From: a virus
Lineage: Duplodnaviria; Heunggongvirae; Uroviricota; Caudoviricetes
Length of the DNA stretch: 64,000 bases
Virus record (IMG/VR): IMGVR_UViG_3300027782_003987
Location: 27,069-91,068 of that record
Direction: 5' to 3' (one strand)
Part shown: positions 1-64,000 of the stretch, piece after piece
Layout of the letters: each line of letters begins with the position of its first letter
How positions within the stretch are numbered: the stretch's first letter is position 1
Translations under genes and position numbers: made by a program
Notes under the pieces: generated by a model
The model's database searches: none
Told to the model about the DNA's origin: nothing
The model's input: the letters and a program-made list of their open reading frames with translations, nothing else

Positions 1-3000
1 AACATTGGTGATATTGTATTTGATAATAATCTCTATGTGGATACATTCATCTACACTCGAGACAATATCAGCACAACTGAGAACATCAGCAAAGGTTATG
101 TGAAACAGTATGCCGATAGAACTGTATATCAAAAGGAGATTGGGTGGCAACGGGCCGCGGTCAAGAGCCAGATTTATCAACAATTTAGTTTTACCTATGC
201 TCCGGTGGCCATCAGCGGTTACATAAATGAAACCACACTCACAGTCACTACTGCTCCTGCCGACGGATCATCCTTGCAGATAGGGCAAGAATTAAGAGGC
301 AAAGGCGTGACCGCAGGCACAGAGATTACTGGACTGATCAGCGGCACAGGTGGAACAGGAACCTACTCAGTAAGCATTTCTCAGACTGTGCTACCCACTG
401 CAATCACAGCAACAACACCATTTATCTTGGATGTGGCTGTTTTACTCAATGGCCCCATACCAAGTATTAAACTTTACGCCACGAGCATTTCACAGAATTA
501 CAGCAGTCAGTTCCAAGATCCAGGAACATATACTATTACCACTTCAGATAATAACACAGTGGTAAGAATCAATACCAATACAGAATTAGTGTATGGTGAC
601 ATAGTAGAAATACTGGCATTGAGTGATCAAGTCAGCAACGTGGGATTTTATCAAGTTCCTATCAACTTGGAAAATAATCCATTGAACGGTAATAGCCCAT
701 ATCTCACACTGGGTACTATCAGAACACATTACGATAGCATCGCACAGAATCTTGTGAATTTGACCGGATCGGTAAATGGTGCAAACAATACCAGAGATCT
801 AGGCAATATCATTCCTTATGGATTGATCATATTGCAACAAAGTTCACCAATGACTCTGGCCGGATATTTCTTACGCGAGCCGGACTACAATATTTTTGCT
901 TCGCTGGAATACAATTCCAGAGAATATCAAAAATTCAAAGCACAGTTTTTGAATCAGGCTGCTGCCGGTGATTATGTAAACATGACCATACCGGACATAC
1001 TCAATGCAGTATTTGATGAAATTAACATCGCCCGCAACAGTTCAAACTCATTCTATTGGTCAGACATGTTGCCTATCGGCACAGTTTACACCGAAACACA
1101 GACCACAGTGACGCCAATCACTACACAGATTTTTGATCTTAACCAGGTATACAATTACACATCAGCTAACTACCAGGCCTTGCTGGTATATCTTAGCGGG
1201 CAATATACCAATGGCGAAAGCCGACTATTGACACGAGATGTTGAATACATAGTCAGCACTGATGCTCCTACGATCACTATCTTGGTGCCATTGACCACCG
1301 GCGATGTTGTTACCATACAAGAATATGAAGCAACCTATGGCAGTTATGTTCCTAACACTCCGACTAAATTGGGATTGTATCCTGCGTATGTTCCTGAAAT
1401 CTTTTTAGATACCACCTATGTAGAACCAATTTTTGTGATCCGAGGACATGATGGTTCGATCACTAGAGCGTTCAACGACTTCCGTGATGCTTTGTTGTTG
1501 GAATACGAGACCAGGATTTATAACAATTTAAAACTTGATGGCAATCCTATACCACTCACCGCAGCAGAAGTGATACCGGGACAATTCCGCACCACTGACT
1601 ATTCTCTGGCGGAGATACAAGACATATTGAATCAAGATTTCTTAGCTTGGGTAGGATGGAACAAACTAGATTACAAAACACAGGATTACATAAAAACCAA
1701 TCAGTTCACTTGGAACTATTCTACAGCGGCAAACAAACTTACTAATAATCAACCACTGGTTGTTGGCGCCTGGCGCGGCATCTACAACTATTTCTACGAC
1801 ACAATCTATCCAACCACTAGACCTTGGGAGATGTTGGGCTTTAGTGAAATTCCTGTGTGGTGGATAAACGAATACGGCCCTCCACCATATACTTCAGGTA
1901 ACTTGGTGCTGTGGGGAGATCTCGCAGCTGGTCTAGTTCGCGATCCAGTAGCAAATTATATACGCCCCGAGTATGTGCGCCCGGGATTGTTAAACGTAAT
2001 ACCTGCAGGCAGCGAAGGTGAATTGCTAAGTCCTATGCAATGTGTGGTAGCCAATTTCAACAGCAACGACTTCCAGAAGAGCTGGGTAGCCGGCGACGAC
2101 GGCCCTGTGGAAAATGCTTGGAGAACTTCAAGCGCATATCCTTTTGCTATCATGAGATTGTTGGCGCTGACCCGCCCCGCAGAATTCTTCTCATTGTTTG
2201 CCGACAGAGATCTTTACAGATTTGACACTGACTACGATCAGTATCTATACAATCAGCGTTATAGATTGGATGCCAATGGTGTGGAAATCTATGGCAACGG
2301 CACCAGCAAAGCCAGCTACATTGATTGGATCGTGGATTTCAATAGACAACGAGGCATCAATTCTACCGATGCTCTCACTGCTGATCTCAAGAATCTCGAC
2401 GTGAGATTGTGCTATAGGATGGCCAGTTTCTCTGCCAAGAATCTATTGGGTGTTTACACAGAACAGAGCAGCCCCAACAGTTCAAATTCCAGTCTGTTGT
2501 TGCCCGACGATAGTTACAACCTGTTATTTTACAAAAATGTGCCATTTGGTGAACTCACATATTCAAGTGTGATTGTTCAAGTAACCGAAACAGGTTGGCA
2601 AGTGTTTGGTTACAATCAGAGTCGCCCGTATTTCAATATTTTACAAAGCCGCGTGAGTGGAACATTGGCTGAAATTTCAGCAGGTGGCAGCACGGTTCGT
2701 GTTCCAGTAGAATACAACAATAACGTGGTGCAAATTCCGTATGCATACGAGTTTATAAATCGCACCCTGGTGGTTGATTTCTTGTTGAGCTATGGTGCTC
2801 TGCTACAACAACAGGGCATGATATTTAAAAATCTGGAAAATGGATATGTATTAGACTGGAACCAGATGGCCAGCGAATTCTTGTATTGGAGCAATCAAGG
2901 CTGGTCACCAGGATCAATTATCAATCTTAACCCAAATGCCAGTCAGTTCTTGGTTGAAAAACCCGGCGCTATTGTAGAAAGTATTGCTGCACAAACTGTA

Positions 3001-6000
3001 GAGAACATGGTACTCACAGCCAATGGTACTCAATACAACGCTAGAGATCTAGTGGTTGATCGAGTCGACAATGTGTTCAGTGTCACAAGCCTCAGTAGAG
3101 AAACCATCAACTTCCTCAATATCAAGTTTACCAGTTATGAAAGCATGATTGTATTGGATAACACCAGTATTTTCAATGACTTGATTTATAATCCCATCAC
3201 AGGGGCCAGACAGAGTCGTATAAGATTGGTAGGATGGAATACCACACAGTGGAACGGTCAACTCAATGCTCCTGGTTTTATTTTGAATCAAGACAACATC
3301 GAGTCTTGGAATCCGTTGAAGAAATATTCTCGCGGTGAGATAGTAAAATGGAAAAATACCTACTACAGCGCGATAGACATAGTCCAACCGTCAAGCAAAT
3401 TTGAAATCACCAATTGGGTTGTTTCTGATTACACACGCATACAGCAAGGCTTATTGCCCAATGCTGCCAACAAGAGCGATCAATTGGCCAACAGTTACAA
3501 TGTTTATAGTGCCAATCTTGAACTTAATCAAGACTTGTTTTCTTATGCATTGATTGGATGGAAGCCAAGACAATACATGGTAAATCTAGAATTAGATTCC
3601 ACCAGCCAAGTCCAATTGTATCAACAATTCTTAGGAACTAAAGGAACTTTACGTGCTGCTGATGTATTCTCATTTGCTGATCTAGGTCGAGGTGTGGCTC
3701 AATATGACATTTACGAAAATTGGGCCATCCTGAGAGGAACTTATGGAGCCAATGCTAACCGTAGTTTCTACGAACTACAACTGAACGAAGCATTGCTCAC
3801 AGCAAACCCTAGCACTATACAAGTGATAGAAACCGGGGAAAGCAGCGAAGCAAACCAAACTGTATTGGTGAGTGATTTGTGGAAGAGCAGTTATAAGATA
3901 ACTTCTCCAAATATCTTAACCACAGAGATCATACCTCTCACTGACACAGCATTACCTAGTGCCGGTTATGTTAATTTCGAAGATGTTGACATCACAGTGT
4001 TTGATCTCACTATTCCCATCAACCTAGATATAAATCTAAATGATATTGTGCTAGGCGCTACCATCTGGGCTGCCAAAATCAATGATTATGATTGGGGTAT
4101 CTACAGGATCAATACTCTGCCCGGATATCTACGATCAGTTACTGCCAACCTTGATGGTACCAGTGTGTTTACATTTACCCATCCACATGGTATTTCAACT
4201 GTTGATGCGACCACTGCAAATCTCACGTTTATAGTAAGATACTTTGCTGATCAGGTTGATGGAACTTATAAAATATTGAATGCTCCAAGTATTACTCAAT
4301 TGGTAGCAGTGTTCTCTTTTGCCAATAGCAACCAAGTCAGCGAAAGTGGTAATGGTATTGGATTTGTGTTACAGACTCAACGTGTTAGCCAAGCCAGCGA
4401 TACAGTTAATTTACCATATGCAAATAGTCTGATTCCGGGCAATAAAGTTTGGGTAGATAATAATGGTCTTGGACTGTGGCAGGTATTAGAAAAGCAAGAG
4501 GTGTTTACCTCGGCAACCGAAGTCAAGGCTCAGGTTCCTATAACCGACAGTTTATTTGGGAATAGTGTAGCACAAAGCAACAATAATCTATACGCCATAG
4601 TTGGAAGTCCTGGATATGGGTCGTCAGTTGGAGTAGTGTATACCTATATACGAACAGCCACCAACCCATTACAAGAAAATTCTATCCTTGAATTAAGTGG
4701 AGTTCCGGACGTATTTCTATTTGGGTGGGCTGTTAGTATAGGTGACCAAATTTGGCAAGTAGTTGGTGCACCGGCCAGTTACAATGACAGTGGATATGCA
4801 GCGGTATATTACAGAAGACCCGGGTCAAATGATTTTACCAACACAGCATTGCTCACAGCGCCTGACACAGATTTAACATTGTCGGCAGAATTTGGTTACA
4901 GCGTGGCGATAAGCCGCGATGAGCATTGGATGTATATTGGTGCTCCAGGAGTTAACAAAGTATTTGCATATGGACTGGTTGAAGTTCAATCTCAAACAGT
5001 ATCATATGTGACCAATGGGACTACCGCAATTTACAACTATAGTGATAGTATTGTAGTCAATTCAGCATATCCCGGACAACTCACTGTGGTATTGAATAAT
5101 CAATTACTGACTTATGGGTCGGACTATACACAGACAGCCACTAACATTGTTCTTAATTCGATTCCGCCTACACAGTTAGGATTGACGATCAGTCGTAGAA
5201 CTTCAGCATCATATACCAGTGATGGATCAACAAATGAATTTTCATTACAGGACTATCTATACACTGCTACTAATATCTATAGCGCGATAGTATTTGTAAA
5301 TGGGGTCACACAACGACCAAACATTGACTACGAATATATATTTGATGACAGCTCATACGGGTATGCAATATCATTTTTTGACGCACCGCCCCCAGATGCT
5401 GACATCATTATAACTGCCAACAGCTATTACACATTAGCTGACACCATAGAATTTACTATTCCGGTCACAGCTTCTATCTCAGGTTCTGTGATGACAGTGA
5501 CTAACACATCAATTGGCAGTCCACTACTTACAAAAGGTATGAAGCTCAGTGGAACTGGCGTGAGTAGCATACCTGAAACTACAATCACTGATTTCATCTC
5601 GGGCACCGGTGGTACCGGAACATACACAGTATACCCTAGCCAGTCTGTAGCATCCACTACTATCACAGCTAGATTGCCCGACACTGCTAGATTTGGCCAC
5701 AGCGTGGCTTGCACCGTTGATGGTCGACAGGTCATGATTGGCACACCCAACGATCGTTATGACAGCATAGCGGATGCCGGTGCAGTATATGTTTACGATC
5801 GTTCAGTGCAGAACATTGTGATAACCAATGCTTCGCAAACATCTTATACAGTGGCCGGTGGTGTATTGGTTGATCCTACTTTTGTGTCTCTAAACAATGA
5901 ATTCTTGGTCAATACCCAGGACAACATAGGTGGCACATTCACCGTCGCAGACGACCAGTATGGTAAACCTGAAGTTATAGTTAATGCGACCCTAGCAGTG

Positions 6001-9000
6001 GGTGATGTTCTACAAATTCAACCCAACACCTTCAATCTATTACAGATCATAAATGCCAACACGCCATCAAATTCAGCATTTGGATCAGCTGTGGATATCT
6101 GCCGATACAGTTGCAGTCTATACACTGGAGCACCCAATGATAGCTCTGTATTACCTTACGCTGGATCAGCGCAACGCAATGTAAATCAAAGCCGTGTGTA
6201 TGGTGTTATCACCAGTTTAAATACCAATCCAAGATTGCAGCCAGGTCAGAGTATAAGAATCAATGATCAAGAAGTGATCATGAGTGTGCTCACTCAATGG
6301 AATATAAACTTAGCCTGGCCGATCAATACTATAGTCCAATATGATCTGGGCGTGTACCGTTCAATCAAAGCAGTCCCGGTAGGAACAGCCATAACTGATA
6401 CCAAATATTGGCAACAAAGCACCTGGGTAGCCAGCCTAGTCAATGATATCAACTCGTCGGGCATTGCAAACATCATCGCCAGTACCGGATTGCCCGGAAC
6501 ATCCACGTTTGGATTGTTAACTGTTAGTGTAAAAAACATATTGGCCGCAGAAGAAGGCAACCGACTCACAGTGCTACCAGGATTGATAGGTGACATGTTC
6601 CAACGTCTGGGATACAACACATTTGTTTATACACAGACTATCACCAGTCCATTGCCTGTGTTGAATGCTGAATTTGGTTCCGCGTTGACCATTGATACAT
6701 CGGCATTGACTTTGACTGTGGGTGCCCCAGCAGGCAATCTATATCGTCCCAATACCTTTGACAAGGGTGACACATATTTCGATGGACGTACAACTACATT
6801 CAGCGGGCCCTTAAATCAAAGTGGTGCCGTGTACACTTATGATTATCTACGTAGTGCAGCTGACTCCGTCAGTAATCCAGGCAAGTTTGTGTTTGGACAG
6901 CAGATTTATGATCAGCGAGTTCGAGAGCTAGATCGATTTGGAACAGCAATAAGTTACACCAATGGACTGTTGTTGATAGGTAGTCCAGGCAGCGATTTGA
7001 ATGATAGCACTCTGTCAGAAATGAATTACGGTCGTGTGGCTGTGTTTAAAAATGCCACCCTCACTCCGGCGTGGACAGTGATACGTGAACAAGTCCCAGT
7101 GGTAAACACAGCACTGATCAATTCAGTTTACAGCTACAGTTCTAGAACTGGAGCAACTACTACATATTTTGATTTTATTGATCCGTTACAAGGTAAGATA
7201 CTAGGTGCTGCTGCTGAGAATCTCAATTACACTGGAGTGGTTGATCCTGCGGCGTATAATGTGGGTCCTATAAACAATCAAGGTCAAAGTTGGCTTGCCG
7301 CGCATGTGGGCGAGCTATGGTGGGATACCAGTCGTGTGAGATTCATTGATCCCAATCAAGACAATATCACATATGCGTCACGCCGCTGGGGCCAGGTATT
7401 TCCTGGATCAAACATAAATGTATATCAATGGATTGGTAGTTCTGTGCCTCCAGGTAATTATACAGGCCCCGGTACCCCTAAAAACATCATAAGTTACAAT
7501 GTTGTTTCCGGAGTCAATGACAGCGGAATGATCGAAACAACGTATTATTTCTGGGTGCAAGGTATCACTACCATAGATACTCGAGCTGGTAAAACTCTAA
7601 GTTCTCAAGGAGTGGCAAGATACATTGCTGATCCTCGTGCATCTGGAATACCTTACGTGGCATTCTTAACTGCCGGTGCTACTGCCATATACAATGCTGG
7701 GTCAAACATATCCGCACAAGATACTATACTCAGTATTGAATATGATCAACAGCTCACAGACAGCAATGTTCACGTTCAGTACAGTTTGGTTCCTCAGAAT
7801 CGTGCTGATGGGTTTCTTCCTGACAATCTGTATCTCAAATTTCAAGACAGTCTGTGCGGGGTAAATTCCACTGGTGCCAAAGTTCCTGATGTCACTCTGA
7901 GTTTGGCTAATCGTTATGGAGTGCAATTTAGTCCGCGTCAGAGCATGTTTGAGGATAGATTCTTAGCTCTGAAGAACTATTTTGGGCGAGCAAATTCGAT
8001 ATTAGCAAAGTTTCCAATCACAGAGATTCGTAGTTTTGCATTGTTGAACAGCAAAGAACCTGAACCTCCAGCAGGAACCGGTGAATGGGACAAGAGAGTT
8101 GCCAATATTGAAGAACTCAGCTATCAGAACTTTGTACAGGTTCCAGTAGGATACCTATATCTAGTGGTTAGTGATTCTGTACAAAACGGCCTTTGGGCGA
8201 TCTATGAGGTCACCACAGCAAAAACATTCGCCACGCTGTTATTGACGAGAGTACAGAATTACGATACTAGCAAATATTGGAATCATATTAACTGGTATCT
8301 TCCTGATTATGATCCTAGCAAACAGATCGTTACTACAGTAGCAGTATACAGTGATCTCAGCAAACTGAGCCTGTATCAAGCACCAGTGGGATCCAGTGTG
8401 CGGGTCACTGCTAATTCACAAAACAAGTGGGAAATATATCTGCGCTTGACTGCTGATAACTGGGAACGTGTAGGACTTCAAGATGGCACCATAGAAATTT
8501 CTTCATTGCTGTGGGATTATAAGGCTGCTGGATTTGGATTTGATTCACAAGTATTTGATAGTCAATACTTTGATCAAGAGCCAGTGATTGAAACTCGACG
8601 TATAATCCAAGCCATCAATCAGGAATTACTGGTTGACGAACTCTTAATCGAGCGCAACCGCGCATTGATGTTGATGTTCAACTTTGTTCTGTCAGAGTTC
8701 TTGGCACCTAACTGGTTAACAAAAACTTCATTGATTGACGTGGATCATACCATACGCGAATTGCTGGCATTCCAAACATATCGCAAAGACAATCAAGATT
8801 TCGTGGTTGATTACATACAAGAAATTAAACCATACCATGTGCAAATACGTGAGTTGAATCTGATCTATAACGGATTAGATGATTATCAAGGCACGTTGAC
8901 AGACTTTGATGTTCCTGCATATTACGATACTAGTGTTATACCCAATCAATTTGTTAGCCCTATACTCACACCTTATGCGGTGAGCACTGCGGTAGGCACA

Positions 9001-12000
9001 GGGACCCCTAGCGATGTCAGTGATACTGCATCTAGTAGCTTGATATGGCAAGATCAACCTTGGAATTTCTGGTATCAGAACTATACTCTTGCTGTGGTGG
9101 GTGCTATAGTAGCCGAGGCCGGATCAGGATACACAGTTGCGCCCGTGGCAACGGTCACCGGTGACTGCGTGAGTCCTGCTGTGATCACAGTTAACATAAA
9201 TGGCTCGGGCAACATAACCGGAGTTACGATCGTTGATCCAGGCATTGGGTATATCACCACAGCAATAATAACATTGAGCGGTGGTAATGGCACTGGCGGG
9301 CAATTGGTAGCCATCATGGCCGGGCCAGGGCAAGGTGAAAATACCGATCCTACCGCAGGAACTACAGGAGAAACACAATACTATAATTTGGTTCGCAGTT
9401 TCAATCTCACCATGAGGTATGATAGATACCAATACGCATCTACCATTGTTGATTGGGAAGCAAACGTGTCATACAACAACGGTACCCTGGTGCGCTATGA
9501 TAACAGAGTATGGGAAGCTAATAGTCCAACGATTCCTGTCACAGCTTCTATAGCAAGTTCAGTGATGACAGTGAGTATCATACCAAATGGTAGTCCAGCA
9601 CTTGCGATAGGTATGATACTCAGTATAACTGGAGTAACCGGCGACCCCACAATCATTGGTTCAATCATTGGTTTTCTCTCGGGCACCGGTGGCGTTGGAA
9701 CATACACAGTGTCACCGGGACAGACCGTGCTAACCACCACTATCACAGCAAGATCCACAACGGTAGAATCTGCTACATTTGATCCTGCATATTGGTTGCT
9801 GGTAAATGCTGGCACTTATTCATACCCGTTAAATCTCAATGTTGCAACTGGATTCCCAGTCAATACTGGATTGAGTGGTGTAGATCGAACCATGGGATTA
9901 TATATTCCATCTGTAAATGAACCAGGATTAGATTTAAATCTGCTGATTGATGGAATAACATATCCGGGTGTGCAAGTGTCTGCACCAACATTTAGCCAGA
10001 ACACCGGATTTGATGTGGGCAATTTTGATATCAACCCGTTTGATAACATATCTTTTGGTCCAGAAGGACGTCCTACTTACGACCCAGGTATATTAGATAC
10101 CATATATGAAAGCAATTTTCTCGATACCTATCTTGGACTACGTGCCACTGACATCAATGTAGTAGGCGGTGAATTCGTTGGACCATACGAAAGTCATGCT
10201 CCCGAAGAGCTAGTTCCTGGTTCAGAGTTTGACACATTAGATTTCCGTGTTTATACCCGCCCAGGATCAGATTGGGATGAAAATGGTCATGGATTCAGCT
10301 GGAAGACCATTAAATGGATATATAACAGCACCACAGCATATACACAGAGTTTTGCCGGCCTTGCGCTTAACCCAGTTCAGATACGTGTGACCAATCAGAC
10401 ACAGGGGCGAGATCTCATACAAGGAATAGCGTATACTGTGGATTGGGTAAATCAGGTTGTGGAAATTATTCCTAGTGTGAGCGCACCTCCAGCTGCCAAC
10501 GGTAACATTCTAGTTGTTAGTTCTTTTGGCATTGGCGGCGGCAATCAGCTCTATAAAAACATTTACAATGGCGCAGATATTTCAAATCCATTGAACATTC
10601 CAGTGGCACGAGTTGAAATTTTTGAGCTAGTGATCTTTGTGAATGGTGTGTTGATAAATGATTACACATATTCCGCAGGATTCAATCGAACTACAAATAT
10701 CGTGTTTGGTAACACTTACACGTCAACAGACGAGATAAATGTCACAGCCATTGGGACCACTAGTGGATCGTTGACATACACTTGGTCCACTCCACAGACA
10801 CAATACTTTGTGAGTTATGGGCAATTAGATTACATGCTGGACAATTCCATGTCCGGAACCAATATCTCTAACTTGGTAGTAGAAGTCAATGGTATTCGCG
10901 CAAGACCTCCTGAAGGTGCGATGTATGTTGCTGACGGTAGTTCGGGATATGCCCTGCCCAATCGCGGCGGATATAGTTTAGCACTAGTAGCAGACAATGA
11001 AGTCCTTGTGTATGTCGACAATGAAAAACTCACATTGGGCAGCGATTATATCGTAGAGCCATATACCGGCAATGACACTAGATATGTAGATTTTGCTGTG
11101 GCTCCTGCTACAGGTTCGGAAGTTTTGATCAGTGTGACCACCAAAGCAGATTACGTGATCATTGACGATGGCAGTAGCATCATGGATAACTATACCTTGG
11201 TATTCCGCACATCTGGTGGTTTCTATCCTCAATATGGTGACATCGTTGGTGTGACATCATGGAATGACACAGCACAACAAAGCATAGTGACATTGTTGTG
11301 GCAAGGACCAGTGATCGAGGGCACAGGAGCAAATGAACCTTTTGATAGCACAAATTTTGATGTAGGCACTGTGACTGGCGAAGCTGGTAGCTTTGACTAT
11401 ACCGCGGAGGTCCAGGTAATTGTAAATGATTTCCAATTGGGCAGAATTATCACTGATCCTACACGTATGTGGGTCACAAAGAATGGTGTTCGCATTTTCT
11501 ACAGTGATGACTATTTGATTGTTGGGGAACAATTGATATTACATGGTCCACCGATTGGAGTGACCGACGTTGTTGTTGCTCAATTGTTTACCGATTCAGT
11601 TGTGCCCGAAGCCATGGAATTCCGTATATTCCAAGACATGCGTGGAATACAAGCTACCTATCGTATGACTCCAAATACCACAACTGTATTAGTTCAACCG
11701 TTGCTGGCCGACCAAGATATCATTTATGTGGACAATGCTGATGCATTAACACAGCCTAATTTGGCAATCAATATCTGGGGAGTGATCACAATCAACGGTG
11801 AGCGCATCATGTATCGCGAGTTGGATACTGCTAACAACACGGTCAGCAGTTTGATGCGCGGAACAGCAGGCACAGCAGTCGCAGACCACGTGAATGGATC
11901 CACAGTCTACAACATAGGAATTGGTAATCTTGCTCCAGTTGAATATCAAGATCGTGTGATCTATACAAATACCCTAGGCGACGGCAGCACTACAACATTC

Positions 12001-12279
12001 TCGGCACCAAACATTGATTTGAGCCAATTGTCTACAAGTTTTGCTGAACAAGCCATATTGGTGTATGTTGCCGGATTGCGTGTGTACACAGGCTATGCTG
12101 TGGATTCTGTAGCACCCGCAACAATCACATTCGATGCGGCGCCCACAGCAGGGTATGAAGTTTCGATACGTGTAAGGCAAGGGTTAGGGTGGTATTACCC
12201 AGGCGATGGCTCAACTAACGGACAAGCATTACAAATAACCCAAACTGACGCCGCAAGGTTCTTCAGAGGACAAAATTAA
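1..12279 (+). CDS. giant virion fibre/adhesin-like structural protein (>4080 aa; 5' end lies outside the window). Contains an FG-GAP beta-propeller region and three internal ~75-aa repeats
   Basis: The listed ORF uses a GTG at 37, but the frame stays open back to nt 1, so the gene is 5'-truncated. Seven or more FG-GAP-like repeats (FGxSVAxxxxxxxIGAPG) span about nt 4555-7000. The module ...FxSGTGG(T/V)GTY(T/S)V...TITA(R)... occurs three times. Composition is Thr/Ser/Asn/Gly-rich. Tail-fibre genes lie downstream. Confidence 0.8.
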   Translation, partial: NIGDIVFDNNLYVDTFIYTRDNISTTENISKGYVKQYADRTVYQKEIGWQRAAVKSQIYQQFSFTYAPVAISGYINETTLTVTTAPADGSSLQIGQELRGKGVTAGTEITGLISGTGGTGTYSVSISQTVLPTAITATTPFILDVAVLLNGPIPSIKLYATSISQNYSSQFQDPGTYTITTSDNNTVVRINTNTELVYGDIVEILALSDQVSNVGFYQVPINLENNPLNGNSPYLTLGTIRTHYDSIAQNLVNLTGSVNGANNTRDLGNIIPYGLIILQQSSPMTLAGYFLREPDYNIFASLEYNSREYQKFKAQFLNQAAAGDYVNMTIPDILNAVFDEINIARNSSNSFYWSDMLPIGTVYTETQTTVTPITTQIFDLNQVYNYTSANYQALLVYLSGQYTNGESRLLTRDVEYIVSTDAPTITILVPLTTGDVVTIQEYEATYGSYVPNTPTKLGLYPAYVPEIFLDTTYVEPIFVIRGHDGSITRAFNDFRDALLLEYETRIYNNLKLDGNPIPLTAAEVIPGQFRTTDYSLAEIQDILNQDFLAWVGWNKLDYKTQDYIKTNQFTWNYSTAANKLTNNQPLVVGAWRGIYNYFYDTIYPTTRPWEMLGFSEIPVWWINEYGPPPYTSGNLVLWGDLAAGLVRDPVANYIRPEYVRPGLLNVIPAGSEGELLSPMQCVVANFNSNDFQKSWVAGDDGPVENAWRTSSAYPFAIMRLLALTRPAEFFSLFADRDLYRFDTDYDQYLYNQRYRLDANGVEIYGNGTSKASYIDWIVDFNRQRGINSTDALTADLKNLDVRLCYRMASFSAKNLLGVYTEQSSPNSSNSSLLLPDDSYNLLFYKNVPFGELTYSSVIVQVTETGWQVFGYNQSRPYFNILQSRVSGTLAEISAGGSTVRVPVEYNNNVVQIPYAYEFINRTLVVDFLLSYGALLQQQGMIFKNLENGYVLDWNQMASEFLYWSNQGWSPGSIINLNPNASQFLVEKPGAIVESIAAQTVENMVLTANGTQYNARDLVVDRVDNVFSVTSLSRETINFLNIKFTSYESMIVLDNTSIFNDLIYNPITGARQSRIRLVGWNTTQWNGQLNAPGFILNQDNIESWNPLKKYSRGEIVKWKNTYYSAIDIVQPSSKFEITNWVVSDYTRIQQGLLPNAANKSDQLANSYNVYSANLELNQDLFSYALIGWKPRQYMVNLELDSTSQVQLYQQFLGTKGTLRAADVFSFADLGRGVAQYDIYENWAILRGTYGANANRSFYELQLNEALLTANPSTIQVIETGESSEANQTVLVSDLWKSSYKITSPNILTTEIIPLTDTALPSAGYVNFEDVDITVFDLTIPINLDINLNDIVLGATIWAAKINDYDWGIYRINTLPGYLRSVTANLDGTSVFTFTHPHGISTVDATTANLTFIVRYFADQVDGTYKILNAPSITQLVAVFSFANSNQVSESGNGIGFVLQTQRVSQASDTVNLPYANSLIPGNKVWVDNNGLGLWQVLEKQEVFTSATEVKAQVPITDSLFGNSVAQSNNNLYAIVGSPGYGSSVGVVYTYIRTATNPLQENSILELSGVPDVFLFGWAVSIGDQIWQVVGAPASYNDSGYAAVYYRRPGSNDFTNTALLTAPDTDLTLSAEFGYSVAISRDEHWMYIGAPGVNKVFAYGLVEVQSQTVSYVTNGTTAIYNYSDSIVVNSAYPGQLTVVLNNQLLTYGSDYTQTATNIVLNSIPPTQLGLTISRRTSASYTSDGSTNEFSLQDYLYTATNIYSAIVFVNGVTQRPNIDYEYIFDDSSYGYAISFFDAPPPDADIIITANSYYTLADTIEFTIPVTASISGSVMTVTNTSIGSPLLTKGMKLSGTGVSSIPETTITDFISGTGGTGTYTVYPSQSVASTTITARLPDTARFGHSVACTVDGRQVMIGTPNDRYDSIADAGAVYVYDRSVQNIVITNASQTSYTVAGGVLVDPTFVSLNNEFLVNTQDNIGGTFTVADDQYGKPEVIVNATLAVGDVLQIQPNTFNLLQIINANTPSNSAFGSAVDICRYSCSLYTGAPNDSSVLPYAGSAQRNVNQSRVYGVITSLNTNPRLQPGQSIRINDQEVIMSVLTQWNINLAWPINTIVQYDLGVYRSIKAVPVGTAITDTKYWQQSTWVASLVNDINSSGIANIIASTGLPGTSTFGLLTVSVKNILAAEEGNRLTVLPGLIGDMFQRLGYNTFVYTQTITSPLPVLNAEFGSALTIDTSALTLTVGAPAGNLYRPNTFDKGDTYFDGRTTTFSGPLNQSGAVYTYDYLRSAADSVSNPGKFVFGQQIYDQRVRELDRFGTAISYTNGLLLIGSPGSDLNDSTLSEMNYGRVAVFKNATLTPAWTVIREQVPVVNTALINSVYSYSSRTGATTTYFDFIDPLQGKILGAAAENLNYTGVVDPAAYNVGPINNQGQSWLAAHVGELWWDTSRVRFIDPNQDNITYASRRWGQVFPGSNINVYQWIGSSVPPGNYTGPGTPKNIISYNVVSGVNDSGMIETTYYFWVQGITTIDTRAGKTLSSQGVARYIADPRASGIPYVAFLTAGATAIYNAGSNISAQDTILSIEYDQQLTDSNVHVQYSLVPQNRADGFLPDNLYLKFQDSLCGVNSTGAKVPDVTLSLANRYGVQFSPRQSMFEDRFLALKNYFGRANSILAKFPITEIRSFALLNSKEPEPPAGTGEWDKRVANIEELSYQNFVQVPVGYLYLVVSDSVQNGLWAIYEVTTAKTFATLLLTRVQNYDTSKYWNHINWYLPDYDPSKQIVTTVAVYSDLSKLSLYQAPVGSSVRVTANSQNKWEIYLRLTADNWERVGLQDGTIEISSLLWDYKAAGFGFDSQVFDSQYFDQEPVIETRRIIQAINQELLVDELLIERNRALMLMFNFVLSEFLAPNWLTKTSLIDVDHTIRELLAFQTYRKDNQDFVVDYIQEIKPYHVQIRELNLIYNGLDDYQGTLTDFDVPAYYDTSVIPNQFVSPILTPYAVSTAVGTGTPSDVSDTASSSLIWQDQPWNFWYQNYTLAVVGAIVAEAGSGYTVAPVATVTGDCVSPAVITVNINGSGNITGVTIVDPGIGYITTAIITLSGGNGTGGQLVAIMAGPGQGENTDPTAGTTGETQYYNLVRSFNLTMRYDRYQYASTIVDWEANVSYNNGTLVRYDNRVWEANSPTIPVTASIASSVMTVSIIPNGSPALAIGMILSITGVTGDPTIIGSIIGFLSGTGGVGTYTVSPGQTVLTTTITARSTTVESATFDPAYWLLVNAGTYSYPLNLNVATGFPVNTGLSGVDRTMGLYIPSVNEPGLDLNLLIDGITYPGVQVSAPTFSQNTGFDVGNFDINPFDNISFGPEGRPTYDPGILDTIYESNFLDTYLGLRATDINVVGGEFVGPYESHAPEELVPGSEFDTLDFRVYTRPGSDWDENGHGFSWKTIKWIYNSTTAYTQSFAGLALNPVQIRVTNQTQGRDLIQGIAYTVDWVNQVVEIIPSVSAPPAANGNILVVSSFGIGGGNQLYKNIYNGADISNPLNIPVARVEIFELVIFVNGVLINDYTYSAGFNRTTNIVFGNTYTSTDEINVTAIGTTSGSLTYTWSTPQTQYFVSYGQLDYMLDNSMSGTNISNLVVEVNGIRARPPEGAMYVADGSSGYALPNRGGYSLALVADNEVLVYVDNEKLTLGSDYIVEPYTGNDTRYVDFAVAPATGSEVLISVTTKADYVIIDDGSSIMDNYTLVFRTSGGFYPQYGDIVGVTSWNDTAQQSIVTLLWQGPVIEGTGANEPFDSTNFDVGTVTGEAGSFDYTAEVQVIVNDFQLGRIITDPTRMWVTKNGVRIFYSDDYLIVGEQLILHGPPIGVTDVVVAQLFTDSVVPEAMEFRIFQDMRGIQATYRMTPNTTTVLVQPLLADQDIIYVDNADALTQPNLAINIWGVITINGERIMYRELDTANNTVSSLMRGTAGTAVADHVNGSTVYNIGIGNLAPVEYQDRVIYTNTLGDGSTTTFSAPNIDLSQLSTSFAEQAILVYVAGLRVYTGYAVDSVAPATITFDAAPTAGYEVSIRVRQGLGWYYPGDGSTNGQALQITQTDAARFFRGQN
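232..430 (+). repeat. internal protein repeat copy 1 (TLTVTTAPADGSS...ISGTGGTGTYSVSISQTVLPTAITA)
   Basis: Seen directly in the translation; approximate coordinates. Confidence 0.6.
5461..5690 (+). repeat. internal repeat copy 2 (PVTASISGSVMTVTNTSIGSPLL...FISGTGGTGTYTVYPSQSVASTTITAR)
   Basis: Similarity to copy 3 is visible at both DNA and protein level (for example ccggtcacagcttctat...gtgatgacagtga). Confidence 0.7.
9538..9770 (+). repeat. internal repeat copy 3 (PVTASIASSVMTVSIIPNGSPAL...FLSGTGGVGTYTVSPGQTVLTTTITAR)
   Basis: DNA and protein similarity to copy 2; approximate coordinates. Confidence 0.7.
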
Positions 12280-12291
12280 GGTAAATAAAAT

Positions 12292-12438
12292 ATGCAGCAA
12301 AAACAGCAGATTCAACCACAGCCGCCCAAGCCAAAGCCCGTTACTCGTCCTGATGAACGCGGTGCTATCGCGGTTTCGAGCTTTTTAAAGATCTCGGATC
12401 CAGAAACTAAAAAAGTATTTGTGGAGACACGAGCATGA
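12292..12438 (+). CDS. small hypothetical protein (48 aa, Gln/Pro/Lys-rich N-terminus)
   Basis: ATG at 12292 follows an AAGG...AAAAT RBS-like stretch immediately after the giant ORF stop. Its stop overlaps the ATG of the next gene (ATGATG coupling). Not in the ORF track because it is under 60 aa. Confidence 0.35.
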   Translation: MQQKQQIQPQPPKPKPVTRPDERGAIAVSSFLKISDPETKKVFVETRA

Positions 12439-13046
12439 TGATACCTATTCAAATTCAAGGATTTGTAAAGATCTTTGATCCTGTGAGCGGTGAAGTATTT
12501 GTGGACAAAAAAAATGCAATTCACTATGAAAACATGAGCGTGGCACTGGCTCAAACTTTGAGCAATAGAACGCTGGCGCAAGGCGGCGGCTATATCTATG
12601 CCATGGCATTTGGTAATGGTGGTAGTTCTGTGGATCCTACTGGGGTGATTACCTATTTGCCACCTAACACCACAGGTGCCAACGCCGATCTTTACAATCA
12701 AACCTATGCCAAAGTAGTGGACGATAACTCAGCAGCAGACACAGATATCACTAACAATTATATGCAAGTGTTACACACTAGTGGGCAAGTGTATACAGAC
12801 ATCCTAGTGAGTTGTTTGCTGGACTATGGCGAACCGCCAGAGCAGCAAGCATTTGATAATAGCAGCAATTTCAATGGTGAATTTGTGTTTGATGAACTAG
12901 GGTTAAAGGCAGTGAATGGAGATACAACCAATTTACGGTTATTGACCCATGTGATTTTCCACCCTGTACAGAAGAGTTTGAACCGCCAGATACAGATTGA
13001 TTATACTGTGCGTATACAGACCTTAACTAATCTAAGTACAACATAA
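12435..13046 (+). CDS. hypothetical virion or tail-fibre-associated protein
   Basis: 203-aa ORF, translationally coupled to its neighbours, in a structural gene context. Confidence 0.6.
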   Translation: MMIPIQIQGFVKIFDPVSGEVFVDKKNAIHYENMSVALAQTLSNRTLAQGGGYIYAMAFGNGGSSVDPTGVITYLPPNTTGANADLYNQTYAKVVDDNSAADTDITNNYMQVLHTSGQVYTDILVSCLLDYGEPPEQQAFDNSSNFNGEFVFDELGLKAVNGDTTNLRLLTHVIFHPVQKSLNRQIQIDYTVRIQTLTNLSTT

Positions 13047-13098
13047 ATATGTGTAGATTAACAGGTAATAAATACCTATAAGATTCGGAGCAACCAAC

Positions 13099-14514
13099 AT
13101 GTCATATACAATTACTCTTACCGATGGTCAGATTTTCGATACCATTCCAGATGGCACCATCAATACCGCGTCGAGCATGACCCTGGTAGGTAAAAACTAC
13201 GCCGGTTACGGACAATTTATCAACGACGACATTATTCGTTTGTTGGAAAATGGTTCTAACACCACTGCACCCGGAGCGCCGCTCACAGGTCAACTTTGGT
13301 GGGATATCACAACCGGAACCATGAAAGTCTATAACGGCACAGCATTTAAAGTTATCTCAGGTGCCACTGCTTCTAGCACCGCTCCATCTGGCGCTGTTAG
13401 TGTAGCAGGTGATTTATGGTATGATACTGTAAATGCTCAACTTAATGTTTATACTGGTGCCGCCTGGATTTTAGTAGGACCGGCTTTCTCTGGCAACACA
13501 GGGGTAAGTGGTGCTATTGTTACCACAATCACAGATACCAATGCAGTAAGCCATGTAGCTGTGGAAATGTATGTTCAGGATTCTGTTATTGGTATCTTCA
13601 GCAAAGATGCTGCTTATACGCCTAACACAGCACCAGCAGGTGGTGGTTGGACCGGAAGCAAACAAGTCCAACCTGGACTAACAATGTCTGGATCAGTGGG
13701 GAATGTTTCATACCTTCTGCAGGGCACAGCTAACAATTCTAGCTTCCTAAACGGAATTGCATCTTCAGGATTTGTACAAACTACAACCAATCAGACCATG
13801 ACAGGTACGTTGGGTATCCTTAACAATACCGGTCTTTCAGTGGGTCTTAATTCCGATGCTCGAATAAGTGTTACTGGAACTGATGTTTACATGCGTAACC
13901 AGACCAGCAATGGTAATTTGTTGATCCAGATCAACCAGGGTGGTGTTCCTACTACCGTGATGACTTTCTCTGGATCAAATGGTAGGACTACCATTGCTGG
14001 AACTACTATTATTAACACAGCCGGTGGCGACACTGCTATTGTTAATGGTGCAGGCAATGCCGTGGGTAACATTGGATCTAGTTCTAGTTATTTCAACACA
14101 GTATTTGCACAGGCTACTACAGCATTGTATGCTGACGTGGCAGAACGTTTTGCATCTGATGAGATTTATGAACCAGGCACCGTGGTTGAATTGGGTGGAT
14201 CTGCAGAGATCACTCGAGTTCGGCATGATGCCAGCGAAACAGTATTTGGAGTGATCTCCACACGTCCGGCTTTCACTATGAATGGTGGCGCAGGTGATAA
14301 TGATACGCATCCTCCGGTAGCTATGACGGGACGTGTCCCGGTTAAAGTAGCAGGCATTGTGAACAAAGGTGATCGATTGATTTCCGCAGGTGATGGCCTA
14401 GCTCGTGCTGCACAGCCCGGCGAAGCTACTTCGTTTAATGTGATTGGTCGTGCGTTAACTAGCAAGACTACTGCCGAGGTAGGCACAGTCGAAGCTATAG
14501 TAACGATTAAGTAA
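13099..14514 (+). CDS. tail fibre protein with a conserved C-terminal tip domain
   Basis: Gly/Thr/Ser-rich beta-strand-like repeats. The C-terminal block ADVAERFASDEIYEPGTVVELGG...GRVPVKVAG resembles conserved phage tail-fibre C-terminal (intramolecular-chaperone-like) domains; this domain assignment is from memory and was not verified. Confidence 0.65.
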   Translation: MSYTITLTDGQIFDTIPDGTINTASSMTLVGKNYAGYGQFINDDIIRLLENGSNTTAPGAPLTGQLWWDITTGTMKVYNGTAFKVISGATASSTAPSGAVSVAGDLWYDTVNAQLNVYTGAAWILVGPAFSGNTGVSGAIVTTITDTNAVSHVAVEMYVQDSVIGIFSKDAAYTPNTAPAGGGWTGSKQVQPGLTMSGSVGNVSYLLQGTANNSSFLNGIASSGFVQTTTNQTMTGTLGILNNTGLSVGLNSDARISVTGTDVYMRNQTSNGNLLIQINQGGVPTTVMTFSGSNGRTTIAGTTIINTAGGDTAIVNGAGNAVGNIGSSSSYFNTVFAQATTALYADVAERFASDEIYEPGTVVELGGSAEITRVRHDASETVFGVISTRPAFTMNGGAGDNDTHPPVAMTGRVPVKVAGIVNKGDRLISAGDGLARAAQPGEATSFNVIGRALTSKTTAEVGTVEAIVTIK

Positions 14515-14527
14515 TAGGATATAGAAT

Positions 14528-15532
14528 ATGACATATTCAACAGGCGGATTGATACAAGCAACAGACTATAATACCTTTGTGGGTAATACCACAGCAGGGT
14601 TAAATCGAGTATGGGGTACTGGATCAGGTGACGCAGGGTGGGGCCAAACATCAATATCGACTGTGAGCTCTAGCGCCGTTGTTACTGCCACTAACTGGGC
14701 CACGCTGGTCAACACTCTCTCTACAACTGGATCTCAAACTACTACTGCCCTAACATCAAGAACTGCTCCTGTAACAGGAAATCTCGTTGCTATCTTGGCT
14801 AACGTACAGACTGACATCACCAGTTGTACTACCAATCGCGGTAATGCCACAAGCTCGGGTACTATTAGTACAACTTGGACTGGTAACATTGCTAAACTCA
14901 CTGCTACCGGGGTCACTTCTCCTACAAAGCCCGGTACAGCTTGGACCATAGTCTGGACACAGACAGTAACATTCCCTAGTGCAGATGCTGCTAGATATTT
15001 CTGGAACGCTGGCGGATTGGTACGATTGGACATGAGTAAAACATCAACTGGTACAGACCTCGATCCTGACTGGAATACTTTTGTAGGAACAGCGGGTACA
15101 TTGTATATGAGTGGCAGAGTTAACAGTGCTGCACAAACCATTGCGGGTGTAAGCTATACAGGATTTACCAGAGTTGGCGGAACAGGAACACCAAGTCCGA
15201 ATTTGACCACAACAGGATGGTACTCTCTTACAGCCGGAGCAGCCGCAACCACGATGTGGCAACTAGCTCAAACTGTATACCCTTATACTACTGAGTTTAT
15301 ACGGGTAACTGCGGCTGTTGATGCAACCAGTACAATATTAACTTTAGTTACTACATGGAACCAGGGCACACAAAGCAATGCTACTGGTATCTCCGGCGGA
15401 ACTAATACTGCAAGTCCTTACACCGCATTTGGAACAGCACCATCAGTGTTGTGTCGTTTTATCCCGCCATCAACTGCACAAGGATTGGCCAATACCTGGG
15501 GTACTCCAACAGTTGCCAGTTCCGTGGCCTAA
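14528..15532 (+). CDS. Thr/Ser-rich tail-fibre-like protein
   Basis: 334 aa with extreme T/S/G/A content, adjacent to the fibre gene. Confidence 0.6.
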   Translation: MTYSTGGLIQATDYNTFVGNTTAGLNRVWGTGSGDAGWGQTSISTVSSSAVVTATNWATLVNTLSTTGSQTTTALTSRTAPVTGNLVAILANVQTDITSCTTNRGNATSSGTISTTWTGNIAKLTATGVTSPTKPGTAWTIVWTQTVTFPSADAARYFWNAGGLVRLDMSKTSTGTDLDPDWNTFVGTAGTLYMSGRVNSAAQTIAGVSYTGFTRVGGTGTPSPNLTTTGWYSLTAGAAATTMWQLAQTVYPYTTEFIRVTAAVDATSTILTLVTTWNQGTQSNATGISGGTNTASPYTAFGTAPSVLCRFIPPSTAQGLANTWGTPTVASSVA

Positions 15533-15548
15533 TAGGCTAAACTTCATC

Positions 15549-15579
15549 GGGCAAAAGGTAGACTTTTGCCCTTTTTTCG
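15549..15579 (+). terminator. rho-independent terminator after the fibre genes
   Basis: Hairpin GGGCAAAAG-gtaga-CTTTTGCCC followed by TTTTTTCG. Confidence 0.6.
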
Positions 15580-15587
15580 TTTATAAT
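15559..15587 (+). promoter_or_regulatory. sigma70-like promoter TAGACT-N17-TATAAT for the 15.6-34 kb operon
   Basis: Same TAGAC(C/T)-N17-TATAAT architecture as the promoters at 45292 and 48641. Overlaps the terminator; the first ATG of the operon is at 15594. Confidence 0.5.
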
Positions 15588-15593
15588 ATCTCA

Positions 15594-15899
15594 ATGAACA
15601 CAGATAATTTACTTGCTCATGCACGAGCCCGGTTTGATCATGCGTCTGCACGTCGTGTGTTAAAAGAAAAATACCAAGCCAAAATGCTATTTGCACATGG
15701 CGGAGGTATGTGGCGCGCAGACCCTGAACTTCTAGTATTATTAGCCACAGTTCCTCCTGGTGATGCAGTAATCCTGGACTTGTATGAAACTCCTATACAA
15801 GTCAATCCCGAAGAACTTCGCGGCCTGGCCATGATTCGGTGGCAAGAGCAAATGAATGCTTGGTTCGTAGAACACGAACAATTAAATAAAAAACGATGA
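15594..15899 (+). CDS. hypothetical protein (first gene of the biosynthetic operon)
   Basis: ORF 15378..15899 overlaps the fibre gene at its 5' end. The internal ATG at 15594 (MNTDNLL...) sits downstream of the promoter and terminator. Confidence 0.5.
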   Translation: MNTDNLLAHARARFDHASARRVLKEKYQAKMLFAHGGGMWRADPELLVLLATVPPGDAVILDLYETPIQVNPEELRGLAMIRWQEQMNAWFVEHEQLNKKR

Positions 15900-16699
15900 C
15901 CACAGGCGCTCTGATATTTGCGTTTGACAATGAGCAAACAGATTATATTGCCATGGCTTCTTGGAGTGCAGACCGTATACGTCGGCACTTAAAAATACCC
16001 ACAGCAGTGATAACAGATTGTAAGGACCCATCTCGACTGACCAAATTTGATCATGTGATATACGCAGAACCGGTACCAGGCGGAACAAGATTTTTTAACG
16101 ATTACACACAATTACTCACATGGTACAATGCCGGTCGGGTTGATGCATACACCTTGACACCGTGGGATCAGACATTGTTATTAGATGCTGATTATGTTGT
16201 GTGTAGTGATCAGTTGACTGCGGTGATTGATAGCAACCAAGATTTTTTAAGCCATCGGCTGGCATGGGATATCACAGTTACCAATGATTTTAAGGGATTG
16301 AATTGGTTTGGTGATCATCGCATGCCCATGTGGTGGGCAACTGTCATGATGTTCCGTAAAGGTCCCACAGCCGAACATATTTTTGATTGTATGAAAATGA
16401 TCAAAGACAATTGGCGTCATTATAAAAACTTGTATCACATTCACGGAAGTACGTTTCGCAATGACTATGCACTCAGTATAGCCTTGGGTATAGTAAGTGG
16501 TCATACCTTCGATATAAATAATATACCTTGGAATCTAGCCAGTATCATTGATATACAAAACTTAAAACAACTCGCCCCGGATCACTTTCAAATTGATTAT
16601 CATGATCAGGGTAAGCTAAAAACAATTGATTGGCAAGACATGGATTTTCATGCCATGTGCAAAAAACAATTAGGAGATATCGTTGCCAATACAGTCTGA
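15896..16699 (+). CDS. GT8-like (LgtC-type) glycosyltransferase, putative
   Basis: N-terminal pattern LIFAFDNExTDY...A..S....IRRHL..P..VITD plus a DxD-like LLLDADYVV, reminiscent of family 8 glycosyltransferases. Paralogous to the next gene. ATGA overlap with the upstream gene. Confidence 0.45.
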   Translation: MTTGALIFAFDNEQTDYIAMASWSADRIRRHLKIPTAVITDCKDPSRLTKFDHVIYAEPVPGGTRFFNDYTQLLTWYNAGRVDAYTLTPWDQTLLLDADYVVCSDQLTAVIDSNQDFLSHRLAWDITVTNDFKGLNWFGDHRMPMWWATVMMFRKGPTAEHIFDCMKMIKDNWRHYKNLYHIHGSTFRNDYALSIALGIVSGHTFDINNIPWNLASIIDIQNLKQLAPDHFQIDYHDQGKLKTIDWQDMDFHAMCKKQLGDIVANTV

Positions 16700-17456
16700 A
16701 CGCGGCTATTTAATAATGGCCCTAAACTCTGGCACAGTTGATTATGTTGACTGTGCATACCAGTTGGCTAGATCTATACGACACTTTCACCCCGATGCTG
16801 AAATTTGTCTGCTATCCAATATAGATGTGTCTGAATCAGACCTATTCAACTATCATCGAACTTTTGTATCTCCGATTAACAACAATCCTTATGCCAATGA
16901 TTGGCAAGTGTTTGGTGCCAGTCCATTTAGACAGACCATCAAACTTGAAGCAGATATGATCATTGCCAGTGCGATAGAACATTGGTGGACTATGTTAGAA
17001 CATCGAGACGTTGTGATATCAACCGGAGCCAGAGATTTCTATGACCAACAAACTCCTAATAGATCTTATAGAAAAGTTTTTGATACCAACAATTTGCCGG
17101 ATGTGTACAATGCTATAACCTATTGGAGAATGAGTGCTACTGCACAGGAGTTCTTTCGATTAGTAAGACAGATCTTTGAAAACTGGGAACAATTCAAGAC
17201 CTTGGTAAAATTCCCAGATAATATTCCATCAACAGATTTGGTGTATGCGATGGCGGCACAGATCATGGGGCCGGAACGTGTGACCATGCCGTTTGTGAGT
17301 TATCCTCGGATTGTACACATGAAACGCCATATAATTCCCACACGGTCTGAAGATTGGACACAGGAAATAACCTGGGAATCCAATCCGCTAAGAATCAATA
17401 CAGTAGCACAATGGGGTGCAGTGCATTATCACCAAAAGGACTGGCGACATGAATGA
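16683..17456 (+). CDS. GT8-like glycosyltransferase, putative (paralog)
   Basis: Pattern MALNSGTVDYVDCAYQLARSIRHFHPDAEICLLSNIDVSE is LgtC/GT8-like. TTG start at 16683 is preceded by an AGGAGA SD; an alternative ATG lies at 16716. Confidence 0.45.
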   Translation: MPIQSERGYLIMALNSGTVDYVDCAYQLARSIRHFHPDAEICLLSNIDVSESDLFNYHRTFVSPINNNPYANDWQVFGASPFRQTIKLEADMIIASAIEHWWTMLEHRDVVISTGARDFYDQQTPNRSYRKVFDTNNLPDVYNAITYWRMSATAQEFFRLVRQIFENWEQFKTLVKFPDNIPSTDLVYAMAAQIMGPERVTMPFVSYPRIVHMKRHIIPTRSEDWTQEITWESNPLRINTVAQWGAVHYHQKDWRHE

Positions 17457-17793
17457 AGAAGAACTTTTAGAATTTTATAAAAACTACAATTGGTCTGATC
17501 CTGCCCCGATTCATTACCGGTTATATCACGACGATGAAGGTACTCCGTTGTTTTACAGTCAGGAAGATTTGCCCGGTAAGTACATTGATATCACGCCCCG
17601 ACAGTTTGCATTGCAGGACATGGAAGCACGAGTAGTTGATGAAAAACTCATCCGCGTCAGGATTTCCTGGTTAAACAAAGTTGTACATGCAGATTCAGGC
17701 ACACTTTGCCACCACAACGATGTAACCATCGTAGTTGATCAACAACCCGGACAGTATTGGAAGAAAAAAGAAAATGTCGTTGAAACAAATTGA
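17449..17793 (+). CDS. hypothetical protein
   Basis: ATG at 17449 overlaps the upstream stop (ATGA). The ORF is listed from 17416. Confidence 0.45.
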   Translation: MNEEELLEFYKNYNWSDPAPIHYRLYHDDEGTPLFYSQEDLPGKYIDITPRQFALQDMEARVVDEKLIRVRISWLNKVVHADSGTLCHHNDVTIVVDQQPGQYWKKKENVVETN

Positions 17794-18706
17794 TATAGCA
17801 GATCTAGACTGCGTTTACCTAAGTTATGATGAACCTGCTAAGGAAGAGTTTTGGGTCAAGATCCGTAACATGGTGCCTTGGGCCACAAGGGTAGATGGTG
17901 TTAAAGGAAGTGATGCAGCACACAAAGCAGCCGCAGCGGCCAGCACTACTGAGCGTTTCATCTTGATAGATGGCGACAATCTTCCTGATCCTGAATTCTT
18001 TAATCAAACACTAAAATTCCCCACCGAAGAACATGAAAAAGCAGTGTTCCGATGGAGAGCTAGAAATCACATCAATGGCTTGATGTATGGCAATGGTGGT
18101 TTAAGTTCTTGGACTAAGACCTATGTGAAAGATATGCACACACATGAGAATACAGATGGGCGCACAGAAACTCAAGTAGAGTTTTGTTTTGATCCATTAT
18201 ATTGGGCTATGCACGACTGTTATAGCACTACACACCCAAATGGATCTGCTTTCCAAGCCTGGCGTGCTGGATTCCGTGAAGGTGTGAAGATGTGCCTGGA
18301 TCGTGGTCGCAGACCCACAGTGAGTGAGTTTCAGACTCTGGTTCATCAACGTAATCTTGATAATCTTACTATTTGGCATAATGTGGGCGCAGATGTGGAT
18401 TACGGATATTGGGCCATTGCAGGTGCAAGGCAGGGCACATACATGACCATGCTCACCAATTGGGATTATTTGCAGGTACAGAACTTTGATGCATTAGCCG
18501 AGCTATGGAAAACTGTAGAGGATGATCAGCCCGAACATATCATTAACAGCATTGCTAATGAATTGCATACTCAGCTGGATCTCCCCATGCACATGCTGAC
18601 AGTAGACGCTAGTAAGTTTTTCAAACATCATTACAAATCAAACTGGCGTAATCGTGATGTTATGGTTCGAGAAATAGACATGGTCCATCAACAAGAAGCA
18701 CGGTAA
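17774..18706 (+). CDS. hypothetical protein
   Basis: ATG at 17774 has an upstream AAAAGAAA RBS-like stretch. The ORF is listed from 17735. Confidence 0.5.
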   Translation: MSLKQIDIADLDCVYLSYDEPAKEEFWVKIRNMVPWATRVDGVKGSDAAHKAAAAASTTERFILIDGDNLPDPEFFNQTLKFPTEEHEKAVFRWRARNHINGLMYGNGGLSSWTKTYVKDMHTHENTDGRTETQVEFCFDPLYWAMHDCYSTTHPNGSAFQAWRAGFREGVKMCLDRGRRPTVSEFQTLVHQRNLDNLTIWHNVGADVDYGYWAIAGARQGTYMTMLTNWDYLQVQNFDALAELWKTVEDDQPEHIINSIANELHTQLDLPMHMLTVDASKFFKHHYKSNWRNRDVMVREIDMVHQQEAR

Positions 18707-19761
18707 TGAACTGGAACTGTGCAGCGATTGATCATGGAATCACTTTTCATGAAAATGGTCAAATAGCACCATGCTGTTTAATCTCGTCTACCTACAGTAA
18801 AAACATCTCAGAAATTGATAACAATCCGTTTGCAGATTTAAAAACATCGACACCTCCACTGGTTTGTAAAGTTTGCGTTGATGCAGAAAATAACAATATA
18901 CCAAGTTATCGCCAAGGATTCAATCAACGAAAAAGCGATCACCCTGGATTTCAGTTTGTCGATATAAGAAATACAAATTTGTGTAACTTTAAATGCAGAA
19001 CTTGTGGACCTCAGAACAGCAATCTCTGGGCCAAGGAACTCGGAGAAACTATTCCTATCAGACATTTTCCATTGTCTAATTACAAACAATATATTGTTAA
19101 TCAAAGTGTGCAGAGCATTTATTATACCGGGGGCGAACCGTTAATCAACAGTGAGCATTGGGATTTGCTAGAAGAATTAACAGTTGCCGGAATGAGTAAA
19201 AATATCACATTAAATTACAATTCCAATATGTCGGTATTAAAATTCAAAGACAAAAATATTTTTGACGTTTGGAAAAATTTTAAATCAGTACAAATTATGG
19301 CCAGCATTGATGCGATCGGAGAAAAGTTTGATCATATACGGTCCGGCGGCAAGTGGGATGTAGCAAATGAAAATATCCGTGCTTTAAAAAACCACAATAT
19401 AACCTTAGCCATTGGGACCACAGTAAGCATTTTGAATTTGTGGTTTTTAGAAGAATTATTGATGTTTTTTAATGATCAGAACATTTCAGTTGAGCTATCT
19501 GATTTGCATTATCCTCCCTACTTTTCATTATCGGCTATACCCGATGAACTTAAAAATTTAGCATTGAGCTGTGTTAATAAAATTGAAAAAATATATCACA
19601 ATAAAAACAAATGTGATTACATGAGATTACAGATAAACAATAATAGTAAGCAACATCTATTCAAAGATGCCGTTATGAAAACTCTATCACTGGATAAAAT
19701 AAGAGGAGAAAAATTATTTGATTTTCTTCCTTTCCGAGATCATGCACTACCGCTAATATGA
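18706..19761 (+). CDS. radical SAM enzyme, subfamily A (N-terminal twitch/SPASM-like Cys domain followed by the rSAM core)
   Basis: CNFKCRTC (CxxxCxxC) and YYTGGEPL (GGE SAM-binding motif). N-terminal APCCLIS...CKVCVDAE cysteine motif. Confidence 0.8.
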   Translation: MNWNCAAIDHGITFHENGQIAPCCLISSTYSKNISEIDNNPFADLKTSTPPLVCKVCVDAENNNIPSYRQGFNQRKSDHPGFQFVDIRNTNLCNFKCRTCGPQNSNLWAKELGETIPIRHFPLSNYKQYIVNQSVQSIYYTGGEPLINSEHWDLLEELTVAGMSKNITLNYNSNMSVLKFKDKNIFDVWKNFKSVQIMASIDAIGEKFDHIRSGGKWDVANENIRALKNHNITLAIGTTVSILNLWFLEELLMFFNDQNISVELSDLHYPPYFSLSAIPDELKNLALSCVNKIEKIYHNKNKCDYMRLQINNNSKQHLFKDAVMKTLSLDKIRGEKLFDFLPFRDHALPLI

Positions 19762-21131
19762 ATAATAAAAGTTTTTTTCAAAACTCGGCTGAGCAAATGA
19801 AAGATCAACTAGGACCTGCACTATGCTTGGCTAAATGGAAACAGGTCAGCTTACATCTTACCACAGGATTAAATAACAGTTGCTACCATCCGCCCTTGCA
19901 TCCGATAGACTCTGCTGCGATTGCTGCTAATCCAGCAGCTCTACATAACACCGAGCATAAAAAAGCACAGCGTAAGATAATGCTACAGCACGAACGTCCT
20001 AGTGAATGTAGTTACTGCTGGAACATGGAAGATCTCGGCAAGCTGAGTGACCGGCATTACAGATCAGGAGAACCATGGGCTGCTGTAGATTTTAAAAAGA
20101 TAAAAAACTCAACTGGAGATGAAGAAGATGTCATACCGTCATATGTGGAAGTCAATTTCAACAATGCCTGCAACCTTAAATGCAGCTATTGCAGCCCGCA
20201 GTTCAGCTCTAGCTGGCAACAAGAAGTTGACCGGCATGGGGCATTTCCTACTTTGGTTCCTCATAACGCTGCTGAGCATTTTAGCGGCAGCCGCAGGCCT
20301 ATCCCTGCCCGTGATCACAACCCTTATGTAGAAGCATTTTGGGCATGGTGGCCCACGCTGTATCCTGAGCTCAAACACTTTCGTATGACCGGCGGCGAAC
20401 CACTGATGGATCGAAACACCTATCGAGTGTTTGACTATGTGTTAGAACACCCCAAGAGCGATCTACATCTAGCAGTCACATCAAACTTCAGCGTAGAGCC
20501 CGAGCTATCAACAAAATACTTTGACTATGTGAAACGCTTATGCGACACTGATATCGAACATTTCATGCAGTATGTTAGCCTTGACTCGGGCACAGGGCCA
20601 CAAGCAGAATACATCCGACATGGATTAGATTTTGACCGCTTAACGCACAATGTGGAAACATATCTCAGAGATATTCCTTATCGTAATAGTCTTACGTTTA
20701 TTGTAACTATGAACAATCTTAGTGTGACAGGGTTCCTGCCATTGATGCAGTGGATATTAGATCTTCGACGCCGACACAGTCACACATATCAGCGTGTGTG
20801 GTTTGATACCCCTGTGTTGAGACAACCTGCATGGCAAAGCCTACAGACCTTGCCTGAGAGCTATGCTGCGAAACTAGAACAAGCAAGAGATTTTATGTTG
20901 GCCAATCTCGAAACTGCAGAAGACCCGTTCCACGGATTCAAGGACTATGAGGTGCAACGACTTGAGCGCGACATTGCCTGGATGCGATCGGTACCAAATG
21001 TAAGCACACGAGACTTGGCAGATTTTTATAGATTCTTCACAGAACACGATCGACGCAGAGGCACAGACTTTGAAAAAACATTCCCAGAGATGATCACCTG
21101 GTGGAAACAGTGTGGTCTGCATGCTAGGTAA
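19758..21131 (+). CDS. radical SAM enzyme, subfamily B (N-terminal AKW...SC-HPP...CSYCW twitch-like domain followed by the rSAM core)
   Basis: CNLKCSYC and RMTGGEPLM motifs. Paralogous to 23398..24729 and 26438..27838. Confidence 0.8.
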   Translation: MNNKSFFQNSAEQMKDQLGPALCLAKWKQVSLHLTTGLNNSCYHPPLHPIDSAAIAANPAALHNTEHKKAQRKIMLQHERPSECSYCWNMEDLGKLSDRHYRSGEPWAAVDFKKIKNSTGDEEDVIPSYVEVNFNNACNLKCSYCSPQFSSSWQQEVDRHGAFPTLVPHNAAEHFSGSRRPIPARDHNPYVEAFWAWWPTLYPELKHFRMTGGEPLMDRNTYRVFDYVLEHPKSDLHLAVTSNFSVEPELSTKYFDYVKRLCDTDIEHFMQYVSLDSGTGPQAEYIRHGLDFDRLTHNVETYLRDIPYRNSLTFIVTMNNLSVTGFLPLMQWILDLRRRHSHTYQRVWFDTPVLRQPAWQSLQTLPESYAAKLEQARDFMLANLETAEDPFHGFKDYEVQRLERDIAWMRSVPNVSTRDLADFYRFFTEHDRRRGTDFEKTFPEMITWWKQCGLHAR

Positions 21132-22278
21132 GTCAAAACTCGTCCTGGACCAGAATTGCCAATTCCACTGCGAAGTGTATGATTTACTACGCCCACTGGC
21201 AGATGATGATTTCTATGAATTACAAGATAAACCGATCTCTACGGGTGCCATTTATGTCGTGGGGTATGCTCAATTTGAAAAGCATAGAGATTGGTTGGTT
21301 GAACTAGTCGAAAGTGACACAGTTAAAATTATCTTGAGTCAGACCTCCGAAGGTTCGTGGACTATGTTAGGAGTATTGAGACGATTGAGAATTGAACATT
21401 TAGTAAAATCCAAGAAAATTTTATTGATAACCACTGGCGACATGGATGATTCTTGGGCAAATCTTCAATTCGACAGTTATATGCTTAGACTATATAATCA
21501 TAAAGAAAACTTAAGAGCATGTGATCGAACCCAGGAAATCTATTCAAAATCTCATAAACCTTACAAATTTCTTTTTTTAAATGGTAGAGGTAGACCACAT
21601 CGTAAGTATCTTATTGAAAGATTTGCTCTGTCAGGAATATTGGATCAATCATTGTGGTCGTCGTTAGACTCAGATACCATTGATAAGCATGGATGGATTG
21701 ATCTGATTCACCAGGGTAAAAATTTAATACTCAATCCAAGACCGATAAAATATCTACCACCCCAATACGAATACGATAGCTATCAAGATAGAATTGATAG
21801 CCCCACCACTGACACATTTGTTAAACATCATCTATTCAATAATACCTGGGGAGATATTTACCTTAAGGCAGAACCTTATATCGATACCTATTTTAGTTTA
21901 GTTACTGAAACAGTATTTTTCTATCCACATTCATTACGGTCTGAAAAAATTTACAAACCCATAGCTATGGGTCATCCGTTCATTGCTGTAGCTAATTGTG
22001 GATTCTATCGAGACTTGCATAAGTTAGGTTTTAAAACATTTGGTCATCTCATCGACGAGAGTTTTGATACTATAGAGGATAATCAATCTCGAATCGAGCG
22101 AATCGCAGAAGTAGTTGAAGACTTATGCCAACAGGATCTGGCAAGTTTCCTTGATTCATGCCATGATATCTGTAAATACAATCAACAACGATATGCAGAA
22201 GCAAGATTAGAAGTACGTGAAGAATTTCCAGATCGCTTTTTAAATTTTCTTAATCAACATTGGCCCAATGCAACATAA
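21121..22278 (+). CDS. unknown-function paralog 'family X' (possible glycosyltransferase-like)
   Basis: Shares the block YFSLVTETVF...SEKIYKPIAMGHPFIAVAN..YRDL.KLGFKTFGH.IDESFD with 22268..23401, 34017..35204 and 35201..36328. Confidence 0.6.
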   Translation: MLGKSKLVLDQNCQFHCEVYDLLRPLADDDFYELQDKPISTGAIYVVGYAQFEKHRDWLVELVESDTVKIILSQTSEGSWTMLGVLRRLRIEHLVKSKKILLITTGDMDDSWANLQFDSYMLRLYNHKENLRACDRTQEIYSKSHKPYKFLFLNGRGRPHRKYLIERFALSGILDQSLWSSLDSDTIDKHGWIDLIHQGKNLILNPRPIKYLPPQYEYDSYQDRIDSPTTDTFVKHHLFNNTWGDIYLKAEPYIDTYFSLVTETVFFYPHSLRSEKIYKPIAMGHPFIAVANCGFYRDLHKLGFKTFGHLIDESFDTIEDNQSRIERIAEVVEDLCQQDLASFLDSCHDICKYNQQRYAEARLEVREEFPDRFLNFLNQHWPNAT

Positions 22279-23401
22279 TTTACAAATAGATACCCGTAGT
22301 GTACTGTATGATATTCTAAAACCCTACGCGGTAGAAGAGTTTTGGGATTTCAGAGACTGCGAGCCAGTTCCTGGCAGTATATATGTGGTCGGCCGGCAAC
22401 AGTTGATAGATAACCTGGACCAGATTCGTAGCATGGCGTTGAGTCAGGATTATACCATGGTGTTTGATTGCGCGGCAGAAGGTTCGTGGACCTTACAACA
22501 ACTAATTCTGTCTCTTAAAATTGACGACTTAATTGTGTCGGGACATCTATTGATGATAGCCGGCGGCGACATGCCTAGCAATTATCCATATATAAGACAT
22601 GATCATTTTATCAATGTGTTCCTGGATTACGAACACAACTTGCAACAAATGACTCGTCTTGATGAATTATACAATCAACCCGATAAACCTTATAAGTTTT
22701 TGTTCCTCAATGGATCTGCCAGAACACACAGGAAATATCTATGGCAACGATTCCGTCAGATGGGGCTATTGGATCAGGCGCTGTGGACCATGTTGGATTC
22801 AAGGCCAGTGAGGTGGGGAAAGATGAAACTAATAGAAAACGGCGTTGATCTCTTTGGTGAGATTACACCTATACAGCACTTGCCCAGCAAATATGAATAC
22901 ATGCAATATCAGGATGTTGAGATAAAAACTGATCCATCGGACCAGAAATTTATCAAACATGATTTATTTGGTAATACCTGGGGAGAAGGTTATTTACAGG
23001 CCGAACCTTATCGTGACACCTATTTTAGTCTTGTTACAGAAACTGTGTTTGGGGAAAGTAATTATAGTTTCCGAACAGAAAAAATAGTCAAACCATTGGC
23101 TATGGGGCATCCTTGGATAGTGGCTGCTAATACCGGCTATTATAGAGATTTACGAAACTTAGGATTCCAAACATTCGGACATGTGATAGATGAAAGTTTT
23201 GATCTAATCGACTCGCCTATGGATCGAGCCGAACGTATTATTTCTATAGTCAACGATTTATGTCAGCAGGATCTTGCAAGTTTCCTTGATTCATGTTACA
23301 ATGTCTGTAAATACAATCAGCAACATCTCCGGGAACTACGCGAACAGATTCGTAAAGAGTTTCCAGACCGTTTTTGGCAATTCCTACAACAACATCAATG
23401 A
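22268..23401 (+). CDS. family X paralog
   Basis: Conserved block YFSLVTETVFGES..FRTEKIVKPLAMGHPWIVAAN.GYYRDLRNLGFQTFGHVIDESFD. Confidence 0.6.
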   Translation: MQHNLQIDTRSVLYDILKPYAVEEFWDFRDCEPVPGSIYVVGRQQLIDNLDQIRSMALSQDYTMVFDCAAEGSWTLQQLILSLKIDDLIVSGHLLMIAGGDMPSNYPYIRHDHFINVFLDYEHNLQQMTRLDELYNQPDKPYKFLFLNGSARTHRKYLWQRFRQMGLLDQALWTMLDSRPVRWGKMKLIENGVDLFGEITPIQHLPSKYEYMQYQDVEIKTDPSDQKFIKHDLFGNTWGEGYLQAEPYRDTYFSLVTETVFGESNYSFRTEKIVKPLAMGHPWIVAANTGYYRDLRNLGFQTFGHVIDESFDLIDSPMDRAERIISIVNDLCQQDLASFLDSCYNVCKYNQQHLRELREQIRKEFPDRFWQFLQQHQ

Positions 23402-24729
23402 CCGATTTAGAATTTAAACAACAGGTGTTGGACACCAAGAGTGCAAGTTTTTGTGCAGCAAAATGGTATAATGCAACCATCTGGTTGGGTAGTGGCATGA
23501 CTACAAGTTGCCATCATCCTCCTGCCCACTTAGTAGATGTATCTATGTTATCCTCTAACCCTAGGCTGCTGCACAATACCGATCAGAAGAAAGAGGATCG
23601 ACGCAAGATGATAGCCGGCGAGCGTCCGTCAGGTTGTGAATATTGCTGGAAAATCGAAGACATGGGCAGTGATGCCATCAGCGATCGTGTGTACAAGAGT
23701 AAAATTTATCCCTTAGAGTTGTTAAATGAAGCACATACCAATCCACCCGATCAGGACTTCAACCTCCGTACCCTGGAGATTGCTTTTGACCGCACTTGTC
23801 AATTTGCTTGCAGTTATTGTAATCCTGCATTCAGCAGCACTTGGGTTCGAGACATTCGTAAAAATGGACCCTATCAGGGCCTTGTGTCTGATGGCAGGAA
23901 TCACTTTACTCATGATCATGGCAGCAGTCAGCTTTATAGCTTCGGTGAAACCAATCCTTATGTGGAGGCGTTCTTTGCGTGGTGGGAGTCGGACCTACAT
24001 CGAACCCTCCAGGAACTGAGAATCACTGGCGGCGAACCACTGATGTCAGGAGAGACTTGGAAACTGATTGATTGGTTCAAGAACAATCCTGGGCGTAGCC
24101 AAACACGCCTGGCAATCAATTCAAATCTAGGCACTGCGGTAGATCTAGATCGATTGATGGCCAGTATTGATGGATTAGAAGTTGACTTATACACTTCCAA
24201 CGAAAGCGTAGGTCTACAGGCTGAATACATCAGAGATGGTCTGGTGTGGGATGACTGGGCTAATAATGTGGAACGCTTGTTGGATAGTAGAAAGTTCCGC
24301 GGCATACACATGATGAACACCATCAATGCATTGTGTCTGTATTCGCTGGATCAGTTCTTGGAATGCATAATGAACTGGAAAATAGAATACGGCCGTGATG
24401 CTGTGAGTTTTACCTTGAACATCCTGAGATTCCCCAGTTTCCAATCACCCTTGGTGTTGCCCAACGAACTACGCACAGTATTTCGACAGCGGTTAGAAGT
24501 CTGGCTTGACGCTTGGTGGAATAGTGAATTCTTGCATGAGCATGAAGTCAACCATGTGCAACGCTTGATTGATTACTTAGACATAGTCAAGACTCCGCAT
24601 TCAGAAGCATTTGACCGGCCCAAGTTGTTGAATGATTTCAAGCAGTTTTACACACAATATGACCAGCGTCGAGGCAAATGCTTTGATCTGGCATTTCCTG
24701 CACTAAAACCCTGGTATGACACACTATGA
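23398..24729 (+). CDS. radical SAM enzyme, subfamily B
   Basis: CQFACSYC and RITGGEPLM motifs. N-terminal AKWYNATIWLGSGMTTSCHHPP...GCEYCW. ATG at 23398 overlaps the upstream stop (ATGA); the ORF is listed from a TTG at 23374. Confidence 0.8.
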   Translation: MTDLEFKQQVLDTKSASFCAAKWYNATIWLGSGMTTSCHHPPAHLVDVSMLSSNPRLLHNTDQKKEDRRKMIAGERPSGCEYCWKIEDMGSDAISDRVYKSKIYPLELLNEAHTNPPDQDFNLRTLEIAFDRTCQFACSYCNPAFSSTWVRDIRKNGPYQGLVSDGRNHFTHDHGSSQLYSFGETNPYVEAFFAWWESDLHRTLQELRITGGEPLMSGETWKLIDWFKNNPGRSQTRLAINSNLGTAVDLDRLMASIDGLEVDLYTSNESVGLQAEYIRDGLVWDDWANNVERLLDSRKFRGIHMMNTINALCLYSLDQFLECIMNWKIEYGRDAVSFTLNILRFPSFQSPLVLPNELRTVFRQRLEVWLDAWWNSEFLHEHEVNHVQRLIDYLDIVKTPHSEAFDRPKLLNDFKQFYTQYDQRRGKCFDLAFPALKPWYDTL

Positions 24730-26441
24730 CACTAGATGAAAAAATAACACAACTAAAAGCTCAGTACGATGTCGTGGCAGTGATCAATCTTGACCCATGG
24801 CACGATCAGACTGAATATGGTAAAAAACCTTGGCTGATGCAAACTATCAGTCTTGTGCATCAAGATCCTTATGCAGATAATCAGAGAATATTGTTCACAG
24901 TCTCACGAGGTGATATCTACGCAGAAAACGATAGTCCAGCAGGGCAGTTATTAACACAACTACAACGAAGACTAAACGAAATTGATATATCTAATTTTTT
25001 TATCATAGTGCTTACTAATGATATCACAATGAGAGATGCATATCTCGGTCACTATCAAGATTTTTCACAAGATCCTGTTCCATTTACTGTGGAGGTCTAT
25101 GCTGACGAGATTACGGAACGACATATACAAGATAAAATGTCTAACAACACAACAGCGGGCAAGTATAATTACACCAATCTAGATCCAATAAAGATTGATG
25201 TCAAAGATCTCAGTGAGCAAGAAAAATTCCTGCTCACAAAAAGTTCTACATTTTGTATGTTTCCGTGGATACATATTCACGCTTATCCTACTGGCTCAGC
25301 GTATCCATGTTGTATGGCGGAGATGGAATTTCCTATTGGTGATATGAGAAAAAACACCATTCGGGAAATATGGAATCAGGAACCCATGAAACAAATACGC
25401 AGGCAGATGCTAAACGAAAGATCTCTCCCGGCTTGTAACAGATGCTATGAACAAGAATCAATTGGAGTTGTTAGTGGAAGAATGAGTGCTAACAAGCATC
25501 ACGGCCATCTAATCAACCGTATACATGAAACTAAAGAAGATGGAACACTAGATAGATTTGAATTGACCTACTGGGATATAAGATTTTCAAATCTCTGTAA
25601 CCTCAGTTGCCGTAGTTGCGGGCATATATTCTCAAGCTCTTGGTATCAGGATCAAGCCAAAATAGCCGGGCCAGAGTGGAAAAAAACACACAAGGTATTA
25701 AACTATGCTGGTAGATTTGAAACGGATGCGTGGGATCAGTTGGTAGATCATATTGAACATGTGGAACAGATCTACTTTGCAGGCGGCGAGCCTTTGCTGA
25801 TGGAAGAGCATTATAAGATTCTTGATGAACTGGTGCGTCGAGAAAAGTTTGATGTAAGATTGATTTACAACACTAATTTTACTCATACCAATCTTAAAGA
25901 TAAGAGCGTATTTGAATATTGGAAATTATTTGATTCAGTCAGCGTAGGTGCTAGCCTTGATGGATCCGGAAGATATGGCGAATATATACGTAAGGGTACT
26001 GAGTGGAAACAAGTTGAACAAAATAGGATTGACATGTTAAAAATTTGCCCAAAAGTAGATTTTTACATCAGCCCTACGCTCAGTATAATGAATGCCTGGC
26101 ATCTTCCGGACTTTCATCGAGACTGGGTAGAACTCGGACTTATCAAGCCCCAAGATATCAACGTGAACATCTTACAAGATCCGCCATACTATCGAATTGA
26201 TATTGCTCCGATAAAATATAAACAACGTCTACGGATAAAATATCAAGAACATCTAGAATGGTTAAAAAATCAAGATCCATTACAGCGGGCCAGCACAGGA
26301 TTCAACTCAGCTATCAATTTTATGATGGCCGCAGACAACACACATCTTATTGATACTTTTTGGCGTAAAACACATGAGCTAGATGCTATACGTTCAGAAA
26401 GCTGGTCAGATGTGTTGCCCGAGCTGAGTGCATTGCAATGA
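24726..26441 (+). CDS. radical SAM enzyme, subfamily A, with an extra 170-aa N-terminal domain
   Basis: N-terminal FCMFPWIHIHAYPTGSAYPCC...IGDMRKNTIREIWNQE...ACNRCYEQE matches the SPASM first-half consensus. Followed by CNLSCRSC and YFAGGEPLLM. Confidence 0.8.
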   Translation: MTLDEKITQLKAQYDVVAVINLDPWHDQTEYGKKPWLMQTISLVHQDPYADNQRILFTVSRGDIYAENDSPAGQLLTQLQRRLNEIDISNFFIIVLTNDITMRDAYLGHYQDFSQDPVPFTVEVYADEITERHIQDKMSNNTTAGKYNYTNLDPIKIDVKDLSEQEKFLLTKSSTFCMFPWIHIHAYPTGSAYPCCMAEMEFPIGDMRKNTIREIWNQEPMKQIRRQMLNERSLPACNRCYEQESIGVVSGRMSANKHHGHLINRIHETKEDGTLDRFELTYWDIRFSNLCNLSCRSCGHIFSSSWYQDQAKIAGPEWKKTHKVLNYAGRFETDAWDQLVDHIEHVEQIYFAGGEPLLMEEHYKILDELVRREKFDVRLIYNTNFTHTNLKDKSVFEYWKLFDSVSVGASLDGSGRYGEYIRKGTEWKQVEQNRIDMLKICPKVDFYISPTLSIMNAWHLPDFHRDWVELGLIKPQDINVNILQDPPYYRIDIAPIKYKQRLRIKYQEHLEWLKNQDPLQRASTGFNSAINFMMAADNTHLIDTFWRKTHELDAIRSESWSDVLPELSALQ

Positions 26442-27838
26442 CAAAAAATCTACATCTATACATAACAGAACAAGATTATAAAGAAATGGCTGGGTCAGAC
26501 TGGCCTTTGTATAGTAATTTTTTGCAAGGAGCTCGTGGAGAGAAACCAGCGGTACAACAAGAGCTAGAAGCATATATCAAAATGCATCGAGCACAAGGAA
26601 TAAAATTTCCTATCAAGACTGCCACGGCTTGTCAAAGCAAATGGACCTGGAGCACGATCTATCTTAATTCACTTAGCACAGCCAGCTGCCACCGTGTTAA
26701 CCCGATACCTTTTGATCTTGAAGATTTTGATAATTTCCATAACATACCCAAGAAACTTAACGATCGACGGCTCATGCTTGAAGGCAAATGGCCCACCGGT
26801 GGATGTGAATACTGTCAAGAAATTGAAAATGCAGGTGGCTGGAGTGATCGACAACATAATCTAGACATAAGAGGACTTACTCCTCCGGAACTGGAGTCGG
26901 ACCCCACTGCTGTGTCAGTTACTCCTCGACTGGTTGAGATATTTGCTCAGAACACCTGTAATCTAAGTTGCGTTTATTGCAATGGATCTTTGAGCAGCAA
27001 AATCGAACAAGAAAATATCAAGCATGGAGAGTTTACCCAAGGTAATGTAACAATACCGATTGTAACAATTCCCACAGCAGCAACCAAAGAATACTTTGAT
27101 CGATTTCTTGCTTGGCTAGAAAAAAACATTCAAGAACTGCCTCGATTGCATCTATTAGGAGGAGAAACATTTATACAGCACGAGTTGATGAATTCGGTGT
27201 TAGACATAATAGAACGCAAGCCCAATCCAAATTTAGAACTCTGTATTTTTAGTAATTGTAATGTGCCCGACAAATGGTGGGATTATTACATTGGCCGAAT
27301 CCATGCACTACAAATCGCAGGAAACATGAAAGTATTTGATCTAACAGCCAGCATTGATTGTTGGGGGCCTGAACAGGAGTATGTAAGATCTGGACTCAAT
27401 TTAAACAAGTTTGAAAAACGATTCGCATGGGCAAGTCAACAAGGGGATTGGTTACGACTCAATGCCAATCAGACCGTTACTGCAATGACTATAAAAACAA
27501 TGCCCGGGCTGATTGAAAAAATAAAACAATATAGTAAAAACAAACACATTGGGCATTATTTTCAATTTTACACCGGGGTGCATATGTTTCACCATCCAAA
27601 GATATTCGCTTGGGATTTTTGGAAAGATGATTTTGAAAAAATATTAAATACCATGCCCACCGACACAGGCGCACAAAGAGAAGCGATTCCTCGTATGCAA
27701 GGATTGCAGAGTTTGTTAAAGCAAAGTTCAGAGAATGATCTGGTTTCTATAAAGCAGTTGCATGTGTACCTCGACGAACTTGATCGACGTCGATCGACTA
27801 ATTGGCGGTCTTTGTTTTCCTATCTTGACGTATCATGA
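26438..27838 (+). CDS. radical SAM enzyme, subfamily B
   Basis: CQSKWTW...SCHRVNPIPF...GCEYCQE N-terminal domain, then CNLSCVYC and HLLGGETFI. Confidence 0.8.
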   Translation: MTKNLHLYITEQDYKEMAGSDWPLYSNFLQGARGEKPAVQQELEAYIKMHRAQGIKFPIKTATACQSKWTWSTIYLNSLSTASCHRVNPIPFDLEDFDNFHNIPKKLNDRRLMLEGKWPTGGCEYCQEIENAGGWSDRQHNLDIRGLTPPELESDPTAVSVTPRLVEIFAQNTCNLSCVYCNGSLSSKIEQENIKHGEFTQGNVTIPIVTIPTAATKEYFDRFLAWLEKNIQELPRLHLLGGETFIQHELMNSVLDIIERKPNPNLELCIFSNCNVPDKWWDYYIGRIHALQIAGNMKVFDLTASIDCWGPEQEYVRSGLNLNKFEKRFAWASQQGDWLRLNANQTVTAMTIKTMPGLIEKIKQYSKNKHIGHYFQFYTGVHMFHHPKIFAWDFWKDDFEKILNTMPTDTGAQREAIPRMQGLQSLLKQSSENDLVSIKQLHVYLDELDRRRSTNWRSLFSYLDVS

Positions 27839-29040
27839 AAATACCCCACGAACAATTCTGCGTATTACCCTGGATTAGTTTGGAAGCCAGTCCTATTGGT
27901 ACTGTGAGACCTTGTTGTCTGGCCGATGACGAGGTTCATGATGATGCCGGAAATAAATTTGAATTAGCCACAGCTGATTTTTCTACTATACAAAATAGTC
28001 GTCACATGCAAGAACTACGCACAGGATTCTTGTCAGGACAACGGCCAGAAACATGTAGAAAATGTTGGAACGAAGAAGATGCAGGCCGTACAAGTAAACG
28101 TATGCATACATTAGATCGTCTCAAACACTCACTGAAGGATGATGATTGGAGCTCGGATGCTAAATCATTGATGTTCTTAGATCTCAAACTGGGCAACATT
28201 TGCAATCTCAAATGTAGGATATGCGGGTCATGGTCGAGCTCACAGTTTGCTGGAGAAGAGATTTCTTTCATGCCACGAGCAGAACAAAAATCCAGCCATG
28301 CTTACAAAATGTTACGAGCTGGCGCCTGGCCCAAAGAGAACACACAGTTCTGGCAGCAGATTGATAGCGTGCTTGATGATATACGCTACATTGAATTCAC
28401 CGGTGGCGAACCATTTATGATTGATCAACACTTTGACATGTTGCAACACATAGTGGATCGTGGTATTGCTGGGCAAGTTGAAATACACTATAACACCAAT
28501 GGCACATTGTTTCCTGATCGTGGACCGGATATATGGCGACACTTTAAAACTGTGGAAATTGCGTTCAGTGTGGATGATATTGGTCCACGATTTGAATATC
28601 AACGCTCAAATGCCTCTTGGGGCACCGTGAAAGAGAACATCAACCGGTTCAGGATCATGCGTGAAGGTATGCCTAACTTACAGTTGCAATGCTGCACCAC
28701 GGTGAATGTGTTTAATGTGAGATATCTTGATCAAGTAGCACTATGGATAGCATTGCAAGATTTTGATTTTGTGTATTGGAACATGATGCATGATGCTTGG
28801 TATTTTTCGATATCAAGACTGCCCGCCGACGCTAAACAACACATTGCTGATTATCTAGCAACCTGTGATACACCTGACCAGTTCCGAGAGGAGTTTGGAC
28901 GTATCATTGATTTTATGATGCGGGGTGAATCATCTGACGGCGAAGAAACAAGACAACAGATTCGTCGACTGGATCAACGTAGGCACGAAGATCTAACAAA
29001 AATAGCGCCAGAGTTAGCAAGTATATTAAATTATAACTAA
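27835..29040 (+). CDS. radical SAM enzyme, subfamily A
   Basis: FCVLPWISLEASPIGTVRPCC...TCRKCWNEE N-terminal domain, then CNLKCRICGS and EFTGGEPFM. Confidence 0.8.
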   Translation: MKIPHEQFCVLPWISLEASPIGTVRPCCLADDEVHDDAGNKFELATADFSTIQNSRHMQELRTGFLSGQRPETCRKCWNEEDAGRTSKRMHTLDRLKHSLKDDDWSSDAKSLMFLDLKLGNICNLKCRICGSWSSSQFAGEEISFMPRAEQKSSHAYKMLRAGAWPKENTQFWQQIDSVLDDIRYIEFTGGEPFMIDQHFDMLQHIVDRGIAGQVEIHYNTNGTLFPDRGPDIWRHFKTVEIAFSVDDIGPRFEYQRSNASWGTVKENINRFRIMREGMPNLQLQCCTTVNVFNVRYLDQVALWIALQDFDFVYWNMMHDAWYFSISRLPADAKQHIADYLATCDTPDQFREEFGRIIDFMMRGESSDGEETRQQIRRLDQRRHEDLTKIAPELASILNYN

Positions 29041-29041
29041 T

Positions 29042-30157
29042 ATGGGATTTTTTTGTGCCTTTCCTTTTGAAAAATTGCAGATCTTCAGCGACGGAAGTAC
29101 AAATCCTTGTTGCATGTGGACCGGTGACAAAACCGAAACATTAGGCACATATTTTCAAAGCCACCAGATTGCACAGGTTCAGAAACAATTATTACAAGAC
29201 CAAGTGCCTAGGCAATGTATCAAATGCTATGACAGCGAACAACGGTCTGGGCAGAGTCTTAGGACCATGAACCAGGCTTTTGAAAATGTTGAATCGGTTA
29301 TCCGAGATCGAGCAACTACTTTACCTAGCTTTGATATCAAAGAAATATCTATTGCAACTAGCAATATTTGCAATCTCAAGTGTTTGCCTTGTGAGAATGC
29401 AAGTTATCTAAGAAACGTAGAATTACACAAATTAAAAATAAAAAAAGATGTTCCTATACTAGCAATTTATAAAAATGAATACAATCTCAAAGACTTTAAA
29501 TCATTGGAACAAATAACTTTTCTCGGCGGCGAACCGTTTGCAGACAAAATCACATTTGAACTAATAGATCAGCTGATTGAATCAGGACAAAGTCGAAACA
29601 TTAGATTAGATCTAAATACAAATCTGACGCTGTGTAACAGAGAAAATCTTTTAAAGATTCGTGACAATTTTCAAGACGTGCTCATCAAAGGTAGCATTGA
29701 TGGCACAGGAGAATTCCATGAATATTTACGTTACCCTAGCAAATGGACAGAGATTGAACAAGCCGTTGACCTAATCCAAGAACTTGAAATTCCAATGATA
29801 CTGACCACGGCATTGAGTAATTTAGCATTGCTACGATATGTTGATCTTGTGCATTGGGCTATGCATCGGGGAATAAATGAGTTATTCTTGAGCATGGTAG
29901 ACACGCCAAAAGTTCTAACATTCGACCATTTGCCATTGGCTATTAAATCTCAGTTGCTAGAACAATTTAAAATTTTACGCACACAATATCCGTTTACCGG
30001 ACGCACTGAATATGCTATTGATACGTGTATAAAAATTTGCTCCAATACTGATATAGAGCATGACATGTCGGATCTAAGTAGTTGGTTGAGCAAGCATGAT
30101 GATCTCAGGGGAACAGATTTTAGAAAACTATGGCCGGAGTTAAATGACCACATCTAA
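29042..30157 (+). CDS. radical SAM enzyme, subfamily A
   Basis: FCAFPFEKLQIFSDGSTNPCC...QCIKCYDSE N-terminal domain, then CNLKCLPC and TFLGGEPFAD. Confidence 0.8.
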   Translation: MGFFCAFPFEKLQIFSDGSTNPCCMWTGDKTETLGTYFQSHQIAQVQKQLLQDQVPRQCIKCYDSEQRSGQSLRTMNQAFENVESVIRDRATTLPSFDIKEISIATSNICNLKCLPCENASYLRNVELHKLKIKKDVPILAIYKNEYNLKDFKSLEQITFLGGEPFADKITFELIDQLIESGQSRNIRLDLNTNLTLCNRENLLKIRDNFQDVLIKGSIDGTGEFHEYLRYPSKWTEIEQAVDLIQELEIPMILTTALSNLALLRYVDLVHWAMHRGINELFLSMVDTPKVLTFDHLPLAIKSQLLEQFKILRTQYPFTGRTEYAIDTCIKICSNTDIEHDMSDLSSWLSKHDDLRGTDFRKLWPELNDHI

Positions 30158-31442
30158 ATCACTGTGTTTAGCACCTTGGGTTCACACCTATCTCTCTCCG
30201 CAGACCGAAAGACGTATGTGCTGTGCGTCAAGAGAGCCGGCACAGAATTTCCAACAATACATTGATACTGAATCAGGAACAGGTACTTTCATTCCCATCA
30301 CATTGGAAGAACACTGGAATGGTGATCACATGAGATCGGTCCGACGCCGTATGATGGCCGGAGAACTCTTGCCTGAGTGTGAAGTGTGCAATGATCAGCT
30401 GTTGAATACAGATGTATATCGCACATATTTTGGACAGCTCTTTCAACATAAATACTTTGAAATTTTAGAACAAACGGATGCCGACGGTTACACCACAATG
30501 CAACCAGTGAGTTGGGATTATAGATTCAGCAACCTGTGCAATTTCAAGTGCAGGACATGTGGTGACATGTTAAGCAGTAGTTGGGAATCGGAAGAAAAGA
30601 CACATCATATGGTCAATTGGTCCGATTCCAAAAACAATTGGATGCGACCCAAGGTACGAGAACAGATAAGCCAGTTCCAAGACAATCAAATTGAACAAGA
30701 GTTCAGTGATGCTGTAGAACAACATAGGGTAGAGGAAGTGTATTGGGTAGGCGGTGAACCGTTGATGTATGAGCAGCATTGGCGATACATGCAACGTATA
30801 ATAGAACTAGGAGATGGGCCAAGAGTATATGCTAGATATAATACAAATTTATCCAGGGTGGAGTATCGTGGCATCAATCTCTATCGCGACATTCTTCCTG
30901 GGATTAGGGATTGGCAGATATGTGCAAGTCTCGACGGCACAGGCTCAATTGGAGAATACATTAGAACAGGCCTTGATTATGATCAATGGCTTGAACACTT
31001 CCGTGGAGCAGTTGCAATCAAATCTCACTCACGTCAAGTCAGAATTGACTTTACGCTCACTCTGCCCGGAATGTTCGAAGTTGGCTCAATTACAGAACTC
31101 GCTAGACAATTCGGCGTAGATATTTTAGCCAAAGTTATCTTCTCATTCACTCCAGAGATCATCATGAGTCCATTGGCCTTGCCCAGGCATTTGCTTGAGC
31201 CTTGGCTGGACGAATTGATTCCGGAAACAACAGGGGCCATGAAAGATGTGTTGATACAGTTAAAGAATCGCCCTACATTTGAAGAACAATGGCCAGATAC
31301 TTATAAACAAGGTCTTGCTCAAGGCCGTGCTCGTATGTTACAATTAGAACAGATACGAACTAACCCGATAACTATGACCGATATCCTATCAGCAAGACCT
31401 GATGTACTAAAATGGTGGATGGAAATTGACGAATTTAATTGA
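30144..31442 (+). CDS. radical SAM enzyme, subfamily A
   Basis: LCLAPWVHTYLSPQTERRMCC...ECEVCNDQ N-terminal domain, then CNFKCRTCGD and YWVGGEPLMY. Confidence 0.8.
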   Translation: MTTSKSLCLAPWVHTYLSPQTERRMCCASREPAQNFQQYIDTESGTGTFIPITLEEHWNGDHMRSVRRRMMAGELLPECEVCNDQLLNTDVYRTYFGQLFQHKYFEILEQTDADGYTTMQPVSWDYRFSNLCNFKCRTCGDMLSSSWESEEKTHHMVNWSDSKNNWMRPKVREQISQFQDNQIEQEFSDAVEQHRVEEVYWVGGEPLMYEQHWRYMQRIIELGDGPRVYARYNTNLSRVEYRGINLYRDILPGIRDWQICASLDGTGSIGEYIRTGLDYDQWLEHFRGAVAIKSHSRQVRIDFTLTLPGMFEVGSITELARQFGVDILAKVIFSFTPEIIMSPLALPRHLLEPWLDELIPETTGAMKDVLIQLKNRPTFEEQWPDTYKQGLAQGRARMLQLEQIRTNPITMTDILSARPDVLKWWMEIDEFN

Positions 31443-32463
31443 AATAGATCTGCGTAGCAAACACGATCATGTGCTAACCGTGTACGTTGATGTAGAGGAC
31501 AACAGCCTTTCACGAAAATGGTTGGCAGCATTGACTCATCTGATCGAGCATGACTATCATCTAGAAAAAAACTACTGCTGGTTAGGATGGGCCGAAGGCG
31601 ATCGCTCACTAGAATACATCTGTGGAGAAATCAATCGCAGTATCGCGGCTGTCAACGCAGCTGATCTAGGATATAAGATTGACGATGTGTTCTCTCCGGA
31701 AAATACTGTAGCTGATGATCTTGGTATCAATCATGATCATATGAATCAATTACATAGATACTTTGAAGATTTGCAAGGTGTATCGGGTGCAATGAGTCCG
31801 TATTATACAGCCGCTGATGCAACCACACGCTGGCATATACGACAGTTGAATCTGCTATGTCACGAGCATGAAAGTTTAGTGTTGAGTATGCGTAAGTTAC
31901 AACAAGCACCCGAATGGCGCAGGCCATCTCAACTGATGTGCTGGTTGCAGGCACCAAGATTTGTATTAGATCGTGAAGATTACGAACTGTTTGGTGTAGA
32001 TACTATCAATCGAAAAATAGGTGGAGTATACGTAGGAGTTAACAAAGCAGTAGGAAAACATCATTGGGAAGTATTCAATGATGAAGGTCGAGATAGTCGT
32101 GTGGGAGAATTAGTGACCAGCAGCTTGAAATCACAGACCGAGGCCGCGGGAGATTTTGATATTGAATGGGCCAAGGATCCAGGTGCGTTTCCTTGGCAGG
32201 TAAAGGCACTAACTGAGTTTAGAACATGGCTTGTAACAAACGGGTTTGATCCTGAAGATAAATCGCTAACCATTGGACACCCCAAGGTAGCACAGGTAGA
32301 TCTCATGCGTAGTTTTGGAACAACAGACTACAATGATATTTGGATTCAATTAGCCGATCATCTAGATGTTTATAAAATAAGAATCGGTGAAAAACAAGCT
32401 ACATATGAGTATCGTTGGAGTGACCCTGACTATCAACAACAACAAATAAGGAACATGCTATGA
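31426..32463 (+). CDS. hypothetical protein (TTG start)
   Basis: 345-aa ORF in the operon with no recognisable motifs. Confidence 0.5.
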   Translation: MTNLIEIDLRSKHDHVLTVYVDVEDNSLSRKWLAALTHLIEHDYHLEKNYCWLGWAEGDRSLEYICGEINRSIAAVNAADLGYKIDDVFSPENTVADDLGINHDHMNQLHRYFEDLQGVSGAMSPYYTAADATTRWHIRQLNLLCHEHESLVLSMRKLQQAPEWRRPSQLMCWLQAPRFVLDREDYELFGVDTINRKIGGVYVGVNKAVGKHHWEVFNDEGRDSRVGELVTSSLKSQTEAAGDFDIEWAKDPGAFPWQVKALTEFRTWLVTNGFDPEDKSLTIGHPKVAQVDLMRSFGTTDYNDIWIQLADHLDVYKIRIGEKQATYEYRWSDPDYQQQQIRNML

Positions 32464-32561
32464 ATTGGATTAAAAGAATGTGGGCCAAGATCACACTAGA
32501 AATTCGCTATCGTAAAAAATTGCGAGAACTTCGTAAACGAGATCCGTTCATCTACAAATGA
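32460..32561 (+). CDS. small basic hypothetical peptide (33 aa, MNWIKRMWAKITLEIRYRKKLRELRKRDPFIYK)
   Basis: ATGA overlaps with both flanking genes, filling the gap between 32463 and 32558. Under 60 aa, so absent from the ORF track. Confidence 0.3.
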   Translation: MNWIKRMWAKITLEIRYRKKLRELRKRDPFIYK

Positions 32562-34033
32562 ACTATGTAGGAATATCTGCTGGATTCCATGATGCCGCTG
32601 TAAGTGTGATCAATCAGGCTGGCGATATCTTATTTGCTGCTCATAGCGAACGCTACAGCAAGAAAAAGCACGACAAGGATATCTGTGAAGATCTCATACT
32701 AGATGCGTTAGCGCATACAGATTCCGATAAACTAGAGTATCACTACTACGAACGCCCGTGGATTAAAGCCATGCGACAACTACGCAGTGGCGAAGGATTC
32801 TCATGGCCCAGTTGGGATCGACTGCTAGGATCTGCATACAGAATCATAGGGCGGCCTCAGATACATACTCATGGGCATCACCTGTGTCACGCAGCAGCAG
32901 GATTCCAGACCAGTCCATTTGAGGATGCCACTGTGGTGGTGATAGATGCCATTGGTGAGTTTGATACCATAACCATTTGGGATGCTTGGTATGAAAACGG
33001 GCAAGCCAAATACAAAAAAGTGTGGAGCCTGGGATATCCCAATAGCATTGGATTATTTTACTCGGCCATGACTGCCCGTGTGGGACTCAAACCCATGGAT
33101 GAAGAATACATACTCATGGGCATGGCAGCATATGGCGAACCTGTGTATCTTGACGAGATACGGAAGCAACTGCTAGATCTATCAAAAGGCTTACACTTTA
33201 AAAAGAATCTACACATTGGTGTAGACGATGATTTCTTGCCTCATGCTGATCCTGCAAACATTGCCAGCACAGCACAATTTCTAGTGGAAAGCATGATCCG
33301 AGATGTTCTACAAAAGGCCAGAGAGCATGGGCGCAGCCGTAATCTAGTATACGGCGGTGGTGTGGCATTGAACTGCCTGGCCAATAGATTCTTAGGACAA
33401 TACTATGAAAAAATTTGGATCATGCCTAATCCGGGGGATGCTGGCAATAGTCTCGGTGCTAGTTGTTTGGCTCATGGTGGCCGTGTTAATTGGCGAGATG
33501 CTTTTCTCGGGCATAATATACCCGGTGCTTACCCGGTAAACGAAATCTTGGATTATCTAGTCACAGACAAGATCGTGGGTGTGGCATCGGGCCGTGCAGA
33601 GTTTGGCCCAAGAGCATTAGGAAATCGTAGTCTACTAGCAGATCCTCGAGGGCATTCAATAAAGAACCGAGTGAATGAGATCAAACGTCGACAAAAGTTC
33701 CGACCATTTGCACCAGTGATTCTAGAAGAATATGCAGCAGAATACTTTGACATGCCGCCTAACTTTAATACCAGCCCATACATGCAGGTAGTGGCCGACT
33801 GCCGCAATCCAGAACTATTCCCAGCCATTGTGCATGTGGATGCCACCAGCAGAGTGCAGACCGTGCCTCGAGATGGATCGGGTATTCGCCAACTATTAGA
33901 AAAATGGTATGTGATGACCGGATGCCCTATGCTGTTAAACACCAGTCTCAACATTCGCGGAGAGCCTATGGTCAACGATCCTGGGGATGCTGATCGATTC
34001 CAGCGGGTTTACGGAATCAAGGTCTGTAGCTGA
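32558..34033 (+). CDS. carbamoyltransferase (NodU/CmcH family)
   Basis: N-terminal GISAGFHDAAVSV...AAHSERYSKKKHD is typical of NodU/CmcH O-carbamoyltransferases; 491 aa. Confidence 0.7.
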   Translation: MNYVGISAGFHDAAVSVINQAGDILFAAHSERYSKKKHDKDICEDLILDALAHTDSDKLEYHYYERPWIKAMRQLRSGEGFSWPSWDRLLGSAYRIIGRPQIHTHGHHLCHAAAGFQTSPFEDATVVVIDAIGEFDTITIWDAWYENGQAKYKKVWSLGYPNSIGLFYSAMTARVGLKPMDEEYILMGMAAYGEPVYLDEIRKQLLDLSKGLHFKKNLHIGVDDDFLPHADPANIASTAQFLVESMIRDVLQKAREHGRSRNLVYGGGVALNCLANRFLGQYYEKIWIMPNPGDAGNSLGASCLAHGGRVNWRDAFLGHNIPGAYPVNEILDYLVTDKIVGVASGRAEFGPRALGNRSLLADPRGHSIKNRVNEIKRRQKFRPFAPVILEEYAAEYFDMPPNFNTSPYMQVVADCRNPELFPAIVHVDATSRVQTVPRDGSGIRQLLEKWYVMTGCPMLLNTSLNIRGEPMVNDPGDADRFQRVYGIKVCS

Positions 34034-35204
34034 TACGATCCACAACGGCTTGTAGTCTATGAGACATGCCGGTTTGGAACACTTGAGAATTGTGCTGTAT
34101 CTCAGGTGCAAGATTCTGATACAGACCATGTAAATGCTCCTGCCCGGATTGTATCAATGACTTGGTGAGGTCAAGCACAGCTTCAAAGCGATCCTGATTG
34201 TTAGTAATAGAATCATAACTTTCATCTATGCATCGACTAAAAGTTTGATATCCTAGATCACGTAGGTGACGCAAATGATCGGCAGAACTTACTACTACAA
34301 AAAATTGATTGTTGAATATAGGTTTGAATGTTTTTTCTGTGACAAACTGTCCACCCGACTCATCTATGTCAATCATGGTCTCTAGCACGATGTTAAAATA
34401 ACTATCTGCATACAATTCGGTCATGTTTCGATTGTAGGTATTGTGAGCTCGAGTATCAAGATCATCTACCAGAAATGGCCCAGCAGAAATAAAACGATCC
34501 ACTCTAGACTGACATTTGGCTAGATACCCATTCCTCAACGCACATCCATAGTAGTCGTCCTCTCCACCCAGTAGGTGTTGAGTATAACTGAAGTATCCTT
34601 GCTTATGTAAATCGTGACTCCATAGGTCACTCATGAATACTTTACGCCATAGTTTATCTATCCTGCATAAACCAGTATAAGCTCGTGATCTTGGGTCAAG
34701 ATGATATCGGGCATTAGAGTTACGATCTACAGTGCGCCAATACATGAGCTCAAGTTCCGGCCAATATATACAATTCTGATATTGATCAGCACTGGTATTG
34801 CCAGATATCAACCAGGTCATTTCTCTATCAATACCATGCTGATCGCAAAGTATGTTCAGTCGATCACGAATACGACCGGGATGATCACCTTCATGATATG
34901 TAAACACCAAAGTCATCTCCTTGCGTTTTATTTTGGTCATCGCAGCATCGCTGATCTGTGCGATATAGTCTTGACTGAAATCAAACCATCCCGACACCAT
35001 TGGATACCACGATCCGACGGGAGCATCATTGGTTAATACAACTTGATAGGGAATTTTACAATCTTGAAGATAGTATATAATACGCGGAAAATCTAATCGA
35101 TATCCATCCATGTGGTCAATCTGATCGTGCAGTTCCACAGGTATACCGTTAGGCATGGGTCTAGCGTTCTGAGAATGAATATGATCTACGGCTATATAAA
35201 TCAT
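34017..35204 (-). CDS. family X paralog
   Basis: YFNIVLETMIDIDESGGQFVTEKTFKPIFNNQFFVVVSSADHLRHLRDLGYQTFSRCIDESYD block. Confidence 0.6.
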   Translation of the reverse strand: MIYIAVDHIHSQNARPMPNGIPVELHDQIDHMDGYRLDFPRIIYYLQDCKIPYQVVLTNDAPVGSWYPMVSGWFDFSQDYIAQISDAAMTKIKRKEMTLVFTYHEGDHPGRIRDRLNILCDQHGIDREMTWLISGNTSADQYQNCIYWPELELMYWRTVDRNSNARYHLDPRSRAYTGLCRIDKLWRKVFMSDLWSHDLHKQGYFSYTQHLLGGEDDYYGCALRNGYLAKCQSRVDRFISAGPFLVDDLDTRAHNTYNRNMTELYADSYFNIVLETMIDIDESGGQFVTEKTFKPIFNNQFFVVVSSADHLRHLRDLGYQTFSRCIDESYDSITNNQDRFEAVLDLTKSLIQSGQEHLHGLYQNLAPEIQHNSQVFQTGMSHRLQAVVDRISYRP

Positions 35205-36328
35205 TGTGATATATATGTTTTAATTGAATCTAACATGTCAATGAGTTCGGTCCATAACACAGATTCAAATCTGCCCCGATAGAACCAATTCCAATTGTGT
35301 TCAATCACCGGCCAGCAGTCTTGAAAAAGTTCTTGTTTCTTTTGGTCTGAGAGATCATCTAGTCGTTTTAATACAGCAGCCACCTTCTCGGCTCGGATAA
35401 AATCATCAGTCTCAAGATCATAACTCTCGTCCCAGAACTCACCAAATGTTTGGAATCCGTAACTACGCAAGTATTCCAAACTTCCAGCGGTAGCAGTTAG
35501 TATGAATGGCATTCCTAGAGCAATAGGTTTAAATGATTTTTCAGTAAGATGTAATCTCCGACCGGAGTATACAGTTTCAGTCACATGATACACCAGACTT
35601 TCGGCACAGAGCTCAAATTGATCTAACCAACAACTGCTCATTCGAGGTGTATCTTCGTCGGGAAATAGCCTAGGTAAATCTATTTTGTTAACAGTATCAA
35701 CAATGTCAGGGTATCGTTCCTGATATTCTTTGGCAATTTCACCAATAGAAATATTTTCCACAGGGCACACAGCACTGGCACTGATCCAATTATGCATGAG
35801 ATCTAACTTACTAAAGTGATATAACATCAATACACGATGTTGTCTTGCTCCGCCAATGATACGATTGGCACTGAAGAATGTTTTTCGAATTTTTCTCTCA
35901 GTCCACGGTGTGATTGCAAAAGTTCGATCGTATCCACGATACCAATCCAGTGCAGCCCACCCGTGAAAAAAATAATAAAAAGGTTGCAAGTCTCTCGATA
36001 TACATATATAATCTACATAGTCACTGTCGGTTTCACTAACTACAATGACTCCAGGATCTCTGTAATGAAATCTCCAATGTGGATGATGATCGCAATGAAA
36101 ATTCCTATAATCAATTTGATCAAATGTTTCTTGGTGGAGATCTACTACCATGGGTTCTTGATCAAAAAAATATATGAAATTTTTATTTGTGTTGTTCGAC
36201 ACAGTGTCGCAAATACTGTCAGGGTCACTTCTCCCAAAAGGATCATGATAAAGCATTCTGGTATGCGGCAAATTTTTTCTCACCCAAGGCAAGAATGTAT
36301 TTTCGTAAATCTCATCTATTCTAATCAT
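35201..36328 (-). CDS. family X paralog
   Basis: VYHVTETVYSGRRLHLTEKSFKPIALGMPFILTATAGSLEYLRSYGFQTFGEFWDESYD block. Confidence 0.6.
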   Translation of the reverse strand: MIRIDEIYENTFLPWVRKNLPHTRMLYHDPFGRSDPDSICDTVSNNTNKNFIYFFDQEPMVVDLHQETFDQIDYRNFHCDHHPHWRFHYRDPGVIVVSETDSDYVDYICISRDLQPFYYFFHGWAALDWYRGYDRTFAITPWTERKIRKTFFSANRIIGGARQHRVLMLYHFSKLDLMHNWISASAVCPVENISIGEIAKEYQERYPDIVDTVNKIDLPRLFPDEDTPRMSSCWLDQFELCAESLVYHVTETVYSGRRLHLTEKSFKPIALGMPFILTATAGSLEYLRSYGFQTFGEFWDESYDLETDDFIRAEKVAAVLKRLDDLSDQKKQELFQDCWPVIEHNWNWFYRGRFESVLWTELIDMLDSIKTYISQ

Positions 36329-37955
36329 GTTTGACGTATTTTATATTGGAACCAAACCAAATCTGTTTGCACATGAGCAACAGGTTCAAACCATTGAGCA
36401 AGCACAACAACAGTCACGCACACGGTTTTTCTGGATGGTATCATACTTAGTGGATTACACAGGCTTTGATTTCCTTTATGAACCAGTGCCTTGGCAAGAA
36501 CATCAACGTCATGCATGGCCTAGCCAATGGCAAGAAGATTCGGGCACGTATCTTGTTCCAACAGTAGGCTACACAGATACCAATTATCGTTCCGGACCAA
36601 TATTGCCGAGAACTCTAGCTACGGCTAGGTACGAAATAGATCACATGGATGGTGCAGCCGGACAGATACCCGATGTTGCCCGTCGTGTACGATACTTTGA
36701 CAACTACAGAGATACCCTGATACGATTGGCCAAAAGCATTGGTACCGAACACGAATTTGTATGGGTATGTTCTAGCATCTGTGATTACACTAACTTTGAC
36801 TTCTCTTGGCATCCTAGCCATTGGCAATATAAACTGCTTCACGTGTTTGCCAGTGATGAACAAAAGTTTGGAGACACATTCTTCATGCATGTGCCTAGTT
36901 TTGCTGCTAAGGCAGAAACTGTAGATTTACTGGACTGGTATGATTGTAATTTTGTTGACACATATATATCGGTGCCACGTAGACCTATGTCGGTGATACA
37001 TCACAACCATGATAGCCATGTTGATGCTGTGCTGACCCGAGATTTTTCTGGACCATTGGCTATCTTTTCAACTGGAAACACTGCCATCCACGGCCTAAGA
37101 CCCCCGGCTGTTTCTTTGTGGAGAGAGAAAACCAAGACCATAGTTCCGTTAAGTCCCGGTGCCGGCAGTGTGGTCGTTCCTAAAACTGCTATACCTTACA
37201 TAAAGACACAGTTATATGATTATCCTTACATAGACAAAACACACTGCAATGACCGTGTTGACAAATTGATGGATGTGGTATTCATCTCTTATGATGAACC
37301 AGATGCAGAACAAAATTGGAACATACTAGCACAACGATGTGCCAGAGCCAAGCGTGTGCATGGTGTTGCTGGTATGGAAACTGCCCTCGAAGCAGCAGCA
37401 GATCTCAGTTCAACTCCTTGGTATTACGCAGTATTTGCCAAGACACGATTGTATGAACAATTTGATTTCTCCTACGTTCCTGACTTTATGCAGCAACCCA
37501 AGAACTATATCTTTGATTGCATCAACACAGTGAACGGGTTACAATACGGCCATATGGGCGTGGTGATGTATAACTGTCAAGGTGTCCGAGAACTCAATCA
37601 AGCAAAGAACTTTGGGTTAGATTACACATTGAGTTTTGCTCACGAAAGTGTGCCTATAGTCAGTTGCTACGGCAACTTCAATCAGACTCCTTACCATACA
37701 TGGCGAACAGCATTTAGAGAGTGTGCCAAGCTAGCCTACTTTGAATCACAGTCACCCACTGTGGATGGTGAATACAGATTGAACACCTGGCTATCTCGTG
37801 CCCAAGGAGATCATGCTGAATGGTGTTTGAAAGGTGCCCAAGATGGCGTGGAGTTCTTCAAAGCCAGCGATCGAGCATTAGCAACTCTTAAACAGTCATT
37901 TAGATGGGAATGGTTGCGTGAGTATTTTGTGTCACGCTACGGAGACTTACAGTAA
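36327..37955 (+). CDS. hypothetical protein with a thrice-repeated Y-x2-FDF-x-(Y/W)-x-P motif
   Basis: DYTGFDFLYEPVPW, DYTNFDFSWHPSHW and YEQFDFSYVPDF seen in the translation. Confidence 0.55.
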   Translation: MFDVFYIGTKPNLFAHEQQVQTIEQAQQQSRTRFFWMVSYLVDYTGFDFLYEPVPWQEHQRHAWPSQWQEDSGTYLVPTVGYTDTNYRSGPILPRTLATARYEIDHMDGAAGQIPDVARRVRYFDNYRDTLIRLAKSIGTEHEFVWVCSSICDYTNFDFSWHPSHWQYKLLHVFASDEQKFGDTFFMHVPSFAAKAETVDLLDWYDCNFVDTYISVPRRPMSVIHHNHDSHVDAVLTRDFSGPLAIFSTGNTAIHGLRPPAVSLWREKTKTIVPLSPGAGSVVVPKTAIPYIKTQLYDYPYIDKTHCNDRVDKLMDVVFISYDEPDAEQNWNILAQRCARAKRVHGVAGMETALEAAADLSSTPWYYAVFAKTRLYEQFDFSYVPDFMQQPKNYIFDCINTVNGLQYGHMGVVMYNCQGVRELNQAKNFGLDYTLSFAHESVPIVSCYGNFNQTPYHTWRTAFRECAKLAYFESQSPTVDGEYRLNTWLSRAQGDHAEWCLKGAQDGVEFFKASDRALATLKQSFRWEWLREYFVSRYGDLQ

Positions 37956-38819
37956 GTTTTTTACTTGTTGAACTATGTTGGCCACATGAGCAGCCTGCTC
38001 GATGTCACTGCTGGGTGTTTGCCGAGAATGTATACAATCGATCCAATGCTCGAGTTCGGCTTCTAATGGTGTGATACCGTCGAGATATGTTTCAACTGGA
38101 TTCTCGTGCGCCACAGCACGATTGTTGATGATCAGATTCTTCTTCACAGTCACAGCATTCACATCTTGATCCCAAACAATCTGTCCTTGTGTGCCGATGA
38201 ACACAGTTTGCCTGGTGCGAACAGGCCAATGCCAACTCACATCAACATCAAAAGTCACACCATCAGCATACCCGCTGAATGACACTCGGTCACATTGTGG
38301 TCCTTGGGCATAGTTCCATGCCTGGGCATGAGTGACTGTAGGGTGGGGGCATACCTGTAGCAATATACTGATGTCATGCACTGCAAGACTCAACAGTGGA
38401 TCCGTTTTGGTTTGGTAGATACCCCAGTTCAATCTACGGCTGGTCACATGCTGTAATTTTCCTATCACACCTTGATCGATCAGAGAACGGATCTCATGCA
38501 TCTGTGGATGATGCACAAACAAATGTCCCACCATGAGCAACTGCCCAGGTTGTAGATACCGTTGTATATCAGCGATTTGATTCACTGTTTCGGCCATGGG
38601 CTTTTCTACATACACATCATGCCCACGTTTTAACAGTTCTACAGTTTGCTCGTGATGTTGCCACAATGGTGTGGCCAACATAACTGGATCCTTTGTTGTG
38701 ATATCCGCAATGGTTTGTCCATTGCGGATATCAATGACCTGTGCGGTCACATCAAACTTCTTCAAAGTTTCCAACAATTTAGATCCCCAATAACCCGCAC
38801 CAACCAACCACATGTTCAT
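37947..38819 (-). CDS. Gfo/Idh/MocA-family NAD(P)-dependent oxidoreductase (sugar dehydrogenase-like)
   Basis: N-terminal Rossmann motif MWLVGAGYWGSK; 290 aa. Confidence 0.6.
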   Translation of the reverse strand: MNMWLVGAGYWGSKLLETLKKFDVTAQVIDIRNGQTIADITTKDPVMLATPLWQHHEQTVELLKRGHDVYVEKPMAETVNQIADIQRYLQPGQLLMVGHLFVHHPQMHEIRSLIDQGVIGKLQHVTSRRLNWGIYQTKTDPLLSLAVHDISILLQVCPHPTVTHAQAWNYAQGPQCDRVSFSGYADGVTFDVDVSWHWPVRTRQTVFIGTQGQIVWDQDVNAVTVKKNLIINNRAVAHENPVETYLDGITPLEAELEHWIDCIHSRQTPSSDIEQAAHVANIVQQVKNLL

Positions 38820-39931
38820 GCAAAGAACTCCTTGACACTATTAGCAACATGATCAAGTTGATCTTGAGTCATGCTATACCAACAAGGCAGGCTCAGTATT
38901 TCTTTCACTGTGGTCTCTGCTACTGGGCATGGAGAATACCATGCTTGATATGCCGGTTGTTGATGTGTGGTAGTGGCATAATGCACATTGGTCTGGATAC
39001 CACGATCCGCTAAAAACTGTTTCAATGCATCTCTCTGCGGTGTTTGTATCACATATACATAATGTCCTTGGCCCACACGTGGATCTCGATGTATGGTTTT
39101 AACAATATCACTTAGTCTTTCATCATACCATGAGCAGATCGCTCGCTTTCGATTGATCCAATGCACCAGTTTGGGCAACTTGGCCAGCACAATGTTGCTT
39201 TGCATGTTGTCAATTCTAGCATTGTATCCCAGTTCTACTATGTCATAGCGTCCTGTGCGACCGTGATCTCGATACATACGCACCCGGTCCATGAGTTCTC
39301 TACTGCCGGTCACACAACCGGCATCGCCCATGGCACCAAGATTCTTCACCGGGTTAAAACTAAAGCAGGTAAGATCAGCTATACTTCCAATCTGTTGACC
39401 ACGCCATTGTGTTCCTAGACTGTGAGCAGCATCTTCAATCATCACTAGATCGTTTAATACGCAGATCTCTTTTATGCGATCCAGATCCGGACATTGCCCA
39501 TACATGTCTACCCAAAGAACTGCTCGTGTTCTAGAGGTAATCTTTGATAGCATTAGGTGCAGGTCCATGAGATGCGTGGCAGGATCAATGTCCACAAACA
39601 CAGGTCGGGCACCCACCATAACAATGGCTTCTGTGGTGGCCACAAAGGTGTGTGGAGTGGTCAATACTTCGTGTCCTGGACCAATACCGGCTGCCCGTAA
39701 TGCACAGATTAGGGCCATGGTTCCTGATCCTGTGCTGGCACAATCTTCAGCACCAACATATTCGGCCATTGCTGCTTCAAACACAGTGACATCAGGACCT
39801 GTGATGTAGCTGCTACTGGCGATAGTTTTTTCTATGGCCTGATCTATCTCTGTTTTACAATCGAGATACTGTTGTTGTAAATTTGTAAATGATATGTTCA
39901 TAATTTCCAATACGGACTGGTAGTGAACCAC
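38816..39931 (-). CDS. DegT/DnrJ/EryC1/StrS-family PLP-dependent sugar aminotransferase
   Basis: Fold-type I sugar aminotransferase pattern (...FSFNPVKNLGAMGDAGCVTG...) and 371 aa length. Confidence 0.65.
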   Translation of the reverse strand: MVHYQSVLEIMNISFTNLQQQYLDCKTEIDQAIEKTIASSSYITGPDVTVFEAAMAEYVGAEDCASTGSGTMALICALRAAGIGPGHEVLTTPHTFVATTEAIVMVGARPVFVDIDPATHLMDLHLMLSKITSRTRAVLWVDMYGQCPDLDRIKEICVLNDLVMIEDAAHSLGTQWRGQQIGSIADLTCFSFNPVKNLGAMGDAGCVTGSRELMDRVRMYRDHGRTGRYDIVELGYNARIDNMQSNIVLAKLPKLVHWINRKRAICSWYDERLSDIVKTIHRDPRVGQGHYVYVIQTPQRDALKQFLADRGIQTNVHYATTTHQQPAYQAWYSPCPVAETTVKEILSLPCWYSMTQDQLDHVANSVKEFFA

Positions 39932-40863
39932 TTGTAGTAATTCTCAAATCCTTCTGCTACATCAACTTTTGGATCATAGCCTAACACAGCTCTAGCACGA
40001 TCTATGTTCAACGCACCACGGCTTGGAAAGTCAGCATCCTTGTCGCGTAGTTCAATCGAGCCTTGCCCCACGAGCTCAACGATCATGCCAGCAGCCTGTA
40101 GTAGACTCACGCTGTGACTTTTTGTAATGTTGAATGTTCGGCACTCACCCACAAATCTCGTAGCAGCGGCCACGATACCATCAGCAGCGTCATCCACATA
40201 GGTGAAGTCTAGGGTTTCACTAGATCCGTTGACCCGGAGCACTCCGCCGCGCATTGCTGCGAGCATGAATTTGGAGACGACTCGGTCTTCAACATCAAGT
40301 GGCCCATAAACAGCACTGGGACGGATAATAACGTGATCAAAACAACCACGGCGAGTATAATCTTTGACAAGTTCTTCTCCTGCTAGTTTCATTATGCCGT
40401 ACTGACCTTGTGGCCTACATACAGCGTCTTCGGTGACATCATCTTTGAAGTCACCATACACCATTGAGCTGGAAATATACACAACTCGGTTTACTTTGTG
40501 TTTTTTGGCACTCTCAAGCACATTGATCAAGCCTTCCATCATCACTCTAGATCCCCATGCAGGGTCGGCATTCACAACCTTCTGTCGTGGAAAGCTGGCC
40601 ATATGGATCACTACATCGGGCTGCTCTATCTCAAATATGTCGTCGATTGATTCTCTATCACAGATATCTCGATTATACAAGTGCGATGGTGATAACTGGA
40701 TCTTCTTCAGTCTTTCCACCATCAAGTAGTCAAGTTCTGATTGTGGAATCATTCCGTATGTGGTACGATTATCAATTATGGATGCTGTGTGGCCTTGCTC
40801 TTGTAGTCGTTTGACCACATTGTGCCCGATCAGACCTAGCCCGCCTGTTACTAGAATTTTCAT
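39898..40863 (-). CDS. NAD-dependent sugar epimerase/dehydratase
   Basis: MKILVTGGLGLIGHNVVKRL Rossmann motif. Start at 40863 is preceded by a GGGAGGGAAG SD; the listed ORF is extended upstream. Confidence 0.7.
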   Translation of the reverse strand: MKILVTGGLGLIGHNVVKRLQEQGHTASIIDNRTTYGMIPQSELDYLMVERLKKIQLSPSHLYNRDICDRESIDDIFEIEQPDVVIHMASFPRQKVVNADPAWGSRVMMEGLINVLESAKKHKVNRVVYISSSMVYGDFKDDVTEDAVCRPQGQYGIMKLAGEELVKDYTRRGCFDHVIIRPSAVYGPLDVEDRVVSKFMLAAMRGGVLRVNGSSETLDFTYVDDAADGIVAAATRFVGECRTFNITKSHSVSLLQAAGMIVELVGQGSIELRDKDADFPSRGALNIDRARAVLGYDPKVDVAEGFENYYKWFTTSPYWKL

Positions 40864-41132
40864 CTTCCCTCCCATTTCAGTTTGTAGAACATATACACCT
40901 GTTCGTCCATCACGGTAAATTTCCCCTCGTAATGATCCCAATGGCGACCATTTAGATATTGCCCACGCGGTCCGTAAGTGTTCCGTAACCACTGATGCAC
41001 TTCGTCCTTGAGATGTCCTTGTATCCTATACACCAGTATAGGCACAAATTCTGTGCCGTTCCATACCAGTTTTCTTACAGTGCGGTATGGGACTTCTACT
41101 GCGTCTATGTATTCAATTTGTGGTGCGAACAT
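40860..41132 (-). CDS. hypothetical protein
   Basis: ATGA coupling to the epimerase gene. Confidence 0.45.
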   Translation of the reverse strand: MFAPQIEYIDAVEVPYRTVRKLVWNGTEFVPILVYRIQGHLKDEVHQWLRNTYGPRGQYLNGRHWDHYEGKFTVMDEQVYMFYKLKWEGR

Positions 41133-41460
41133 ATTTCAGCGTGTAAAAAGTTTGATCAGATTCTTTCATGCGGGCCACAATAGCAAACTGATATCCATAG
41201 TCCATTGGATCCATGTGCCGCACCCACCAAGGAGATTCCATGGCATGTTCCATCACAAACTTGCCTGCCTCAGTCTGTTGCCACGCATGTATGGGTTGGG
41301 CAGCATATAGCACAGGATCTTCAACATCTCCCATGCGGAATCTATGCACCACCATGTCCGAAACTTTCACTACTTGACCATTGATGATCATGTGTTCCGG
41401 ACCTTTGGCGTGTTGGTTGTATTCTCGTTCTCGAGATAAATCTCTAAGTAGTTTAGCCAT
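41113..41460 (-). CDS. hypothetical protein
   Basis: 115-aa ORF. Confidence 0.45.
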   Translation of the reverse strand: MAKLLRDLSREREYNQHAKGPEHMIINGQVVKVSDMVVHRFRMGDVEDPVLYAAQPIHAWQQTEAGKFVMEHAMESPWWVRHMDPMDYGYQFAIVARMKESDQTFYTLKYVRTTN

Positions 41461-41483
41461 ACGCTAGTATAGCAGGTTGACTT

Positions 41484-42152
41484 CTACTTTGCAACCAAGT
41501 CTGCTGCCATTGGGAAAATTCGTGCTATAACTTGAGCACAGGCCACAGCAACTTCTTGATGTTCCTTTTGTGTGCCATTGGCAGATCTTAGTTCAATGAA
41601 ATGGATCCATGATCTAAGTGTGCCATTCATGTATAGTTTGCTAACCGTGTTGCCTTCGGGCAGGATGGAACGGGCTTGTTCTTTGGCAATGCCCAGTTCA
41701 ATAGCACGGGCATAATGCTTCCGGGCAAGATCAATAATCTCTTGTTGGGCACTATCCCACCACAATGCAAGATCTTCGTCGCTAGTCTCTATGCTGTTTT
41801 GTCTATTTTTGGTGTCTTGGAGTCTAGCAGCCCGCAATACGAAACTGAGATCCTTTGTTGGGTCAGCGTAGCGTTGGCTGAACTCTTGGAATGAGAAACT
41901 TCTGTGCCGTAGTATTTGGCGGGCAATGTCTCTTGTGGTAGTGATTTCCAAGCAGGCTGAGACCATTTCCAATGGTGACCAGTGTTGGTGTTTGACCAAG
42001 TATCGGATGAGTTTTTCTGATGTTTCTGTATTGAGCTGATTGCTGGGATTGCTGACACGGGCGCAATACGCGATGAGTTCTTGAGCATCGTGGATGCCCA
42101 GTTCTGCAAATTCTGGAGTTGGTTGGCTGTGACTAAGTAATTTAACATTCAT
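41484..42152 (-). CDS. thyX: FAD-dependent thymidylate synthase ThyX
   Basis: ThyX signature RHRSFSFQEFSQRY (RHRx7S motif); 222 aa. Confidence 0.85.
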   Translation of the reverse strand: MNVKLLSHSQPTPEFAELGIHDAQELIAYCARVSNPSNQLNTETSEKLIRYLVKHQHWSPLEMVSACLEITTTRDIARQILRHRSFSFQEFSQRYADPTKDLSFVLRAARLQDTKNRQNSIETSDEDLALWWDSAQQEIIDLARKHYARAIELGIAKEQARSILPEGNTVSKLYMNGTLRSWIHFIELRSANGTQKEHQEVAVACAQVIARIFPMAADLVAK

Positions 42153-42451
42153 AAACTTTTCAATAATTTGTCTGTAGCTGGTTGTATGATTCCGGCCACG
42201 GTGTTGACGTCTAAAATAAAATCAATATTGTTTACTGATTCACCCAGGATATGGAGATTCCTATTCATAATCTCTTCAATCTCGTCGTCATCGAGTCCGT
42301 CTCTTCGTAGTCTAGCAAGGTTGATGGTCTTTTGTTTGCCCCCGGCAATCTTTATCACCATCTTGTTGATACATTTTAACGGAACTTGAGTCTTCTCGAC
42401 TTCAGAAATTATGTGATCCCACTTGGCAAGAAACTCTTCACTCAGTGGCAT
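42149..42451 (-). CDS. hypothetical protein
   Basis: 100-aa ORF coupled to thyX. Confidence 0.45.
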   Translation of the reverse strand: MPLSEEFLAKWDHIISEVEKTQVPLKCINKMVIKIAGGKQKTINLARLRRDGLDDDEIEEIMNRNLHILGESVNNIDFILDVNTVAGIIQPATDKLLKSL

Positions 42452-43196
42452 GAGCAGCAGCCTTAGCCTTGGCCGGGCGGCCTCGTTTTACTGCGGGAGC
42501 CTTAGGTGCTTCTGTTTCCACCTGTGGAATTGGTGCCATTTTAGGCAAGTCCATCATCTTCACACCGGGAAACATTCTCTCTGCTTCTTTCTTCATCCTT
42601 GCTGCTTCATTGATCAAAGAAGTAGCTTCGTTGTGCATTTTCACGGCCTGTGTAAGCATGTTAGCAGCGATAGCGCGATCATCTAAAGCACCATCTGTGG
42701 GTGCCGAAGTGTATCCTGCTTCTACTTTACTACGAGGAGATTGTTGTCCGGCTTTGTAAGCGGCTTCTGCGGCCCGCTTGGTCTTAGGATCAACCATGCC
42801 GCGAGCTGAATCTAATTCGGCCATCTTACGAACAGCATCTTCGCCTTTCTTCATTTCGTTGAGGATCTTGTTGAGTTCGCTGAGACGAACATTAGATTGC
42901 AAGGTGGGTGTCATCAAGATCTGTTCAGTCTGCACACGCTTCATCAGGCGTTCGGTGTGCAGGGTCTGCAACATGTTACGACCGTCTGGGAAGATATTGC
43001 GATTCAAAGCATCAGCAAACTCTTCGGCACTTTGTCCTACTGGGCTCTCCAATACCTTCATCAAGGGATCGTGCAAGTTGATGGGCAACAGATCTGGATA
43101 GATGCACAAACACATGTGATCGTCCCCGGGAATCTGTCTAAAGATCACTGCCACTTTACGGTCGGCGTGTTTACCAATGTGTTTCAAAAATGCCAT
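42438..43196 (-). CDS. hypothetical protein with a basic AT-hook-like C-terminus (KRGRPAKAK)
   Basis: 252-aa ORF. Confidence 0.5.
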   Translation of the reverse strand: MAFLKHIGKHADRKVAVIFRQIPGDDHMCLCIYPDLLPINLHDPLMKVLESPVGQSAEEFADALNRNIFPDGRNMLQTLHTERLMKRVQTEQILMTPTLQSNVRLSELNKILNEMKKGEDAVRKMAELDSARGMVDPKTKRAAEAAYKAGQQSPRSKVEAGYTSAPTDGALDDRAIAANMLTQAVKMHNEATSLINEAARMKKEAERMFPGVKMMDLPKMAPIPQVETEAPKAPAVKRGRPAKAKAAAHATE

Positions 43197-43197
43197 A

Positions 43198-43455
43198 TTA
43201 TTCTCCTTGAGTTTCTGGCGCGGTAGCTGATTCTGGCACTCCAGCCTCAGCTTGCTTTTCTGCTTCAGCCTGTGCTACAGCAGCCTTGATAAACTGATCC
43301 AGTTTTTCAAATAAGGTTCCAACCTGCTTGGCCTCAGCACCACTGAAGGCGCCACGCTTGCAAGCAAGGTCGATCACATCGCGTGTGAGAGCGATGTCGG
43401 TGATTGTGAGTTGAGTGTCGGTATTTTCCATACAGATATTTACAAAAGAAAACAC
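43198..43455 (-). CDS. hypothetical acidic protein
   Basis: 85-aa ORF. Confidence 0.4.
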   Translation of the reverse strand: MFSFVNICMENTDTQLTITDIALTRDVIDLACKRGAFSGAEAKQVGTLFEKLDQFIKAAVAQAEAEKQAEAGVPESATAPETQGE

Positions 43456-43499
43456 CCTGAGATAAATTTCTCAGGGTGTTTCGGACAAACTCGTTGAGT

Positions 43500-44822
43500 T
43501 TATTTGTCTGCTTCTTCGTAGTAAGCCCAAGTACCAAACGGTGGCTCAATCGTTGTAGTGCCATGCAAAATCCAAGTGACTTCACAGTAGTTCTCATCAC
43601 CCCATGAACCACCAGGGTAACCGTCTGTGAACACTACCATGCGATGCGGCGTGATGTCGTTTTCTTTGAAATACTCGTAAAAGCATTCAAAGCTGGTGCC
43701 GCCACCTCCTTGCACCTCGTAGTCAACAATACTGTCCAAGTTATCCGAATCGTATTGTTGCGGATTGTATACTTGGGTATCAAACGATATCACATGGATT
43801 TTGTATACAGGAAACGAATCCATAATACCTTGTACTTCACTCAAGATATCCTTGAGCATGCCTTCATCCATACTGCCCGAAGCGTCAATAACAAGAGCAA
43901 CATCGATCATCTCATCGGGCTTCATGCCGGGCATAACTGCATCCATATGCCACCCACGTCGACTGGCTCGCATCCAAGTGTAGTCACTCTTGATAGTGCT
44001 CTCCAAGTTCATACGCAACAGTTCACGCCAGTTCATCTTGGGTTCTGTCATCTCTTTGATAAGACGCTGAACACCTAGTGGAATGTTGCCAGCACCATCT
44101 ACTGTGGCGGCTGCTGCCAGCATGGCTTCCTTGATCTCGTCGCGGATGGCTCTGCGTTCTTCGTCGGAAATCTTGGGACGACCTTTGCCTTTGCCGCTGC
44201 CATCAACTTCTTCACCATCATCTTTACCACCACCTTCGCCCTCGTCGTCACCTTCACCATCCAAGTGCTCGTCGATCATCTGATCCAATAGGTCGCTCAG
44301 ATTGATCTTCTTGACATTCTTCATGAGGTCATCGTAGACCTTTTCAGAACTCCAACCGTTATACTTGCGATCATATAGGCACGGCACTGAAGTGATGAAC
44401 TCGCCTACGCCGTGTTCCTTCAAGTCTGCGTTCACACAGAAGTCGTTAGCGACATTCCAGATCTGCGGTTCGCGATCTCCACGGCGACCAAAGTGATCAT
44501 ATACACAATGCAATACCTCATGTCCAAACAAGAACTCAATCTCTTTGGGCTTGAGCAGTTGGATAAAGCGGGTGTTGTAATAGAAGTTCCTGCCGTCTGT
44601 TGCGGCAGTAGCACACCATTCGTCCGCATTGATCAGTTTCAACCGAGTAGCAAGATTGCCAAAGAAACTGGCCTTGAGCAGCAAGCCCACACGGGCAGTG
44701 ATCAGTTTCTCACGCACTATGCCGTCCAGTTTCATGTCCTTGGGACCCACAAGATCTTTAAACTTGTTGTCTTTGGTATCTGCTGTGGTGCCTTTAGTTG
44801 CCATATGTGTCCTTTGTTTCAA
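43500..44822 (-). CDS. VWA-domain protein with a zinc-metallopeptidase-like HExxH motif (MoxR partner)
   Basis: LFGHEVLHCVYDHF HExxH motif. An Asp/Gly-rich acidic linker and a C-terminal von Willebrand A-like region (DASGSM). Sits beside the MoxR ATPase gene. Confidence 0.6.
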   Translation of the reverse strand: MKQRTHMATKGTTADTKDNKFKDLVGPKDMKLDGIVREKLITARVGLLLKASFFGNLATRLKLINADEWCATAATDGRNFYYNTRFIQLLKPKEIEFLFGHEVLHCVYDHFGRRGDREPQIWNVANDFCVNADLKEHGVGEFITSVPCLYDRKYNGWSSEKVYDDLMKNVKKINLSDLLDQMIDEHLDGEGDDEGEGGGKDDGEEVDGSGKGKGRPKISDEERRAIRDEIKEAMLAAAATVDGAGNIPLGVQRLIKEMTEPKMNWRELLRMNLESTIKSDYTWMRASRRGWHMDAVMPGMKPDEMIDVALVIDASGSMDEGMLKDILSEVQGIMDSFPVYKIHVISFDTQVYNPQQYDSDNLDSIVDYEVQGGGGTSFECFYEYFKENDITPHRMVVFTDGYPGGSWGDENYCEVTWILHGTTTIEPPFGTWAYYEEADK

Positions 44823-44853
44823 TAGTGCAGTATAACTGAGATTGCATTTCTAG

Positions 44854-45057
44854 TCAACCCGCCAAGTCAGCCAGTTTCTCTTCCCAGTAGAACGCATAGT
44901 CCTCTGCTGAATGGGTAATCTGTTTCACCAAGCGTATCTTCTCCCAGCGGTTGGTTTCCAACTTGGCCTGCTCCAAGCGATCGATGATACGCTGGATGTC
45001 GTCGTTCATTCGGGTGTTTAGCATGCTCATATCAACCCCAATCCTTCTTGTCACCAA
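44854..45057 (-). CDS. hypothetical protein
   Basis: 67 aa. Confidence 0.35.
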   Translation of the reverse strand: MVTRRIGVDMSMLNTRMNDDIQRIIDRLEQAKLETNRWEKIRLVKQITHSAEDYAFYWEEKLADLAG

Positions 45058-45265
45058 ACTGTTCGTTGTCGTTGAAGCCTGCGGTGTAGGCTGTGATTTC
45101 AGCGGCAGTCATCTCGGCCATCTCCACACGAGGAGTGATAGAGGTAGCACCTTCGAAGTAGTGCGGGTTGAAACCGCGCTGGTAGTAACTATCTGCGGAT
45201 CCACGGTCATATGGACCACCGTGGCGTGCGTCATAAAGTGCGGTGCGAGGGCGTTCTGCTATCAT
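45032..45265 (-). CDS. hypothetical protein
   Basis: 77 aa, downstream of a conserved promoter. Confidence 0.4.
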   Translation of the reverse strand: MIAERPRTALYDARHGGPYDRGSADSYYQRGFNPHYFEGATSITPRVEMAEMTAAEITAYTAGFNDNEQFGDKKDWG

Positions 45266-45291
45266 CTGGTACTCCTTGTTGCTATGTATGT

Positions 45292-45320
45292 ATTATAGCA
45301 TTTCGAGCAATACCGGTCTA
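45292..45320 (-). promoter_or_regulatory. sigma70-like promoter TAGACC-N17-TATAAT (minus strand)
   Basis: Minus strand reads cggTAGACCggtattgctcgaaatgcTATAATaca. Near-identical to the copy at 48641. Confidence 0.55.
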
Positions 45321-45536
45321 CCGAATTTGCCAACCGAAGTTGCGATTTTCAGTAGATTTCTTTGATCACTTTGTAGTCTGTGTCCGGATACAATGCTTTG
45401 AATTCGTCTGTTTTGACATAGTCATTGAACTCCTTGGCATTGAAAAACACCTTCTTGAAAACGGTGTTATGCTGGTTGATGGGTGTGACTGTGAGGTATA
45501 CGGATTTTGCTTTGCCTGCCATGATGTTTCCTAGTG

Positions 45537-45824
45537 TTAAAGGTATTTAAGTTGAAACCATGTGAGTGCCGAAGTGCTGAAAAAGTCTAGATGCACTTGA
45601 TTTTGAAAATACCAGCGGGGAGTGACGATATCTCCAATGTGGTTCTTATTGACGGTTTGCCAGTTCTGGTGAAGCCGCACAGTGAATCCTAGTTCGCGTC
45701 TCATGACCCATCTCAACAAATGGCTGGGACCATACTCTGCCACGATCTTTTTTTTGATGGGCTCCCAAAGGGACTCGCTATCAAAGATGATAAGATCAGT
45801 TTTTACTGTGATGCCGTTGGTCAT
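45537..45824 (-). CDS. hypothetical protein
   Basis: 95 aa. Confidence 0.4.
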   Translation of the reverse strand: MTNGITVKTDLIIFDSESLWEPIKKKIVAEYGPSHLLRWVMRRELGFTVRLHQNWQTVNKNHIGDIVTPRWYFQNQVHLDFFSTSALTWFQLKYL

Positions 45825-46162
45825 GATTCGTTGGTGAATTTTAACTGGAACCAGGCAACCTCGGGCTCATTGGCATAGATACGGAAGTCTCGGTATTCTG
45901 TGTGATATGCCCAATGTGTGTTTGACTCTGCTGCCTGACTGAGTTGGCGAGCGTCTTTGTCTATCTTGGTCTGGAGGTCTGCTTCTTGACTCCATCCATA
46001 GGTCTCGTTGAACCAGCGACGAGCACGATCAAAATCCAATGCTCCAGTGTTGTAAGTGGGTATACCCAGAGTTCCTAGTCGCCGCTTGGAGAACTCAATC
46101 ATGTGAGAGAACCTCTCATGATGTGAGTGCCGACGATCTAAACGGGTGACTTGATATTGCAT
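45821..46162 (-). CDS. hypothetical protein
   Basis: 113 aa. Confidence 0.4.
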   Translation of the reverse strand: MQYQVTRLDRRHSHHERFSHMIEFSKRRLGTLGIPTYNTGALDFDRARRWFNETYGWSQEADLQTKIDKDARQLSQAAESNTHWAYHTEYRDFRIYANEPEVAWFQLKFTNES

Positions 46163-46195
46163 ATGGAAAACGGGGACCGTAGTCCCCGTCCTTGT

Positions 46196-47281
46196 TTAGC
46201 TCTGTGCTTGGAGCACATACTTTCCAAACTTGCTGTGGAACTCATCAAAGTGCTTGAGCTTGGTAGGCTTGAACGGCAAGTCGTATGTGGTCAATGCAAT
46301 ACGCGAACCCATCACAGTCAACTCAGTCTCAAAGTTCCGCATCATGTAGCTGAGGAAGTTATCAGCCATTTCGTGGAACTTCTTCTCGTCTGTCTTGTTC
46401 TCAACAGCCGCCTTGAGTTCGTAGCACATGGAAATAACCAGGCTATACATAGCACTGACTTCTTTCACATTCAAGTCCTTGACCTTGCCACTCAAGATGT
46501 CTTCGGGCTTGGGCATGCGTCCAGCAACCTTGCGGTGTGCCATGAACTTCACTGCCAAGCCTTCGCCCACAGTGCCCGCTACCAAGTTGGTAGTGGTGTC
46601 GGTGTCGCTGTCTTCGTCGTCCAACAGTTGGCTAACGAATGTCCACGAACGCGGAGTAGCGAACGCACGGCTAGCGGTCTTGGCATCAAAGTCGTAAAGG
46701 TCTTGCTTGGCAAAGCTCAAGTAGCCCACCACGTCTTTGTGGATGTTGTTGAGCACAGCCCATTCCAACCAACTGGCAAAATCCACTTTCATTTCTTGGT
46801 GGATGAAACGATTTGCCAACGGAGTAGGCATACGATAGGTCACACCCTTGTCGCTTTCGCGGTTACCTGCGGCAACCATTACAACGTTCTTAGGCAGCAC
46901 ATACTTGCCAATGCGACGGTTCAAGATCAACTGATAAGCAGCGGCTTGAACACTAGCCGCGGCACTGTTCAGTTCGTCCAAGAACAGCACAACGATAGGA
47001 TATTGGCTGGCCAGTTCGTCGTCGGGCAGTTCCACAGGAGGTGCCCAGTCCATCTTGCCAATCTCTTTGTTGTAGAACGGGATACCGCGGATGTCAGTGG
47101 GTTCCATCTGACCCAAACGCAGGTCGATCATGTAGCCGTTGAGTTCCTTGGTGATACCTTCCACTAATTCGCTCTTGCCAATGCCGGGAGGGCCCCACAG
47201 GAACAGCGGGCGTTGGGCTTTGAATGCCTTAAGCAGACTCTTGTGTGCTTGGCGCGAAGTAACGGTGCGTGAATCGCTCAT
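46196..47281 (-). CDS. MoxR/CbbQ-family AAA+ ATPase (phage CobS-like)
   Basis: Walker A LFLWGPPGIGKSEL; 361 aa; paired with the VWA gene. Confidence 0.75.
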   Translation of the reverse strand: MSDSRTVTSRQAHKSLLKAFKAQRPLFLWGPPGIGKSELVEGITKELNGYMIDLRLGQMEPTDIRGIPFYNKEIGKMDWAPPVELPDDELASQYPIVVLFLDELNSAAASVQAAAYQLILNRRIGKYVLPKNVVMVAAGNRESDKGVTYRMPTPLANRFIHQEMKVDFASWLEWAVLNNIHKDVVGYLSFAKQDLYDFDAKTASRAFATPRSWTFVSQLLDDEDSDTDTTTNLVAGTVGEGLAVKFMAHRKVAGRMPKPEDILSGKVKDLNVKEVSAMYSLVISMCYELKAAVENKTDEKKFHEMADNFLSYMMRNFETELTVMGSRIALTTYDLPFKPTKLKHFDEFHSKFGKYVLQAQS

Positions 47282-47311
47282 ATCGGAGACCTTTCTGTTG
47301 TTGATGAGTGT

Positions 47312-47340
47312 ATTGTAAGTGATCTTGAATTTCTTGTCAA
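47312..47340 (-). promoter_or_regulatory. sigma70-like promoter TTGACA-N17-TACAAT for the MoxR gene
   Basis: Minus strand reads TTGACAagaaattcaagatcactTACAAT. Confidence 0.5.
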
Positions 47341-47807
47341 ACAGTTTCTTTCGCCAACTGCTCGCTCAGGACATACAGGGTGTCAGGAATCATGCCTTCC
47401 ACAGCATACCGACTACCGCAATACCACACACCATCTCGCATGATGTAAAAGTATTCAGCACCAGTGCCTTCTACCAGTTCCAAGAACTCGTCGAAGCTTT
47501 GGCTTACTTGGAAGTCCACATCTTTCTCTTCGCGATCGCGACCGTAGAAGGTAGTCCACTTGTTCTCGCGGGCGCGGTCATACAAGACTTTGGCTTCTTC
47601 GCCCGAGTAGCCGTCGAAGGGATGCTTCTCGCCAATCTGCTCATCCAGGCTGCTCATGTCGCCCAATGCCACAAGATGGTTGGCTTTGGAACTGTCATAG
47701 TGATCTTGCAGTATCTTGCCATTGTGCGACAGATAGCCGTCCCAATGACAGTAAACACTTTTGCACTTGTCTCCATGCATGACGCCAATGCGGCTACGAG
47801 TTCCCAT
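47337..47807 (-). CDS. hypothetical protein
   Basis: 156 aa. Confidence 0.45.
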   Translation of the reverse strand: MGTRSRIGVMHGDKCKSVYCHWDGYLSHNGKILQDHYDSSKANHLVALGDMSSLDEQIGEKHPFDGYSGEEAKVLYDRARENKWTTFYGRDREEKDVDFQVSQSFDEFLELVEGTGAEYFYIMRDGVWYCGSRYAVEGMIPDTLYVLSEQLAKETV

Positions 47808-47849
47808 ATTAGACTCCAGAGTTGGTTGGTGATGTGTGTATTATAGCAG

Positions 47850-47878
47850 TTCGCGGATTAGTGGTCAACCGAATTTTG
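47850..47878 (-). promoter_or_regulatory. sigma70-like promoter TTGACC-N17-TATAAT
   Basis: Minus strand reads TTGACCactaatccgcgaactgcTATAATacac. Shares the downstream TATAATACAC box with the other copies. Confidence 0.5.
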
Positions 47879-48079
47879 ATTGCCAAACAAGGTTTCATAT
47901 ACTGCTTCGCGCACAGCGGTGTCTATGGCTTCTTCGTAGGCTTCTTCTAAACAGATAGCCTCCAGCATGTCATGCACCGTTTGCCATGACAGTTGGTGCT
48001 TGCGGGCCATCTCAACGATGGAATCAACTGCCGAGTTACCGGCGTCAGTATACATGCCATAATCTTGTGTTGCGATCAT
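47858..48079 (-). CDS. hypothetical protein
   Basis: 73 aa. Confidence 0.35.
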   Translation of the reverse strand: MIATQDYGMYTDAGNSAVDSIVEMARKHQLSWQTVHDMLEAICLEEAYEEAIDTAVREAVYETLFGNQNSVDH

Positions 48080-48089
48080 CTTGTGCTCC

Positions 48090-48329
48090 TTAACCTAAAA
48101 CTACCACACGGCGAGTACCTTCGAAGTCGCCTTCTTCTTCGTACATCTCGTCCTCGTCCATCAACCGGTCCATGCGGTGGTAGTCGCTATACTTCACCAG
48201 TCCCTCGTCTACCGTGTCCACAGTAGGGGCCACTTGGGTGCTCCAGTGGTCGCCGTAGTTATAACTCAAGTGGACTTCGGCGTTAGGGTCCAGGTCCATC
48301 AAACGCTCGATCAGTTGGAAAACTTGCAT
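48090..48329 (-). CDS. hypothetical acidic protein
   Basis: 79 aa. Confidence 0.35.
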   Translation of the reverse strand: MQVFQLIERLMDLDPNAEVHLSYNYGDHWSTQVAPTVDTVDEGLVKYSDYHRMDRLMDEDEMYEEEGDFEGTRRVVVLG

Positions 48330-48331
48330 GA

Positions 48332-48634
48332 TTATTCACCGTCCTTCATAACATATTCAAACAGGATCCACTTGGCACGATTCAGGCATTGACGGGCATC
48401 TTCGGCTCGCATGCTATCAACTTCGCCGTATTCGGTGTTGATCATCTCCTGGGCATCGCTCATGAGGCTTGCAGCCATCATAGCAGGACCAGAGAAGCGA
48501 AAAGTGATTGAGGATTCTACCGATTCACGCATGCCTGCTTCAGTCACGCCATACATGCGGACTTCACGCTTTTGTTTCTCGGTGAGTGCTTGGTAAGTTG
48601 CTGTAGACACTTGGGGCTCCTTTTTGCTGAACAT
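48332..48634 (-). CDS. hypothetical protein
   Basis: 100 aa, downstream of a conserved promoter. Confidence 0.4.
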   Translation of the reverse strand: MFSKKEPQVSTATYQALTEKQKREVRMYGVTEAGMRESVESSITFRFSGPAMMAASLMSDAQEMINTEYGEVDSMRAEDARQCLNRAKWILFEYVMKDGE

Positions 48635-48640
48635 GCGTGT

Positions 48641-48669
48641 ATTATAGCATTTCGGACAATAGCGGTCTA
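48641..48669 (-). promoter_or_regulatory. sigma70-like promoter TAGACC-N17-TATAAT
   Basis: Minus strand reads cggTAGACCgctattgtccgaaatgcTATAATacac. Confidence 0.55.
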
Positions 48670-48743
48670 CCGTTTTTTCAACAGAAAGTTGCGATTTTTC
48701 ACAACTTTTTCTGTTGTTTTTTTACAACAATTAGAGTTGTAAT

Positions 48744-51326
48744 TTATTGAGGAGGTTGAGCAGCGTTTTTCTTGGCTTTTTCTACTACCATTTTCTTAAA
48801 TTCTGTACTACGTGCGGCTACCTCTATGGCTTTTTTCTGAACATCGTATGGTAATGCCTCAAATGTTTCTTTATCAGGAATCAATTTATTCAGCTGGGCA
48901 TCCAACTGTTCCCATTCTTGTAAATCTTGGGGCGATATTCCTGCTGCTGTAGCCGACCTTGGATCAGACTTAATCCACTCCCAAAAAGTGTTTGCTGCAA
49001 TACCCGCAGTAAACAATGCTCCCCACCAACCTACCTTACGGACTCCCCGGCCGAGAAATTTAAGAGCCTCCCAAGATTTAGATAACGCAGATTGTAATCC
49101 ACTAGGAGGAGGAGTAGGAATAGCAGAAGAGCCTCTGGCAGCAGACCGTCCAGCAGCAGCACCAGCAGCAGCACCAGCACCGGCGCCGATAGCAGCGCCA
49201 GTTGCCCAATCAGTCCAATCTTCTTTAAATAAGTCTCTGTGTAATGCCATCCGTTCTGTTTCGCTCAGAAGGTGCTGGTTCTTTAGTAGTTCCTTGCGAT
49301 CATTTTCAAATTGCTTCTTCTTTAAGAACTGGTCCAGTTTATCTAATGTGGTGTTGATATCGGGAGTCGCAGCCGGTATCCCATTGGTTGCCCCACTACC
49401 GGCAGGAGCAGGTTCAGCAGAGGCAGGTGCAGCAGGAGCAGGAGCAGGTGCAGCAGGAGCAGGTTTCTGGCTGCTCGGCTGTGCTAGTGCTGCCTTGGCT
49501 GCTTTCGTCACTGTATCAATTCTGGCTCGGAGTTCGGGCGTGATTTCGGAAGGATTGTTTTTAACAAAATCTTCAATGATAGCTAGATTCTGTGTGATAG
49601 CGGCTCGATCTTCTGCAGTCATTGACGGTGATCCACCGGTGCCATAAAGGCTATCAACAATCTGGTCTGTGATAGCATTTACAGAGTCGCCTAGTAAGTA
49701 ACTAGCCGCGATACCACCTGCACCACCAGCAACAAATCCAATCAAGGCACCTGGTCCAGTTACAGCACCGGCTATCGCGGCACCAAGTATAGCGCCTACC
49801 CAGAACAATCCAAACTCATTTACCAATCTAGCAACAATCTTAGCCACTGCGGCACGATATTGATCTTCGGGCATACTGGTATCAAGAGCCGATATCTGTT
49901 TATAGCCTTCCCAGATTGAATAAATGGCAGTGAGTGGCAATGCTGCTTTTGCTGCCAGACCTTTGGCCCCTTTCCAGAGTTTGCTTAATGTCCCAGCTTC
50001 TCCCGCTGCTGCTCCTGCTGCTGCCTGTGTGCCCGGCATTGCTTGAGCTGGACCAGTAGGTTGGCCACTAGGAGTGTTGAATCGATCATAGATCGACGGT
50101 TCAGGTTTTGGCACAGACGTCGCAGTGCGATCTGCCTGGGCCGCGGCTGCACGTTGTAGACGTATGCGTCTTTGTTCCGGAGTCTCATTAGGCGGCGGAG
50201 GTGCTGCTGCCGGTGCCGCTGGCGCTGCTGCTGCCGGCGCCTGACCAGGATCGGGTGGTAGATTTCTAAGATACGCTTCTATCTCATTCCTAGTAGGACG
50301 TTTACGTCTGGCTTCGTCTACTTCACTGTATTCTAACAATGTTCGCCATGCTCGCATCTGACCTGAGGGAGTCAACGGTTCCGTGTGTTCCTTGAGTTTG
50401 GTTTTGTATTTGTTTAGTATTTGTTCGATTGTGGTTAAGGCGGTGTTAACTTTATCTAGACTGACTTTGGTCTCTTTGTTTTCTGCTCCACCTGTGCCGA
50501 GATCGGGGTATTTCTTTGCTATGTCAGGATACTTGGCCATGGCAGCACGAGTAAACTTACCTATCACTCCGTCGATTCCATTACCATCGGGTCCGAATGT
50601 GCCTAGATCAGCGCCGGCTTTTTTAAGCTCTTCTTGCATTTTTTTAATGCGGTCTGATCTTTCACTATTACCAGTTTCACCAGTTTGTGGAACTGGATCA
50701 GGGCGACGATCATCTCCTTGCACAAAATCGTGTTCGAGACCTTTGTGCATCATTTTAGGAGTGCCACATCGGACACAATGAGAGTCACCGCCTAGTTTTG
50801 AGTTGCCCTCTTCGCCGCCTGCGACTGCTACACTACTTGCCGCGCTATCTGCACTTTTTTCTGCACCGCCGTCTTTTGTTTTTTCTGCTGCGGCAGCGAC
50901 CGGGGGCAAAGGCGCATCCTTGACTATACTTGATGTAGTCGGTGCAGCAGAAATCTCTGCATTCTGTCTATCTGTTCCAGCTAGTGCTTTGGCCAGTTTT
51001 TCGAGATCCACAGCAGCTACTGGATATGATCCAAATAATGAAGGCTTCTCTACAGATATGATTTCTAATCCTGCTGCCGCTAATGCTTTTTTTATTTCCT
51101 GGGCTTCTGGTTGTTTTAATAATCCCAAAGTCAATGGTTTGGGATCTGGATCCGGAGAATCAAGGCCTGCTTTTGGGGATTTACGAGGAACATACATAAT
51201 GATCCCAGTTTTGGGATCAATATAGTTGCCGCCATCGGAGCGAGGTTTAATTAGATCCTGAAGAGGATTAACTGTTTCTGCCTCGTTTAAAAGATCGAGG
51301 TATCTGCGGAAAGTATCTGTGCTCAT
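48744..51326 (-). CDS. large Pro/Ala-rich protein with a peptidoglycan-binding-like segment, a Cys4 zinc-ribbon-like motif and a Gly-zipper membrane segment (possible ejection, lysis or internal virion protein)
   Basis: 860 aa. GIDGVIGKFTRAAMAKYP resembles PG_binding_1. HCVRCGTPKMMHKGLEH. GAILGAAIAGAVTGPGALIGFVAGGAGGIAASYLLG. Long AP-rich linkers. Confidence 0.55.
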   Translation of the reverse strand: MSTDTFRRYLDLLNEAETVNPLQDLIKPRSDGGNYIDPKTGIIMYVPRKSPKAGLDSPDPDPKPLTLGLLKQPEAQEIKKALAAAGLEIISVEKPSLFGSYPVAAVDLEKLAKALAGTDRQNAEISAAPTTSSIVKDAPLPPVAAAAEKTKDGGAEKSADSAASSVAVAGGEEGNSKLGGDSHCVRCGTPKMMHKGLEHDFVQGDDRRPDPVPQTGETGNSERSDRIKKMQEELKKAGADLGTFGPDGNGIDGVIGKFTRAAMAKYPDIAKKYPDLGTGGAENKETKVSLDKVNTALTTIEQILNKYKTKLKEHTEPLTPSGQMRAWRTLLEYSEVDEARRKRPTRNEIEAYLRNLPPDPGQAPAAAAPAAPAAAPPPPNETPEQRRIRLQRAAAAQADRTATSVPKPEPSIYDRFNTPSGQPTGPAQAMPGTQAAAGAAAGEAGTLSKLWKGAKGLAAKAALPLTAIYSIWEGYKQISALDTSMPEDQYRAAVAKIVARLVNEFGLFWVGAILGAAIAGAVTGPGALIGFVAGGAGGIAASYLLGDSVNAITDQIVDSLYGTGGSPSMTAEDRAAITQNLAIIEDFVKNNPSEITPELRARIDTVTKAAKAALAQPSSQKPAPAAPAPAPAAPASAEPAPAGSGATNGIPAATPDINTTLDKLDQFLKKKQFENDRKELLKNQHLLSETERMALHRDLFKEDWTDWATGAAIGAGAGAAAGAAAGRSAARGSSAIPTPPPSGLQSALSKSWEALKFLGRGVRKVGWWGALFTAGIAANTFWEWIKSDPRSATAAGISPQDLQEWEQLDAQLNKLIPDKETFEALPYDVQKKAIEVAARSTEFKKMVVEKAKKNAAQPPQ

Positions 51327-51362
51327 GAAGATATTTATCTTTTTCCATGAGCACAGTATAGA

Positions 51363-51596
51363 TCAATATTTGCGGTGATGACTGCGAGAAACCACATCTT
51401 GCGGCTTGTAAAGCCAACTGCGATCTACAAATCCTTGCTCAATTTCGCGCAGAGCAGTTACAGCGTGGCTGGAAACTTTGGTAACTTTGGGCATGTCTCC
51501 ACGGGCTAATTCTCGGGCTCGACGTGCTGCGACCAGCACCATTTCGTAACGGTTTCCGATCATTGCTACTGCGTTTTGACTGGTGATTCTTGCCAT
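51363..51596 (-). CDS. rpoZ: RNA polymerase omega subunit (RpoZ)-like protein
   Basis: [29 protein letters not shown]...ALREIEQG aligns to bacterial RpoZ ([29 protein letters not shown]...ALREIEEG). Confidence 0.6.
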   Translation of the reverse strand: [77 protein letters not shown]

Positions 51597-51647
51597 GGGT
51601 TTCTCCTAGAGGTTGTTGATAGTTACAGTATACAGCAAATTCACCGG

Positions 51648-51971
51648 CTAGTCAATCTTATTGTAGCCAATTTTATTCTTAGTCACCATCAGGTCATCGG
51701 TGCAGCCGGTGCATCTTGATCGATTGCATATAGTAGGTTGATCAAGTAATCGCCACCCGGAGGTTAGATTACCCAAGTGGTCATTTTGGCATTGCCCACC
51801 ATATACATTGTTGTCAGTGTCTATGTAGAGCCTGCTGTAACCAACTTCGCACTCCCATCCTGACCAATGGTCTAGATCTTGGTTGTGTAGCCAATTTGCA
51901 TCAACACGATATCTCTGTGAATCAGACAATACCAGTTCGCAATTATAAAATTCATGTGTTGGGTATTGCAA
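51648..51971 (-). CDS. SPASM/twitch-like Cys-rich domain ORF, probably the frameshifted C-terminus of the upstream rSAM gene (PqqE-like)
   Basis: CEVGYSRLYIDTDNNVYGGQC...HLGNLTSGW...CNRSRCTGC fits the SPASM consensus. Only a TTG start is available and it overlaps the rSAM ORF by 20 nt in another frame. Confidence 0.45.
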   Translation of the reverse strand: MQYPTHEFYNCELVLSDSQRYRVDANWLHNQDLDHWSGWECEVGYSRLYIDTDNNVYGGQCQNDHLGNLTSGWRLLDQPTICNRSRCTGCTDDLMVTKNKIGYNKID

Positions 51972-52584
51972 GATTCAATTTACCTTTCATGATAGGGATC
52001 GCACGGGTCTGAAAGCCATAATCAATTTCGTTAACATTGTGGCTTATGTTGTGATCTGTCAGCAACTTTTGATAGTGTGGAATCCGATCTTGATTCCATG
52101 TTTCATTCATGATGTTCACATGTATGAATTTATCACTATGGATGTTTTTGTGTAGTTTGACAACGGTATCAAAGAACCTTTGTTCGTTGATATGTTCTGT
52201 GTGGGTGCTAAATGATATGTTGTCCACAACTTCAAACAATTTGAGATAATAATTGTAGGTCGCACTACCATTAGTAGTTAGTAATATTTGCTTTATGTTG
52301 TCTGCGTATTCTTCTCGTAACCATCGTATCAATGGATAAAATGCTCGATTACCAGTGACCTCTCCGCCGGTAAAACCGATCTTGTATTTGAGGTTGCGAT
52401 GACTGCTTTGATTATAGATGCTGATCCAATTGGATTTAAGCTCATCTAGGCTCTTGTGTTTGCTGGTATCGTCATGCCACTGAGTAGGGCAATACATACA
52501 ATCGTAATTACATCGACGACCTAGTTCCCAAGTGATTGAGAAACACTTGTCTGTGGGTAATATCTTTACTAGTTCCGGCTGCAT
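51952..52584 (-). CDS. radical SAM enzyme core (PqqE-like, lacking a SPASM domain in this frame)
   Basis: CNYDCMYC CxxxCxxC and GFTGGEVT GGE motif. The local pattern ITWELGRRCNYDCMYCPT resembles PqqE LAELTYRCPLQCPYCSN. Confidence 0.7.
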   Translation of the reverse strand: MQPELVKILPTDKCFSITWELGRRCNYDCMYCPTQWHDDTSKHKSLDELKSNWISIYNQSSHRNLKYKIGFTGGEVTGNRAFYPLIRWLREEYADNIKQILLTTNGSATYNYYLKLFEVVDNISFSTHTEHINEQRFFDTVVKLHKNIHSDKFIHVNIMNETWNQDRIPHYQKLLTDHNISHNVNEIDYGFQTRAIPIMKGKLNLAIPNT

Positions 52585-52593
52585 CTTTGTTAC

Positions 52594-52839
52594 TTACCAC
52601 TCAACTAATTTCTTGATATCTTTGTGCTTGACGATGATGATGTTGTGTATCCGATCTTGGAACTGTATGGGTAGGTCGAGATGGATGGATATCTGAGGAC
52701 CGTTAGCTTCGTTGATCACTGTGTCATTGCCCACAGAGCCAACAAAGGGAATCTTGTTCCAATGGCCGAACACACGGTCGCCGATCCAGTATTTTGGCTT
52801 GTAACCTTTTTCGTTGAAGTAATCTGATTGGGTTCCCAT
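52594..52839 (-). CDS. hypothetical 81-aa protein between the precursor peptide and the rSAM gene (candidate peptide-binding partner)
   Basis: Position only; no recognisable motif. Confidence 0.4.
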   Translation of the reverse strand: MGTQSDYFNEKGYKPKYWIGDRVFGHWNKIPFVGSVGNDTVINEANGPQISIHLDLPIQFQDRIHNIIIVKHKDIKKLVEW

Positions 52840-52875
52840 AGTGCATTGTAGTATATATCAAACAAAAAGTCAAGA

Positions 52876-52897
52876 AAAAGCCCACCGAAGTGGGCTT
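52876..52897 (-). terminator. attenuator/terminator hairpin directly after the PqqA-like peptide gene
   Basis: Minus strand reads AAGCCCACTTCGGTGGGCTTTTTCTTG. An identical 22-26 nt element recurs at 54139..54160. Confidence 0.55.
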
Positions 52898-52904
52898 GTG
52901 CTTG

Positions 52905-52979
52905 TTAGCGATTCAAAATATACATAGAAATTTCAAATCCGAAACGCATATCGCTTGCTTGTGGTGTAGACCATTTCAT
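52905..52979 (-). CDS. PqqA-like RiPP precursor peptide (24 aa: MKWSTPQASDMRFGFEISMYILNR)
   Basis: Strong SD AAAGGAGAAAATT before the ATG. Aligns to PqqA ([23 protein letters not shown] / [23 protein letters not shown]) with the E-x3-Y cross-link residues and C-terminal NR conserved. Under 60 aa, so absent from the ORF track. Confidence 0.65.
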   Translation of the reverse strand: MKWSTPQASDMRFGFEISMYILNR

Positions 52980-53023
52980 AATTTTCTCCTTTAGAATGAC
53001 ATACTGTCCAAGTATGTATGTGT

Positions 53024-53052
53024 ATTATAACACAAGATTCCTAAAGATAATC
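53024..53052 (-). promoter_or_regulatory. candidate promoter for the PqqA-like cassette (good -10 TATAAT, weak -35)
   Basis: Minus strand reads ...gattatctttaggaatcttgtgtTATAATacacatac. Shares the TATAATACAC box with the other promoters. Confidence 0.35.
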
Positions 53053-53081
53053 ATGATTGTGAGTTAGTGTTACTACTGAGT

Positions 53082-53882
53082 TTACTTGCCACTGTTCATC
53101 ATCAGTGCGTTGAAGTTACTTGGAACAACAATGGTCTGGACCCGGCCGTTCTTAATACCTTCAGAGATATTCAACATGGCCTGTGCCTGCATGAATGCAA
53201 TTGAACTACCTGAGTTGTTGGCCAATGCTGCCATACGACGGCTTTCAGCTTCAGCAGTCTTAACTTCAATTTCTTTCTGCTTTAGTTCGTTCTTGGATTT
53301 AACCAATTCATTAGCACTAGCCACAACCGAATCTGCTGGAACAATGTTACGAATCAACACCTGACTGATGGTGATGCTACCATCCAATTTTTCCTCAGCA
53401 AGATTTCGAATGATCTCTTCCTTGATGAAGTTTTCCATATCGCTACGAGCATCTGCCATATCCAAGGCTTCATGCTTACGAGCAGCTTTGTAGATAGCAT
53501 TACGAGCGTTCTGCACAATGTAGTTGTACATCACATAGGTGTCGCCCCTAAACTCGGCATGGAAGCTCTTGTTCTTAGTGGAGTACAGCTCGGATACTTG
53601 CTGGGGGTTGATGTTGTAGACCACAACTGCGTCGAAGTCTTTCATTGTTGAGTTGTCTTTGGCCACTGGAGTCATATTCTCCAAGGTAACATTGACATCT
53701 TTGATTGGAAAGGTCAGCACTTCTCCAATCAAACTTTGATTAAACGAACCTGGCAAGAGTTCTCCACTCTGAACCTGTTTATCAAACCCAACTCGTACAC
53801 CGACTTCGCCGGTTTCAATACGAGTGCAACCTGTGGCTAGAACAGCCGCAGCCAAAATAGAGAGAGTGAGAATACGCTTCAT
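53082..53882 (-). CDS. SPFH/band-7 (prohibitin/stomatin-like) lipoprotein
   Basis: Lipobox LATGC signal peptide. SPFH-like core with a coiled-coil EIEVKTAEAESRR tail. Confidence 0.6.
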   Translation of the reverse strand: MKRILTLSILAAAVLATGCTRIETGEVGVRVGFDKQVQSGELLPGSFNQSLIGEVLTFPIKDVNVTLENMTPVAKDNSTMKDFDAVVVYNINPQQVSELYSTKNKSFHAEFRGDTYVMYNYIVQNARNAIYKAARKHEALDMADARSDMENFIKEEIIRNLAEEKLDGSITISQVLIRNIVPADSVVASANELVKSKNELKQKEIEVKTAEAESRRMAALANNSGSSIAFMQAQAMLNISEGIKNGRVQTIVVPSNFNALMMNSGK

Positions 53883-53892
53883 TGTGTGTCCT

Positions 53893-54069
53893 TAAAATAA
53901 AATAACGATACCAGTCATTACCGCTAATGCCAGCAGTGAAACAACTATACTATAGAACGCTGTCTTTGTCAATGACCAACGCTCTTTTTCTTCCATCTTT
54001 CGCCAAGCAGTGATACCAAAATGTATCACCACTGCAAAGATAACAAATGCTAACCAAAGTCTAATCATT
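53893..54069 (-). CDS. small two-TM membrane protein (58 aa), possible NfeD-like partner of the SPFH protein
   Basis: AGGAG SD 7 nt before the ATG. Hydrophobic sequence MIRLWLAFVIFAVVIHFGITAW...; immediately upstream of the SPFH gene. Confidence 0.45.
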
Positions 54070-54138
54070 CGGCAACTCCTGAATATGTGTCGTTAACAGT
54101 TTTATTGTACACGAAGAGCCCGGGTGTGTCAACCAAAA

Positions 54139-54160
54139 AAAAGCCCACCGAAGTGGGCTT
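54139..54160 (-). terminator. terminator hairpin after the tmRNA coding piece (plausibly bidirectional)
   Basis: AAAAGCCCACCGAAGTGGGCTT flanked by T-runs on both strands. Identical to the element at 52876. Confidence 0.55.
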
Positions 54161-54174
54161 TGGTTGTTTTGATG

Positions 54175-54560
54175 ACAAGGTAAGTCCTACCTCGGAGATC
54201 ATGCTGCTAGAGCGAAGATCTCATCGTTAGATGCGTTTGCATTTAAAGGTTTTGCGTCTACGGCCGGGAATCCCCAACCCTACGGCTTCTGCTTTGCCGA
54301 GCTGTCCACTCTGTTACTTGTTGCCCTGTCGAAACCATGGCAGGCCCATCAAAAGCATATTGTAAAATCACTTGCGAAAACATCGAAACGCCAAGGTGAT
54401 CGGTCTTTCGAATACACACCGCAATATGCTTGTGGTGGACCTGGCGGGAGTCGAACCCGCGTCCAGAACACTTTTCTCTTTGCTTCATACAGCAATAACT
54501 TTCAACACTATACGGTCTATCCATGCTACTTCTTGGAGAGGTTGCATGTGGTGTACCAGC
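54175..54560 (-). ncRNA. ssrA: two-piece, circularly permuted tmRNA (ssrA): acceptor piece ~54560->54425, intervening hairpin 54424->54348, coding piece 54347->~54175 with tag ANASNDEIFALAA
   Basis: The acceptor piece ends GCGGGTTCGACTCCCGCCAGGTCCACCA (T-arm, acceptor 3' strand and CCA). The coding piece starts GGGCCTGCCATGGTTTCGACAGGG (compare E. coli GGGGCUGAUUCUGGAUUCGACGGG), which pairs with CAGGTCC and includes a G3.U70 pair. The tag frame GCA AAC GCA TCT AAC GAT GAG ATC TTC GCT CTA GCA GCA TGA lies at 54199..54240. A 10-bp inverted repeat (aagcatattg/caatatgctt) brackets the intervening segment. The outer boundaries are approximate. Confidence 0.8.
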
Positions 54561-54764
54561 CCTGAGATTTGATACAATCTAATCTTCTATAGTGCTAACT
54601 CTTATTTATCGCCAAGTTTTTTTAGCGATCCAATGTTGTATCTCTTGCACACGCCACGCTAGTCCCTGGGGCAGTGTGAAAAATATCTTATTACCACTAG
54701 GAGTATACATGGTTTTACCATCGTTGTCAACACCCATCAATCCTATAAACATATCGTCTCCTTT

Positions 54765-55547
54765 TTACAATCGATTCTTATTCTGCCGGGCTAACCAGTG
54801 ATCATAGATCTCGAAATATTGATCTGGATCAACAATGTCAACCAGGTCTGTGATACGAGATCTGAACCGAATTGGATCCAACAGATCACTGAGATCAATG
54901 CTCTCATCAAAATCATATGAACATTCTCGCGGTGGGAATTGCACCCCACCGGCTAGGGCTTGTTCGTGATACCATGCACCCAGTTGTTTATTGCGTCCCA
55001 GTTCAATGAACCATTCACGCTGTTCGGGAGTCTTGGCTGCCGCATTAAGAAAGTTTTCACCAATGTCATCGCGGGTGAGATAGTCGTCGGCATCCAGCAC
55101 TTTGTAGCAGAATGAATCTAACACAAATAGCCAATGCTGTTTATAATAGGTCACACCAATGAGTTTTACACGATCCTTGAAATGTGATTTGATCAGTCTT
55201 GCTTGTTCAATGTCGCATACGTTAAAGAAAAATGGTTTCTCTAAGTTGGATACCCGTTCTAGATCCTGTTGCCAGTTACGACTATACCAATGTCGATACG
55301 GTGTGCAGGGAAACTGCTCTAATACAGAGTTATCCCAAGTCACAGTGGCTCTACCAGCAGCATTGATTCCGCTGTATCTCACAGCAGAAATGATATCAGG
55401 ATTCAAGGTCCAGGCAGTGCTGATGATGTCGCCACCTGAACCTGCGGTATGGTATAGGATGGTTCCTGTTTGCATTGTTTTATTTAGTGGTGCTCCTAAC
55501 AAGAATTGAACTTGTAGCTCGCCCTTACCAAGGGCGTGTATTGCCAT
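54765..55547 (-). CDS. hypothetical protein, possibly glycosyltransferase-like (DxD VLDADDYL)
   Basis: 260-aa ORF. The true start may be the internal MQTGTILY. Confidence 0.45.
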   Translation of the reverse strand: MAIHALGKGELQVQFLLGAPLNKTMQTGTILYHTAGSGGDIISTAWTLNPDIISAVRYSGINAAGRATVTWDNSVLEQFPCTPYRHWYSRNWQQDLERVSNLEKPFFFNVCDIEQARLIKSHFKDRVKLIGVTYYKQHWLFVLDSFCYKVLDADDYLTRDDIGENFLNAAAKTPEQREWFIELGRNKQLGAWYHEQALAGGVQFPPRECSYDFDESIDLSDLLDPIRFRSRITDLVDIVDPDQYFEIYDHWLARQNKNRL

Positions 55548-55565
55548 TATACTATAGGAGCATGT

Positions 55566-55640
55566 TGGTCTCCGCGACCAGAATTGAACTGATATTTAAG
55601 TCTTAGGAGGACCTCGTTCTATCCTTTGAACTACACGGAG
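55566..55640 (-). tRNA. tRNA-Arg (anticodon CCU)
   Basis: Manual fold: acceptor CTCCGTG/CGCGGAG (C1-G72), D-arm GTTC-AAAGGATA-GAAC, anticodon loop CTCCTAA, T-arm ATCAG-TTCAATT-CTGGT, CCA encoded. Confidence 0.65.
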
Positions 55641-55645
55641 CGGAA

Positions 55646-55720
55646 TGGCCGGCCCTGAGAGGATCGAACTCCCACCTCCGGGTTCGAAGCCCGGAATGAT
55701 ATCCATTTCACCAAAGGCCG
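55646..55720 (-). tRNA. tRNA-Arg (anticodon UCG)
   Basis: Manual fold: acceptor CGGCCTT/AGGGCCG, anticodon arm CCGGG-CTTCGAA-CCCGG, T-arm GGGAG-TTCGATC-CTCTC, CCA encoded. Confidence 0.65.
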
Positions 55721-55790
55721 ATGTAAAAGAACCCTGCCGTAACATGCAACATTAGAAGAGGTTGCATGCCAGAGGGCAGAGCCGTGTTGT

Positions 55791-55878
55791 TGGCGGAAGC
55801 GGTGAGATTCGAACTCACGGACCCTTGCGAATCGCTAGTTTTCAAGACTAGAGCCATAGACCACTCGACCACACTTCC
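55791..55878 (-). tRNA. tRNA-Ser (anticodon UGA), type II
   Basis: Acceptor GGAAGTG/CGCTTCC, anticodon loop CTTGAAA, long variable arm, T-arm GTGAG-TTCGAAT-CTCAC, CCA encoded. Confidence 0.7.
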
Positions 55879-55886
55879 TGGATTGT

Positions 55887-55961
55887 TGGAGCGGGCAACG
55901 AGAATCGAACTCGTAACTTAACTTTGGCAAAGTTATGTGTTACCACTAGCACCATGCCCGC
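55887..55961 (-). tRNA. tRNA-Gly (anticodon GCC)
   Basis: Acceptor GCGGGCA/TGCCCGC, anticodon loop TTGCCAA, T-arm ACGAG-TTCGATT-CTCGT, CCA encoded. Confidence 0.7.
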
Positions 55962-55971
55962 TTATGTTGTT

Positions 55972-56000
55972 ATTATATATTCAAATTTGATTGATGTCAA
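55972..56000 (-). promoter_or_regulatory. consensus sigma70 promoter TTGACA-N17-TATAAT driving the tRNA block Gly-Ser-Arg-Arg
   Basis: Minus strand reads TTGACAtcaatcaaatttgaataTATAAT. The -10 ends about 10 nt before the tRNA-Gly 5' end, and the element overlaps the 3' end of the rSAM ORF. Confidence 0.6.
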
Positions 56001-57024
56001 TCTTCTTAGTAGCATTGACTCGCCTCACGCTGTGACTGATCCCACAATACTGTCTGCAAGGTCTCATTAGATTTCTCACCGGTTCGGCACTCTCCCACAA
56101 ATGTGCGAGATCACCCCGTTTACCAATCTTGAAACTGGGAAACTGATCTGAAAAACACAGTCGGGCAACACCGTCCATATTGACCATGATGTTGCGATCA
56201 AAACTATTACATATGGCATCTTCTGTGCCGTCGCCATCCCAACCTGTGACAGCATCCTGATTCCGAAACACACTGCGATGATACTTGCGAACTGTTTCCA
56301 TGTATTCAGGATCCAGATTCAACTGGTATTTTTCTGTACAGTGATTCAAGATCTCAAACAATGTTTCATGATCACGGATCACATTGTTGTCGTAGAACTT
56401 GTCAGGTCTTGGATCACCATTCCGGTCCAGTAATGTGCCAAATGTGGGCTGCAACCAGTTTAACTTTAACTTGTCTGCCTTTAGATCATTCAACACAAAG
56501 TCATAGAACTGATCTAGGTCCTTGTAATTCTGTTCGCACATCACGCTCATGGCGTAGATGGGTGTGTTGCTGTTTAATTCTTTTCTTGCCTGCAACAACA
56601 ACCGGATAGCGTTCACTGCTAGGTCAAATGATCCTGTGACTCCGCGGGTGGAATCATGCACCTCAGGGATATAACTGTTTAGAGATATTGTTATTTCACT
56701 TGGGCCTTCGGTGAGTAATCTCCGAGCAAAACGAAGATCAGTGACCATGGTACCGTTCATCACGCTTAGACATCGTAATCCTAGTGAGCGGCACTGCCTT
56801 GTTATGGGCCAATACCTTTCGGGATTCATCAATGCTTCACCACCACAGATCACCACAGCCCCTTGGGGATTCAGTGTGCTGAACTCTGCGATGATATCAC
56901 TACGCTGTTCAATAGATATATGTGTGGGTAATACGACTTCTTCCCGTGTCCAATACATGCAGGTCTTGCATTTGAGATTGCATTGTAGGTTGATATCTAA
57001 GAACAGGAACTTGGGTGGTTGCAT
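55981..57024 (-). CDS. radical SAM enzyme with a C-terminal twitch/SPASM-like domain
   Basis: N-terminal CNLKCKTC and VICGGEALM motifs. C-terminal MDGVARLC...IGKRGDLAHLWES...CRQYC. Confidence 0.75.
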   Translation of the reverse strand: MQPPKFLFLDINLQCNLKCKTCMYWTREEVVLPTHISIEQRSDIIAEFSTLNPQGAVVICGGEALMNPERYWPITRQCRSLGLRCLSVMNGTMVTDLRFARRLLTEGPSEITISLNSYIPEVHDSTRGVTGSFDLAVNAIRLLLQARKELNSNTPIYAMSVMCEQNYKDLDQFYDFVLNDLKADKLKLNWLQPTFGTLLDRNGDPRPDKFYDNNVIRDHETLFEILNHCTEKYQLNLDPEYMETVRKYHRSVFRNQDAVTGWDGDGTEDAICNSFDRNIMVNMDGVARLCFSDQFPSFKIGKRGDLAHLWESAEPVRNLMRPCRQYCGISHSVRRVNATKKIDINQI

Positions 57025-57718
57025 TATCTATTTAACACAACATTCTCGGGTTTGACTCCGTGCTCGTTGCTGCTGCTCAACAACCATGCCTTCTCGTGTT
57101 GGACTTGGATTCTAGGATCTGCCCATACTTGGTATCCTGCGTTTATTGCTCTGTGGCAGAATCCTGTGTCCTCGGATAGGAAAGCGGTTGTATCATCTTT
57201 GATTTCGTATTCAACGGGTTTGAAGAATGGGCATTCCATGGATTCAAACACACCTTTTTGCACAGCCATAAAGCCCATGCCAGAAGCAGCCAACTGGAAT
57301 CTATATCCATTCACATGCACCATCTCTCGTGGTAACCATAGCAAGTCGGTTTTACTATCACTGTGGAACACTGCCTGTGCATAAGTTTTGTTGTCGTGCT
57401 GTATATAGAATCCAGTGACGATCCGGTGTTCAGGAACACTGATTAACTTTTCAAGATCCTCGGGTGTCCAGATGTTATCGTTGTCAATCCAGATGATCCA
57501 ATCGTAATCTAGCACACCGTTGAATGGCTGGAAGGTCCTTGGCGGATTTCCTGTGGCACCCAACAGCATGTTTCTACAGTTGTAGATCACTGGCGAATAT
57601 GCATTTATCGTCACATATTCTATGTTGTTTTTATAAAGCCAGCGTATGGTCGAATTCCATGCGTTCATCCAGTTCTTGCTGAATGATTGACCAGGAAAAC
57701 AAAAAACTAATTTCATTT
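57024..57718 (-). CDS. glycosyltransferase-like protein (DxD DNDNIW)
   Basis: The listed ORF (to 57782) would overlap tRNA-Ser. The ATG at 57718 (MKLVFCFPG) sits just below the tRNA. Confidence 0.5.
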
Positions 57719-57725
57719 TAAATAT

Positions 57726-57812
57726 TGGCGGAGAGTGTGGGAGTCGAACCCACTCGCCCCTTTCGGAGCGTCGGATTAGCAATCCGATGCCTTACCATCC
57801 AGCCCACTCTCC
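57726..57812 (-). tRNA. tRNA-Ser (anticodon GCU), type II
   Basis: Acceptor GGAGAGT/ACTCTCC, anticodon loop TTGCTAA, long variable arm, T-arm with TTCGACT, CCA encoded. Confidence 0.7.
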
Positions 57813-57821
57813 AATGTTGCT

Positions 57822-57850
57822 ATTATATAGCAAAATTCAAAACAAGTCAA
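57822..57850 (-). promoter_or_regulatory. sigma70-like promoter TTGACT-N17-TATAAT for tRNA-Ser(GCU)
   Basis: Minus strand reads TTGACTtgttttgaattttgctaTATAATagcaacatt followed by the tRNA 5' end. Confidence 0.55.
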
Positions 57851-58048
57851 TCAAAATCGAGCACTGCATCAAGTTTAAGGGCAGTCAGGTTCAACACCCG
57901 GAGCCCTCCAGTCACATATTTAGATGATGACTACTCACCTCCCTAATCTGGGTCAGAGGCACTGGTTTCAATTTTTGGTCCCTTGCAGTTGGGCCCATCG
58001 TCAATGAGTTTTTAACTCGCCCGATTTGATTGATCTTAAATATTCCTG

Positions 58049-58321
58049 ATGTTGAAGCAACACATACCTCGTAACCTACGACAACGAATCATCGAACGCG
58101 ATGGGCCTCGGTGTGTGTATTGTGACGAAGATCTCAGCAGTGCCGAAATCCACATGGATCATGTGATACCTGAATCACAGGGTGGAGAGACCACTTACAA
58201 CAATCTGCAAGTGACCTGCCGCAAGTGTAATCTTGCCAAGGGCGTTCTCACCGAAAGTGAATTCACACAACGACTCAGGACTCGTGCTTCTAACATTCTA
58301 AATAGACTTGGAGCGGGGTAG
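58049..58321 (+). CDS. HNH endonuclease
   Basis: CVYCDEDL...HMDHVIPESQGG...NLQVTCRKCNLAKG HNH motif. The 3' end overlaps tRNA-Gly(UCC) on the other strand by ~13 nt. Confidence 0.75.
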   Translation: MLKQHIPRNLRQRIIERDGPRCVYCDEDLSSAEIHMDHVIPESQGGETTYNNLQVTCRKCNLAKGVLTESEFTQRLRTRASNILNRLGAG

Positions 58322-58382
58322 GAGAATCGAACTCCTGACATCAACTTGGAAGGATGAGGTAATACCATTTTACGAACCCCGC
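58309..58382 (-). tRNA. tRNA-Gly (anticodon UCC)
   Basis: Acceptor GCGGGGT/ACCCCGC, D-arm GTAA-AATGGTA-TTAC, anticodon loop CTTCCAA (one T.T mismatch in the stem), T-arm AGGAG-TTCGATT-CTCCT, CCA encoded. Confidence 0.6.
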
Positions 58383-58454
58383 GGTATTGGGATGGGCTTC
58401 TCACCCAATTGACCCTAAACGGGCTGTTGACGGCTCTCTTTCACGCCGCCCAGG

Positions 58455-58937
58455 TTAGGCTGCTTTGCGATTGCTCAGCACCCAATCTAGTCTGTCTGCT
58501 GCATAACTAGCAGCGAACGCTCTTGGCTTGACCATTGGAATCACATTACAAGTTCCTTTTATATATCCAATTGCCTGGTTTACTACCACAGAACTCTTGT
58601 GCATCTGATCAGGGTTGATGTCCAAGTGGACTTCAACTAAACGATCTTCTAACACATCTGCCATCTTCTGGAACAGTTCACTTACCTTGTAAACTTCATT
58701 CATCAGTCGCATGCTGGGCTTATCGCTGCGTTGATCCCAGTCGCGTTCACGATGCACTTCACCAAAGATCTTGCAACCATGACAGCTATCGATATGTACA
58801 ACTACCGCCAGAGCATAGTCGGCATGCCATATGCCATCTACTTTGACTCGTTCACTATCGCAGCCCAGATACACACTGGTTTCAGGACTTTGAGCATGTA
58901 TAAATGCTTTGACTTTTTCTAGGTCCATTTTTTTCAT
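58455..58937 (-). CDS. hypothetical protein
   Basis: 160-aa ORF. Confidence 0.45.
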   Translation of the reverse strand: MKKMDLEKVKAFIHAQSPETSVYLGCDSERVKVDGIWHADYALAVVVHIDSCHGCKIFGEVHRERDWDQRSDKPSMRLMNEVYKVSELFQKMADVLEDRLVEVHLDINPDQMHKSSVVVNQAIGYIKGTCNVIPMVKPRAFAASYAADRLDWVLSNRKAA

Positions 58938-58943
58938 GATTCA

Positions 58944-58975
58944 CTTTCTTTGTTGGCGTACCCACTAGGACTCGA
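58944..58975 (-). pseudogene. tRNA 3'-half fragment (T-arm, acceptor 3' strand and CCA only)
   Basis: AAGTCTAGGTTCGAGTCCTAGTGGGTACGCCA. No matching 5' half nearby. The 3' acceptor end GGGTACGCCA is identical to that of tRNA-Trp at 59449, which lies on the other side of an HNH gene. Confidence 0.45.
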
Positions 58976-59001
58976 ACCTAGACTTTTGTATAAATAAACA
59001 T

Positions 59002-59448
59002 ATGAAATGTTTACATTGTTCTAACCCACTAAGTGGTTATCAAAAAAAGTTTTGTTCGAGTTCCTGTTCGGCTATTCATTCTAACTTACTTACTCCACGC
59101 AGAACTAAAACTAATCCTTTGTGGCACGATTGTCCTACTTGCGGTAAGCAAACACGGAACATTCGCTACTGTTCCAATGAATGCAAACCTAAACTAACTC
59201 CGCAAGAAAGATATGCTAAACATAAAGCCATGCATAACGAAGCCTGGCACCGCTATATGGCTAAACGAAAAAATCAAACACCCAAGAGTGTTGATATAAA
59301 AGCATTACAACAGTTCTATATAAACTGTCCTGATGGACACGAGGTAGATCATATTCATCCTGTATCTAAAGGTGGGTTGCACACCTTGGAGAATTTACAA
59401 TATCTTACGATATCAGAAAACAGGAAAAAATCTAACAAACTAATATAG
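59002..59448 (+). CDS. HNH endonuclease
   Basis: Cys4 N-terminus plus HEVDHIHPVSKGGLHTLENLQYL HNH-N motif. Embedded between the tRNA fragment and tRNA-Trp. Confidence 0.7.
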   Translation: MKCLHCSNPLSGYQKKFCSSSCSAIHSNLLTPRRTKTNPLWHDCPTCGKQTRNIRYCSNECKPKLTPQERYAKHKAMHNEAWHRYMAKRKNQTPKSVDIKALQQFYINCPDGHEVDHIHPVSKGGLHTLENLQYLTISENRKKSNKLI

Positions 59449-59522
59449 TGGCGTACCCTGAGAGATTTGAACTCCCACCGACGGTTTTGGAGACCGATAT
59501 GCTGCCGTTACACTAAGGATAC
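59449..59522 (-). tRNA. tRNA-Trp (anticodon CCA)
   Basis: Acceptor GTATCCT/AGGGTAC, anticodon loop CTCCAAA, T-arm GGGAG-TTCAAAT-CTCTC, CCA encoded. Confidence 0.6.
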
Positions 59523-59538
59523 ATTTCACATTACACTT

Positions 59539-59630
59539 TGGTACGAGCGGAGAGGATCGAACTCTCTCAAGAACGCTAATCTGGCGCTAAAAGGCGTATA
59601 AGACCTCTCTGACTCCCAAGTCTCGCTCGC
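59539..59630 (-). tRNA. 92-nt tRNA-like gene of unresolved identity (possible anticodon UAU, or a type II or intron-containing tRNA)
   Basis: Clear acceptor GCGAGCG/CGCTCGT-A-CCA (G1.U72) and T-arm GAGAG-TTCGATC-CTCTC. The D and anticodon arms do not fold canonically by hand. Confidence 0.4.
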
Positions 59631-59636
59631 ATTGTC

Positions 59637-59711
59637 TGGTCCGGCGTAACAGAATCGAACTGCTATCTAGGGAGTAGAAATCCCCTGTATTATCCATTAT
59701 ACTAACGCCAG
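59637..59711 (-). tRNA. tRNA-Arg (anticodon UCU)
   Basis: Acceptor CTGGCGT/ACGCCGG, D-arm GTAT-AATGGATA-ATAC, anticodon arm GGGGA-TTTCTAC-TCCCT, T-arm AGCAG-TTCGATT-CTGTT. Confidence 0.65.
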
Positions 59712-59713
59712 AT

Positions 59714-59752
59714 AAATTTACTCTGATATTCTCTGTAAATTTACTTTGATAT
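59714..59752. repeat. tandem 17-nt direct repeat (AAATTTACTCTGATATT / AAATTTACTTTGATATT) between tRNA-Leu and tRNA-Arg
   Basis: Seen directly in the sequence; approximate coordinates. Confidence 0.5.
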
Positions 59753-59839
59753 TGGTACGACTGACCGGACTCGAACCGGTACGCCCTTACGGACATCAGA
59801 TTTTAAGTCTGAGGCGGCTACCTATTTCGCCACAGTCGC
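59753..59839 (-). tRNA. tRNA-Leu (anticodon UAA), type II
   Basis: Acceptor GCGACTG/CAGTCGT (G1.U72), D-arm GCG-AAATAGGTAGC-CGC, anticodon arm TCAGA-CTTAAAA-TCTGA, 15-nt variable arm, T-arm ACCGG-TTCGAGT-CCGGT. Confidence 0.7.
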
Positions 59840-59845
59840 GTTGTT

Positions 59846-59919
59846 TGGTCTCGGTAGGAAGAATCGAACTTCCGCTTCATGCTCCCAAAGCACGGGTGAT
59901 ACCATTTCACTATACCGAG
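59846..59919 (-). tRNA. tRNA-Pro (anticodon UGG)
   Basis: Acceptor CTCGGTA/TACCGAG with the C1-G72 typical of tRNA-Pro, D-arm GTGA-AATGGTA-TCAC, anticodon loop TTTGGGA, T-arm GGAAG-TTCGATT-CTTCC. Confidence 0.7.
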
Positions 59920-59925
59920 TAGACC

Positions 59926-60004
59926 TGGTTGCGGAGGCAGGATTCGAACCTGCGATCTCCAGCTTATGAGACTGGCGGGGACGACCGGACTCCCCTACTC
60001 CGCG
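59926..60004 (-). tRNA. tRNA-Met (anticodon CAU), possibly initiator (C1xA72 mismatch)
   Basis: Acceptor CGCGGAG/CTCCGCA-A-CCA gives a C1-A72 mismatch. D-stem GGGG/CCCC, anticodon loop CTCATAA, T-arm GCAGG-TTCGAAT-CCTGC. Confidence 0.6.
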
Positions 60005-60686
60005 ATATTCTTTCTATCCTGGGCAAAAACACTGGATCTATTCTTTCACAGATACCAGCAGCTAGATCAATCTGATATTGCTTGCAAGGCACTGTGTTCT
60101 GATCTTGATGATCATGATGCTGATAATGTTCTGATCTTTCGTATTGATCATACAACGGATCAGAAATGTTTGAAATGATCGAGCTCAACACAGATCTCTG
60201 CGATTCGGTCCACGGTATGTCATATGCCTGCAATACTATGAACTCAATGTTGCGTGACTGACACCAATCCTGCAACAGCATGACCTTACAAAATACATCT
60301 TGTGCTTCTAACCCCGGACTTGCTAACCATTGATTATACAATCTTTTTGATTTGTGGTCAACACTATGACTGCTGGGCCATATGCCTCGGAATGTAAAGT
60401 TTCTCAACGAATCGGATTCAACCAATTCAGTTTGTCTTTGTGCATCAACTTCTACATCCAATTTGCCTGTGCTGGTCAGTTGCAGGATCACTTGGTTGAT
60501 CAAAGCATCTTCTAGTAGTTTTAAGAATGCTTGATTCAAGATCCATTGATTGCTCACTGCTGGACCTCCTGCATCAACAAGGTCGACCCCTACGGATCTC
60601 AGCACATTGACCCAGGTCTTTCTTTCCTGCCCGCCAAAGCTGAATCCGCAACCACTAACTAAGACTTTTTTGTTTGATAACGACAT
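59964..60686 (-). CDS. hypothetical protein
   Basis: 240-aa ORF. Its C-terminal ~40 nt overlap tRNA-Met, so the real stop and the overlap need checking. Confidence 0.45.
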   Translation of the reverse strand: MSLSNKKVLVSGCGFSFGGQERKTWVNVLRSVGVDLVDAGGPAVSNQWILNQAFLKLLEDALINQVILQLTSTGKLDVEVDAQRQTELVESDSLRNFTFRGIWPSSHSVDHKSKRLYNQWLASPGLEAQDVFCKVMLLQDWCQSRNIEFIVLQAYDIPWTESQRSVLSSIISNISDPLYDQYERSEHYQHHDHQDQNTVPCKQYQIDLAAGICERIDPVFLPRIERISRSRGVRSSPPVS

Positions 60687-61488
60687 TGATTGTATTTAAG
60701 TGATCAACTACTACCGCCTGTGATCTGTTTGGACACTGACCGCATACCGATTCCGGCACTCCTATGCCAGCGATAAATCGATCAAGATTCACCGCATCCG
60801 AGCAAGGTTCGTAATCAAACCAATTCTCTCCTGTGATATCCATCACATTTGCCACTGCTGGACATTTATACAATCGTCCCTTATACAATATTGGTGTGTC
60901 GGGAGATCCGCATATAGCATGTGACTCAGCTGGCTCGCTCATCCAAGGAGAGATTCTATTTTCTTCCAATCTAAATGGAACCACAAAATCTTTGAAAACA
61001 CTCTTGTAAATTTTAAAATCGCCCAACTGCCAAGATATTTGGCAATGATCCTGCGGATCTTCACTTACCTGTGTCTGCCATCCTTTGCGTGTTAGCAGGA
61101 TGTTTTTTATAGCCTGATCGATTATGTTTCGATGATCTGCCCGGTGCATGCTGACCTGCATCTCAAATGGCTCAAAATCAAACCAAGCCGCACTATCAAA
61201 ATTCTTTAGTAGATACCCATTGGTTATAAGGCGTATGATTGCTGTGGGCCATGATTTTCTTACCCGTCTACATATCTCTATCAATTCAGGATGCAAACAA
61301 GGTTCGCCTCCAAACAAGGTCACTACCTTGGGTTGCAATATTGTGCTCCAGTGCTCTATCCACATGGTGATGTCGTTGAGTCTGGCCACGCCATTTCTTG
61401 GCAAGTCACTGAGACTGATACAGCCACGGCAGCTGATATTGCAGGAATATGCGATCATGATATCTAATCTTGGAATCTTTTTAGGCAT
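60655..61488 (-). CDS. radical SAM enzyme with a C-terminal twitch-like domain
   Basis: CNISCRGC and TLFGGEPCLHPEL motifs. C-terminal GRLYKCP...CGQCPN. Confidence 0.75.
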   Translation of the reverse strand: MPKKIPRLDIMIAYSCNISCRGCISLSDLPRNGVARLNDITMWIEHWSTILQPKVVTLFGGEPCLHPELIEICRRVRKSWPTAIIRLITNGYLLKNFDSAAWFDFEPFEMQVSMHRADHRNIIDQAIKNILLTRKGWQTQVSEDPQDHCQISWQLGDFKIYKSVFKDFVVPFRLEENRISPWMSEPAESHAICGSPDTPILYKGRLYKCPAVANVMDITGENWFDYEPCSDAVNLDRFIAGIGVPESVCGQCPNRSQAVVVDHLNTINVVIKQKSLS

Positions 61489-62140
61489 AGCTTGACAACC
61501 AATCTCCTACTACTGTTATTTCAAATTTGTCATACAACGCTTTACGCACTTGATCGGGCTCATACACCAGATGTTCATATGGTATGATGAGATCATACAG
61601 TTGATCAGATTCTACATATCTTGTTGTTCTGACTTGATTGATATATTGTTCTACTGCATCCGGGGTAGGATCAATGTTCTGACTTAGCAACATTAACTCC
61701 ACTGTGAGCATGTTGTATTTTACTTTTTTAACAAAATCCTGATTTGTTTCGGATAACGATTTTACCATACCAAAAAAGTATTCCGGTGAAGGCTCTCTGG
61801 TCAACAGCACTTTTTTTATTCTTTGTTCTATCAGCTGTTTATACAACTCAGGATCCTGCGGTAATTGGATACGGATACTTTGCACATCCTCCAGCATGGA
61901 TCTTGCTAGATCGGTATGCCTGTGTGTGGGCACAATGGTATGCAGCCCTGGATGGGATTTTTTAAAAACAGGATTAGGTGTTTCTTTTAAGAACTCCTGT
62001 GCAAACACATCATGAACTTTGGTCCTACCGTTTTCATATTTTTTAAAAATGAGTTTTTCGCATTCCGAGCTCTCGCCGAGTCCAGCACAAAATCTTTCAC
62101 CACCAGCACCTTGGTCGTAGTCAACAAATAAAAACGGCAT
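61481..62140 (-). CDS. hypothetical protein
   Basis: 219-aa ORF, coupled to the flanking genes. Confidence 0.45.
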   Translation of the reverse strand: MPFLFVDYDQGAGGERFCAGLGESSECEKLIFKKYENGRTKVHDVFAQEFLKETPNPVFKKSHPGLHTIVPTHRHTDLARSMLEDVQSIRIQLPQDPELYKQLIEQRIKKVLLTREPSPEYFFGMVKSLSETNQDFVKKVKYNMLTVELMLLSQNIDPTPDAVEQYINQVRTTRYVESDQLYDLIIPYEHLVYEPDQVRKALYDKFEITVVGDWLSSYA

Positions 62141-62283
62141 ACACTATTTAACTCTTGGTAAGCCAACAGTCCATATAGAAACACACTCTTTTCCTAGCTT
62201 TCGGTAAGCATGCCTGCTCTTTCGGATAGCCCCTGCGTCCAGTTGCTAGGTATCCCAACCGTGAATGTGTTCTTATATGAACC

Positions 62284-62970
62284 TTAAAAATTGATTCTAT
62301 TCTTATCGTAATTAAATTTGATTACATTAGCATTGTCAGTATCAGTGATCTTCATTATACGTCTATATGTTTGTCCTAACACAATGTTATATTTTGCAGG
62401 ATCCTCGTAAGGAAAATGCGGAGCAATAGATGAGACTATAACACTTTTCTGATTGTGTTCGGCTAGCCCCATCATGAGAGCATTCTGATAAGATTTACTT
62501 CCTATATAACCAACATGATGTGCATATCTTGCTGTATACGCATTTTCATCAAACCTAGCATAGGTAAGACCAGTGGTCATAAAAACTATCCTATCACCGC
62601 TGGTCATTTTCGACAATGCTTTTATTGCAAAAAAGTGCGGACAAATTACTTGTATCTGTAAAGACTCTCGGTATGCAGTTGCAGGAACAGTAGAGGTCTC
62701 GGTGAACATCTGTGTTTCGTTTGGAATATCCACATAATTTGAATTATACAACATCATATCTAAATGAGCAACCTCTTTGGTCAACGCATCAAATGCATTG
62801 TTCATTGACTCAATGTTATTGAAGTCTGCAAATATCTGGTTTGGCTCTACTTTCTTACTGTGTCCATGTGATATTGTAAAAACATCATGCCCATCATCAC
62901 ATGCAAGTTCACAGAAATCTTTACCAAATTTTCCCGAGGTTTGTCCAGGGCCAATCACTAATATATTCAT
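62284..62970 (-). CDS. hypothetical Rossmann-like protein
   Basis: N-terminal MNILVIGPGQTSGKFG; 228 aa. Confidence 0.45.
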   Translation of the reverse strand: MNILVIGPGQTSGKFGKDFCELACDDGHDVFTISHGHSKKVEPNQIFADFNNIESMNNAFDALTKEVAHLDMMLYNSNYVDIPNETQMFTETSTVPATAYRESLQIQVICPHFFAIKALSKMTSGDRIVFMTTGLTYARFDENAYTARYAHHVGYIGSKSYQNALMMGLAEHNQKSVIVSSIAPHFPYEDPAKYNIVLGQTYRRIMKITDTDNANVIKFNYDKNRINF

Positions 62971-63959
62971 GAAGTCACTAATTTCCTTATTGAAATCTTC
63001 TTATGTCCTGCTGCAAATGGTTCAGCAGAAGGATTTTCCGGACACAACCTACATTGTTCAATGCTATGTCCTCGTTGAAGATTAGTTAAAAAACTTGTCA
63101 ATCGTTCATCACTCCAGGACAATTCAGCAGCCTGATAACTGTTGACTAGATCTCGTTGTTGATCGGTCATCGATACAGGAAACTGTTTTATGAACTCTGG
63201 TAATACAGTAGTGACACCGCACTTGTACAAGCGTCCTTGGAAAAAATGATGCGACCATTTAGAAAAACATGCGCTGGCTGCTCGATCAGGATCACTCATG
63301 TGAGTCAATGATAACTTACCAGTGTCTGCACTATAACCAACCGCTACATTATCAAAGCTATTGGCCACACCATATTTTACAAGGATATTATTATCGTCAC
63401 AGTAAGAGAATTCATATGTGGGGTCGTCCCATATATGCAATCCGTATTTCTGATCTACGAATTTAAATTGTTCGCTGTGATCCGGAGATTGTGTAAAGTA
63501 CCCGGGCTCAGGGTGTTCAACTCGATCGGGGTTCACATAGTATTTTCTATATGGTCCTGGATAAAATTTTTCAATCCTTGACAAGGTCGCAGCAGTTTGG
63601 TCTGCATTATGTCTATTGACATTTATTCGAATACGGCCTTGATATTCTAATAGAAGATCATACAAACCAGGCCAACGGTCAAATTGCGTACCATTGGTCA
63701 GAATCTGAATACTACTTTTAGGCCATAACTCAGCTATTCCTCGTATCCATTTTTCTAATCCTGGATTCAATAATGGCTCACCACCAAGAATTCCAATGTT
63801 TGACACGTTTAATTTCTTACTCCATTCCTGATATTCTTCAGCATGGTCGTCCCAATCAAGATGACCAGAGAATGCATAGTTGTTGTATCGATTGCATCTC
63901 GAACAATTGAGATTGCACACATTGGTGATATAAAATTCACAGTAATCAAGATTGAACAT
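62967..63959 (-). CDS. radical SAM enzyme with a C-terminal twitch-like domain
   Basis: CNLNCSRC and GILGGEPLLNP motifs. C-terminal GRLYKCG...CRLCPENP. Confidence 0.75.
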   Translation of the reverse strand: MFNLDYCEFYITNVCNLNCSRCNRYNNYAFSGHLDWDDHAEEYQEWSKKLNVSNIGILGGEPLLNPGLEKWIRGIAELWPKSSIQILTNGTQFDRWPGLYDLLLEYQGRIRINVNRHNADQTAATLSRIEKFYPGPYRKYYVNPDRVEHPEPGYFTQSPDHSEQFKFVDQKYGLHIWDDPTYEFSYCDDNNILVKYGVANSFDNVAVGYSADTGKLSLTHMSDPDRAASACFSKWSHHFFQGRLYKCGVTTVLPEFIKQFPVSMTDQQRDLVNSYQAAELSWSDERLTSFLTNLQRGHSIEQCRLCPENPSAEPFAAGHKKISIRKLVTS

Positions 63960-63972
63960 GCATTACTTATAA

Positions 63973-63999
63973 CTGGAGTAGCGGGTGAGATTTGAACTC
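63973..63999 (-). tRNA. partial tRNA (3' portion only, truncated by the window edge)
   Basis: Minus strand reads ...TGAGTTCAAATCTCACCCGCTACTCCA (T-arm, acceptor 3' strand and CCA). Confidence 0.4.
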
Positions 64000-64000
64000 A

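Follow-up and report, generated by a model that had tools for sequence, protein, structure and literature searches.

Can the auxiliary-cluster domain of a radical SAM (rSAM) enzyme stand ahead of its catalytic core? This question is raised by a 64,000-nucleotide stretch of uncultured-phage DNA (hereafter the window), for which the original prediction placed a SPASM/twitch-like Cys domain before the CxxxCxxC core in the rSAM genes at 24726-31442. In all five rSAM genes of that segment, a four-Cys domain indeed precedes the core within the same ORF, and the product of 24726-26441 contains the segments that had been quoted for it, FCMFPWIHIHAYPTGSAYPCC, IGDMRKNTIREIWNQE and ACNRCYEQE. The extent given for the array was too short, however, as eight paralogs span 18706-31442, which adds the genes at 18706-19761, 19758-21131 and 23374-24729.

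The eight proteins were compared with the NCBIfam model NF033640 ("N_Twi_rSAM, twitch domain-containing radical SAM protein"), which has 398 model positions and a curated cut-off of 170 bits. Eight of eight scored above the cut-off, with 191-405 bits, and matched the model end to end, from positions 1-5 to positions 385-397 of 398. From these profile matches the eight proteins are classified as predicted radical SAM enzymes of the curated N_Twi_rSAM family. The family comprises approximately 7,400 clusters at 50% identity. A full-length profile match with the same domain layout was found in 150 out of the best 150 among 7,403 clusters (E<=1e-30), and an ortholog cluster with 79% identity (P0114) already carries an NCBI name of the N_Twi_rSAM type. 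Members of the family still commonly occur in tandem arrays or as fusions of two modules. A gene-calling artefact, which had been argued against from the differing frames of neighbouring genes, can be ruled out, because neighbouring genes overlap by 4-28 nt in different frames, each domain pair lies within a single ORF and the layout recurs in the best 150 of the 7,403 family clusters. The twitch domain ahead of the rSAM core is a real arrangement in all eight proteins.

All eight genes lie on the plus strand and encode N_Twi_rSAM proteins of A-type or B-type. The array opens with an A-type protein of 351 aa (18706..19761; NF033640 228.9 bits), in which the twitch Cys C5, C23/24, C54 and C57 (nt 18718-18876) are followed by CxxxCxxC at residues 93-100 (nt 18982-19005). 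Since related loci offer only ~27% matches to it, this is a window-specific extra paralog. The next protein is B-type, with 457 aa (19758..21131; 317.6 bits), twitch Cys C23, C42, C84 and C87 (nt 19824-20018) and CxxxCxxC at residues 138-145 (nt 20169-20192), and it has ~71% identical orthologs in 82 of 82 related loci. A second B-type protein of 451 aa (23374..24729; 288 bits), kept in 80 of the 82 loci with ~73% identity, places C27, C46, C88 and C91 (nt 23452-23646) before residues 142-149 (nt 23797-23820). It is followed by the largest A-type protein, of 571 aa (24726..26441; 404.7 bits), with C177, C195/196, C237 and C240 (nt 25254-25445) and the core motif at residues 291-298 (nt 25596-25619). 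The divergent B-like protein of 466 aa (26438..27838; 191 bits) has C65, C84, C123 and C126 (nt 26630-26815) and CxxxCxxC at residues 174-181 (nt 26957-26980); related loci give only ~28% matches. Three A-type genes complete the array. The protein used for modelling has 401 aa (27835..29040; 337.6 bits), with C9, C27/28, C74 and C77 (nt 27859-28065), CxxxCxxC at residues 123-130 (nt 28201-28224) and GGE at 190-192. Another window-specific extra paralog of 371 aa (29042..30157; 236.7 bits) carries C5, C23/24, C59 and C62 (nt 29054-29227) ahead of residues 110-117 (nt 29369-29392). The last, of 432 aa (30144..31442; 283.6 bits), has C8, C26/27, C79 and C82 (nt 30165-30389) and CxxxCxxC at residues 132-139 (nt 30537-30560), and ~74% identical orthologs occur in all related loci.

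In the alignment of the eight paralogs, which are 18-26% identical, the only invariant Cys are four in the N-domain (C9, C28, C74 and C77 in 27835-29040 numbering) and the three of the rSAM motif. The latter (C123, C127 and C130), together with the equally invariant GGE (G190-G191-E192), reach at least 99% conservation in the family. Conservation of the N-domain Cys in homologs had been proposed as a check, and it was found to be 96-100% in 189 domains taken from representatives of 150 clusters with a mutual identity of at most 50%. Because these are the only invariant Cys outside the core motif among such divergent paralogs, and are kept to this degree across the family, the N-domain pattern is not due to chance.

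The first half of the SPASM/twitch Cys motif has been described as CX9-15GX4C ... CX2C (PMC6231123, PMC9012708). A strict regular expression of this motif matches six of the eight proteins, and in the products of 26438 and 30144 the Cys spacing is kept while the Gly is absent. For the B-type proteins, the Cys domain is present as claimed, but its spacing is C-x13-G-x4-C instead of C-x10-G, and 26438 lacks the HPP motif in addition to the Gly. Likewise, the location of the A-type domain in the N-terminal ~90 aa does not apply to the 571-aa protein, where it occupies residues 177-240 behind a 170-aa N-terminal extension that has no family assignment. The Aux II motif CX2CX5CX3C ... C is absent, and no Cys is conserved past the CxxC in either the eight paralogs or the 150-cluster family alignment, which argues for a twitch domain and not a full SPASM domain. 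Judged by sequence, the N-domain is thus a predicted twitch domain with BtrN-like Cys placement.

Profile comparisons point the same way. Pfam SPASM (PF13186) detected two A-type proteins above its gathering threshold (E 5.9e-13 and 3.6e-6) and two below it. The best match covers residues 177-241 of the 24726..26441 product and profile positions 1-67 of 67, in agreement with the proposed similarity of the A-type N-domain to the first half of SPASM. The TIGR04085 SPASM model aligned only over positions 8-64 of 93, with a score under its cut-off. The B-type N-domain is tied to the A-type profile by hhalign with 99.4% probability (E 7.5e-22), so that similarity to SPASM/twitch families was obtained for both types. 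Taken together, the profile match, the B-to-A link and the conserved Cys support a separate lineage in which the two modules have changed places, and neither of the outcomes named beforehand as refuting it was obtained. This order had been catalogued beforehand by NCBI, which curates the lineage as NF033640; new here are its members in an uncultured phage and the presence of eight paralogs in one operon.

The AlphaFold (AF2) model of the 27835..29040 protein reached a pLDDT of 93.4 and a pTM of 0.90, a value that means a confidently predicted domain arrangement and carries no information on metal or cluster position. The predicted N-domain fold, a beta-hairpin followed by a helix, is similar to solved SPASM/twitch domains, and the top five PDB matches of the N-domain modelled alone were anSME, PqqE, BtrN, BlsE and CteB. 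The PDB holds no entry for the NF033640 family and no solved structure that spans the N-domain plus the core. We know of no characterised member of the family, and a library search of the literature returned nothing specific on N-terminal twitch/SPASM domains, NF033640 or jumbo-phage rSAM arrays.

The three dispersed rSAM genes at 55981, 60655 and 62967 keep the usual C-terminal order (CX10-12GX4C...CX2-3C), as had been stated. Pfam SPASM gave no match to these three. When the N-domain profiles were aligned by hhalign to their C-terminal Cys regions and to that of a canonical-order rSAM of Azospirillum, only short, non-significant matches resulted, the best with 31% probability over a 'G..PCC' stretch. 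The gene at 51952 had been regarded as PqqE-like with a C-terminal auxiliary domain. This assignment does not hold, as TIGR02109 gives 14.9 bits where its cut-off is 381 and the auxiliary Cys domain is absent: the 210-aa product of 51952-52584 contains C14 and the CxxxCxxC motif as its only Cys.

The operon genes from 17735 to 32463 overlap or abut, again on the plus strand. A 323-aa partner (17735..18706) abuts the first rSAM gene and is found in 70 of 82 related viral loci with ~74% identity; it had no match in Pfam, NCBIfam, PHROG or PDB. Two paralogous genes (21112..23401; 388 and 377 aa) are inserted inside the array, whereas ~71 related loci have one copy of this gene type; neither has a family match, and a PDB sequence search with the 22268 gene gave no usable match. 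The gene for a 345-aa partner (31426..32463) shares 17 nt with the last rSAM gene and is present in 73 of 82 loci (~70% identity), also with no meaningful family match and no usable match in a PDB sequence search. It is followed by a NodU/CmcH-type carbamoyltransferase of 491 aa (32558..34033, plus strand; Pfam Carbam_trans_N E 8.6e-38, Carbam_trans_C E 9.9e-50), which stands beside the rSAM array in 72 of the 82 loci. Each of the related loci encodes 3-9 N_Twi-type rSAM domains (median 5), and the viral contigs that keep the operon reach 352 kb in length. The conserved core consists of five rSAMs, three family-less proteins and the carbamoyltransferase, to which the window adds three extra rSAM paralogs. 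A reading by eye of 15896, 16683 and 17735 as GT-A-like was unsupported by Pfam, NCBIfam and PDB profile searches, and a profile of the 15896/16683 paralogs had no PDB match. Upstream of the array lies a structural module with a 4080-aa ORF, a Peptidase_G2-like protein, whose second match is a virion-structural PHROG, and a Ser/Thr-rich 334-aa protein. Genes for a DegT aminotransferase, an epimerase/dehydratase and a GFO/IDH/MocA protein lie at 37947-40992; they occur in few related loci, in a region at or beyond the edge of the flanks compared. Megablast found no close phage relatives, and tblastn only Vibrio and Ralstonia jumbo phages with ~24% identity.

A bacterial sister branch shares the N-terminal Cys domain and has NF033640 as its top match, with 107-135 bits. 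These scores are below the 170-bit cut-off, and moving its gene context to the phage enzymes is therefore an extrapolation. In three of four bacterial neighbourhoods examined, the branch sits amid gene kinds typical of polysaccharide clusters (carbamoyltransferase, UDP-sugar dehydrogenase, epimerase/dehydratases, FkbM methyltransferases and glycosyltransferases), with no single neighbourhood having the full set. The Chloroflexi neighbourhood held nothing informative on function. A fusion with a GT2 glycosyltransferase domain occurs in one member (P0430).

Taken as a whole, the explanation we favour, and hold to be somewhat probable, is that N_Twi_rSAM enzymes with an N-terminal twitch cluster form an operon that tailors a carbohydrate-type product. 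The twitch domain, a truncated SPASM of beta-hairpin plus helices, supplies the four conserved Cys, one before the hairpin, one just behind it and the CxxC past the main helix. In the predicted fold, a linker of ~40 residues leads to a partial TIM-barrel core with the CxxxCxxC cluster and GGE, where SAM would be bound and cleaved, and the chain ends in a helical domain of ~100 residues. We infer that the N-domain holds an Fe-S cluster packed near the active site, which could take up the electron of the substrate radical or pass it on, a role that has been proposed in BtrN and anSME. Because the carbamoyltransferase adjoins the array and the sister branch sits in polysaccharide clusters, the substrates may be sugars, nucleotide-sugars or a glycan, which the operon of these large aquatic phages would jointly tailor during infection.

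Other explanations were considered for both the cluster and the substrate. A C...C plus CxxC arrangement of four Cys can also bind Zn, and the N-terminal module might bind Zn for structural purposes or be a degenerate remnant, with no redox-active auxiliary Fe-S cluster. We regard this as very improbable, given that the homology in sequence and fold is specifically to Fe-S-binding SPASM/twitch domains, that the Cys fall at the BtrN ligand positions and that they are 96-100% conserved among the 150 cluster representatives of this family.

With respect to the substrate, the enzymes might resemble RiPP maturases and modify a peptide or protein, either a structural protein of the virion or a precursor that has escaped recognition, with one cross-link or epimerisation per paralog. 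Peptides are the substrates of most characterised SPASM/twitch enzymes (PMC9012708), the array lies directly downstream of the structural module, and the secondary NCBIfam matches are to PapB, WgkB, StsB and ScmE, all far under their cut-offs. However, profile searches of the rSAM proteins revealed no RRE or peptide-binding domain, and in a non-exhaustive peptide search the overlapping operon left no space for a free-standing small precursor gene. Moreover, the carbamoyltransferase conserved beside the array is of the sugar type, and the relatives in bacteria are found in polysaccharide clusters, one with the GT2 fusion, which makes peptide modification unlikely. Nucleotides or phage DNA, acted on by viperin-like chemistry or in a base-hypermodification pathway, are a still less likely substrate: the viperin scores are all far under the cut-off and cover the shared core only, the conserved operon has no other identified DNA-modification genes, and ThyX falls outside the conserved block.

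Returning to carbohydrate tailoring, it is conceivable, though doubtful, that the array is a multi-step phage radical pathway that decorates the virion or host envelope with a carbamoylated sugar or glycan not described so far, and that the twitch came to lie at the N-terminus by true circular permutation, with its cluster placed as in BtrN, via tandem arrays and two-module fusions. A structure of an N_Twi_rSAM protein would tell whether auxiliary-cluster placement depends on chain order, and a known substrate would give function to many unannotated phage and bacterial genes, in view of the very large size of the family and its frequent occurrence in aquatic phages. For the window itself, the practical outcome is the annotation of eight N_Twi_rSAM paralogs in one operon.

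Among radical SAM enzymes, LipA and MiaB/RimO have other N-terminal auxiliary-cluster domains. The closest known architecture is that of NF033640 itself, in which the order of twitch, rSAM core and C-terminal domain is identical to that of the eight window proteins. In reviews, SPASM/twitch domains are by definition extensions on the C-terminal side of the rSAM core (PMC9012708), whereas in N_Twi_rSAM a module of this type presumably works from the N-terminal side. Accordingly, the SPASM enzymes anSME, PqqE, CteB and SuiB differ from the window proteins in two respects: their domain is C-terminal, whereas it is N-terminal in each of the eight and in the family at large, and they have the second-cluster part CX5CX3C ... 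C that is missing here. BtrN, the butirosin 2-deoxy-scyllo-inosamine dehydrogenase (PDB 4M7T/4M7S), is only 18% identical to the window proteins and carries its twitch domain after the barrel instead of before it, and it lacks their extra C-terminal helical domain of ~100 residues. Its twitch domain binds one auxiliary [4Fe-4S] cluster that is fully ligated, and the Cys placement in the window N-domains agrees with this description (PMC6231123).

A single run of overlapping or abutting genes occupies 17735-32463 on the + strand and contains eight paralogous radical SAM (rSAM) genes: 18706-19761, 19758-21131, 23374-24729, 24726-26441, 26438-27838, 27835-29040, 29042-30157 and 30144-31442, hereafter named by their start coordinates. 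Two paralogous genes without assigned function (21112-23401, +) split the array. All eight rSAM products carry a Cys ... Cys(Cys) ... CxxC block 5′ of the CxxxCxxC motif in the same reading frame. The original prediction had placed a SPASM/twitch-like cysteine domain before the rSAM core in 24726-31442. The segments it quoted are found in the window and the rSAM genes of that stretch belong to the array, which comprises eight such genes rather than five. The observation is confirmed. Adjacent genes sit in different frames, so mis-called genes do not account for the order of the domains. The 571-aa product of 24726 also has a ~170-aa N-terminal extension preceding the twitch domain (residues 1-170; 24726-25235, +). 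The extension is kept in orthologs of 568-571 aa and has no family match, the sole hit being a 15-bit match to PgaB.

Outside the array, three dispersed rSAM genes on the - strand (55981-57024, 60655-61488 and 62967-63959) encode a twitch-like CX10-12GX4C ... CX2-3C pattern near the C-terminus, so both domain orders occur in one genome, as originally proposed. None of these C-terminal cysteine domains matched Pfam SPASM. Around the three lie short genes lacking an assignment, together with one weakly GT2-like gene (57024-57782). A fourth gene predicted to be PqqE-like with the C-terminal order (51952-52584, -) turned out to encode a 210-aa minimal rSAM without an auxiliary cysteine domain; it is not PqqE-like, and its best match, below threshold, is a prokaryotic viperin-like model.

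We then aligned the eight paralogs; residue numbers follow the 401-aa protein encoded by 27835-29040, to which the other paralogs are only 18-26% identical. Exactly seven cysteines are invariant, namely C9, C28, C74 and C77 of the N-terminal domain (N-domain) and C123, C127 and C130 of the rSAM motif, and the GGE motif is likewise invariant. A profile built from the eight paralogs was searched against 1.84 billion cluster representatives and retrieved 7,403 clusters at E<=1e-30. In each of the best 150 of these, the match spans about profile positions 4-394, end to end, and thus the layout of N-domain plus core is family-wide. The N-domain cysteines are also conserved across homologs, in 100%, 96%, 99% and 100% of the 189 domains from those best 150 representatives; 72% of the domains carry the additional cysteine of the 'CC' pair.

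Among the A-type proteins (18706, 24726, 27835, 29042 and 30144), N-domains align to Pfam SPASM (PF13186) over all of its 67 positions; two hits pass the gathering score (E 5.9e-13 and 3.6e-6) and two fall short of it (E 3.4e-3 and 3.1e-2). For the B-type proteins (19758 and 23374) there was no direct PF13186 match; they are linked through the A-type, as an hhalign comparison of 51 B-type with 123 A-type N-domains gave 99.4% probability (E 7.5e-22) and kept the cysteines aligned. The SPASM motif is CX9-15GX4C-gap-CX2CX5CX3C-gap-C, and twitch is its truncated form, a beta-hairpin followed by a helix that binds one cluster; in BtrN the hairpin is flanked on either side by one of the four ligand cysteines, and the remaining two follow the helix (PMC6231123). 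In the array the pattern is CX12-13GX4C followed by CX2C; 26438 and 30144 keep the cysteine spacing but not the Gly. Since the alignment and motif scan revealed no conserved cysteine beyond CX2C, the N-domain is of the twitch type and not a full SPASM domain. In the AlphaFold2 model of the 401-aa protein (mean pLDDT 93.4, pTM 0.90), C9 lies before hairpin 15-18/23-25, C27/C28 after this hairpin and C74/C77 after helix 56-66. The interpretation as an N-terminal twitch-like domain is supported.

All eight proteins match the NCBIfam model NF033640 end to end, scoring 191-405 bits where the curated cut-off is 170. The model has the short name N_Twi_rSAM and the product name 'twitch domain-containing radical SAM protein', which NCBI already uses for P0114, a cluster with 79% identity to the 401-aa protein. 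From the name, we take 'N_Twi' to mean 'N-terminal twitch'. SPASM and twitch domains have been defined as C-terminal extensions (PMC9012708), and no paper on an N-terminal twitch form was found in the literature searched. PDB sequence and fold searches found no solved structure with N-terminal twitch and core; the closest entry by sequence, TigE (8vpo), matched the core alone, and the longest fold alignments covered about 240 of 401 residues. The lineage is an already curated, very large and functionally uncharacterised database family, to which the window adds members.

Related loci contain 3-9 such rSAM domains each (median five) within 10 kb on either side. Comparison of these loci defined a conserved core, on the + strand in the window, of 17735-18706, the B-type genes 19758 and 23374, one gene of the 21112/22268 type, the A-type genes 24726, 27835 and 30144, 31426-32463 and a carbamoyltransferase (32558-34033). 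Family and PDB searches found no family for the four conserved partner proteins. Paralogs 18706, 26438 and 29042 have matches in other loci at the paralog level only, and are thus extras of this genome. Two-module N_Twi_rSAM fusions of 800-850 aa are common among metagenomic relatives, and metagenomic fusions of two, sometimes three, complete modules span 800-1200 aa (P0121-P0177, P0178-P0198). Within the fused chains a twitch domain comes after a barrel, which is the intermediate that a route of permutation by duplication would require.

A 91-kb JGI/IMG metagenome contig encodes the exact proteins. More than 80 IMG/VR viral contigs, with lengths of up to 352 kb, carry orthologs of the 401-aa protein at 65-88% identity; of 185,579 species genomes a single one has them, a metagenome-assembled genome (MAG). 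The latter matches are two contigs (L081 and L082; 183 and 148 kb) of the MAG Haliscomenobacter sp. EUL_031, each with a 70% ortholog; either phage contigs were possibly binned into a bacterial genome, or the matches hint at the host. Predicted structures from uncultured Caudovirales and Vibrio phage KVP40 match the full-length model (TM 0.6-0.85), and Vibrio phage K566 has four such rSAM genes in an array. Elsewhere the window encodes phage-type genes: ThyX, a protein that has a Peptidase_G2-like C-terminus and a match to a virion-structural PHROG (13099-14514, +), and a DUF2201 metallopeptidase/VWA protein (43500-44822, -) paired with a MoxR-type AAA ATPase (46196-47281, -). From these genes and the viral relatives we assign the window to the genome of a large, uncultured aquatic phage. 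Between and after the DUF2201/MoxR pair (44822-48744), only poorly supported ORFs were seen on both strands.

Directly upstream of the rSAM operon, a 4080-aa ORF (37-12279, +), the Peptidase_G2-like protein and a Ser/Thr/Gly/Ala-rich 334-aa protein (14528-15532, +) resemble, as a group, a fibre or spike module of the virion; that the 334-aa protein is a glycosylation target is speculation. The products of 15896-16699 and 16683-17456 (+) are distantly paralogous (21-24% identity) and contain 'DAD'/'EAD' motifs, and 17735-18706 carries a 'LIDGDN' motif. Assignment of 15896, 16683 and 17735 as GT-A glycosyltransferases by eye was unsupported by Pfam, NCBIfam, PHROGs and PDB profile searches.

An Azospirillum brasilense plasmid encodes a distant bacterial relative that shares the N-terminal cysteine domain (C15, C34/35, C78, C81, then CxxxCxxC at 139). 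Its gene is part of a polysaccharide cluster (L084; NZ_CP059454, 10125-35039), together with a carbamoyltransferase, a nucleotide-sugar dehydrogenase, three epimerase/dehydratases, FkbM and class I methyltransferases and a glycosyltransferase. An rSAM of canonical order, its 'G..PCC ... CxxC' pattern at the C-terminus, is found in the cluster as well. For relatives of the Azospirillum protein, NF033640 is the best family, matched from model position 3-5 at 107-135 bits, below the cut-off. Their recurring neighbours are FkbM methyltransferases, UDP-sugar dehydrogenase, epimerase, WecA-type transferase and pyruvyl transferase, and one metagenomic relative is joined to a GT2 glycosyltransferase domain (L088, 2676-4967). 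The Chloroflexi neighbourhood of a bacterial relative held nothing informative on function.

In the phage, three observations point in the same direction: the carbamoyltransferase is conserved, sugar genes are present at 37947-40992 (DegT aminotransferase, epimerase/dehydratase and GFO/IDH/MocA), and in fold comparisons the core is akin to BlsE and the N-domain to BtrN. We take them to favour a role in which the rSAM enzymes would tailor a sugar, nucleotide-sugar or glycan. We put the chance of such a substrate at just under even. Modification of a protein or peptide ranks after it and is unlikely, and a nucleotide or DNA substrate is more improbable still. The putative auxiliary cluster may serve as an electron acceptor or conduit, by likeness to BtrN, anSME and SuiB (PMC9012708).

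What the first reader, a model, noticed from the sequence alone, without database searches (positions are those of the whole stretch)
51648..53052. PqqA-like precursor peptide with attenuator hairpin, 81-aa partner, rSAM and split SPASM: a PQQ-like or RiPP cross-linking cassette
The 24-codon ORF at 52905..52979 (MKWSTPQASDMRFGFEISMYILNR) has a near-perfect SD. It aligns along its whole length with PqqA, including the Glu and Tyr that PqqE cross-links (E-x3-Y) and the C-terminal NR. It is followed at once by a strong hairpin plus T-run (52876..52897), which looks like a read-through attenuator typical of precursor-peptide genes. Next come an 81-aa ORF (a candidate PqqD-like partner), a 210-aa rSAM core whose cluster region resembles PqqE, and a 107-aa SPASM-like ORF. 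The SPASM ORF overlaps the rSAM ORF by 20 nt in another frame and has only a TTG start. This is either a PqqE split by a frameshift, or a two-gene version. No pqqB or pqqC is nearby, so the product may be a Glu-Tyr cross-linked peptide rather than PQQ. A phage or accessory-element copy of the first PQQ step would be new.
Basis: partly seen in the sequence, partly recalled or inferred. Interest (0 to 1): 0.85.

Follow-up and report, generated by a model that had tools for sequence, protein, structure and literature searches.

The report
Phage orphan pqqA beside unrelated rSAM
A large phage that probably infects methanol-using bacteria carries its own copy of the small peptide that is turned into the cofactor PQQ. 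This is a known kind of phage helper gene, and the radical-SAM genes next to it belong to a different, widespread phage enzyme, so there is no new peptide-crosslinking cassette.

Summary
All the described features exist at the stated coordinates. The 24-codon ORF is a true PqqA: it scores above the curated cut-offs of TIGR02107 and PF08042. It has an extended -10 promoter, an AAGGAG Shine-Dalgarno site and a strong terminator, so it is a self-contained transcription unit.

The cassette reading fails.
- The rSAM scores 14.9 bits on the PqqE model (cut-off 381). A real Methylophilus PqqE scores 516.
- The 81-aa protein matches no PqqD model and is predicted to be an all-beta SH3-like barrel.
- None of 87 other loci carrying this rSAM has pqqA in the flanks held.
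- None of 121 other viral pqqA loci has the rSAM, the 81-aa gene or pqqBCDE.
- Cultured Methylophilales phages carry pqqA, but no isolated phage has this rSAM.

The rSAM/Cys-rich split is real. It is a conserved pair of overlapping genes, not a frameshift error.

The window holds 12 rSAM genes, so adjacency to one of them is unremarkable. Phage pqqA was already reported in Lake Baikal Methylophilaceae phages in 2020.

Most likely the phage supplies the stoichiometrically consumed precursor to the host's PqqBCDE pathway.

The parts
53024..53032 (-). Extended -10 promoter element TGTTATAAT in front of pqqA
   Evidence: Read directly from the sequence. It is identical in the relative L207. An equivalent TGTATAAT is present in L335. 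There is no clear -35 element, and the simple scan did not flag it.
52986..52991 (-). Shine-Dalgarno AAGGAG, 6 nt before the pqqA ATG
   Evidence: An SD-like motif is found in front of 120 of 121 viral pqqA genes.
52905..52979 (-). pqqA: 24-codon PQQ precursor peptide, cross-link residues Glu16 and Tyr20
   Evidence: TIGR02107 28.9 bits (cut-off 20) and PF08042 29.9 bits (cut-off 21.1). Conserved in L207, L333-L337 and 120 further viral contigs.
52872..52897 (-). Intrinsic terminator after pqqA: 8-bp stem, UUCG loop, T-run
   Evidence: -17.1 kcal/mol, z -3.6. Hairpin plus T-run follows 55 of 121 viral and 81 of 121 bacterial pqqA genes.
52845..52873 (-). Sigma-70-type promoter TTGACT-17-TACAAT directly after the terminator, in front of the 81-aa ORF
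   Evidence: 10 of 12 matches. Identical in L207. This is a pattern match only.
52594..52839 (-). 81-aa conserved phage protein of unknown function, predicted small beta-barrel; not PqqD
   Evidence: No Pfam, NCBIfam or PHROG family. More than 1200 homologues. AF2 model with pLDDT 74.5 is all-beta; the best PDB matches are weak CAP-Gly/Tudor hits and no RRE appears among the 50 listed.
51952..52584 (-). Radical-SAM core subunit (210 aa, CX3CX2C at C25/C29/C32)
   Evidence: PF04055 32.9 bits; PqqE model 14.9 bits against a cut-off of 381. 788 homologues. Profile against PDB: viperin and MoaA.
51648..51971 (-). Separately encoded Cys-rich auxiliary (twitch/SPASM-like) subunit. TTG start, overlaps the rSAM gene by 20 nt in the +1 frame
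   Evidence: Six invariant Cys. Present after the rSAM in 86 of 87 other loci. Fused to the core in P0031 and P0036. The fused homologue folds as one twitch-type rSAM enzyme.

Best explanation
The region holds three independent things that are neighbours only in this phage lineage.

(1) pqqA is a self-contained phage auxiliary gene with its own extended -10 promoter, a strong ribosome-binding site, a 24-codon ORF and an intrinsic terminator. The phage has no pqqB, C, D or E. The peptide is therefore most likely handed to the host's PqqD/PqqE (Glu16-Tyr20 cross-link), protease, PqqB and PqqC to make PQQ for the host's methanol or alcohol dehydrogenases. This would keep energy metabolism running during infection. 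Supplying only the peptide makes sense, because one PqqA is consumed per PQQ while the enzymes turn over. The host is probably a betaproteobacterial methylotroph (Methylophilaceae).

(2) The 81-aa gene encodes a widespread small beta-barrel phage protein of unknown role.

(3) The 210-aa and 107-aa ORFs are a two-subunit radical-SAM enzyme: a core plus a detached twitch-like Fe-S domain, made by translational coupling from a TTG or ATG start. It is common in uncultivated T4-like aquatic phages and is unrelated to PqqE. Its nearest folds and its neighbours in other phages point to a nucleotide or sugar-nucleotide substrate rather than a peptide.

Shown: gene identities, the transcription signals as pattern matches, lack of linkage, and conservation of the split. 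Inferred: use of the host pathway, the benefit to the phage, and the rSAM substrate.
For: pqqA identity.

Autonomous unit.

pqqA is widespread in viruses:
- Five closer relatives were also found.

pqqA in isolated phages:
- All strong matches are in phages of Methylophilales/Methylophilaceae: Melnitz x4, MEP301/401/402, P19250A and Venkman.
- There is one match in an uncultured Caudoviricetes record and weak matches in two Acinetobacter phage records.

Host link:
- The commonest viral peptide is identical to the PqqA of Methylophilus/Methylophilaceae MAGs. One of these (L215) sits in a verified pqqABCDE operon.
- The window's tmRNA is betaproteobacterial type (RF01850, 105 bits against a cut-off of 84).

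No linkage:
- 0 of 87 other rSAM loci have pqqA.
- 0 of 121 other viral pqqA loci have the rSAM, ORF2, the 81-aa gene or PqqB/C/D/E.
- The rSAM and the 81-aa protein are absent from all 50,697 isolated phage records, including those that carry pqqA.
- Relative L169 has other genes between pqqA and rpoZ.
- L335 has pqqA-terminator-promoter-81aa but no rSAM.

Not PqqE or PqqD:
- Window rSAM 14.9 bits against 516.5 bits for a real PqqE. The 81-aa protein gives no hit, against 91.4 bits for a real PqqD.
- Structure results.

The split is conserved:
- Same junction in 87 loci at 42-99% identity.
- Start codon is TTG or, in 17 loci, ATG.
- Overlaps range from 1 to 32 nt.
- Natural fusions exist.

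rSAM density: 12 rSAM genes in the window.

Prior report of phage PqqA: Coutinho et al. 2020.
Against: - No expression or PQQ measurement exists. That the phage peptide is processed by host enzymes is inference.
- The host is inferred, not known.
- Flanks of related loci are at most 10 kb, and both locus lists were capped. Genome-wide co-occurrence of pqqA and this rSAM in uncultivated phages is therefore not excluded.
- pqqA and the 81-aa gene are adjacent in four related contigs (window, L207, L334, L335). This could reflect function rather than shared ancestry.
- The window peptide has Ser18 and Leu22 where most PqqA have Thr and Ala.
- The rSAM substrate is unknown.
Confidence: 0.75

Rival explanations
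1. First reader's model. The peptide, the 81-aa protein and the split rSAM form a phage-autonomous cassette that cross-links Glu16 to Tyr20 of PqqA, either as a minimal PQQ first step or as a new RiPP.
For: The four genes are adjacent and co-oriented. The same order is kept in L207. The rSAM is of the twitch/SPASM structural class, which includes peptide maturases such as EpeE, SkfB, SuiB and PqqE. pqqA and the 81-aa gene are adjacent in L334 and L335 as well.
Against: - A terminator and a fresh promoter separate pqqA from the rest.
- The PqqE model gives 14.9 bits against a cut-off of 381. No PqqD model hits, and the 81-aa protein has an all-beta fold.
- 0 of 87 other rSAM loci have pqqA, and 0 of 121 other pqqA loci have the rSAM.
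- Cultured phages with pqqA lack the rSAM.
- With 12 rSAM genes in 64 kb, adjacency to one of them is expected by chance.
Confidence: 0.04
2. The phage PqqA is a decoy or regulator. It would titrate host PqqD/PqqE or a sensor and so change, rather than boost, PQQ production. Alternatively it could have a role unrelated to PQQ.
For: The window peptide departs from the usual E-[IV]-T-M-Y-I-A-N-R tail (EISMYILNR). The differences from L207 are clustered in the last 27 nt of the CDS.
Against: Glu, Tyr and the RFGFE core are intact. Most viral copies are identical or nearly identical to host PqqA, which is what a substrate would look like. Ser at the Thr position falls within the pattern found in other PqqA genes.
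Confidence: 0.08
3. The rSAM and the 107-aa ORF are one gene. It would be read through by a programmed +1 ribosomal frameshift, or be broken by a sequencing error or mutation.
For: ORF2 is in the +1 frame. The junction motif AAAGGnAAAnTnAATCTTG is highly conserved. Single-chain homologues exist.
Against: - The same split is present in 87 loci from many samples, which excludes error.
- The conserved TTG is replaced by ATG in 17 loci.
- The position of the ORF1 stop varies (overlap 1-32 nt) while the start position is fixed.
- Three loci use the other frame with TTGA/TAATG-type overlaps. This pattern is typical of coupled initiation, not of a slippery site.
Confidence: 0.05
4. pqqA is a recently captured, functionless piece of host DNA.
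For: Identity of many viral copies to host peptides.
Against: It is present in at least 125 viral contigs and in nine cultured Methylophilales/Methylophilaceae phages with record lengths from 35 to 142 kb. It nearly always has a strong SD, and here it has its own promoter and terminator.
Confidence: 0.05

Closest known systems
Phage-encoded PqqA in T4-like phages of Methylophilaceae (Lake Baikal viral populations VP_266/VP_139; Coutinho et al. 2020, Microbiome 8:163)
   Same: An orphan pqqA on a large phage genome predicted to infect methylotrophic betaproteobacteria, proposed as an auxiliary metabolic gene for PQQ supply. rSAM genes are also present in those genomes.
   Different: No methanol dehydrogenase gene is seen in this 64-kb window. 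Here the transcription signals, the unannotated copies in cultured Methylophilales phages and the lack of rSAM linkage were examined explicitly.
Bacterial pqqA: operon copies (pqqABCDE) and orphan extra copies in methylotrophs
   Same: Same family, length, Glu-x3-Tyr and RFGFE core. A hairpin after the gene is frequent (81 of 121 bacterial loci). Orphan copies are common: only 23 of 53 evaluable bacterial loci have a PqqE-like gene within 5 kb downstream.
   Different: This copy sits on a phage. It has no pqqBCDE anywhere in the window, and has Ser18/Leu22 in the tail.
PqqD/PqqE (RRE chaperone plus SPASM radical-SAM enzyme that cross-links PqqA)
   Different: It fails the PqqE and PqqD models. 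It has six rather than seven or more auxiliary Cys and no PF13186 hit. No RRE is present. It does not co-occur with pqqA.
Twitch-type radical-SAM enzymes acting on nucleotides or sugars (BlsE, MoaA, viperin, BtrN)
   Different: The auxiliary domain is a separate polypeptide in nearly all members. No family model reaches its cut-off. The substrate is unknown.

Membership tests
PqqA (TIGR02107 / PF08042) | Score above the curated family cut-off over the full model | tested here: met
   28.9 bits against 20, and 29.9 bits against 21.1; model positions 1-21/21 and 1-19/19.
PqqA (TIGR02107 / PF08042) | Conserved Glu and Tyr separated by three residues (the atoms that become PQQ) | tested here: met
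   E16-I-S-M-Y20. Kept in L207 and in all 125 other viral copies.
PqqA (TIGR02107 / PF08042) | Encoded next to pqqBCDE | tested here: not met
   Verified Methylophilus PqqB/C/D find nothing in the window. PqqE gives only a weak generic rSAM hit at 63744-63929. Orphan copies are also common in bacteria, so this does not exclude membership.
PqqA (TIGR02107 / PF08042) | Converted to PQQ | not testable with these tools
   Needs complementation or LC-MS.
PqqE (TIGR02109) | Score above the family cut-off | tested here: not met
   14.9 bits against a cut-off of 381.35. The positive control, Methylophilus PqqE, scores 516.5 bits.
PqqE (TIGR02109) | C-terminal SPASM domain with two auxiliary clusters | tested here: not met
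PqqE (TIGR02109) | Genomic association with pqqA across relatives | tested here: not met
   0 of 87 other loci with this rSAM have pqqA in flanks of up to 10 kb.
PqqD / RRE (TIGR03859) | Family model hit | tested here: not met
   No hit for the 81-aa protein at E <= 1. The control PqqD scores 91.4 bits against a cut-off of 46.
PqqD / RRE (TIGR03859) | Winged-helix fold (three strands plus three helices) | tested here: not met
   The AF2 model is six strands and one short N-terminal helix, pLDDT 74.5. The best PDB matches are CAP-Gly/Tudor at E >= 0.01, with no RRE in the 50 listed. Model confidence is moderate.
Radical SAM superfamily, twitch/SPASM subclass | CX3CX2C cluster motif and rSAM core | tested here: met
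   CNYDCMYC; PF04055 32.9 bits against 29.5.
Radical SAM superfamily, twitch/SPASM subclass | Cys-rich auxiliary Fe-S domain C-terminal to the core | tested here: inconclusive
Phage auxiliary metabolic gene / moron | Host-derived metabolic gene with its own promoter and terminator in a phage genome | tested here: met
   Extended -10, SD and terminator as pattern and energy evidence. Phage context: 14 tRNAs, a tmRNA and homologues on viral contigs. Peptide identical or close to host PqqA.

The most novel reading that the evidence does not exclude
In this phage lineage the small beta-barrel 81-aa protein, which sits directly after pqqA in four related contigs, could be a non-RRE peptide-binding partner. 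The two-subunit twitch rSAM could then act on the phage PqqA, giving a host-independent cross-linked peptide or PQQ intermediate.
Probability: 0.04. Interest if true: 0.8.

Novelty: new member of a known kind. Interest (0 to 1): 0.3.

Why it matters
The value here is mainly corrective. A tempting "phage RiPP cassette" resolves into a known type of auxiliary gene plus unrelated neighbours.

Three points still have modest value.
1. Orphan pqqA looks like a near-universal and mostly unannotated marker of phages of Methylophilales/Methylophilaceae. It is useful for host prediction and for thinking about viral control of methanol oxidation.
2. Supplying only the consumed precursor peptide is a neat, minimal way to boost a cofactor pathway, and it is directly testable in the OM43 and LD28 phage-host systems.
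3. The detached twitch-domain rSAM, and the 12 rSAM genes in this window, point to unexplored radical chemistry in large aquatic phages.

Tried and rejected
- **Faulty bacterial scan.** My first pattern had one N too few after the Pro codon and returned zero hits. That zero is an artefact and is not used. The corrected pattern worked.
It was replaced by IUPAC DNA patterns.
- **L267** was chosen as a source of pqqBCDE but turned out to be an orphan bacterial pqqA. It was replaced by L215, whose operon was verified.
- **ORF2 profile against PDB sequences** found nothing useful.
- **PHROGs** has no family for PqqA, the 81-aa protein or ORF2.
- **Programmed +1 frameshift** was considered and rejected because of TTG-to-ATG replacement and the variable position of the ORF1 stop.
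- **The 347-aa SPASM-like rSAM at 55981-57024** was considered as an alternative PqqE analogue. It also has no homologue near any of the 121 other viral pqqA genes, and PqqE is not among its best 25 families.
- **The OM43 transcriptome paper** gave no information on pqqA expression.
- **Not used:** the metagenome-contig scan and the representative-protein search.
Full report
**What is in the sequence**

- pqqA-like ORF: 52905..52979 (MKWSTPQASDMRFGFEISMYILNR), with AAGGAG 6 nt upstream of the ATG.
- Hairpin: 52897..52878, 8 bp, UUCG loop, followed by a T-run.
- 81-aa ORF: 52594..52839.
- 210-aa radical-SAM ORF: 51952..52584 (CNYDCMYC).
- 107-aa Cys-rich ORF: 51648..51971. It starts with TTG and overlaps the rSAM ORF by 20 nt in the +1 frame.

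The hairpin folds at -17.1 kcal/mol, with z = -3.6 against shuffles. The scanner reports it as a terminator.

- A sigma-70-type promoter, TTGACT-17-TACAAT (52873..52845), begins right after the terminator.
- An extended -10 element, TGTTATAAT (53032..53024), precedes pqqA.

pqqA is therefore a complete transcription unit of its own, and the downstream genes do not need read-through. These signals are pattern matches, not measured transcripts.

**Context**

The window looks like part of a large phage genome.
- It has 14 tRNA genes and a permuted tmRNA. The tmRNA scores above threshold on the betaproteobacterial model (RF01850, 105 bits against 84).
- It has a 4080-aa ORF, ThyX, MoxR/VWA genes and sugar-modification genes.
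- Homologues of its genes lie on IMG/VR viral contigs, some next to gp32, UvsX and terminase.
- It contains 12 ORFs with the CX3CX2C motif, including a tandem array of eight at 18.7-31.4 kb. Lying beside one rSAM gene in this genome is therefore weak evidence of linkage.

**The small ORF is PqqA**

It scores 28.9 bits on TIGR02107 (cut-off 20) and 29.9 bits on PF08042 (cut-off 21.1), matching end to end. Glu16 and Tyr20 are in place.

A contig with 92% nucleotide identity (L207) keeps the ORF with two amino-acid changes (EITMYIANR in place of EISMYILNR). Its promoter, SD and terminator are identical.

All 120 hits are true PqqA ORFs, and 120 of 121 have an SD-like motif.

Among 50,697 isolated phage records, all strong matches are in phages of Methylophilales/Methylophilaceae: Melnitz x4, MEP301/401/402, P19250A and Venkman. 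There is also one match in an uncultured Caudoviricetes record and weak matches in two Acinetobacter phage records. In most of these records the gene is unannotated. In Melnitz the annotated CDS at that spot is antisense to it.

The commonest viral peptide is identical to the PqqA of Methylophilus/Methylophilaceae MAGs. In L215 that gene heads an operon whose products I verified as PqqB, PqqC, PqqD and PqqE.

Phage PqqA was already described for T4-like Methylophilaceae phages of Lake Baikal (Coutinho et al. 2020).

**The rSAM is not PqqE, and the 81-aa protein is not PqqD**

- The rSAM reaches 14.9 bits on TIGR02109, against a cut-off of 381. The control PqqE reaches 516.5 bits.
- Its best, still sub-threshold, family hits are viperin-like, MoaA and STM4011-type enzymes.
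- A profile of 34 homologues finds viperin and MoaA in the PDB, and no PqqE at E <= 0.01.
- The 81-aa protein hits no PqqD model, whereas the control PqqD scores 91.4 bits.
- Its AF2 model (pLDDT 74.5) is an all-beta barrel. The PDB matches are weak CAP-Gly/Tudor hits, and no RRE appears among the 50 listed.

**Linkage test**

- The rSAM family has 788 detected homologues.
- In 87 other loci carrying it, with flanks of up to 10 kb, a PqqA HMM finds nothing.
- In the reverse direction, none of 121 other viral pqqA loci contains a homologue of the rSAM, ORF2, the 81-aa protein, the 347-aa rSAM at 55981-57024, or Methylophilus PqqB/C/D/E.
- Neither the rSAM nor the 81-aa protein occurs in any isolated phage record. 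The cultured phages that carry pqqA therefore do without them.
- In relatives at 73-74% identity, the rSAM pair sits after uvsX and another rSAM gene.
- Closer relatives of the pqqA region show a mosaic. L169 has pqqA, an unrelated 237-aa gene and small ORFs, then rpoZ. L335 and L334 have pqqA, a terminator, a promoter and the 81-aa gene, but no rSAM.
- The pqqA-rSAM adjacency is thus seen only in the window and L207.
- The pqqA-81aa adjacency occurs in four related contigs, always with a terminator in between where the sequence was inspected. The 81-aa family has more than 1200 members, and the other contexts sampled have no pqqA.

**The split rSAM**

- An ORF2 homologue follows the rSAM core in 86 of 87 other loci, at 42-74% rSAM identity. 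The single exception is cut off by a contig end.
- ORF2 is in the +1 frame in all but three split loci.
- The ORF2 frame opens only one codon before a conserved TTG (motif AATCTTG). That TTG is replaced by ATG in 17 loci.
- The ORF1 stop lies 1 to 32 nt downstream of the ORF2 start.
- Two natural fusions exist, P0031 and P0036.
- ORF2 has six invariant Cys: C11, C41, C61, C82, C87 and C90, arranged C-x19-C ... C-x4-C-x2-C-T-D-D.

This pattern fits two translationally coupled genes encoding a core and a detached twitch-like Fe-S domain. It does not fit a sequencing error or a programmed frameshift.

**Mechanism proposed**

The phage transcribes a short, well-translated pqqA message and relies on the host's PqqD, PqqE, protease, PqqB and PqqC to turn it into PQQ for periplasmic methanol or alcohol dehydrogenases.

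The logic is that PqqA is the only stoichiometrically consumed component of the pathway. This point, and the statement that bacterial pqqA is often followed by a hairpin that gives abundant short transcripts, come from established knowledge of PQQ biosynthesis. The hairpin frequency was also checked here: 81 of 121 bacterial and 55 of 121 viral loci.

Use of the host pathway and the benefit to the phage are inferred. The rSAM pair most likely acts on a nucleotide or sugar-nucleotide. This is a low-confidence inference from its fold neighbours and from sugar and nucleotide genes near it in other phages.

**Verdict**

The region is a new instance of a known kind of phage auxiliary gene beside unrelated genes, and interest is low to moderate.

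Noticed in passing
window 18658-31439 (+), 51952-52584, 55981-57024, 60655-61488, 62967-63959 (-): Twelve ORFs with the CX3CX2C radical-SAM motif lie in 64 kb, eight of them in one tandem array. Several array members have an N-terminal SPASM domain (PF13186). Paralogues of the array genes lie near the split rSAM in many other viral loci. This is an unusually rSAM-rich phage region of unknown purpose.
   Followed up: partly
window 32558-34033, 37947-40992; 37-12279: Sugar-modification genes flank the rSAM array: a carbamoyltransferase, a GFO/IDH/MocA oxidoreductase, a DegT aminotransferase and an NAD epimerase/dehydratase. Next to them is a 4080-aa ORF with FG-GAP and CBM5/12 hits. Together they suggest a complex glycan or a modified giant fibre.
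   Followed up: partly
window 51363-51596 (-); L169 2106-2357: The phage encodes a homologue of the RNA polymerase omega subunit (TIGR00690 49.1 bits against a cut-off of 23.6). It has its own TTGACT-17-TATACT promoter-like site at 51655..51627. A homologue is also present in a related viral contig.
   Followed up: partly
window 54108-54548 (-), 55488-60004: A permuted (two-piece) tmRNA of betaproteobacterial type, with tag AKPLNANASNDEIFALAA, plus 14 tRNA genes in two clusters.
   Followed up: partly
L001 5993-6067 (-) = MZ577097.1 76134-76205 (+): Methylophilales phage Melnitz carries an unannotated pqqA (MKWTKPVAQEMRFGFEVTMYIMTR). The CDS annotated there (MelnitzEXVC044M_152) is on the opposite strand. 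pqqA is also unannotated in MEP301, MEP401, MEP402, P19250A and Venkman.
   Followed up: yes
window 52905-52931 vs L207 7567-7593: Between the window and its 92%-identical relative, the pqqA promoter, 5' UTR and terminator are identical. Eight substitutions are clustered in the last 27 nt of the coding sequence (EISMYILNR against EITMYIANR), which looks like a small recombination patch.
   Followed up: no
window 52998-53016 (-); L335 about 1473-1491: A 7-bp stem (ACATACT ... AGTATGT) lies at the start of the predicted pqqA 5' UTR. The stem is conserved between the window and L335 while the loop differs (TGGAC against AAGAC). It may be an mRNA-stabilising 5' hairpin.
   Followed up: no
window 52839-52850 (-): The ATG of the 81-aa ORF lies only 5 nt after the -10 hexamer TACAAT and has no Shine-Dalgarno site, so the message may be leaderless. 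In L335 the homologue has a normal SD (GGGAGA).
   Followed up: no
window 53082-53882 (-): An SPFH/Band-7 lipoprotein (PF01145 63 bits; phrog_200) is encoded just upstream of pqqA.
   Followed up: no

Follow-up and report, generated by a model that had tools for sequence, protein, structure and literature searches.

Phage-encoded two-piece tmRNAs

The biology of two-piece tmRNAs was reportedly established by Keiler, Shapiro and Williams in 2000 and by Sharkady and Williams in 2004, the betaproteobacterial form in the latter work; both are cited in PMC9004378 and PMC11915505. Catalogues of phage tmRNAs go back to 2014 or earlier (PMC4131195), and the 2025 tmRNA database, with which the model RF04321 was introduced, holds 79 phage sequences (PMC11915505). 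A two-piece tmRNA was described as phage-encoded in the OM43 phage Melnitz and in pelagimyophages, and by 2022 the deposited phages, mostly aquatic, had yielded 53 unique two-piece tmRNAs in lineages shared with host lineages (Buchholz et al., 2022; PMC9004378). Some huge phages encode a tmRNA together with SmpB (Al-Shayeb et al., 2020; PMC7162821).

The present work deals with a 64,000-nucleotide stretch of an uncultured virus, referred to here as the window, which very probably carries a functional, circularly permuted ssrA gene of a large, jumbo-like phage beside an array of 13 tRNA genes. As a complete permuted tmRNA gene the locus is well supported, and the element type is already known. 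A previous reading, made from the sequence alone, had called a tmRNA at this place notable in itself; this was overstated, the window being a phage genome and phage tmRNAs, two-piece forms included, having been published (PMC9004378; PMC7162821; PMC11915505). The gene is therefore not a new type of element and will not surprise a specialist.

Detection of the gene and comparison with described systems

ARAGORN calls a circularly permuted tmRNA (type tmRNA*) on the minus strand at 54108-54525. In Rfam, the match to the permuted model RF04321 (tmRNA_permuted) is full-length, covering model positions 1-213, with 112.9 bits where the gathering score is 47 (E 3e-21). The betaproteobacterial model RF01850 (beta_tmRNA), whose gathering score is 84, reaches 105.4 bits (E 4.8e-31). 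Inside the Rfam tRNA clan this model wins and is kept over the other clan members. The sequence-only reading had proposed a permuted tmRNA with the acceptor piece first and had suggested a check with ARAGORN and with Rfam covariance models, the permuted one included; both detect a permuted tmRNA, and the proposed arrangement is borne out by ARAGORN, RF04321 and RF01850. A likeness to the ssrA genes of alphaproteobacteria and marine cyanobacteria had also been suggested, and here the result differs, the best Rfam subtype being betaproteobacterial.

Read along the minus strand, the gene begins with the 3' strand of P2, the T-arm, the acceptor 3' strand and CCA, followed by an 85-nt stem-closed spacer and then by the coding piece. 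In the latter, the acceptor 5' strand, a D-loop analogue, the P2 5' strand, two hairpins, the tag frame, a further hairpin and the terminator follow one another. The piece that ends in CCA thus stands upstream of the piece that starts with G1, which is the permuted order (ARAGORN, RF04321). The mature RNA presumably consists of two pieces, its ends being placed after those of known two-piece tmRNAs. The features of the first part of the gene are as follows.

54507..54512, minus strand: TATAGT, a candidate -10 element before the acceptor piece; in the RF01850 alignment it falls on the consensus -10, UAuAAU
54433..54497, minus strand: acceptor piece, 5' end approximate (Rfam alignments, sequence, pair counts)
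54493-54489, minus strand: P2 distal strand GCUGU, in the acceptor piece
54470-54464, minus strand: P2 proximal strand UGUUCUG, in the acceptor piece
54460-54444, minus strand: T-arm GCGGG-UUCGACU-CCCGC, in the acceptor piece
54443-54437, minus strand: acceptor 3' strand CAGGUCC, in the acceptor piece
54436, minus strand: discriminator A, in the acceptor piece
54435-54433, minus strand: encoded CCA, end of the acceptor piece
54348..54432, minus strand: intervening segment of 85 nt, presumed excised (minimum-free-energy fold)
54431-54422 with 54362-54353, minus strand: 10-bp spacer-closing stem, AAGCAUAUUG with CAAUAUGCUU (minimum-free-energy fold)
54301..54347, minus strand: coding piece, 5' part, starting as GGGCCUGCCAUGGUUUCGACAGGG at 54347
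54347-54341, minus strand: acceptor 5' strand GGGCCUG, in the coding piece
within 54301..54347, minus strand: D-loop analogue CCAUGGUUUCGA, between the acceptor 5' strand and the P2 proximal strand
54328-54322, minus strand: P2 proximal strand CAGGGCA, in the coding piece
54305-54301, minus strand: P2 distal strand ACAGC, in the coding piece

With the betaproteobacterial two-piece tmRNA (RF01850) the window gene shares the permuted order, the tRNA-like domain, the UGGUUUCGACAGGG junction, the P2 proximal helix, a tag of the ANDE-FALAA type, the CCUUGU...CAAA motif after the tag and the 3' terminator hairpin, and it passes the gathering score of that model. However, it lies in a phage and not on a betaproteobacterial chromosome, its acceptor stem is GGGCCUG/CAGGUCC where the consensus has GGGggUG/CAccUCC, and its 85-nt spacer is ~60 nt longer than that of the model. 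It also departs from the consensus by mismatches in middle P2 and in the post-tag hairpin, by a three-codon insertion in the tag and by the two hairpins that form before the tag. The RF01850 alignment flags non-canonical pairs ('v' marks) in the 3' hairpin as well as in the middle segments of P2.

The gene of Melnitz is of the alphaproteobacterial type and is coupled to a glutamine riboswitch, whereas the window gene is of the beta type and no riboswitch passes in 53900-54800. Within that interval no riboswitch or other Rfam family scored above its gathering score besides the two tmRNA models. A Melnitz-like riboswitch in or near the gene was rejected as a candidate, the matches obtained (isrB, TarB, rsmX, STnc350) being sub-threshold and driven by the terminator.

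The tRNA-like domain, P2 and the spacer

On the minus strand, no tRNA 5' half is found upstream of the T-arm and acceptor 3' strand; as the sequence-only reading had it, the T-arm, acceptor 3' strand and CCA stand without one. The perfect acceptor pairing described there is likewise confirmed, GGGCCUG and CAGGUCC forming seven of seven pairs with the G3.U70 alanine identity pair among them. The distance from CCA to the 5' GGG, previously given as 77 nt, is in fact 85 nt (54432-54348).

Relatives of the gene were collected by scanning viral contigs with the 25-mer GGTTCGACTCCCGCCAGGTCCACCA, which returned at least 120 loci, and pair tests were carried out on a non-redundant set of 85 viral sequences. 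Since an unconstrained fold of the single sequence misses P2, the Rfam-defined pairs were tested explicitly. In the 7-bp P2 proximal helix (54470-54464 with 54328-54322), 100% of the cells were paired in the 85 non-redundant sequences, against 32-57% in controls with slid partners. Up to 4-5 standard pair types occur per position of this helix, up to four of them Watson-Crick at one position, and three pairs change on both sides. The 5-bp P2 distal helix (54493-54489 with 54305-54301) was paired in 96% of cells among the viral relatives, with exchanges between CG and UA; its value of only 61% in a count of 22 sequences is due to misregister of the ungapped 5' ends in the alignment used there. 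For the whole tested structure in 22 diverse sequences, covariation was 0.197 compared with 0.099+/-0.009 after shuffling (0 of 500 shuffles reached 0.197), and slid controls remained at or below 0.066. The acceptor stem and T-arm are invariant across the relatives, in part because the search pattern used for collecting them fixed those positions.

Across 82 unique relatives the spacer measures 53-273 nt, so that the 85 nt of the window are ordinary, and it is closed by a stem of 10-12 bp whose sequences differ (median z -3.15). In the relatives this stem starts directly after CCA and an unpaired UGAU or UAAU precedes G1; in the window an unpaired UUGAU leader, at the 3' end of the intervening segment, stands directly before the mature G1. 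The 10-bp inverted repeat that had been noticed around the excised segment forms in the minimum-free-energy fold, and its stem is conserved in the 82 unique spacers; it is a real, conserved feature of the family, kept by compensatory change. A relative of the window gene, in a 104-kb IMG/VR contig (L061), has an identical spacer (85/85).

The candidate -10 element TATAGT is also identical in L061, and its -35 is poor. A scan for the sigma-70 consensus called no promoter directly upstream of the acceptor piece, and therefore the gene could be reached by read-through from upstream genes. Whether TATAGT acts as a promoter is uncertain.

Tag reading frame and surrounding hairpins

The remaining features of the coding piece, from the first hairpin to the end of the gene, are listed here.

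54299-54283, minus strand: hairpin 1 (hp1), CGGC-AAAGCAGAA-GCCG, with CG/GC and CG/GC/UA swaps (covariation)
54279-54262, minus strand: hairpin 2 (hp2), GGUUGGG-GAUU-CCCGGCC, with GC/AU exchange, 10 vs 8 (covariation)
54199..54240, minus strand: tag reading frame, GCA resume codon at 54240-54238, 13 codons encoding ANASNDEIFALAA, UGA stop at 54201-54199 (translation)
54176..54194, minus strand: post-stop hairpin CGAGGUA-GGACU-UACCUUG (fold), followed by a single-stranded CAUCAAAAC tail
54132..54161, minus strand: intrinsic terminator AAAGCCCAC-UUCG-GUGGGCUUU with U-run, 3' end of the gene (terminator scan)

The tag frame has neither a start codon nor a Shine-Dalgarno sequence; it opens with an Ala resume codon and ends in a hydrophobic ...LAA and a stop. 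In the relatives it is preceded and opened by the conserved context CGUAGA(A/C)GCAAAA...UAAAU|GCA AAC, with UAAAU or UAAAC before GCA in 79 of the 88 relatives that have a locatable tag. Counted from G1, the resume codon of the window lies at 107-108 nt; for most close relatives the offset is 107-109 nt (144 in L093). The in-frame GCA...GCA TGA frame had been translated as ANASNDEIFALAA in the earlier reading, and both the translation and the resume context in the relatives agree with it. ARAGORN gives a longer tag in the same frame, AKPLNANASNDEIFALAA, with the prefix AKPLN; it was rejected, since the conserved UAAAU|GCA sets the resume codon and thereby supports the shorter tag. Over-extension of the same kind by ARAGORN is seen in the relatives L093 and L106.

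Within the family, almost all tags end in hydrophobic-AA and a stop, and the commonest is ANDEQFALAA. Individual relatives have ANDEIFALAA (L078) or ANASNDEVFALAA (L120), and a three-codon insertion is common to the window, L120 and L023/L066 (ANAANDEVYALAA). Tags resembling ANDE-FALAA are typical of beta- and gammaproteobacteria, and the tag type is at most a soft hint toward a proteobacterial host.

The covariation of hp1 and hp2 was computed in 19 non-redundant relatives, and in most relatives hp2 is capped by a GNRA tetraloop. An all-against-all covariation scan of the same 19 relatives found no column pair supporting a pseudoknot PK1 before the tag; the site of PK1 (54262..54299) is occupied by the two covarying hairpins. 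P2 and a pseudoknot had both been named beforehand as the structures to look for, and the outcome is divided: P2 is found, with strong pairing and covariation, and the pseudoknot is not, the two hairpins standing in its place. A CGGC/GACG pseudoknot pairing implied by the RF01850 alignment was rejected, as it is not conserved in the relatives. In E. coli, a hairpin can take over the function of PK1, and two-piece tmRNAs show a reduction of their pseudoknots; the absence of PK1 thus does not exclude the gene from the tmRNAs.

After the stop codon, a stop-codon hairpin, AGCAG...CUGCU, is present in the relatives and covaries; its 3' strand is lost in the window, for which the fold predicts a substitute GAGAUC/GAUCUC pairing. 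The post-stop hairpin (54194-54176) covaries in the relatives between GGGUA/UACCU and GGGGC/GCCUU. The post-tag hairpin conserved in the phage family differs from that of RF01850. The terminator has its stem at 54161-54140 and a U-run to ~54132, and it is here that the 3' hairpin of RF01850 aligns; the stem covaries among the relatives, and the UUCG loop is mostly kept. The lower boundary of the gene had been placed at 54175, but the gene actually runs on to this terminator.

These structures bear on the possibility that the locus is a decaying pseudogene, or a degenerate tRNA-Ala with a coincidental ALAA frame, as the sequence-only reading had itself named as its refutation. The RF01850 score lies just 21 bits above the gathering score, PK1 was not found and the window has lost its stop-codon hairpin, all of which would suit decay. 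Nevertheless, compensatory covariation extends over P2, hp1, hp2, hp3, the spacer stem and the terminator, which contradicts this reading, and the tag frame is uninterrupted and has homologous counterparts in relatives such as L120. Moreover, identity between the window and L061 is 97-100% in the leader, acceptor piece and spacer, with flanking genes that diverge more. Decay is accordingly very improbable, and a functional gene is the preferred reading.

Genomic context

The window is a jumbo-phage-like genome. Among its proteins are one of 4,080 aa with FG-GAP and CBM5/12 repeats, a match to a virion structural protein, ThyX, an HNH endonuclease, an ATPase, a carbamoyltransferase, an aminotransferase and at least nine radical SAM proteins (PHROG, Pfam). 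The array of 13 tRNA genes, on the minus strand at 55488-60004, precedes the tmRNA closely on its upstream side, and phage genes are present on both flanks of the tmRNA. When 24 kb of the window were searched for near-identity against deposited phages, only tRNA-sized matches were obtained, which leaves the window with no close relative in culture. Its nearest kin among cultured phages are jumbo phages: the ATPase shares 49% identity with its counterpart in PA5oct-like Pseudomonas jumbo phages and matches those of Sinorhizobium and Agrobacterium jumbo phages more weakly. Like other huge or jumbo phages (PMC7162821), such as Xanthomonas phage XacN1 and Bacillus phage G, the window phage combines a large genome with a tRNA array and a tmRNA for translation support.

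Unlike the huge phages that encode SmpB beside their tmRNA, the window gave no SmpB with an E. coli SmpB query (best tblastn E 0.5). With the same query, SmpB was not found in 121 loci of related genes either, covering 1.0 Mb, or ~5-10 kb around each gene. The RNA therefore presumably relies on the SmpB of the host. The tmRNA of Bacillus phage G is a one-piece form, and a 39-nt T-arm match is its only link to the window.

The independent contig L061 is syntenic with the window over 57.4-44.0 kb, at 80-95% amino-acid identity, and has in the same slot a tmRNA gene that is 88% identical. A neighbouring Band-7 protein occurs in identical copies in five JGI metagenome samples, in which gene callers leave exactly the tmRNA interval empty. 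The phage is present in JGI samples 3300027763, 3300009159, 3300009180, 3300009152 and 3300009160.

The gene could in principle be host DNA, that is, a bacterial ssrA gene or an att-site remnant beside an integrated prophage, tmRNA genes often being sites of prophage integration (PMC4383910; PMC4131195). In several viral loci (e.g., L014, L024, L038 and L047) the 25-mer indeed lies at a contig end with no coding piece downstream. The window gene, however, is complete with both pieces, tag and terminator; it has phage genes on both sides and the tRNA array next to it, its flanks are syntenic in L061, and no permuted tmRNA with the module was found in bacterial representative genomes (see below). 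A host origin of the segment is scarcely credible on this evidence, and the gene is best regarded as a resident of the phage genome.

Viral relatives and host lineage

Among the 120 matches listed from the scan, on at least 100 viral contigs, ARAGORN called a permuted tmRNA in 101; the ARAGORN total of 102 includes the locus of phage Marzo (L001). Across 185,579 species of bacteria and archaea, each represented by one genome, the 25-mer was found only 22 times, and none of these 22 matches was a permuted tmRNA with the exact tRNA-like module. They are tRNA-Ala genes and standard one-piece tmRNAs of Saprospiraceae, Terriglobia, Dehalococcoidia, CPR and other groups. The 25-mer was consequently rejected as a marker of host lineage, its bacterial and archaeal matches coming from unrelated phyla.

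Among cultured phages, permuted beta-type tmRNAs that are phage-borne and located among tRNA genes occur in the Stenotrophomonas phages of the genus Menderavirus (Marzo, MZ326868; Bhz51, OR797040; Yut2/Yut3). The tmRNA of Marzo scores 94.6 bits with RF01850 and 119 bits with RF04321, and related matches are also present in Xanthomonas and Alcaligenes phages. By eye, the Stenotrophomonas phage genes share with the window the acceptor-piece motif UGUAUGAAGC, the bracket stem, UUGAU before GGG and UAAAU before the tag. However, identity to the window is ~80% and confined to the 75-nt acceptor piece, their acceptor stem is GGGGAUG/CAUCUCC and their tag AANDDSYTVRIAA-like, and their genomes, of ~160 kb, are unrelated to the window at the DNA level. 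Stenotrophomonas itself, a gammaproteobacterium, has a one-piece tmRNA.

The tmRNA had initially been taken as a clue to the host lineage. That clue is weak: the exact module occurs on at least 100 viral contigs, no permuted gene carrying it was found in the genomes of the 185,579 species, and the Stenotrophomonas phages have a gene of the same type. For these reasons the host cannot be read from the subtype of a phage tmRNA, which is an unreliable host marker.

As a tentative proposal, in which we place somewhat less than even confidence, the window gene may be one of a large clade of beta-like two-piece tmRNAs that is maintained by phages and evolves and spreads independently of the tmRNA type of the host, as opposed to repeated capture from hosts. 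The marks of the proposed clade are a tRNA-like domain that is invariant (GGGCCUG.../...GGUUCGACUCCCGCCAGGUCCACCA), a pair of hairpins at the site of PK1 and a stem-closed spacer of 53-273 nt; the tags across it range from 10 to >30 residues. If such a clade exists, its spread would include jumbo phages and the type of tmRNA would say nothing of the host lineage, and these phages, relying on host SmpB, would subject the infected cell to a degradation tag of their own.

Proposed mechanism and significance

The anatomy, the pairings and the tag frame are results of the present analysis, and the steps outlined below are modelled on established two-piece tmRNA biology. A single precursor would be transcribed from a weak promoter of its own or by read-through and would end at the terminator near 54132. 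RNase P would then cut 5' of G54347, and 3' maturation would trim the acceptor piece back to CCA 54433. The spacer stem may extend the acceptor stem coaxially and so bring both cleavage sites together. After excision, the two pieces would be held together by the 7-bp acceptor stem and P2; the conserved, stem-closed spacer and the unpaired leader ahead of G1 lend indirect support to such a cleavage into two paired RNAs. Host AlaRS would be expected to charge the RNA via G3.U70, with delivery to stalled ribosomes by host SmpB. Translation would resume at GCA 54240 and add (A)ANASNDEIFALAA, such that the tag on the products would read AANASNDEIFALAA, and the C-terminal ALAA would send the tagged product to ClpXP-type proteases. 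As a conjecture, the benefit for the phage could lie, together with the tRNAs, in the recycling of ribosomes late in infection, when host ssrA transcription would be off and mRNA cleavage would give rise to non-stop messages.

A different role has been considered, in which the phage RNA acts as a decoy or modulator and competes with the host tmRNA for SmpB, AlaRS or stalled ribosomes. Host trans-translation could thereby be obstructed or diverted; for instance, phage proteins might escape tagging, host proteins might be given new tags so that their amino acids are recycled, or the number of stalled ribosomes might be sensed. A precedent exists in mycobacteriophage DS6A, whose tmRNA consists of the tRNA-like domain only, a similar molecule being inhibitory to endogenous tmRNA (PMC4131195; PMC11915505); selective tagging of host proteins has been raised for Melnitz (PMC9004378), and a sensing role has been mentioned (PMC7162821). 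No SmpB was found nearby, so that host SmpB must be shared, and the tRNA-like domain is invariant across the family and the tags vary widely. That invariance, however, is partly set by the search pattern. Furthermore, the tag frame, the resume context and the hydrophobic-AA C-terminus are conserved in ~85 relatives, none of which a pure decoy needs, and the window tag resembles ordinary proteobacterial degradation tags (ANDE-FALAA). A decoy function is for these reasons unlikely, and tagging of stalled products is the role that the gene would more probably serve.

The locus adds a well-resolved case of the translation-support module of large phages, namely a tRNA array with a tmRNA. The wider family of viral contigs may merit comparative study for its combination of an invariant tRNA-like domain, variable and at times very long tags and no SmpB found nearby. 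In annotation, the interval should read ssrA (two-piece), and it should be neither left empty nor filled with the spurious 88-aa ORF at 54258-54524. In several deposited phages, the homologous region is annotated as 'hypothetical protein' or 'tRNA-Leu'.

Sequence conservation around the tmRNA gene

Comparison with L061, a 104-kb IMG/VR viral contig that is syntenic with the window and carries a tmRNA in the same slot, revealed that identity reaches 97–100% between window positions 54348–54620 (minus strand) and L061 positions 2220–2500. This stretch comprises a leader of about 110 nt, the acceptor piece and the whole 85-nt, presumably excised spacer between the two tmRNA pieces, all of which are less diverged than the tag region and the flanking genes, whose differences include a 9-nt indel. 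Such high identity in the leader and spacer could reflect recent recombination or, alternatively, an unrecognised constraint acting on both.

Several open reading frames and promoter-like sites lie over, beside or downstream of the tmRNA gene:

54605–54751, minus: 48-aa ORF directly upstream, with a strong ribosome-binding site, AAAGGAGA
54730–54702, minus: near-consensus promoter-like site (TTGACA-17-TATACT) within the 48-aa ORF
54258–54524, minus: 88-aa ORF overlapping the tmRNA gene
54372–54572, plus: 66-aa ORF overlapping the tmRNA gene
54104–54132, minus: sigma-70 consensus match of 11/12 (TTGACA-17-TACAAT), directly downstream of the tmRNA terminator
53944–53972, minus: sigma-70 consensus match of 11/12 (TTGACA-17-TATAGT), likewise directly downstream of the terminator
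51363–51596, minus: 77-aa protein with an RNA_pol_Rpb6 (RNA polymerase omega-like) match, taken from the precomputed Pfam annotation of an identical JGI gene

The 48-aa ORF, also called by the JGI gene callers, is probably a real small gene, since its differences from the L061 counterpart are mostly synonymous. There is little doubt that the 88-aa and 66-aa ORFs are spurious. Several deposited phages carry the label “hypothetical protein” or “tRNA-Leu” over the homologous region. Both sigma-70 matches precede small ORFs, and the one at 54104–54132 is kept in L061 over the part that the alignment covers. These two candidate sites suggest early-type transcription of this region by the host RNA polymerase.

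Long tags in the tmRNA family

A subgroup of the permuted tmRNA family, found in the IMG/VR viral loci L010, L012, L018, L020, L039, L057, L085, L103 and others, carries unusually long and conserved tags of 28–31 residues, exemplified by ANADTFDFSAMSFTGNTVSGKSKVALAA and ANADTFDFSAMSFTGNTVRGAANESRFALAA. In a second group the tags have about 27 residues, as in AKANTFEYFQVPVTLATANDAEFAIAA.

Other features of the window

Two tRNA calls are doubtful:

55620–55705, plus: tRNA-Leu(gag), called by ARAGORN
59539–59630, minus: tRNA-Ile(tat), 92 nt

The former is probably false, because Rfam does not find it and two tRNA-Arg genes of the minus strand overlap it. The latter is missing from the hits of the Rfam tRNA model at its gathering score and may be an atypical tRNA, an intron-containing tRNA or a miscall.

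At least nine ORFs of the window have Radical_SAM or PHROG radical-SAM matches, an unusually high density, and are accompanied by other enzymes:

17735–32463, plus: radical SAM ORFs
51952–52584, 55981–57024, 60655–61488 and 62967–63959, minus: radical SAM ORFs
32558–34033: Nol-like carbamoyltransferase
38816–39931: aminotransferase

Together with a glycosyltransferase-like protein also found among them, this gene content points to a large cluster for modification or biosynthesis encoded by the phage. A single 4,080-aa ORF (37–12279, plus), matching FG-GAP and CBM5/12 repeats, probably encodes a giant virion protein of the fibre or adhesin-like kind.
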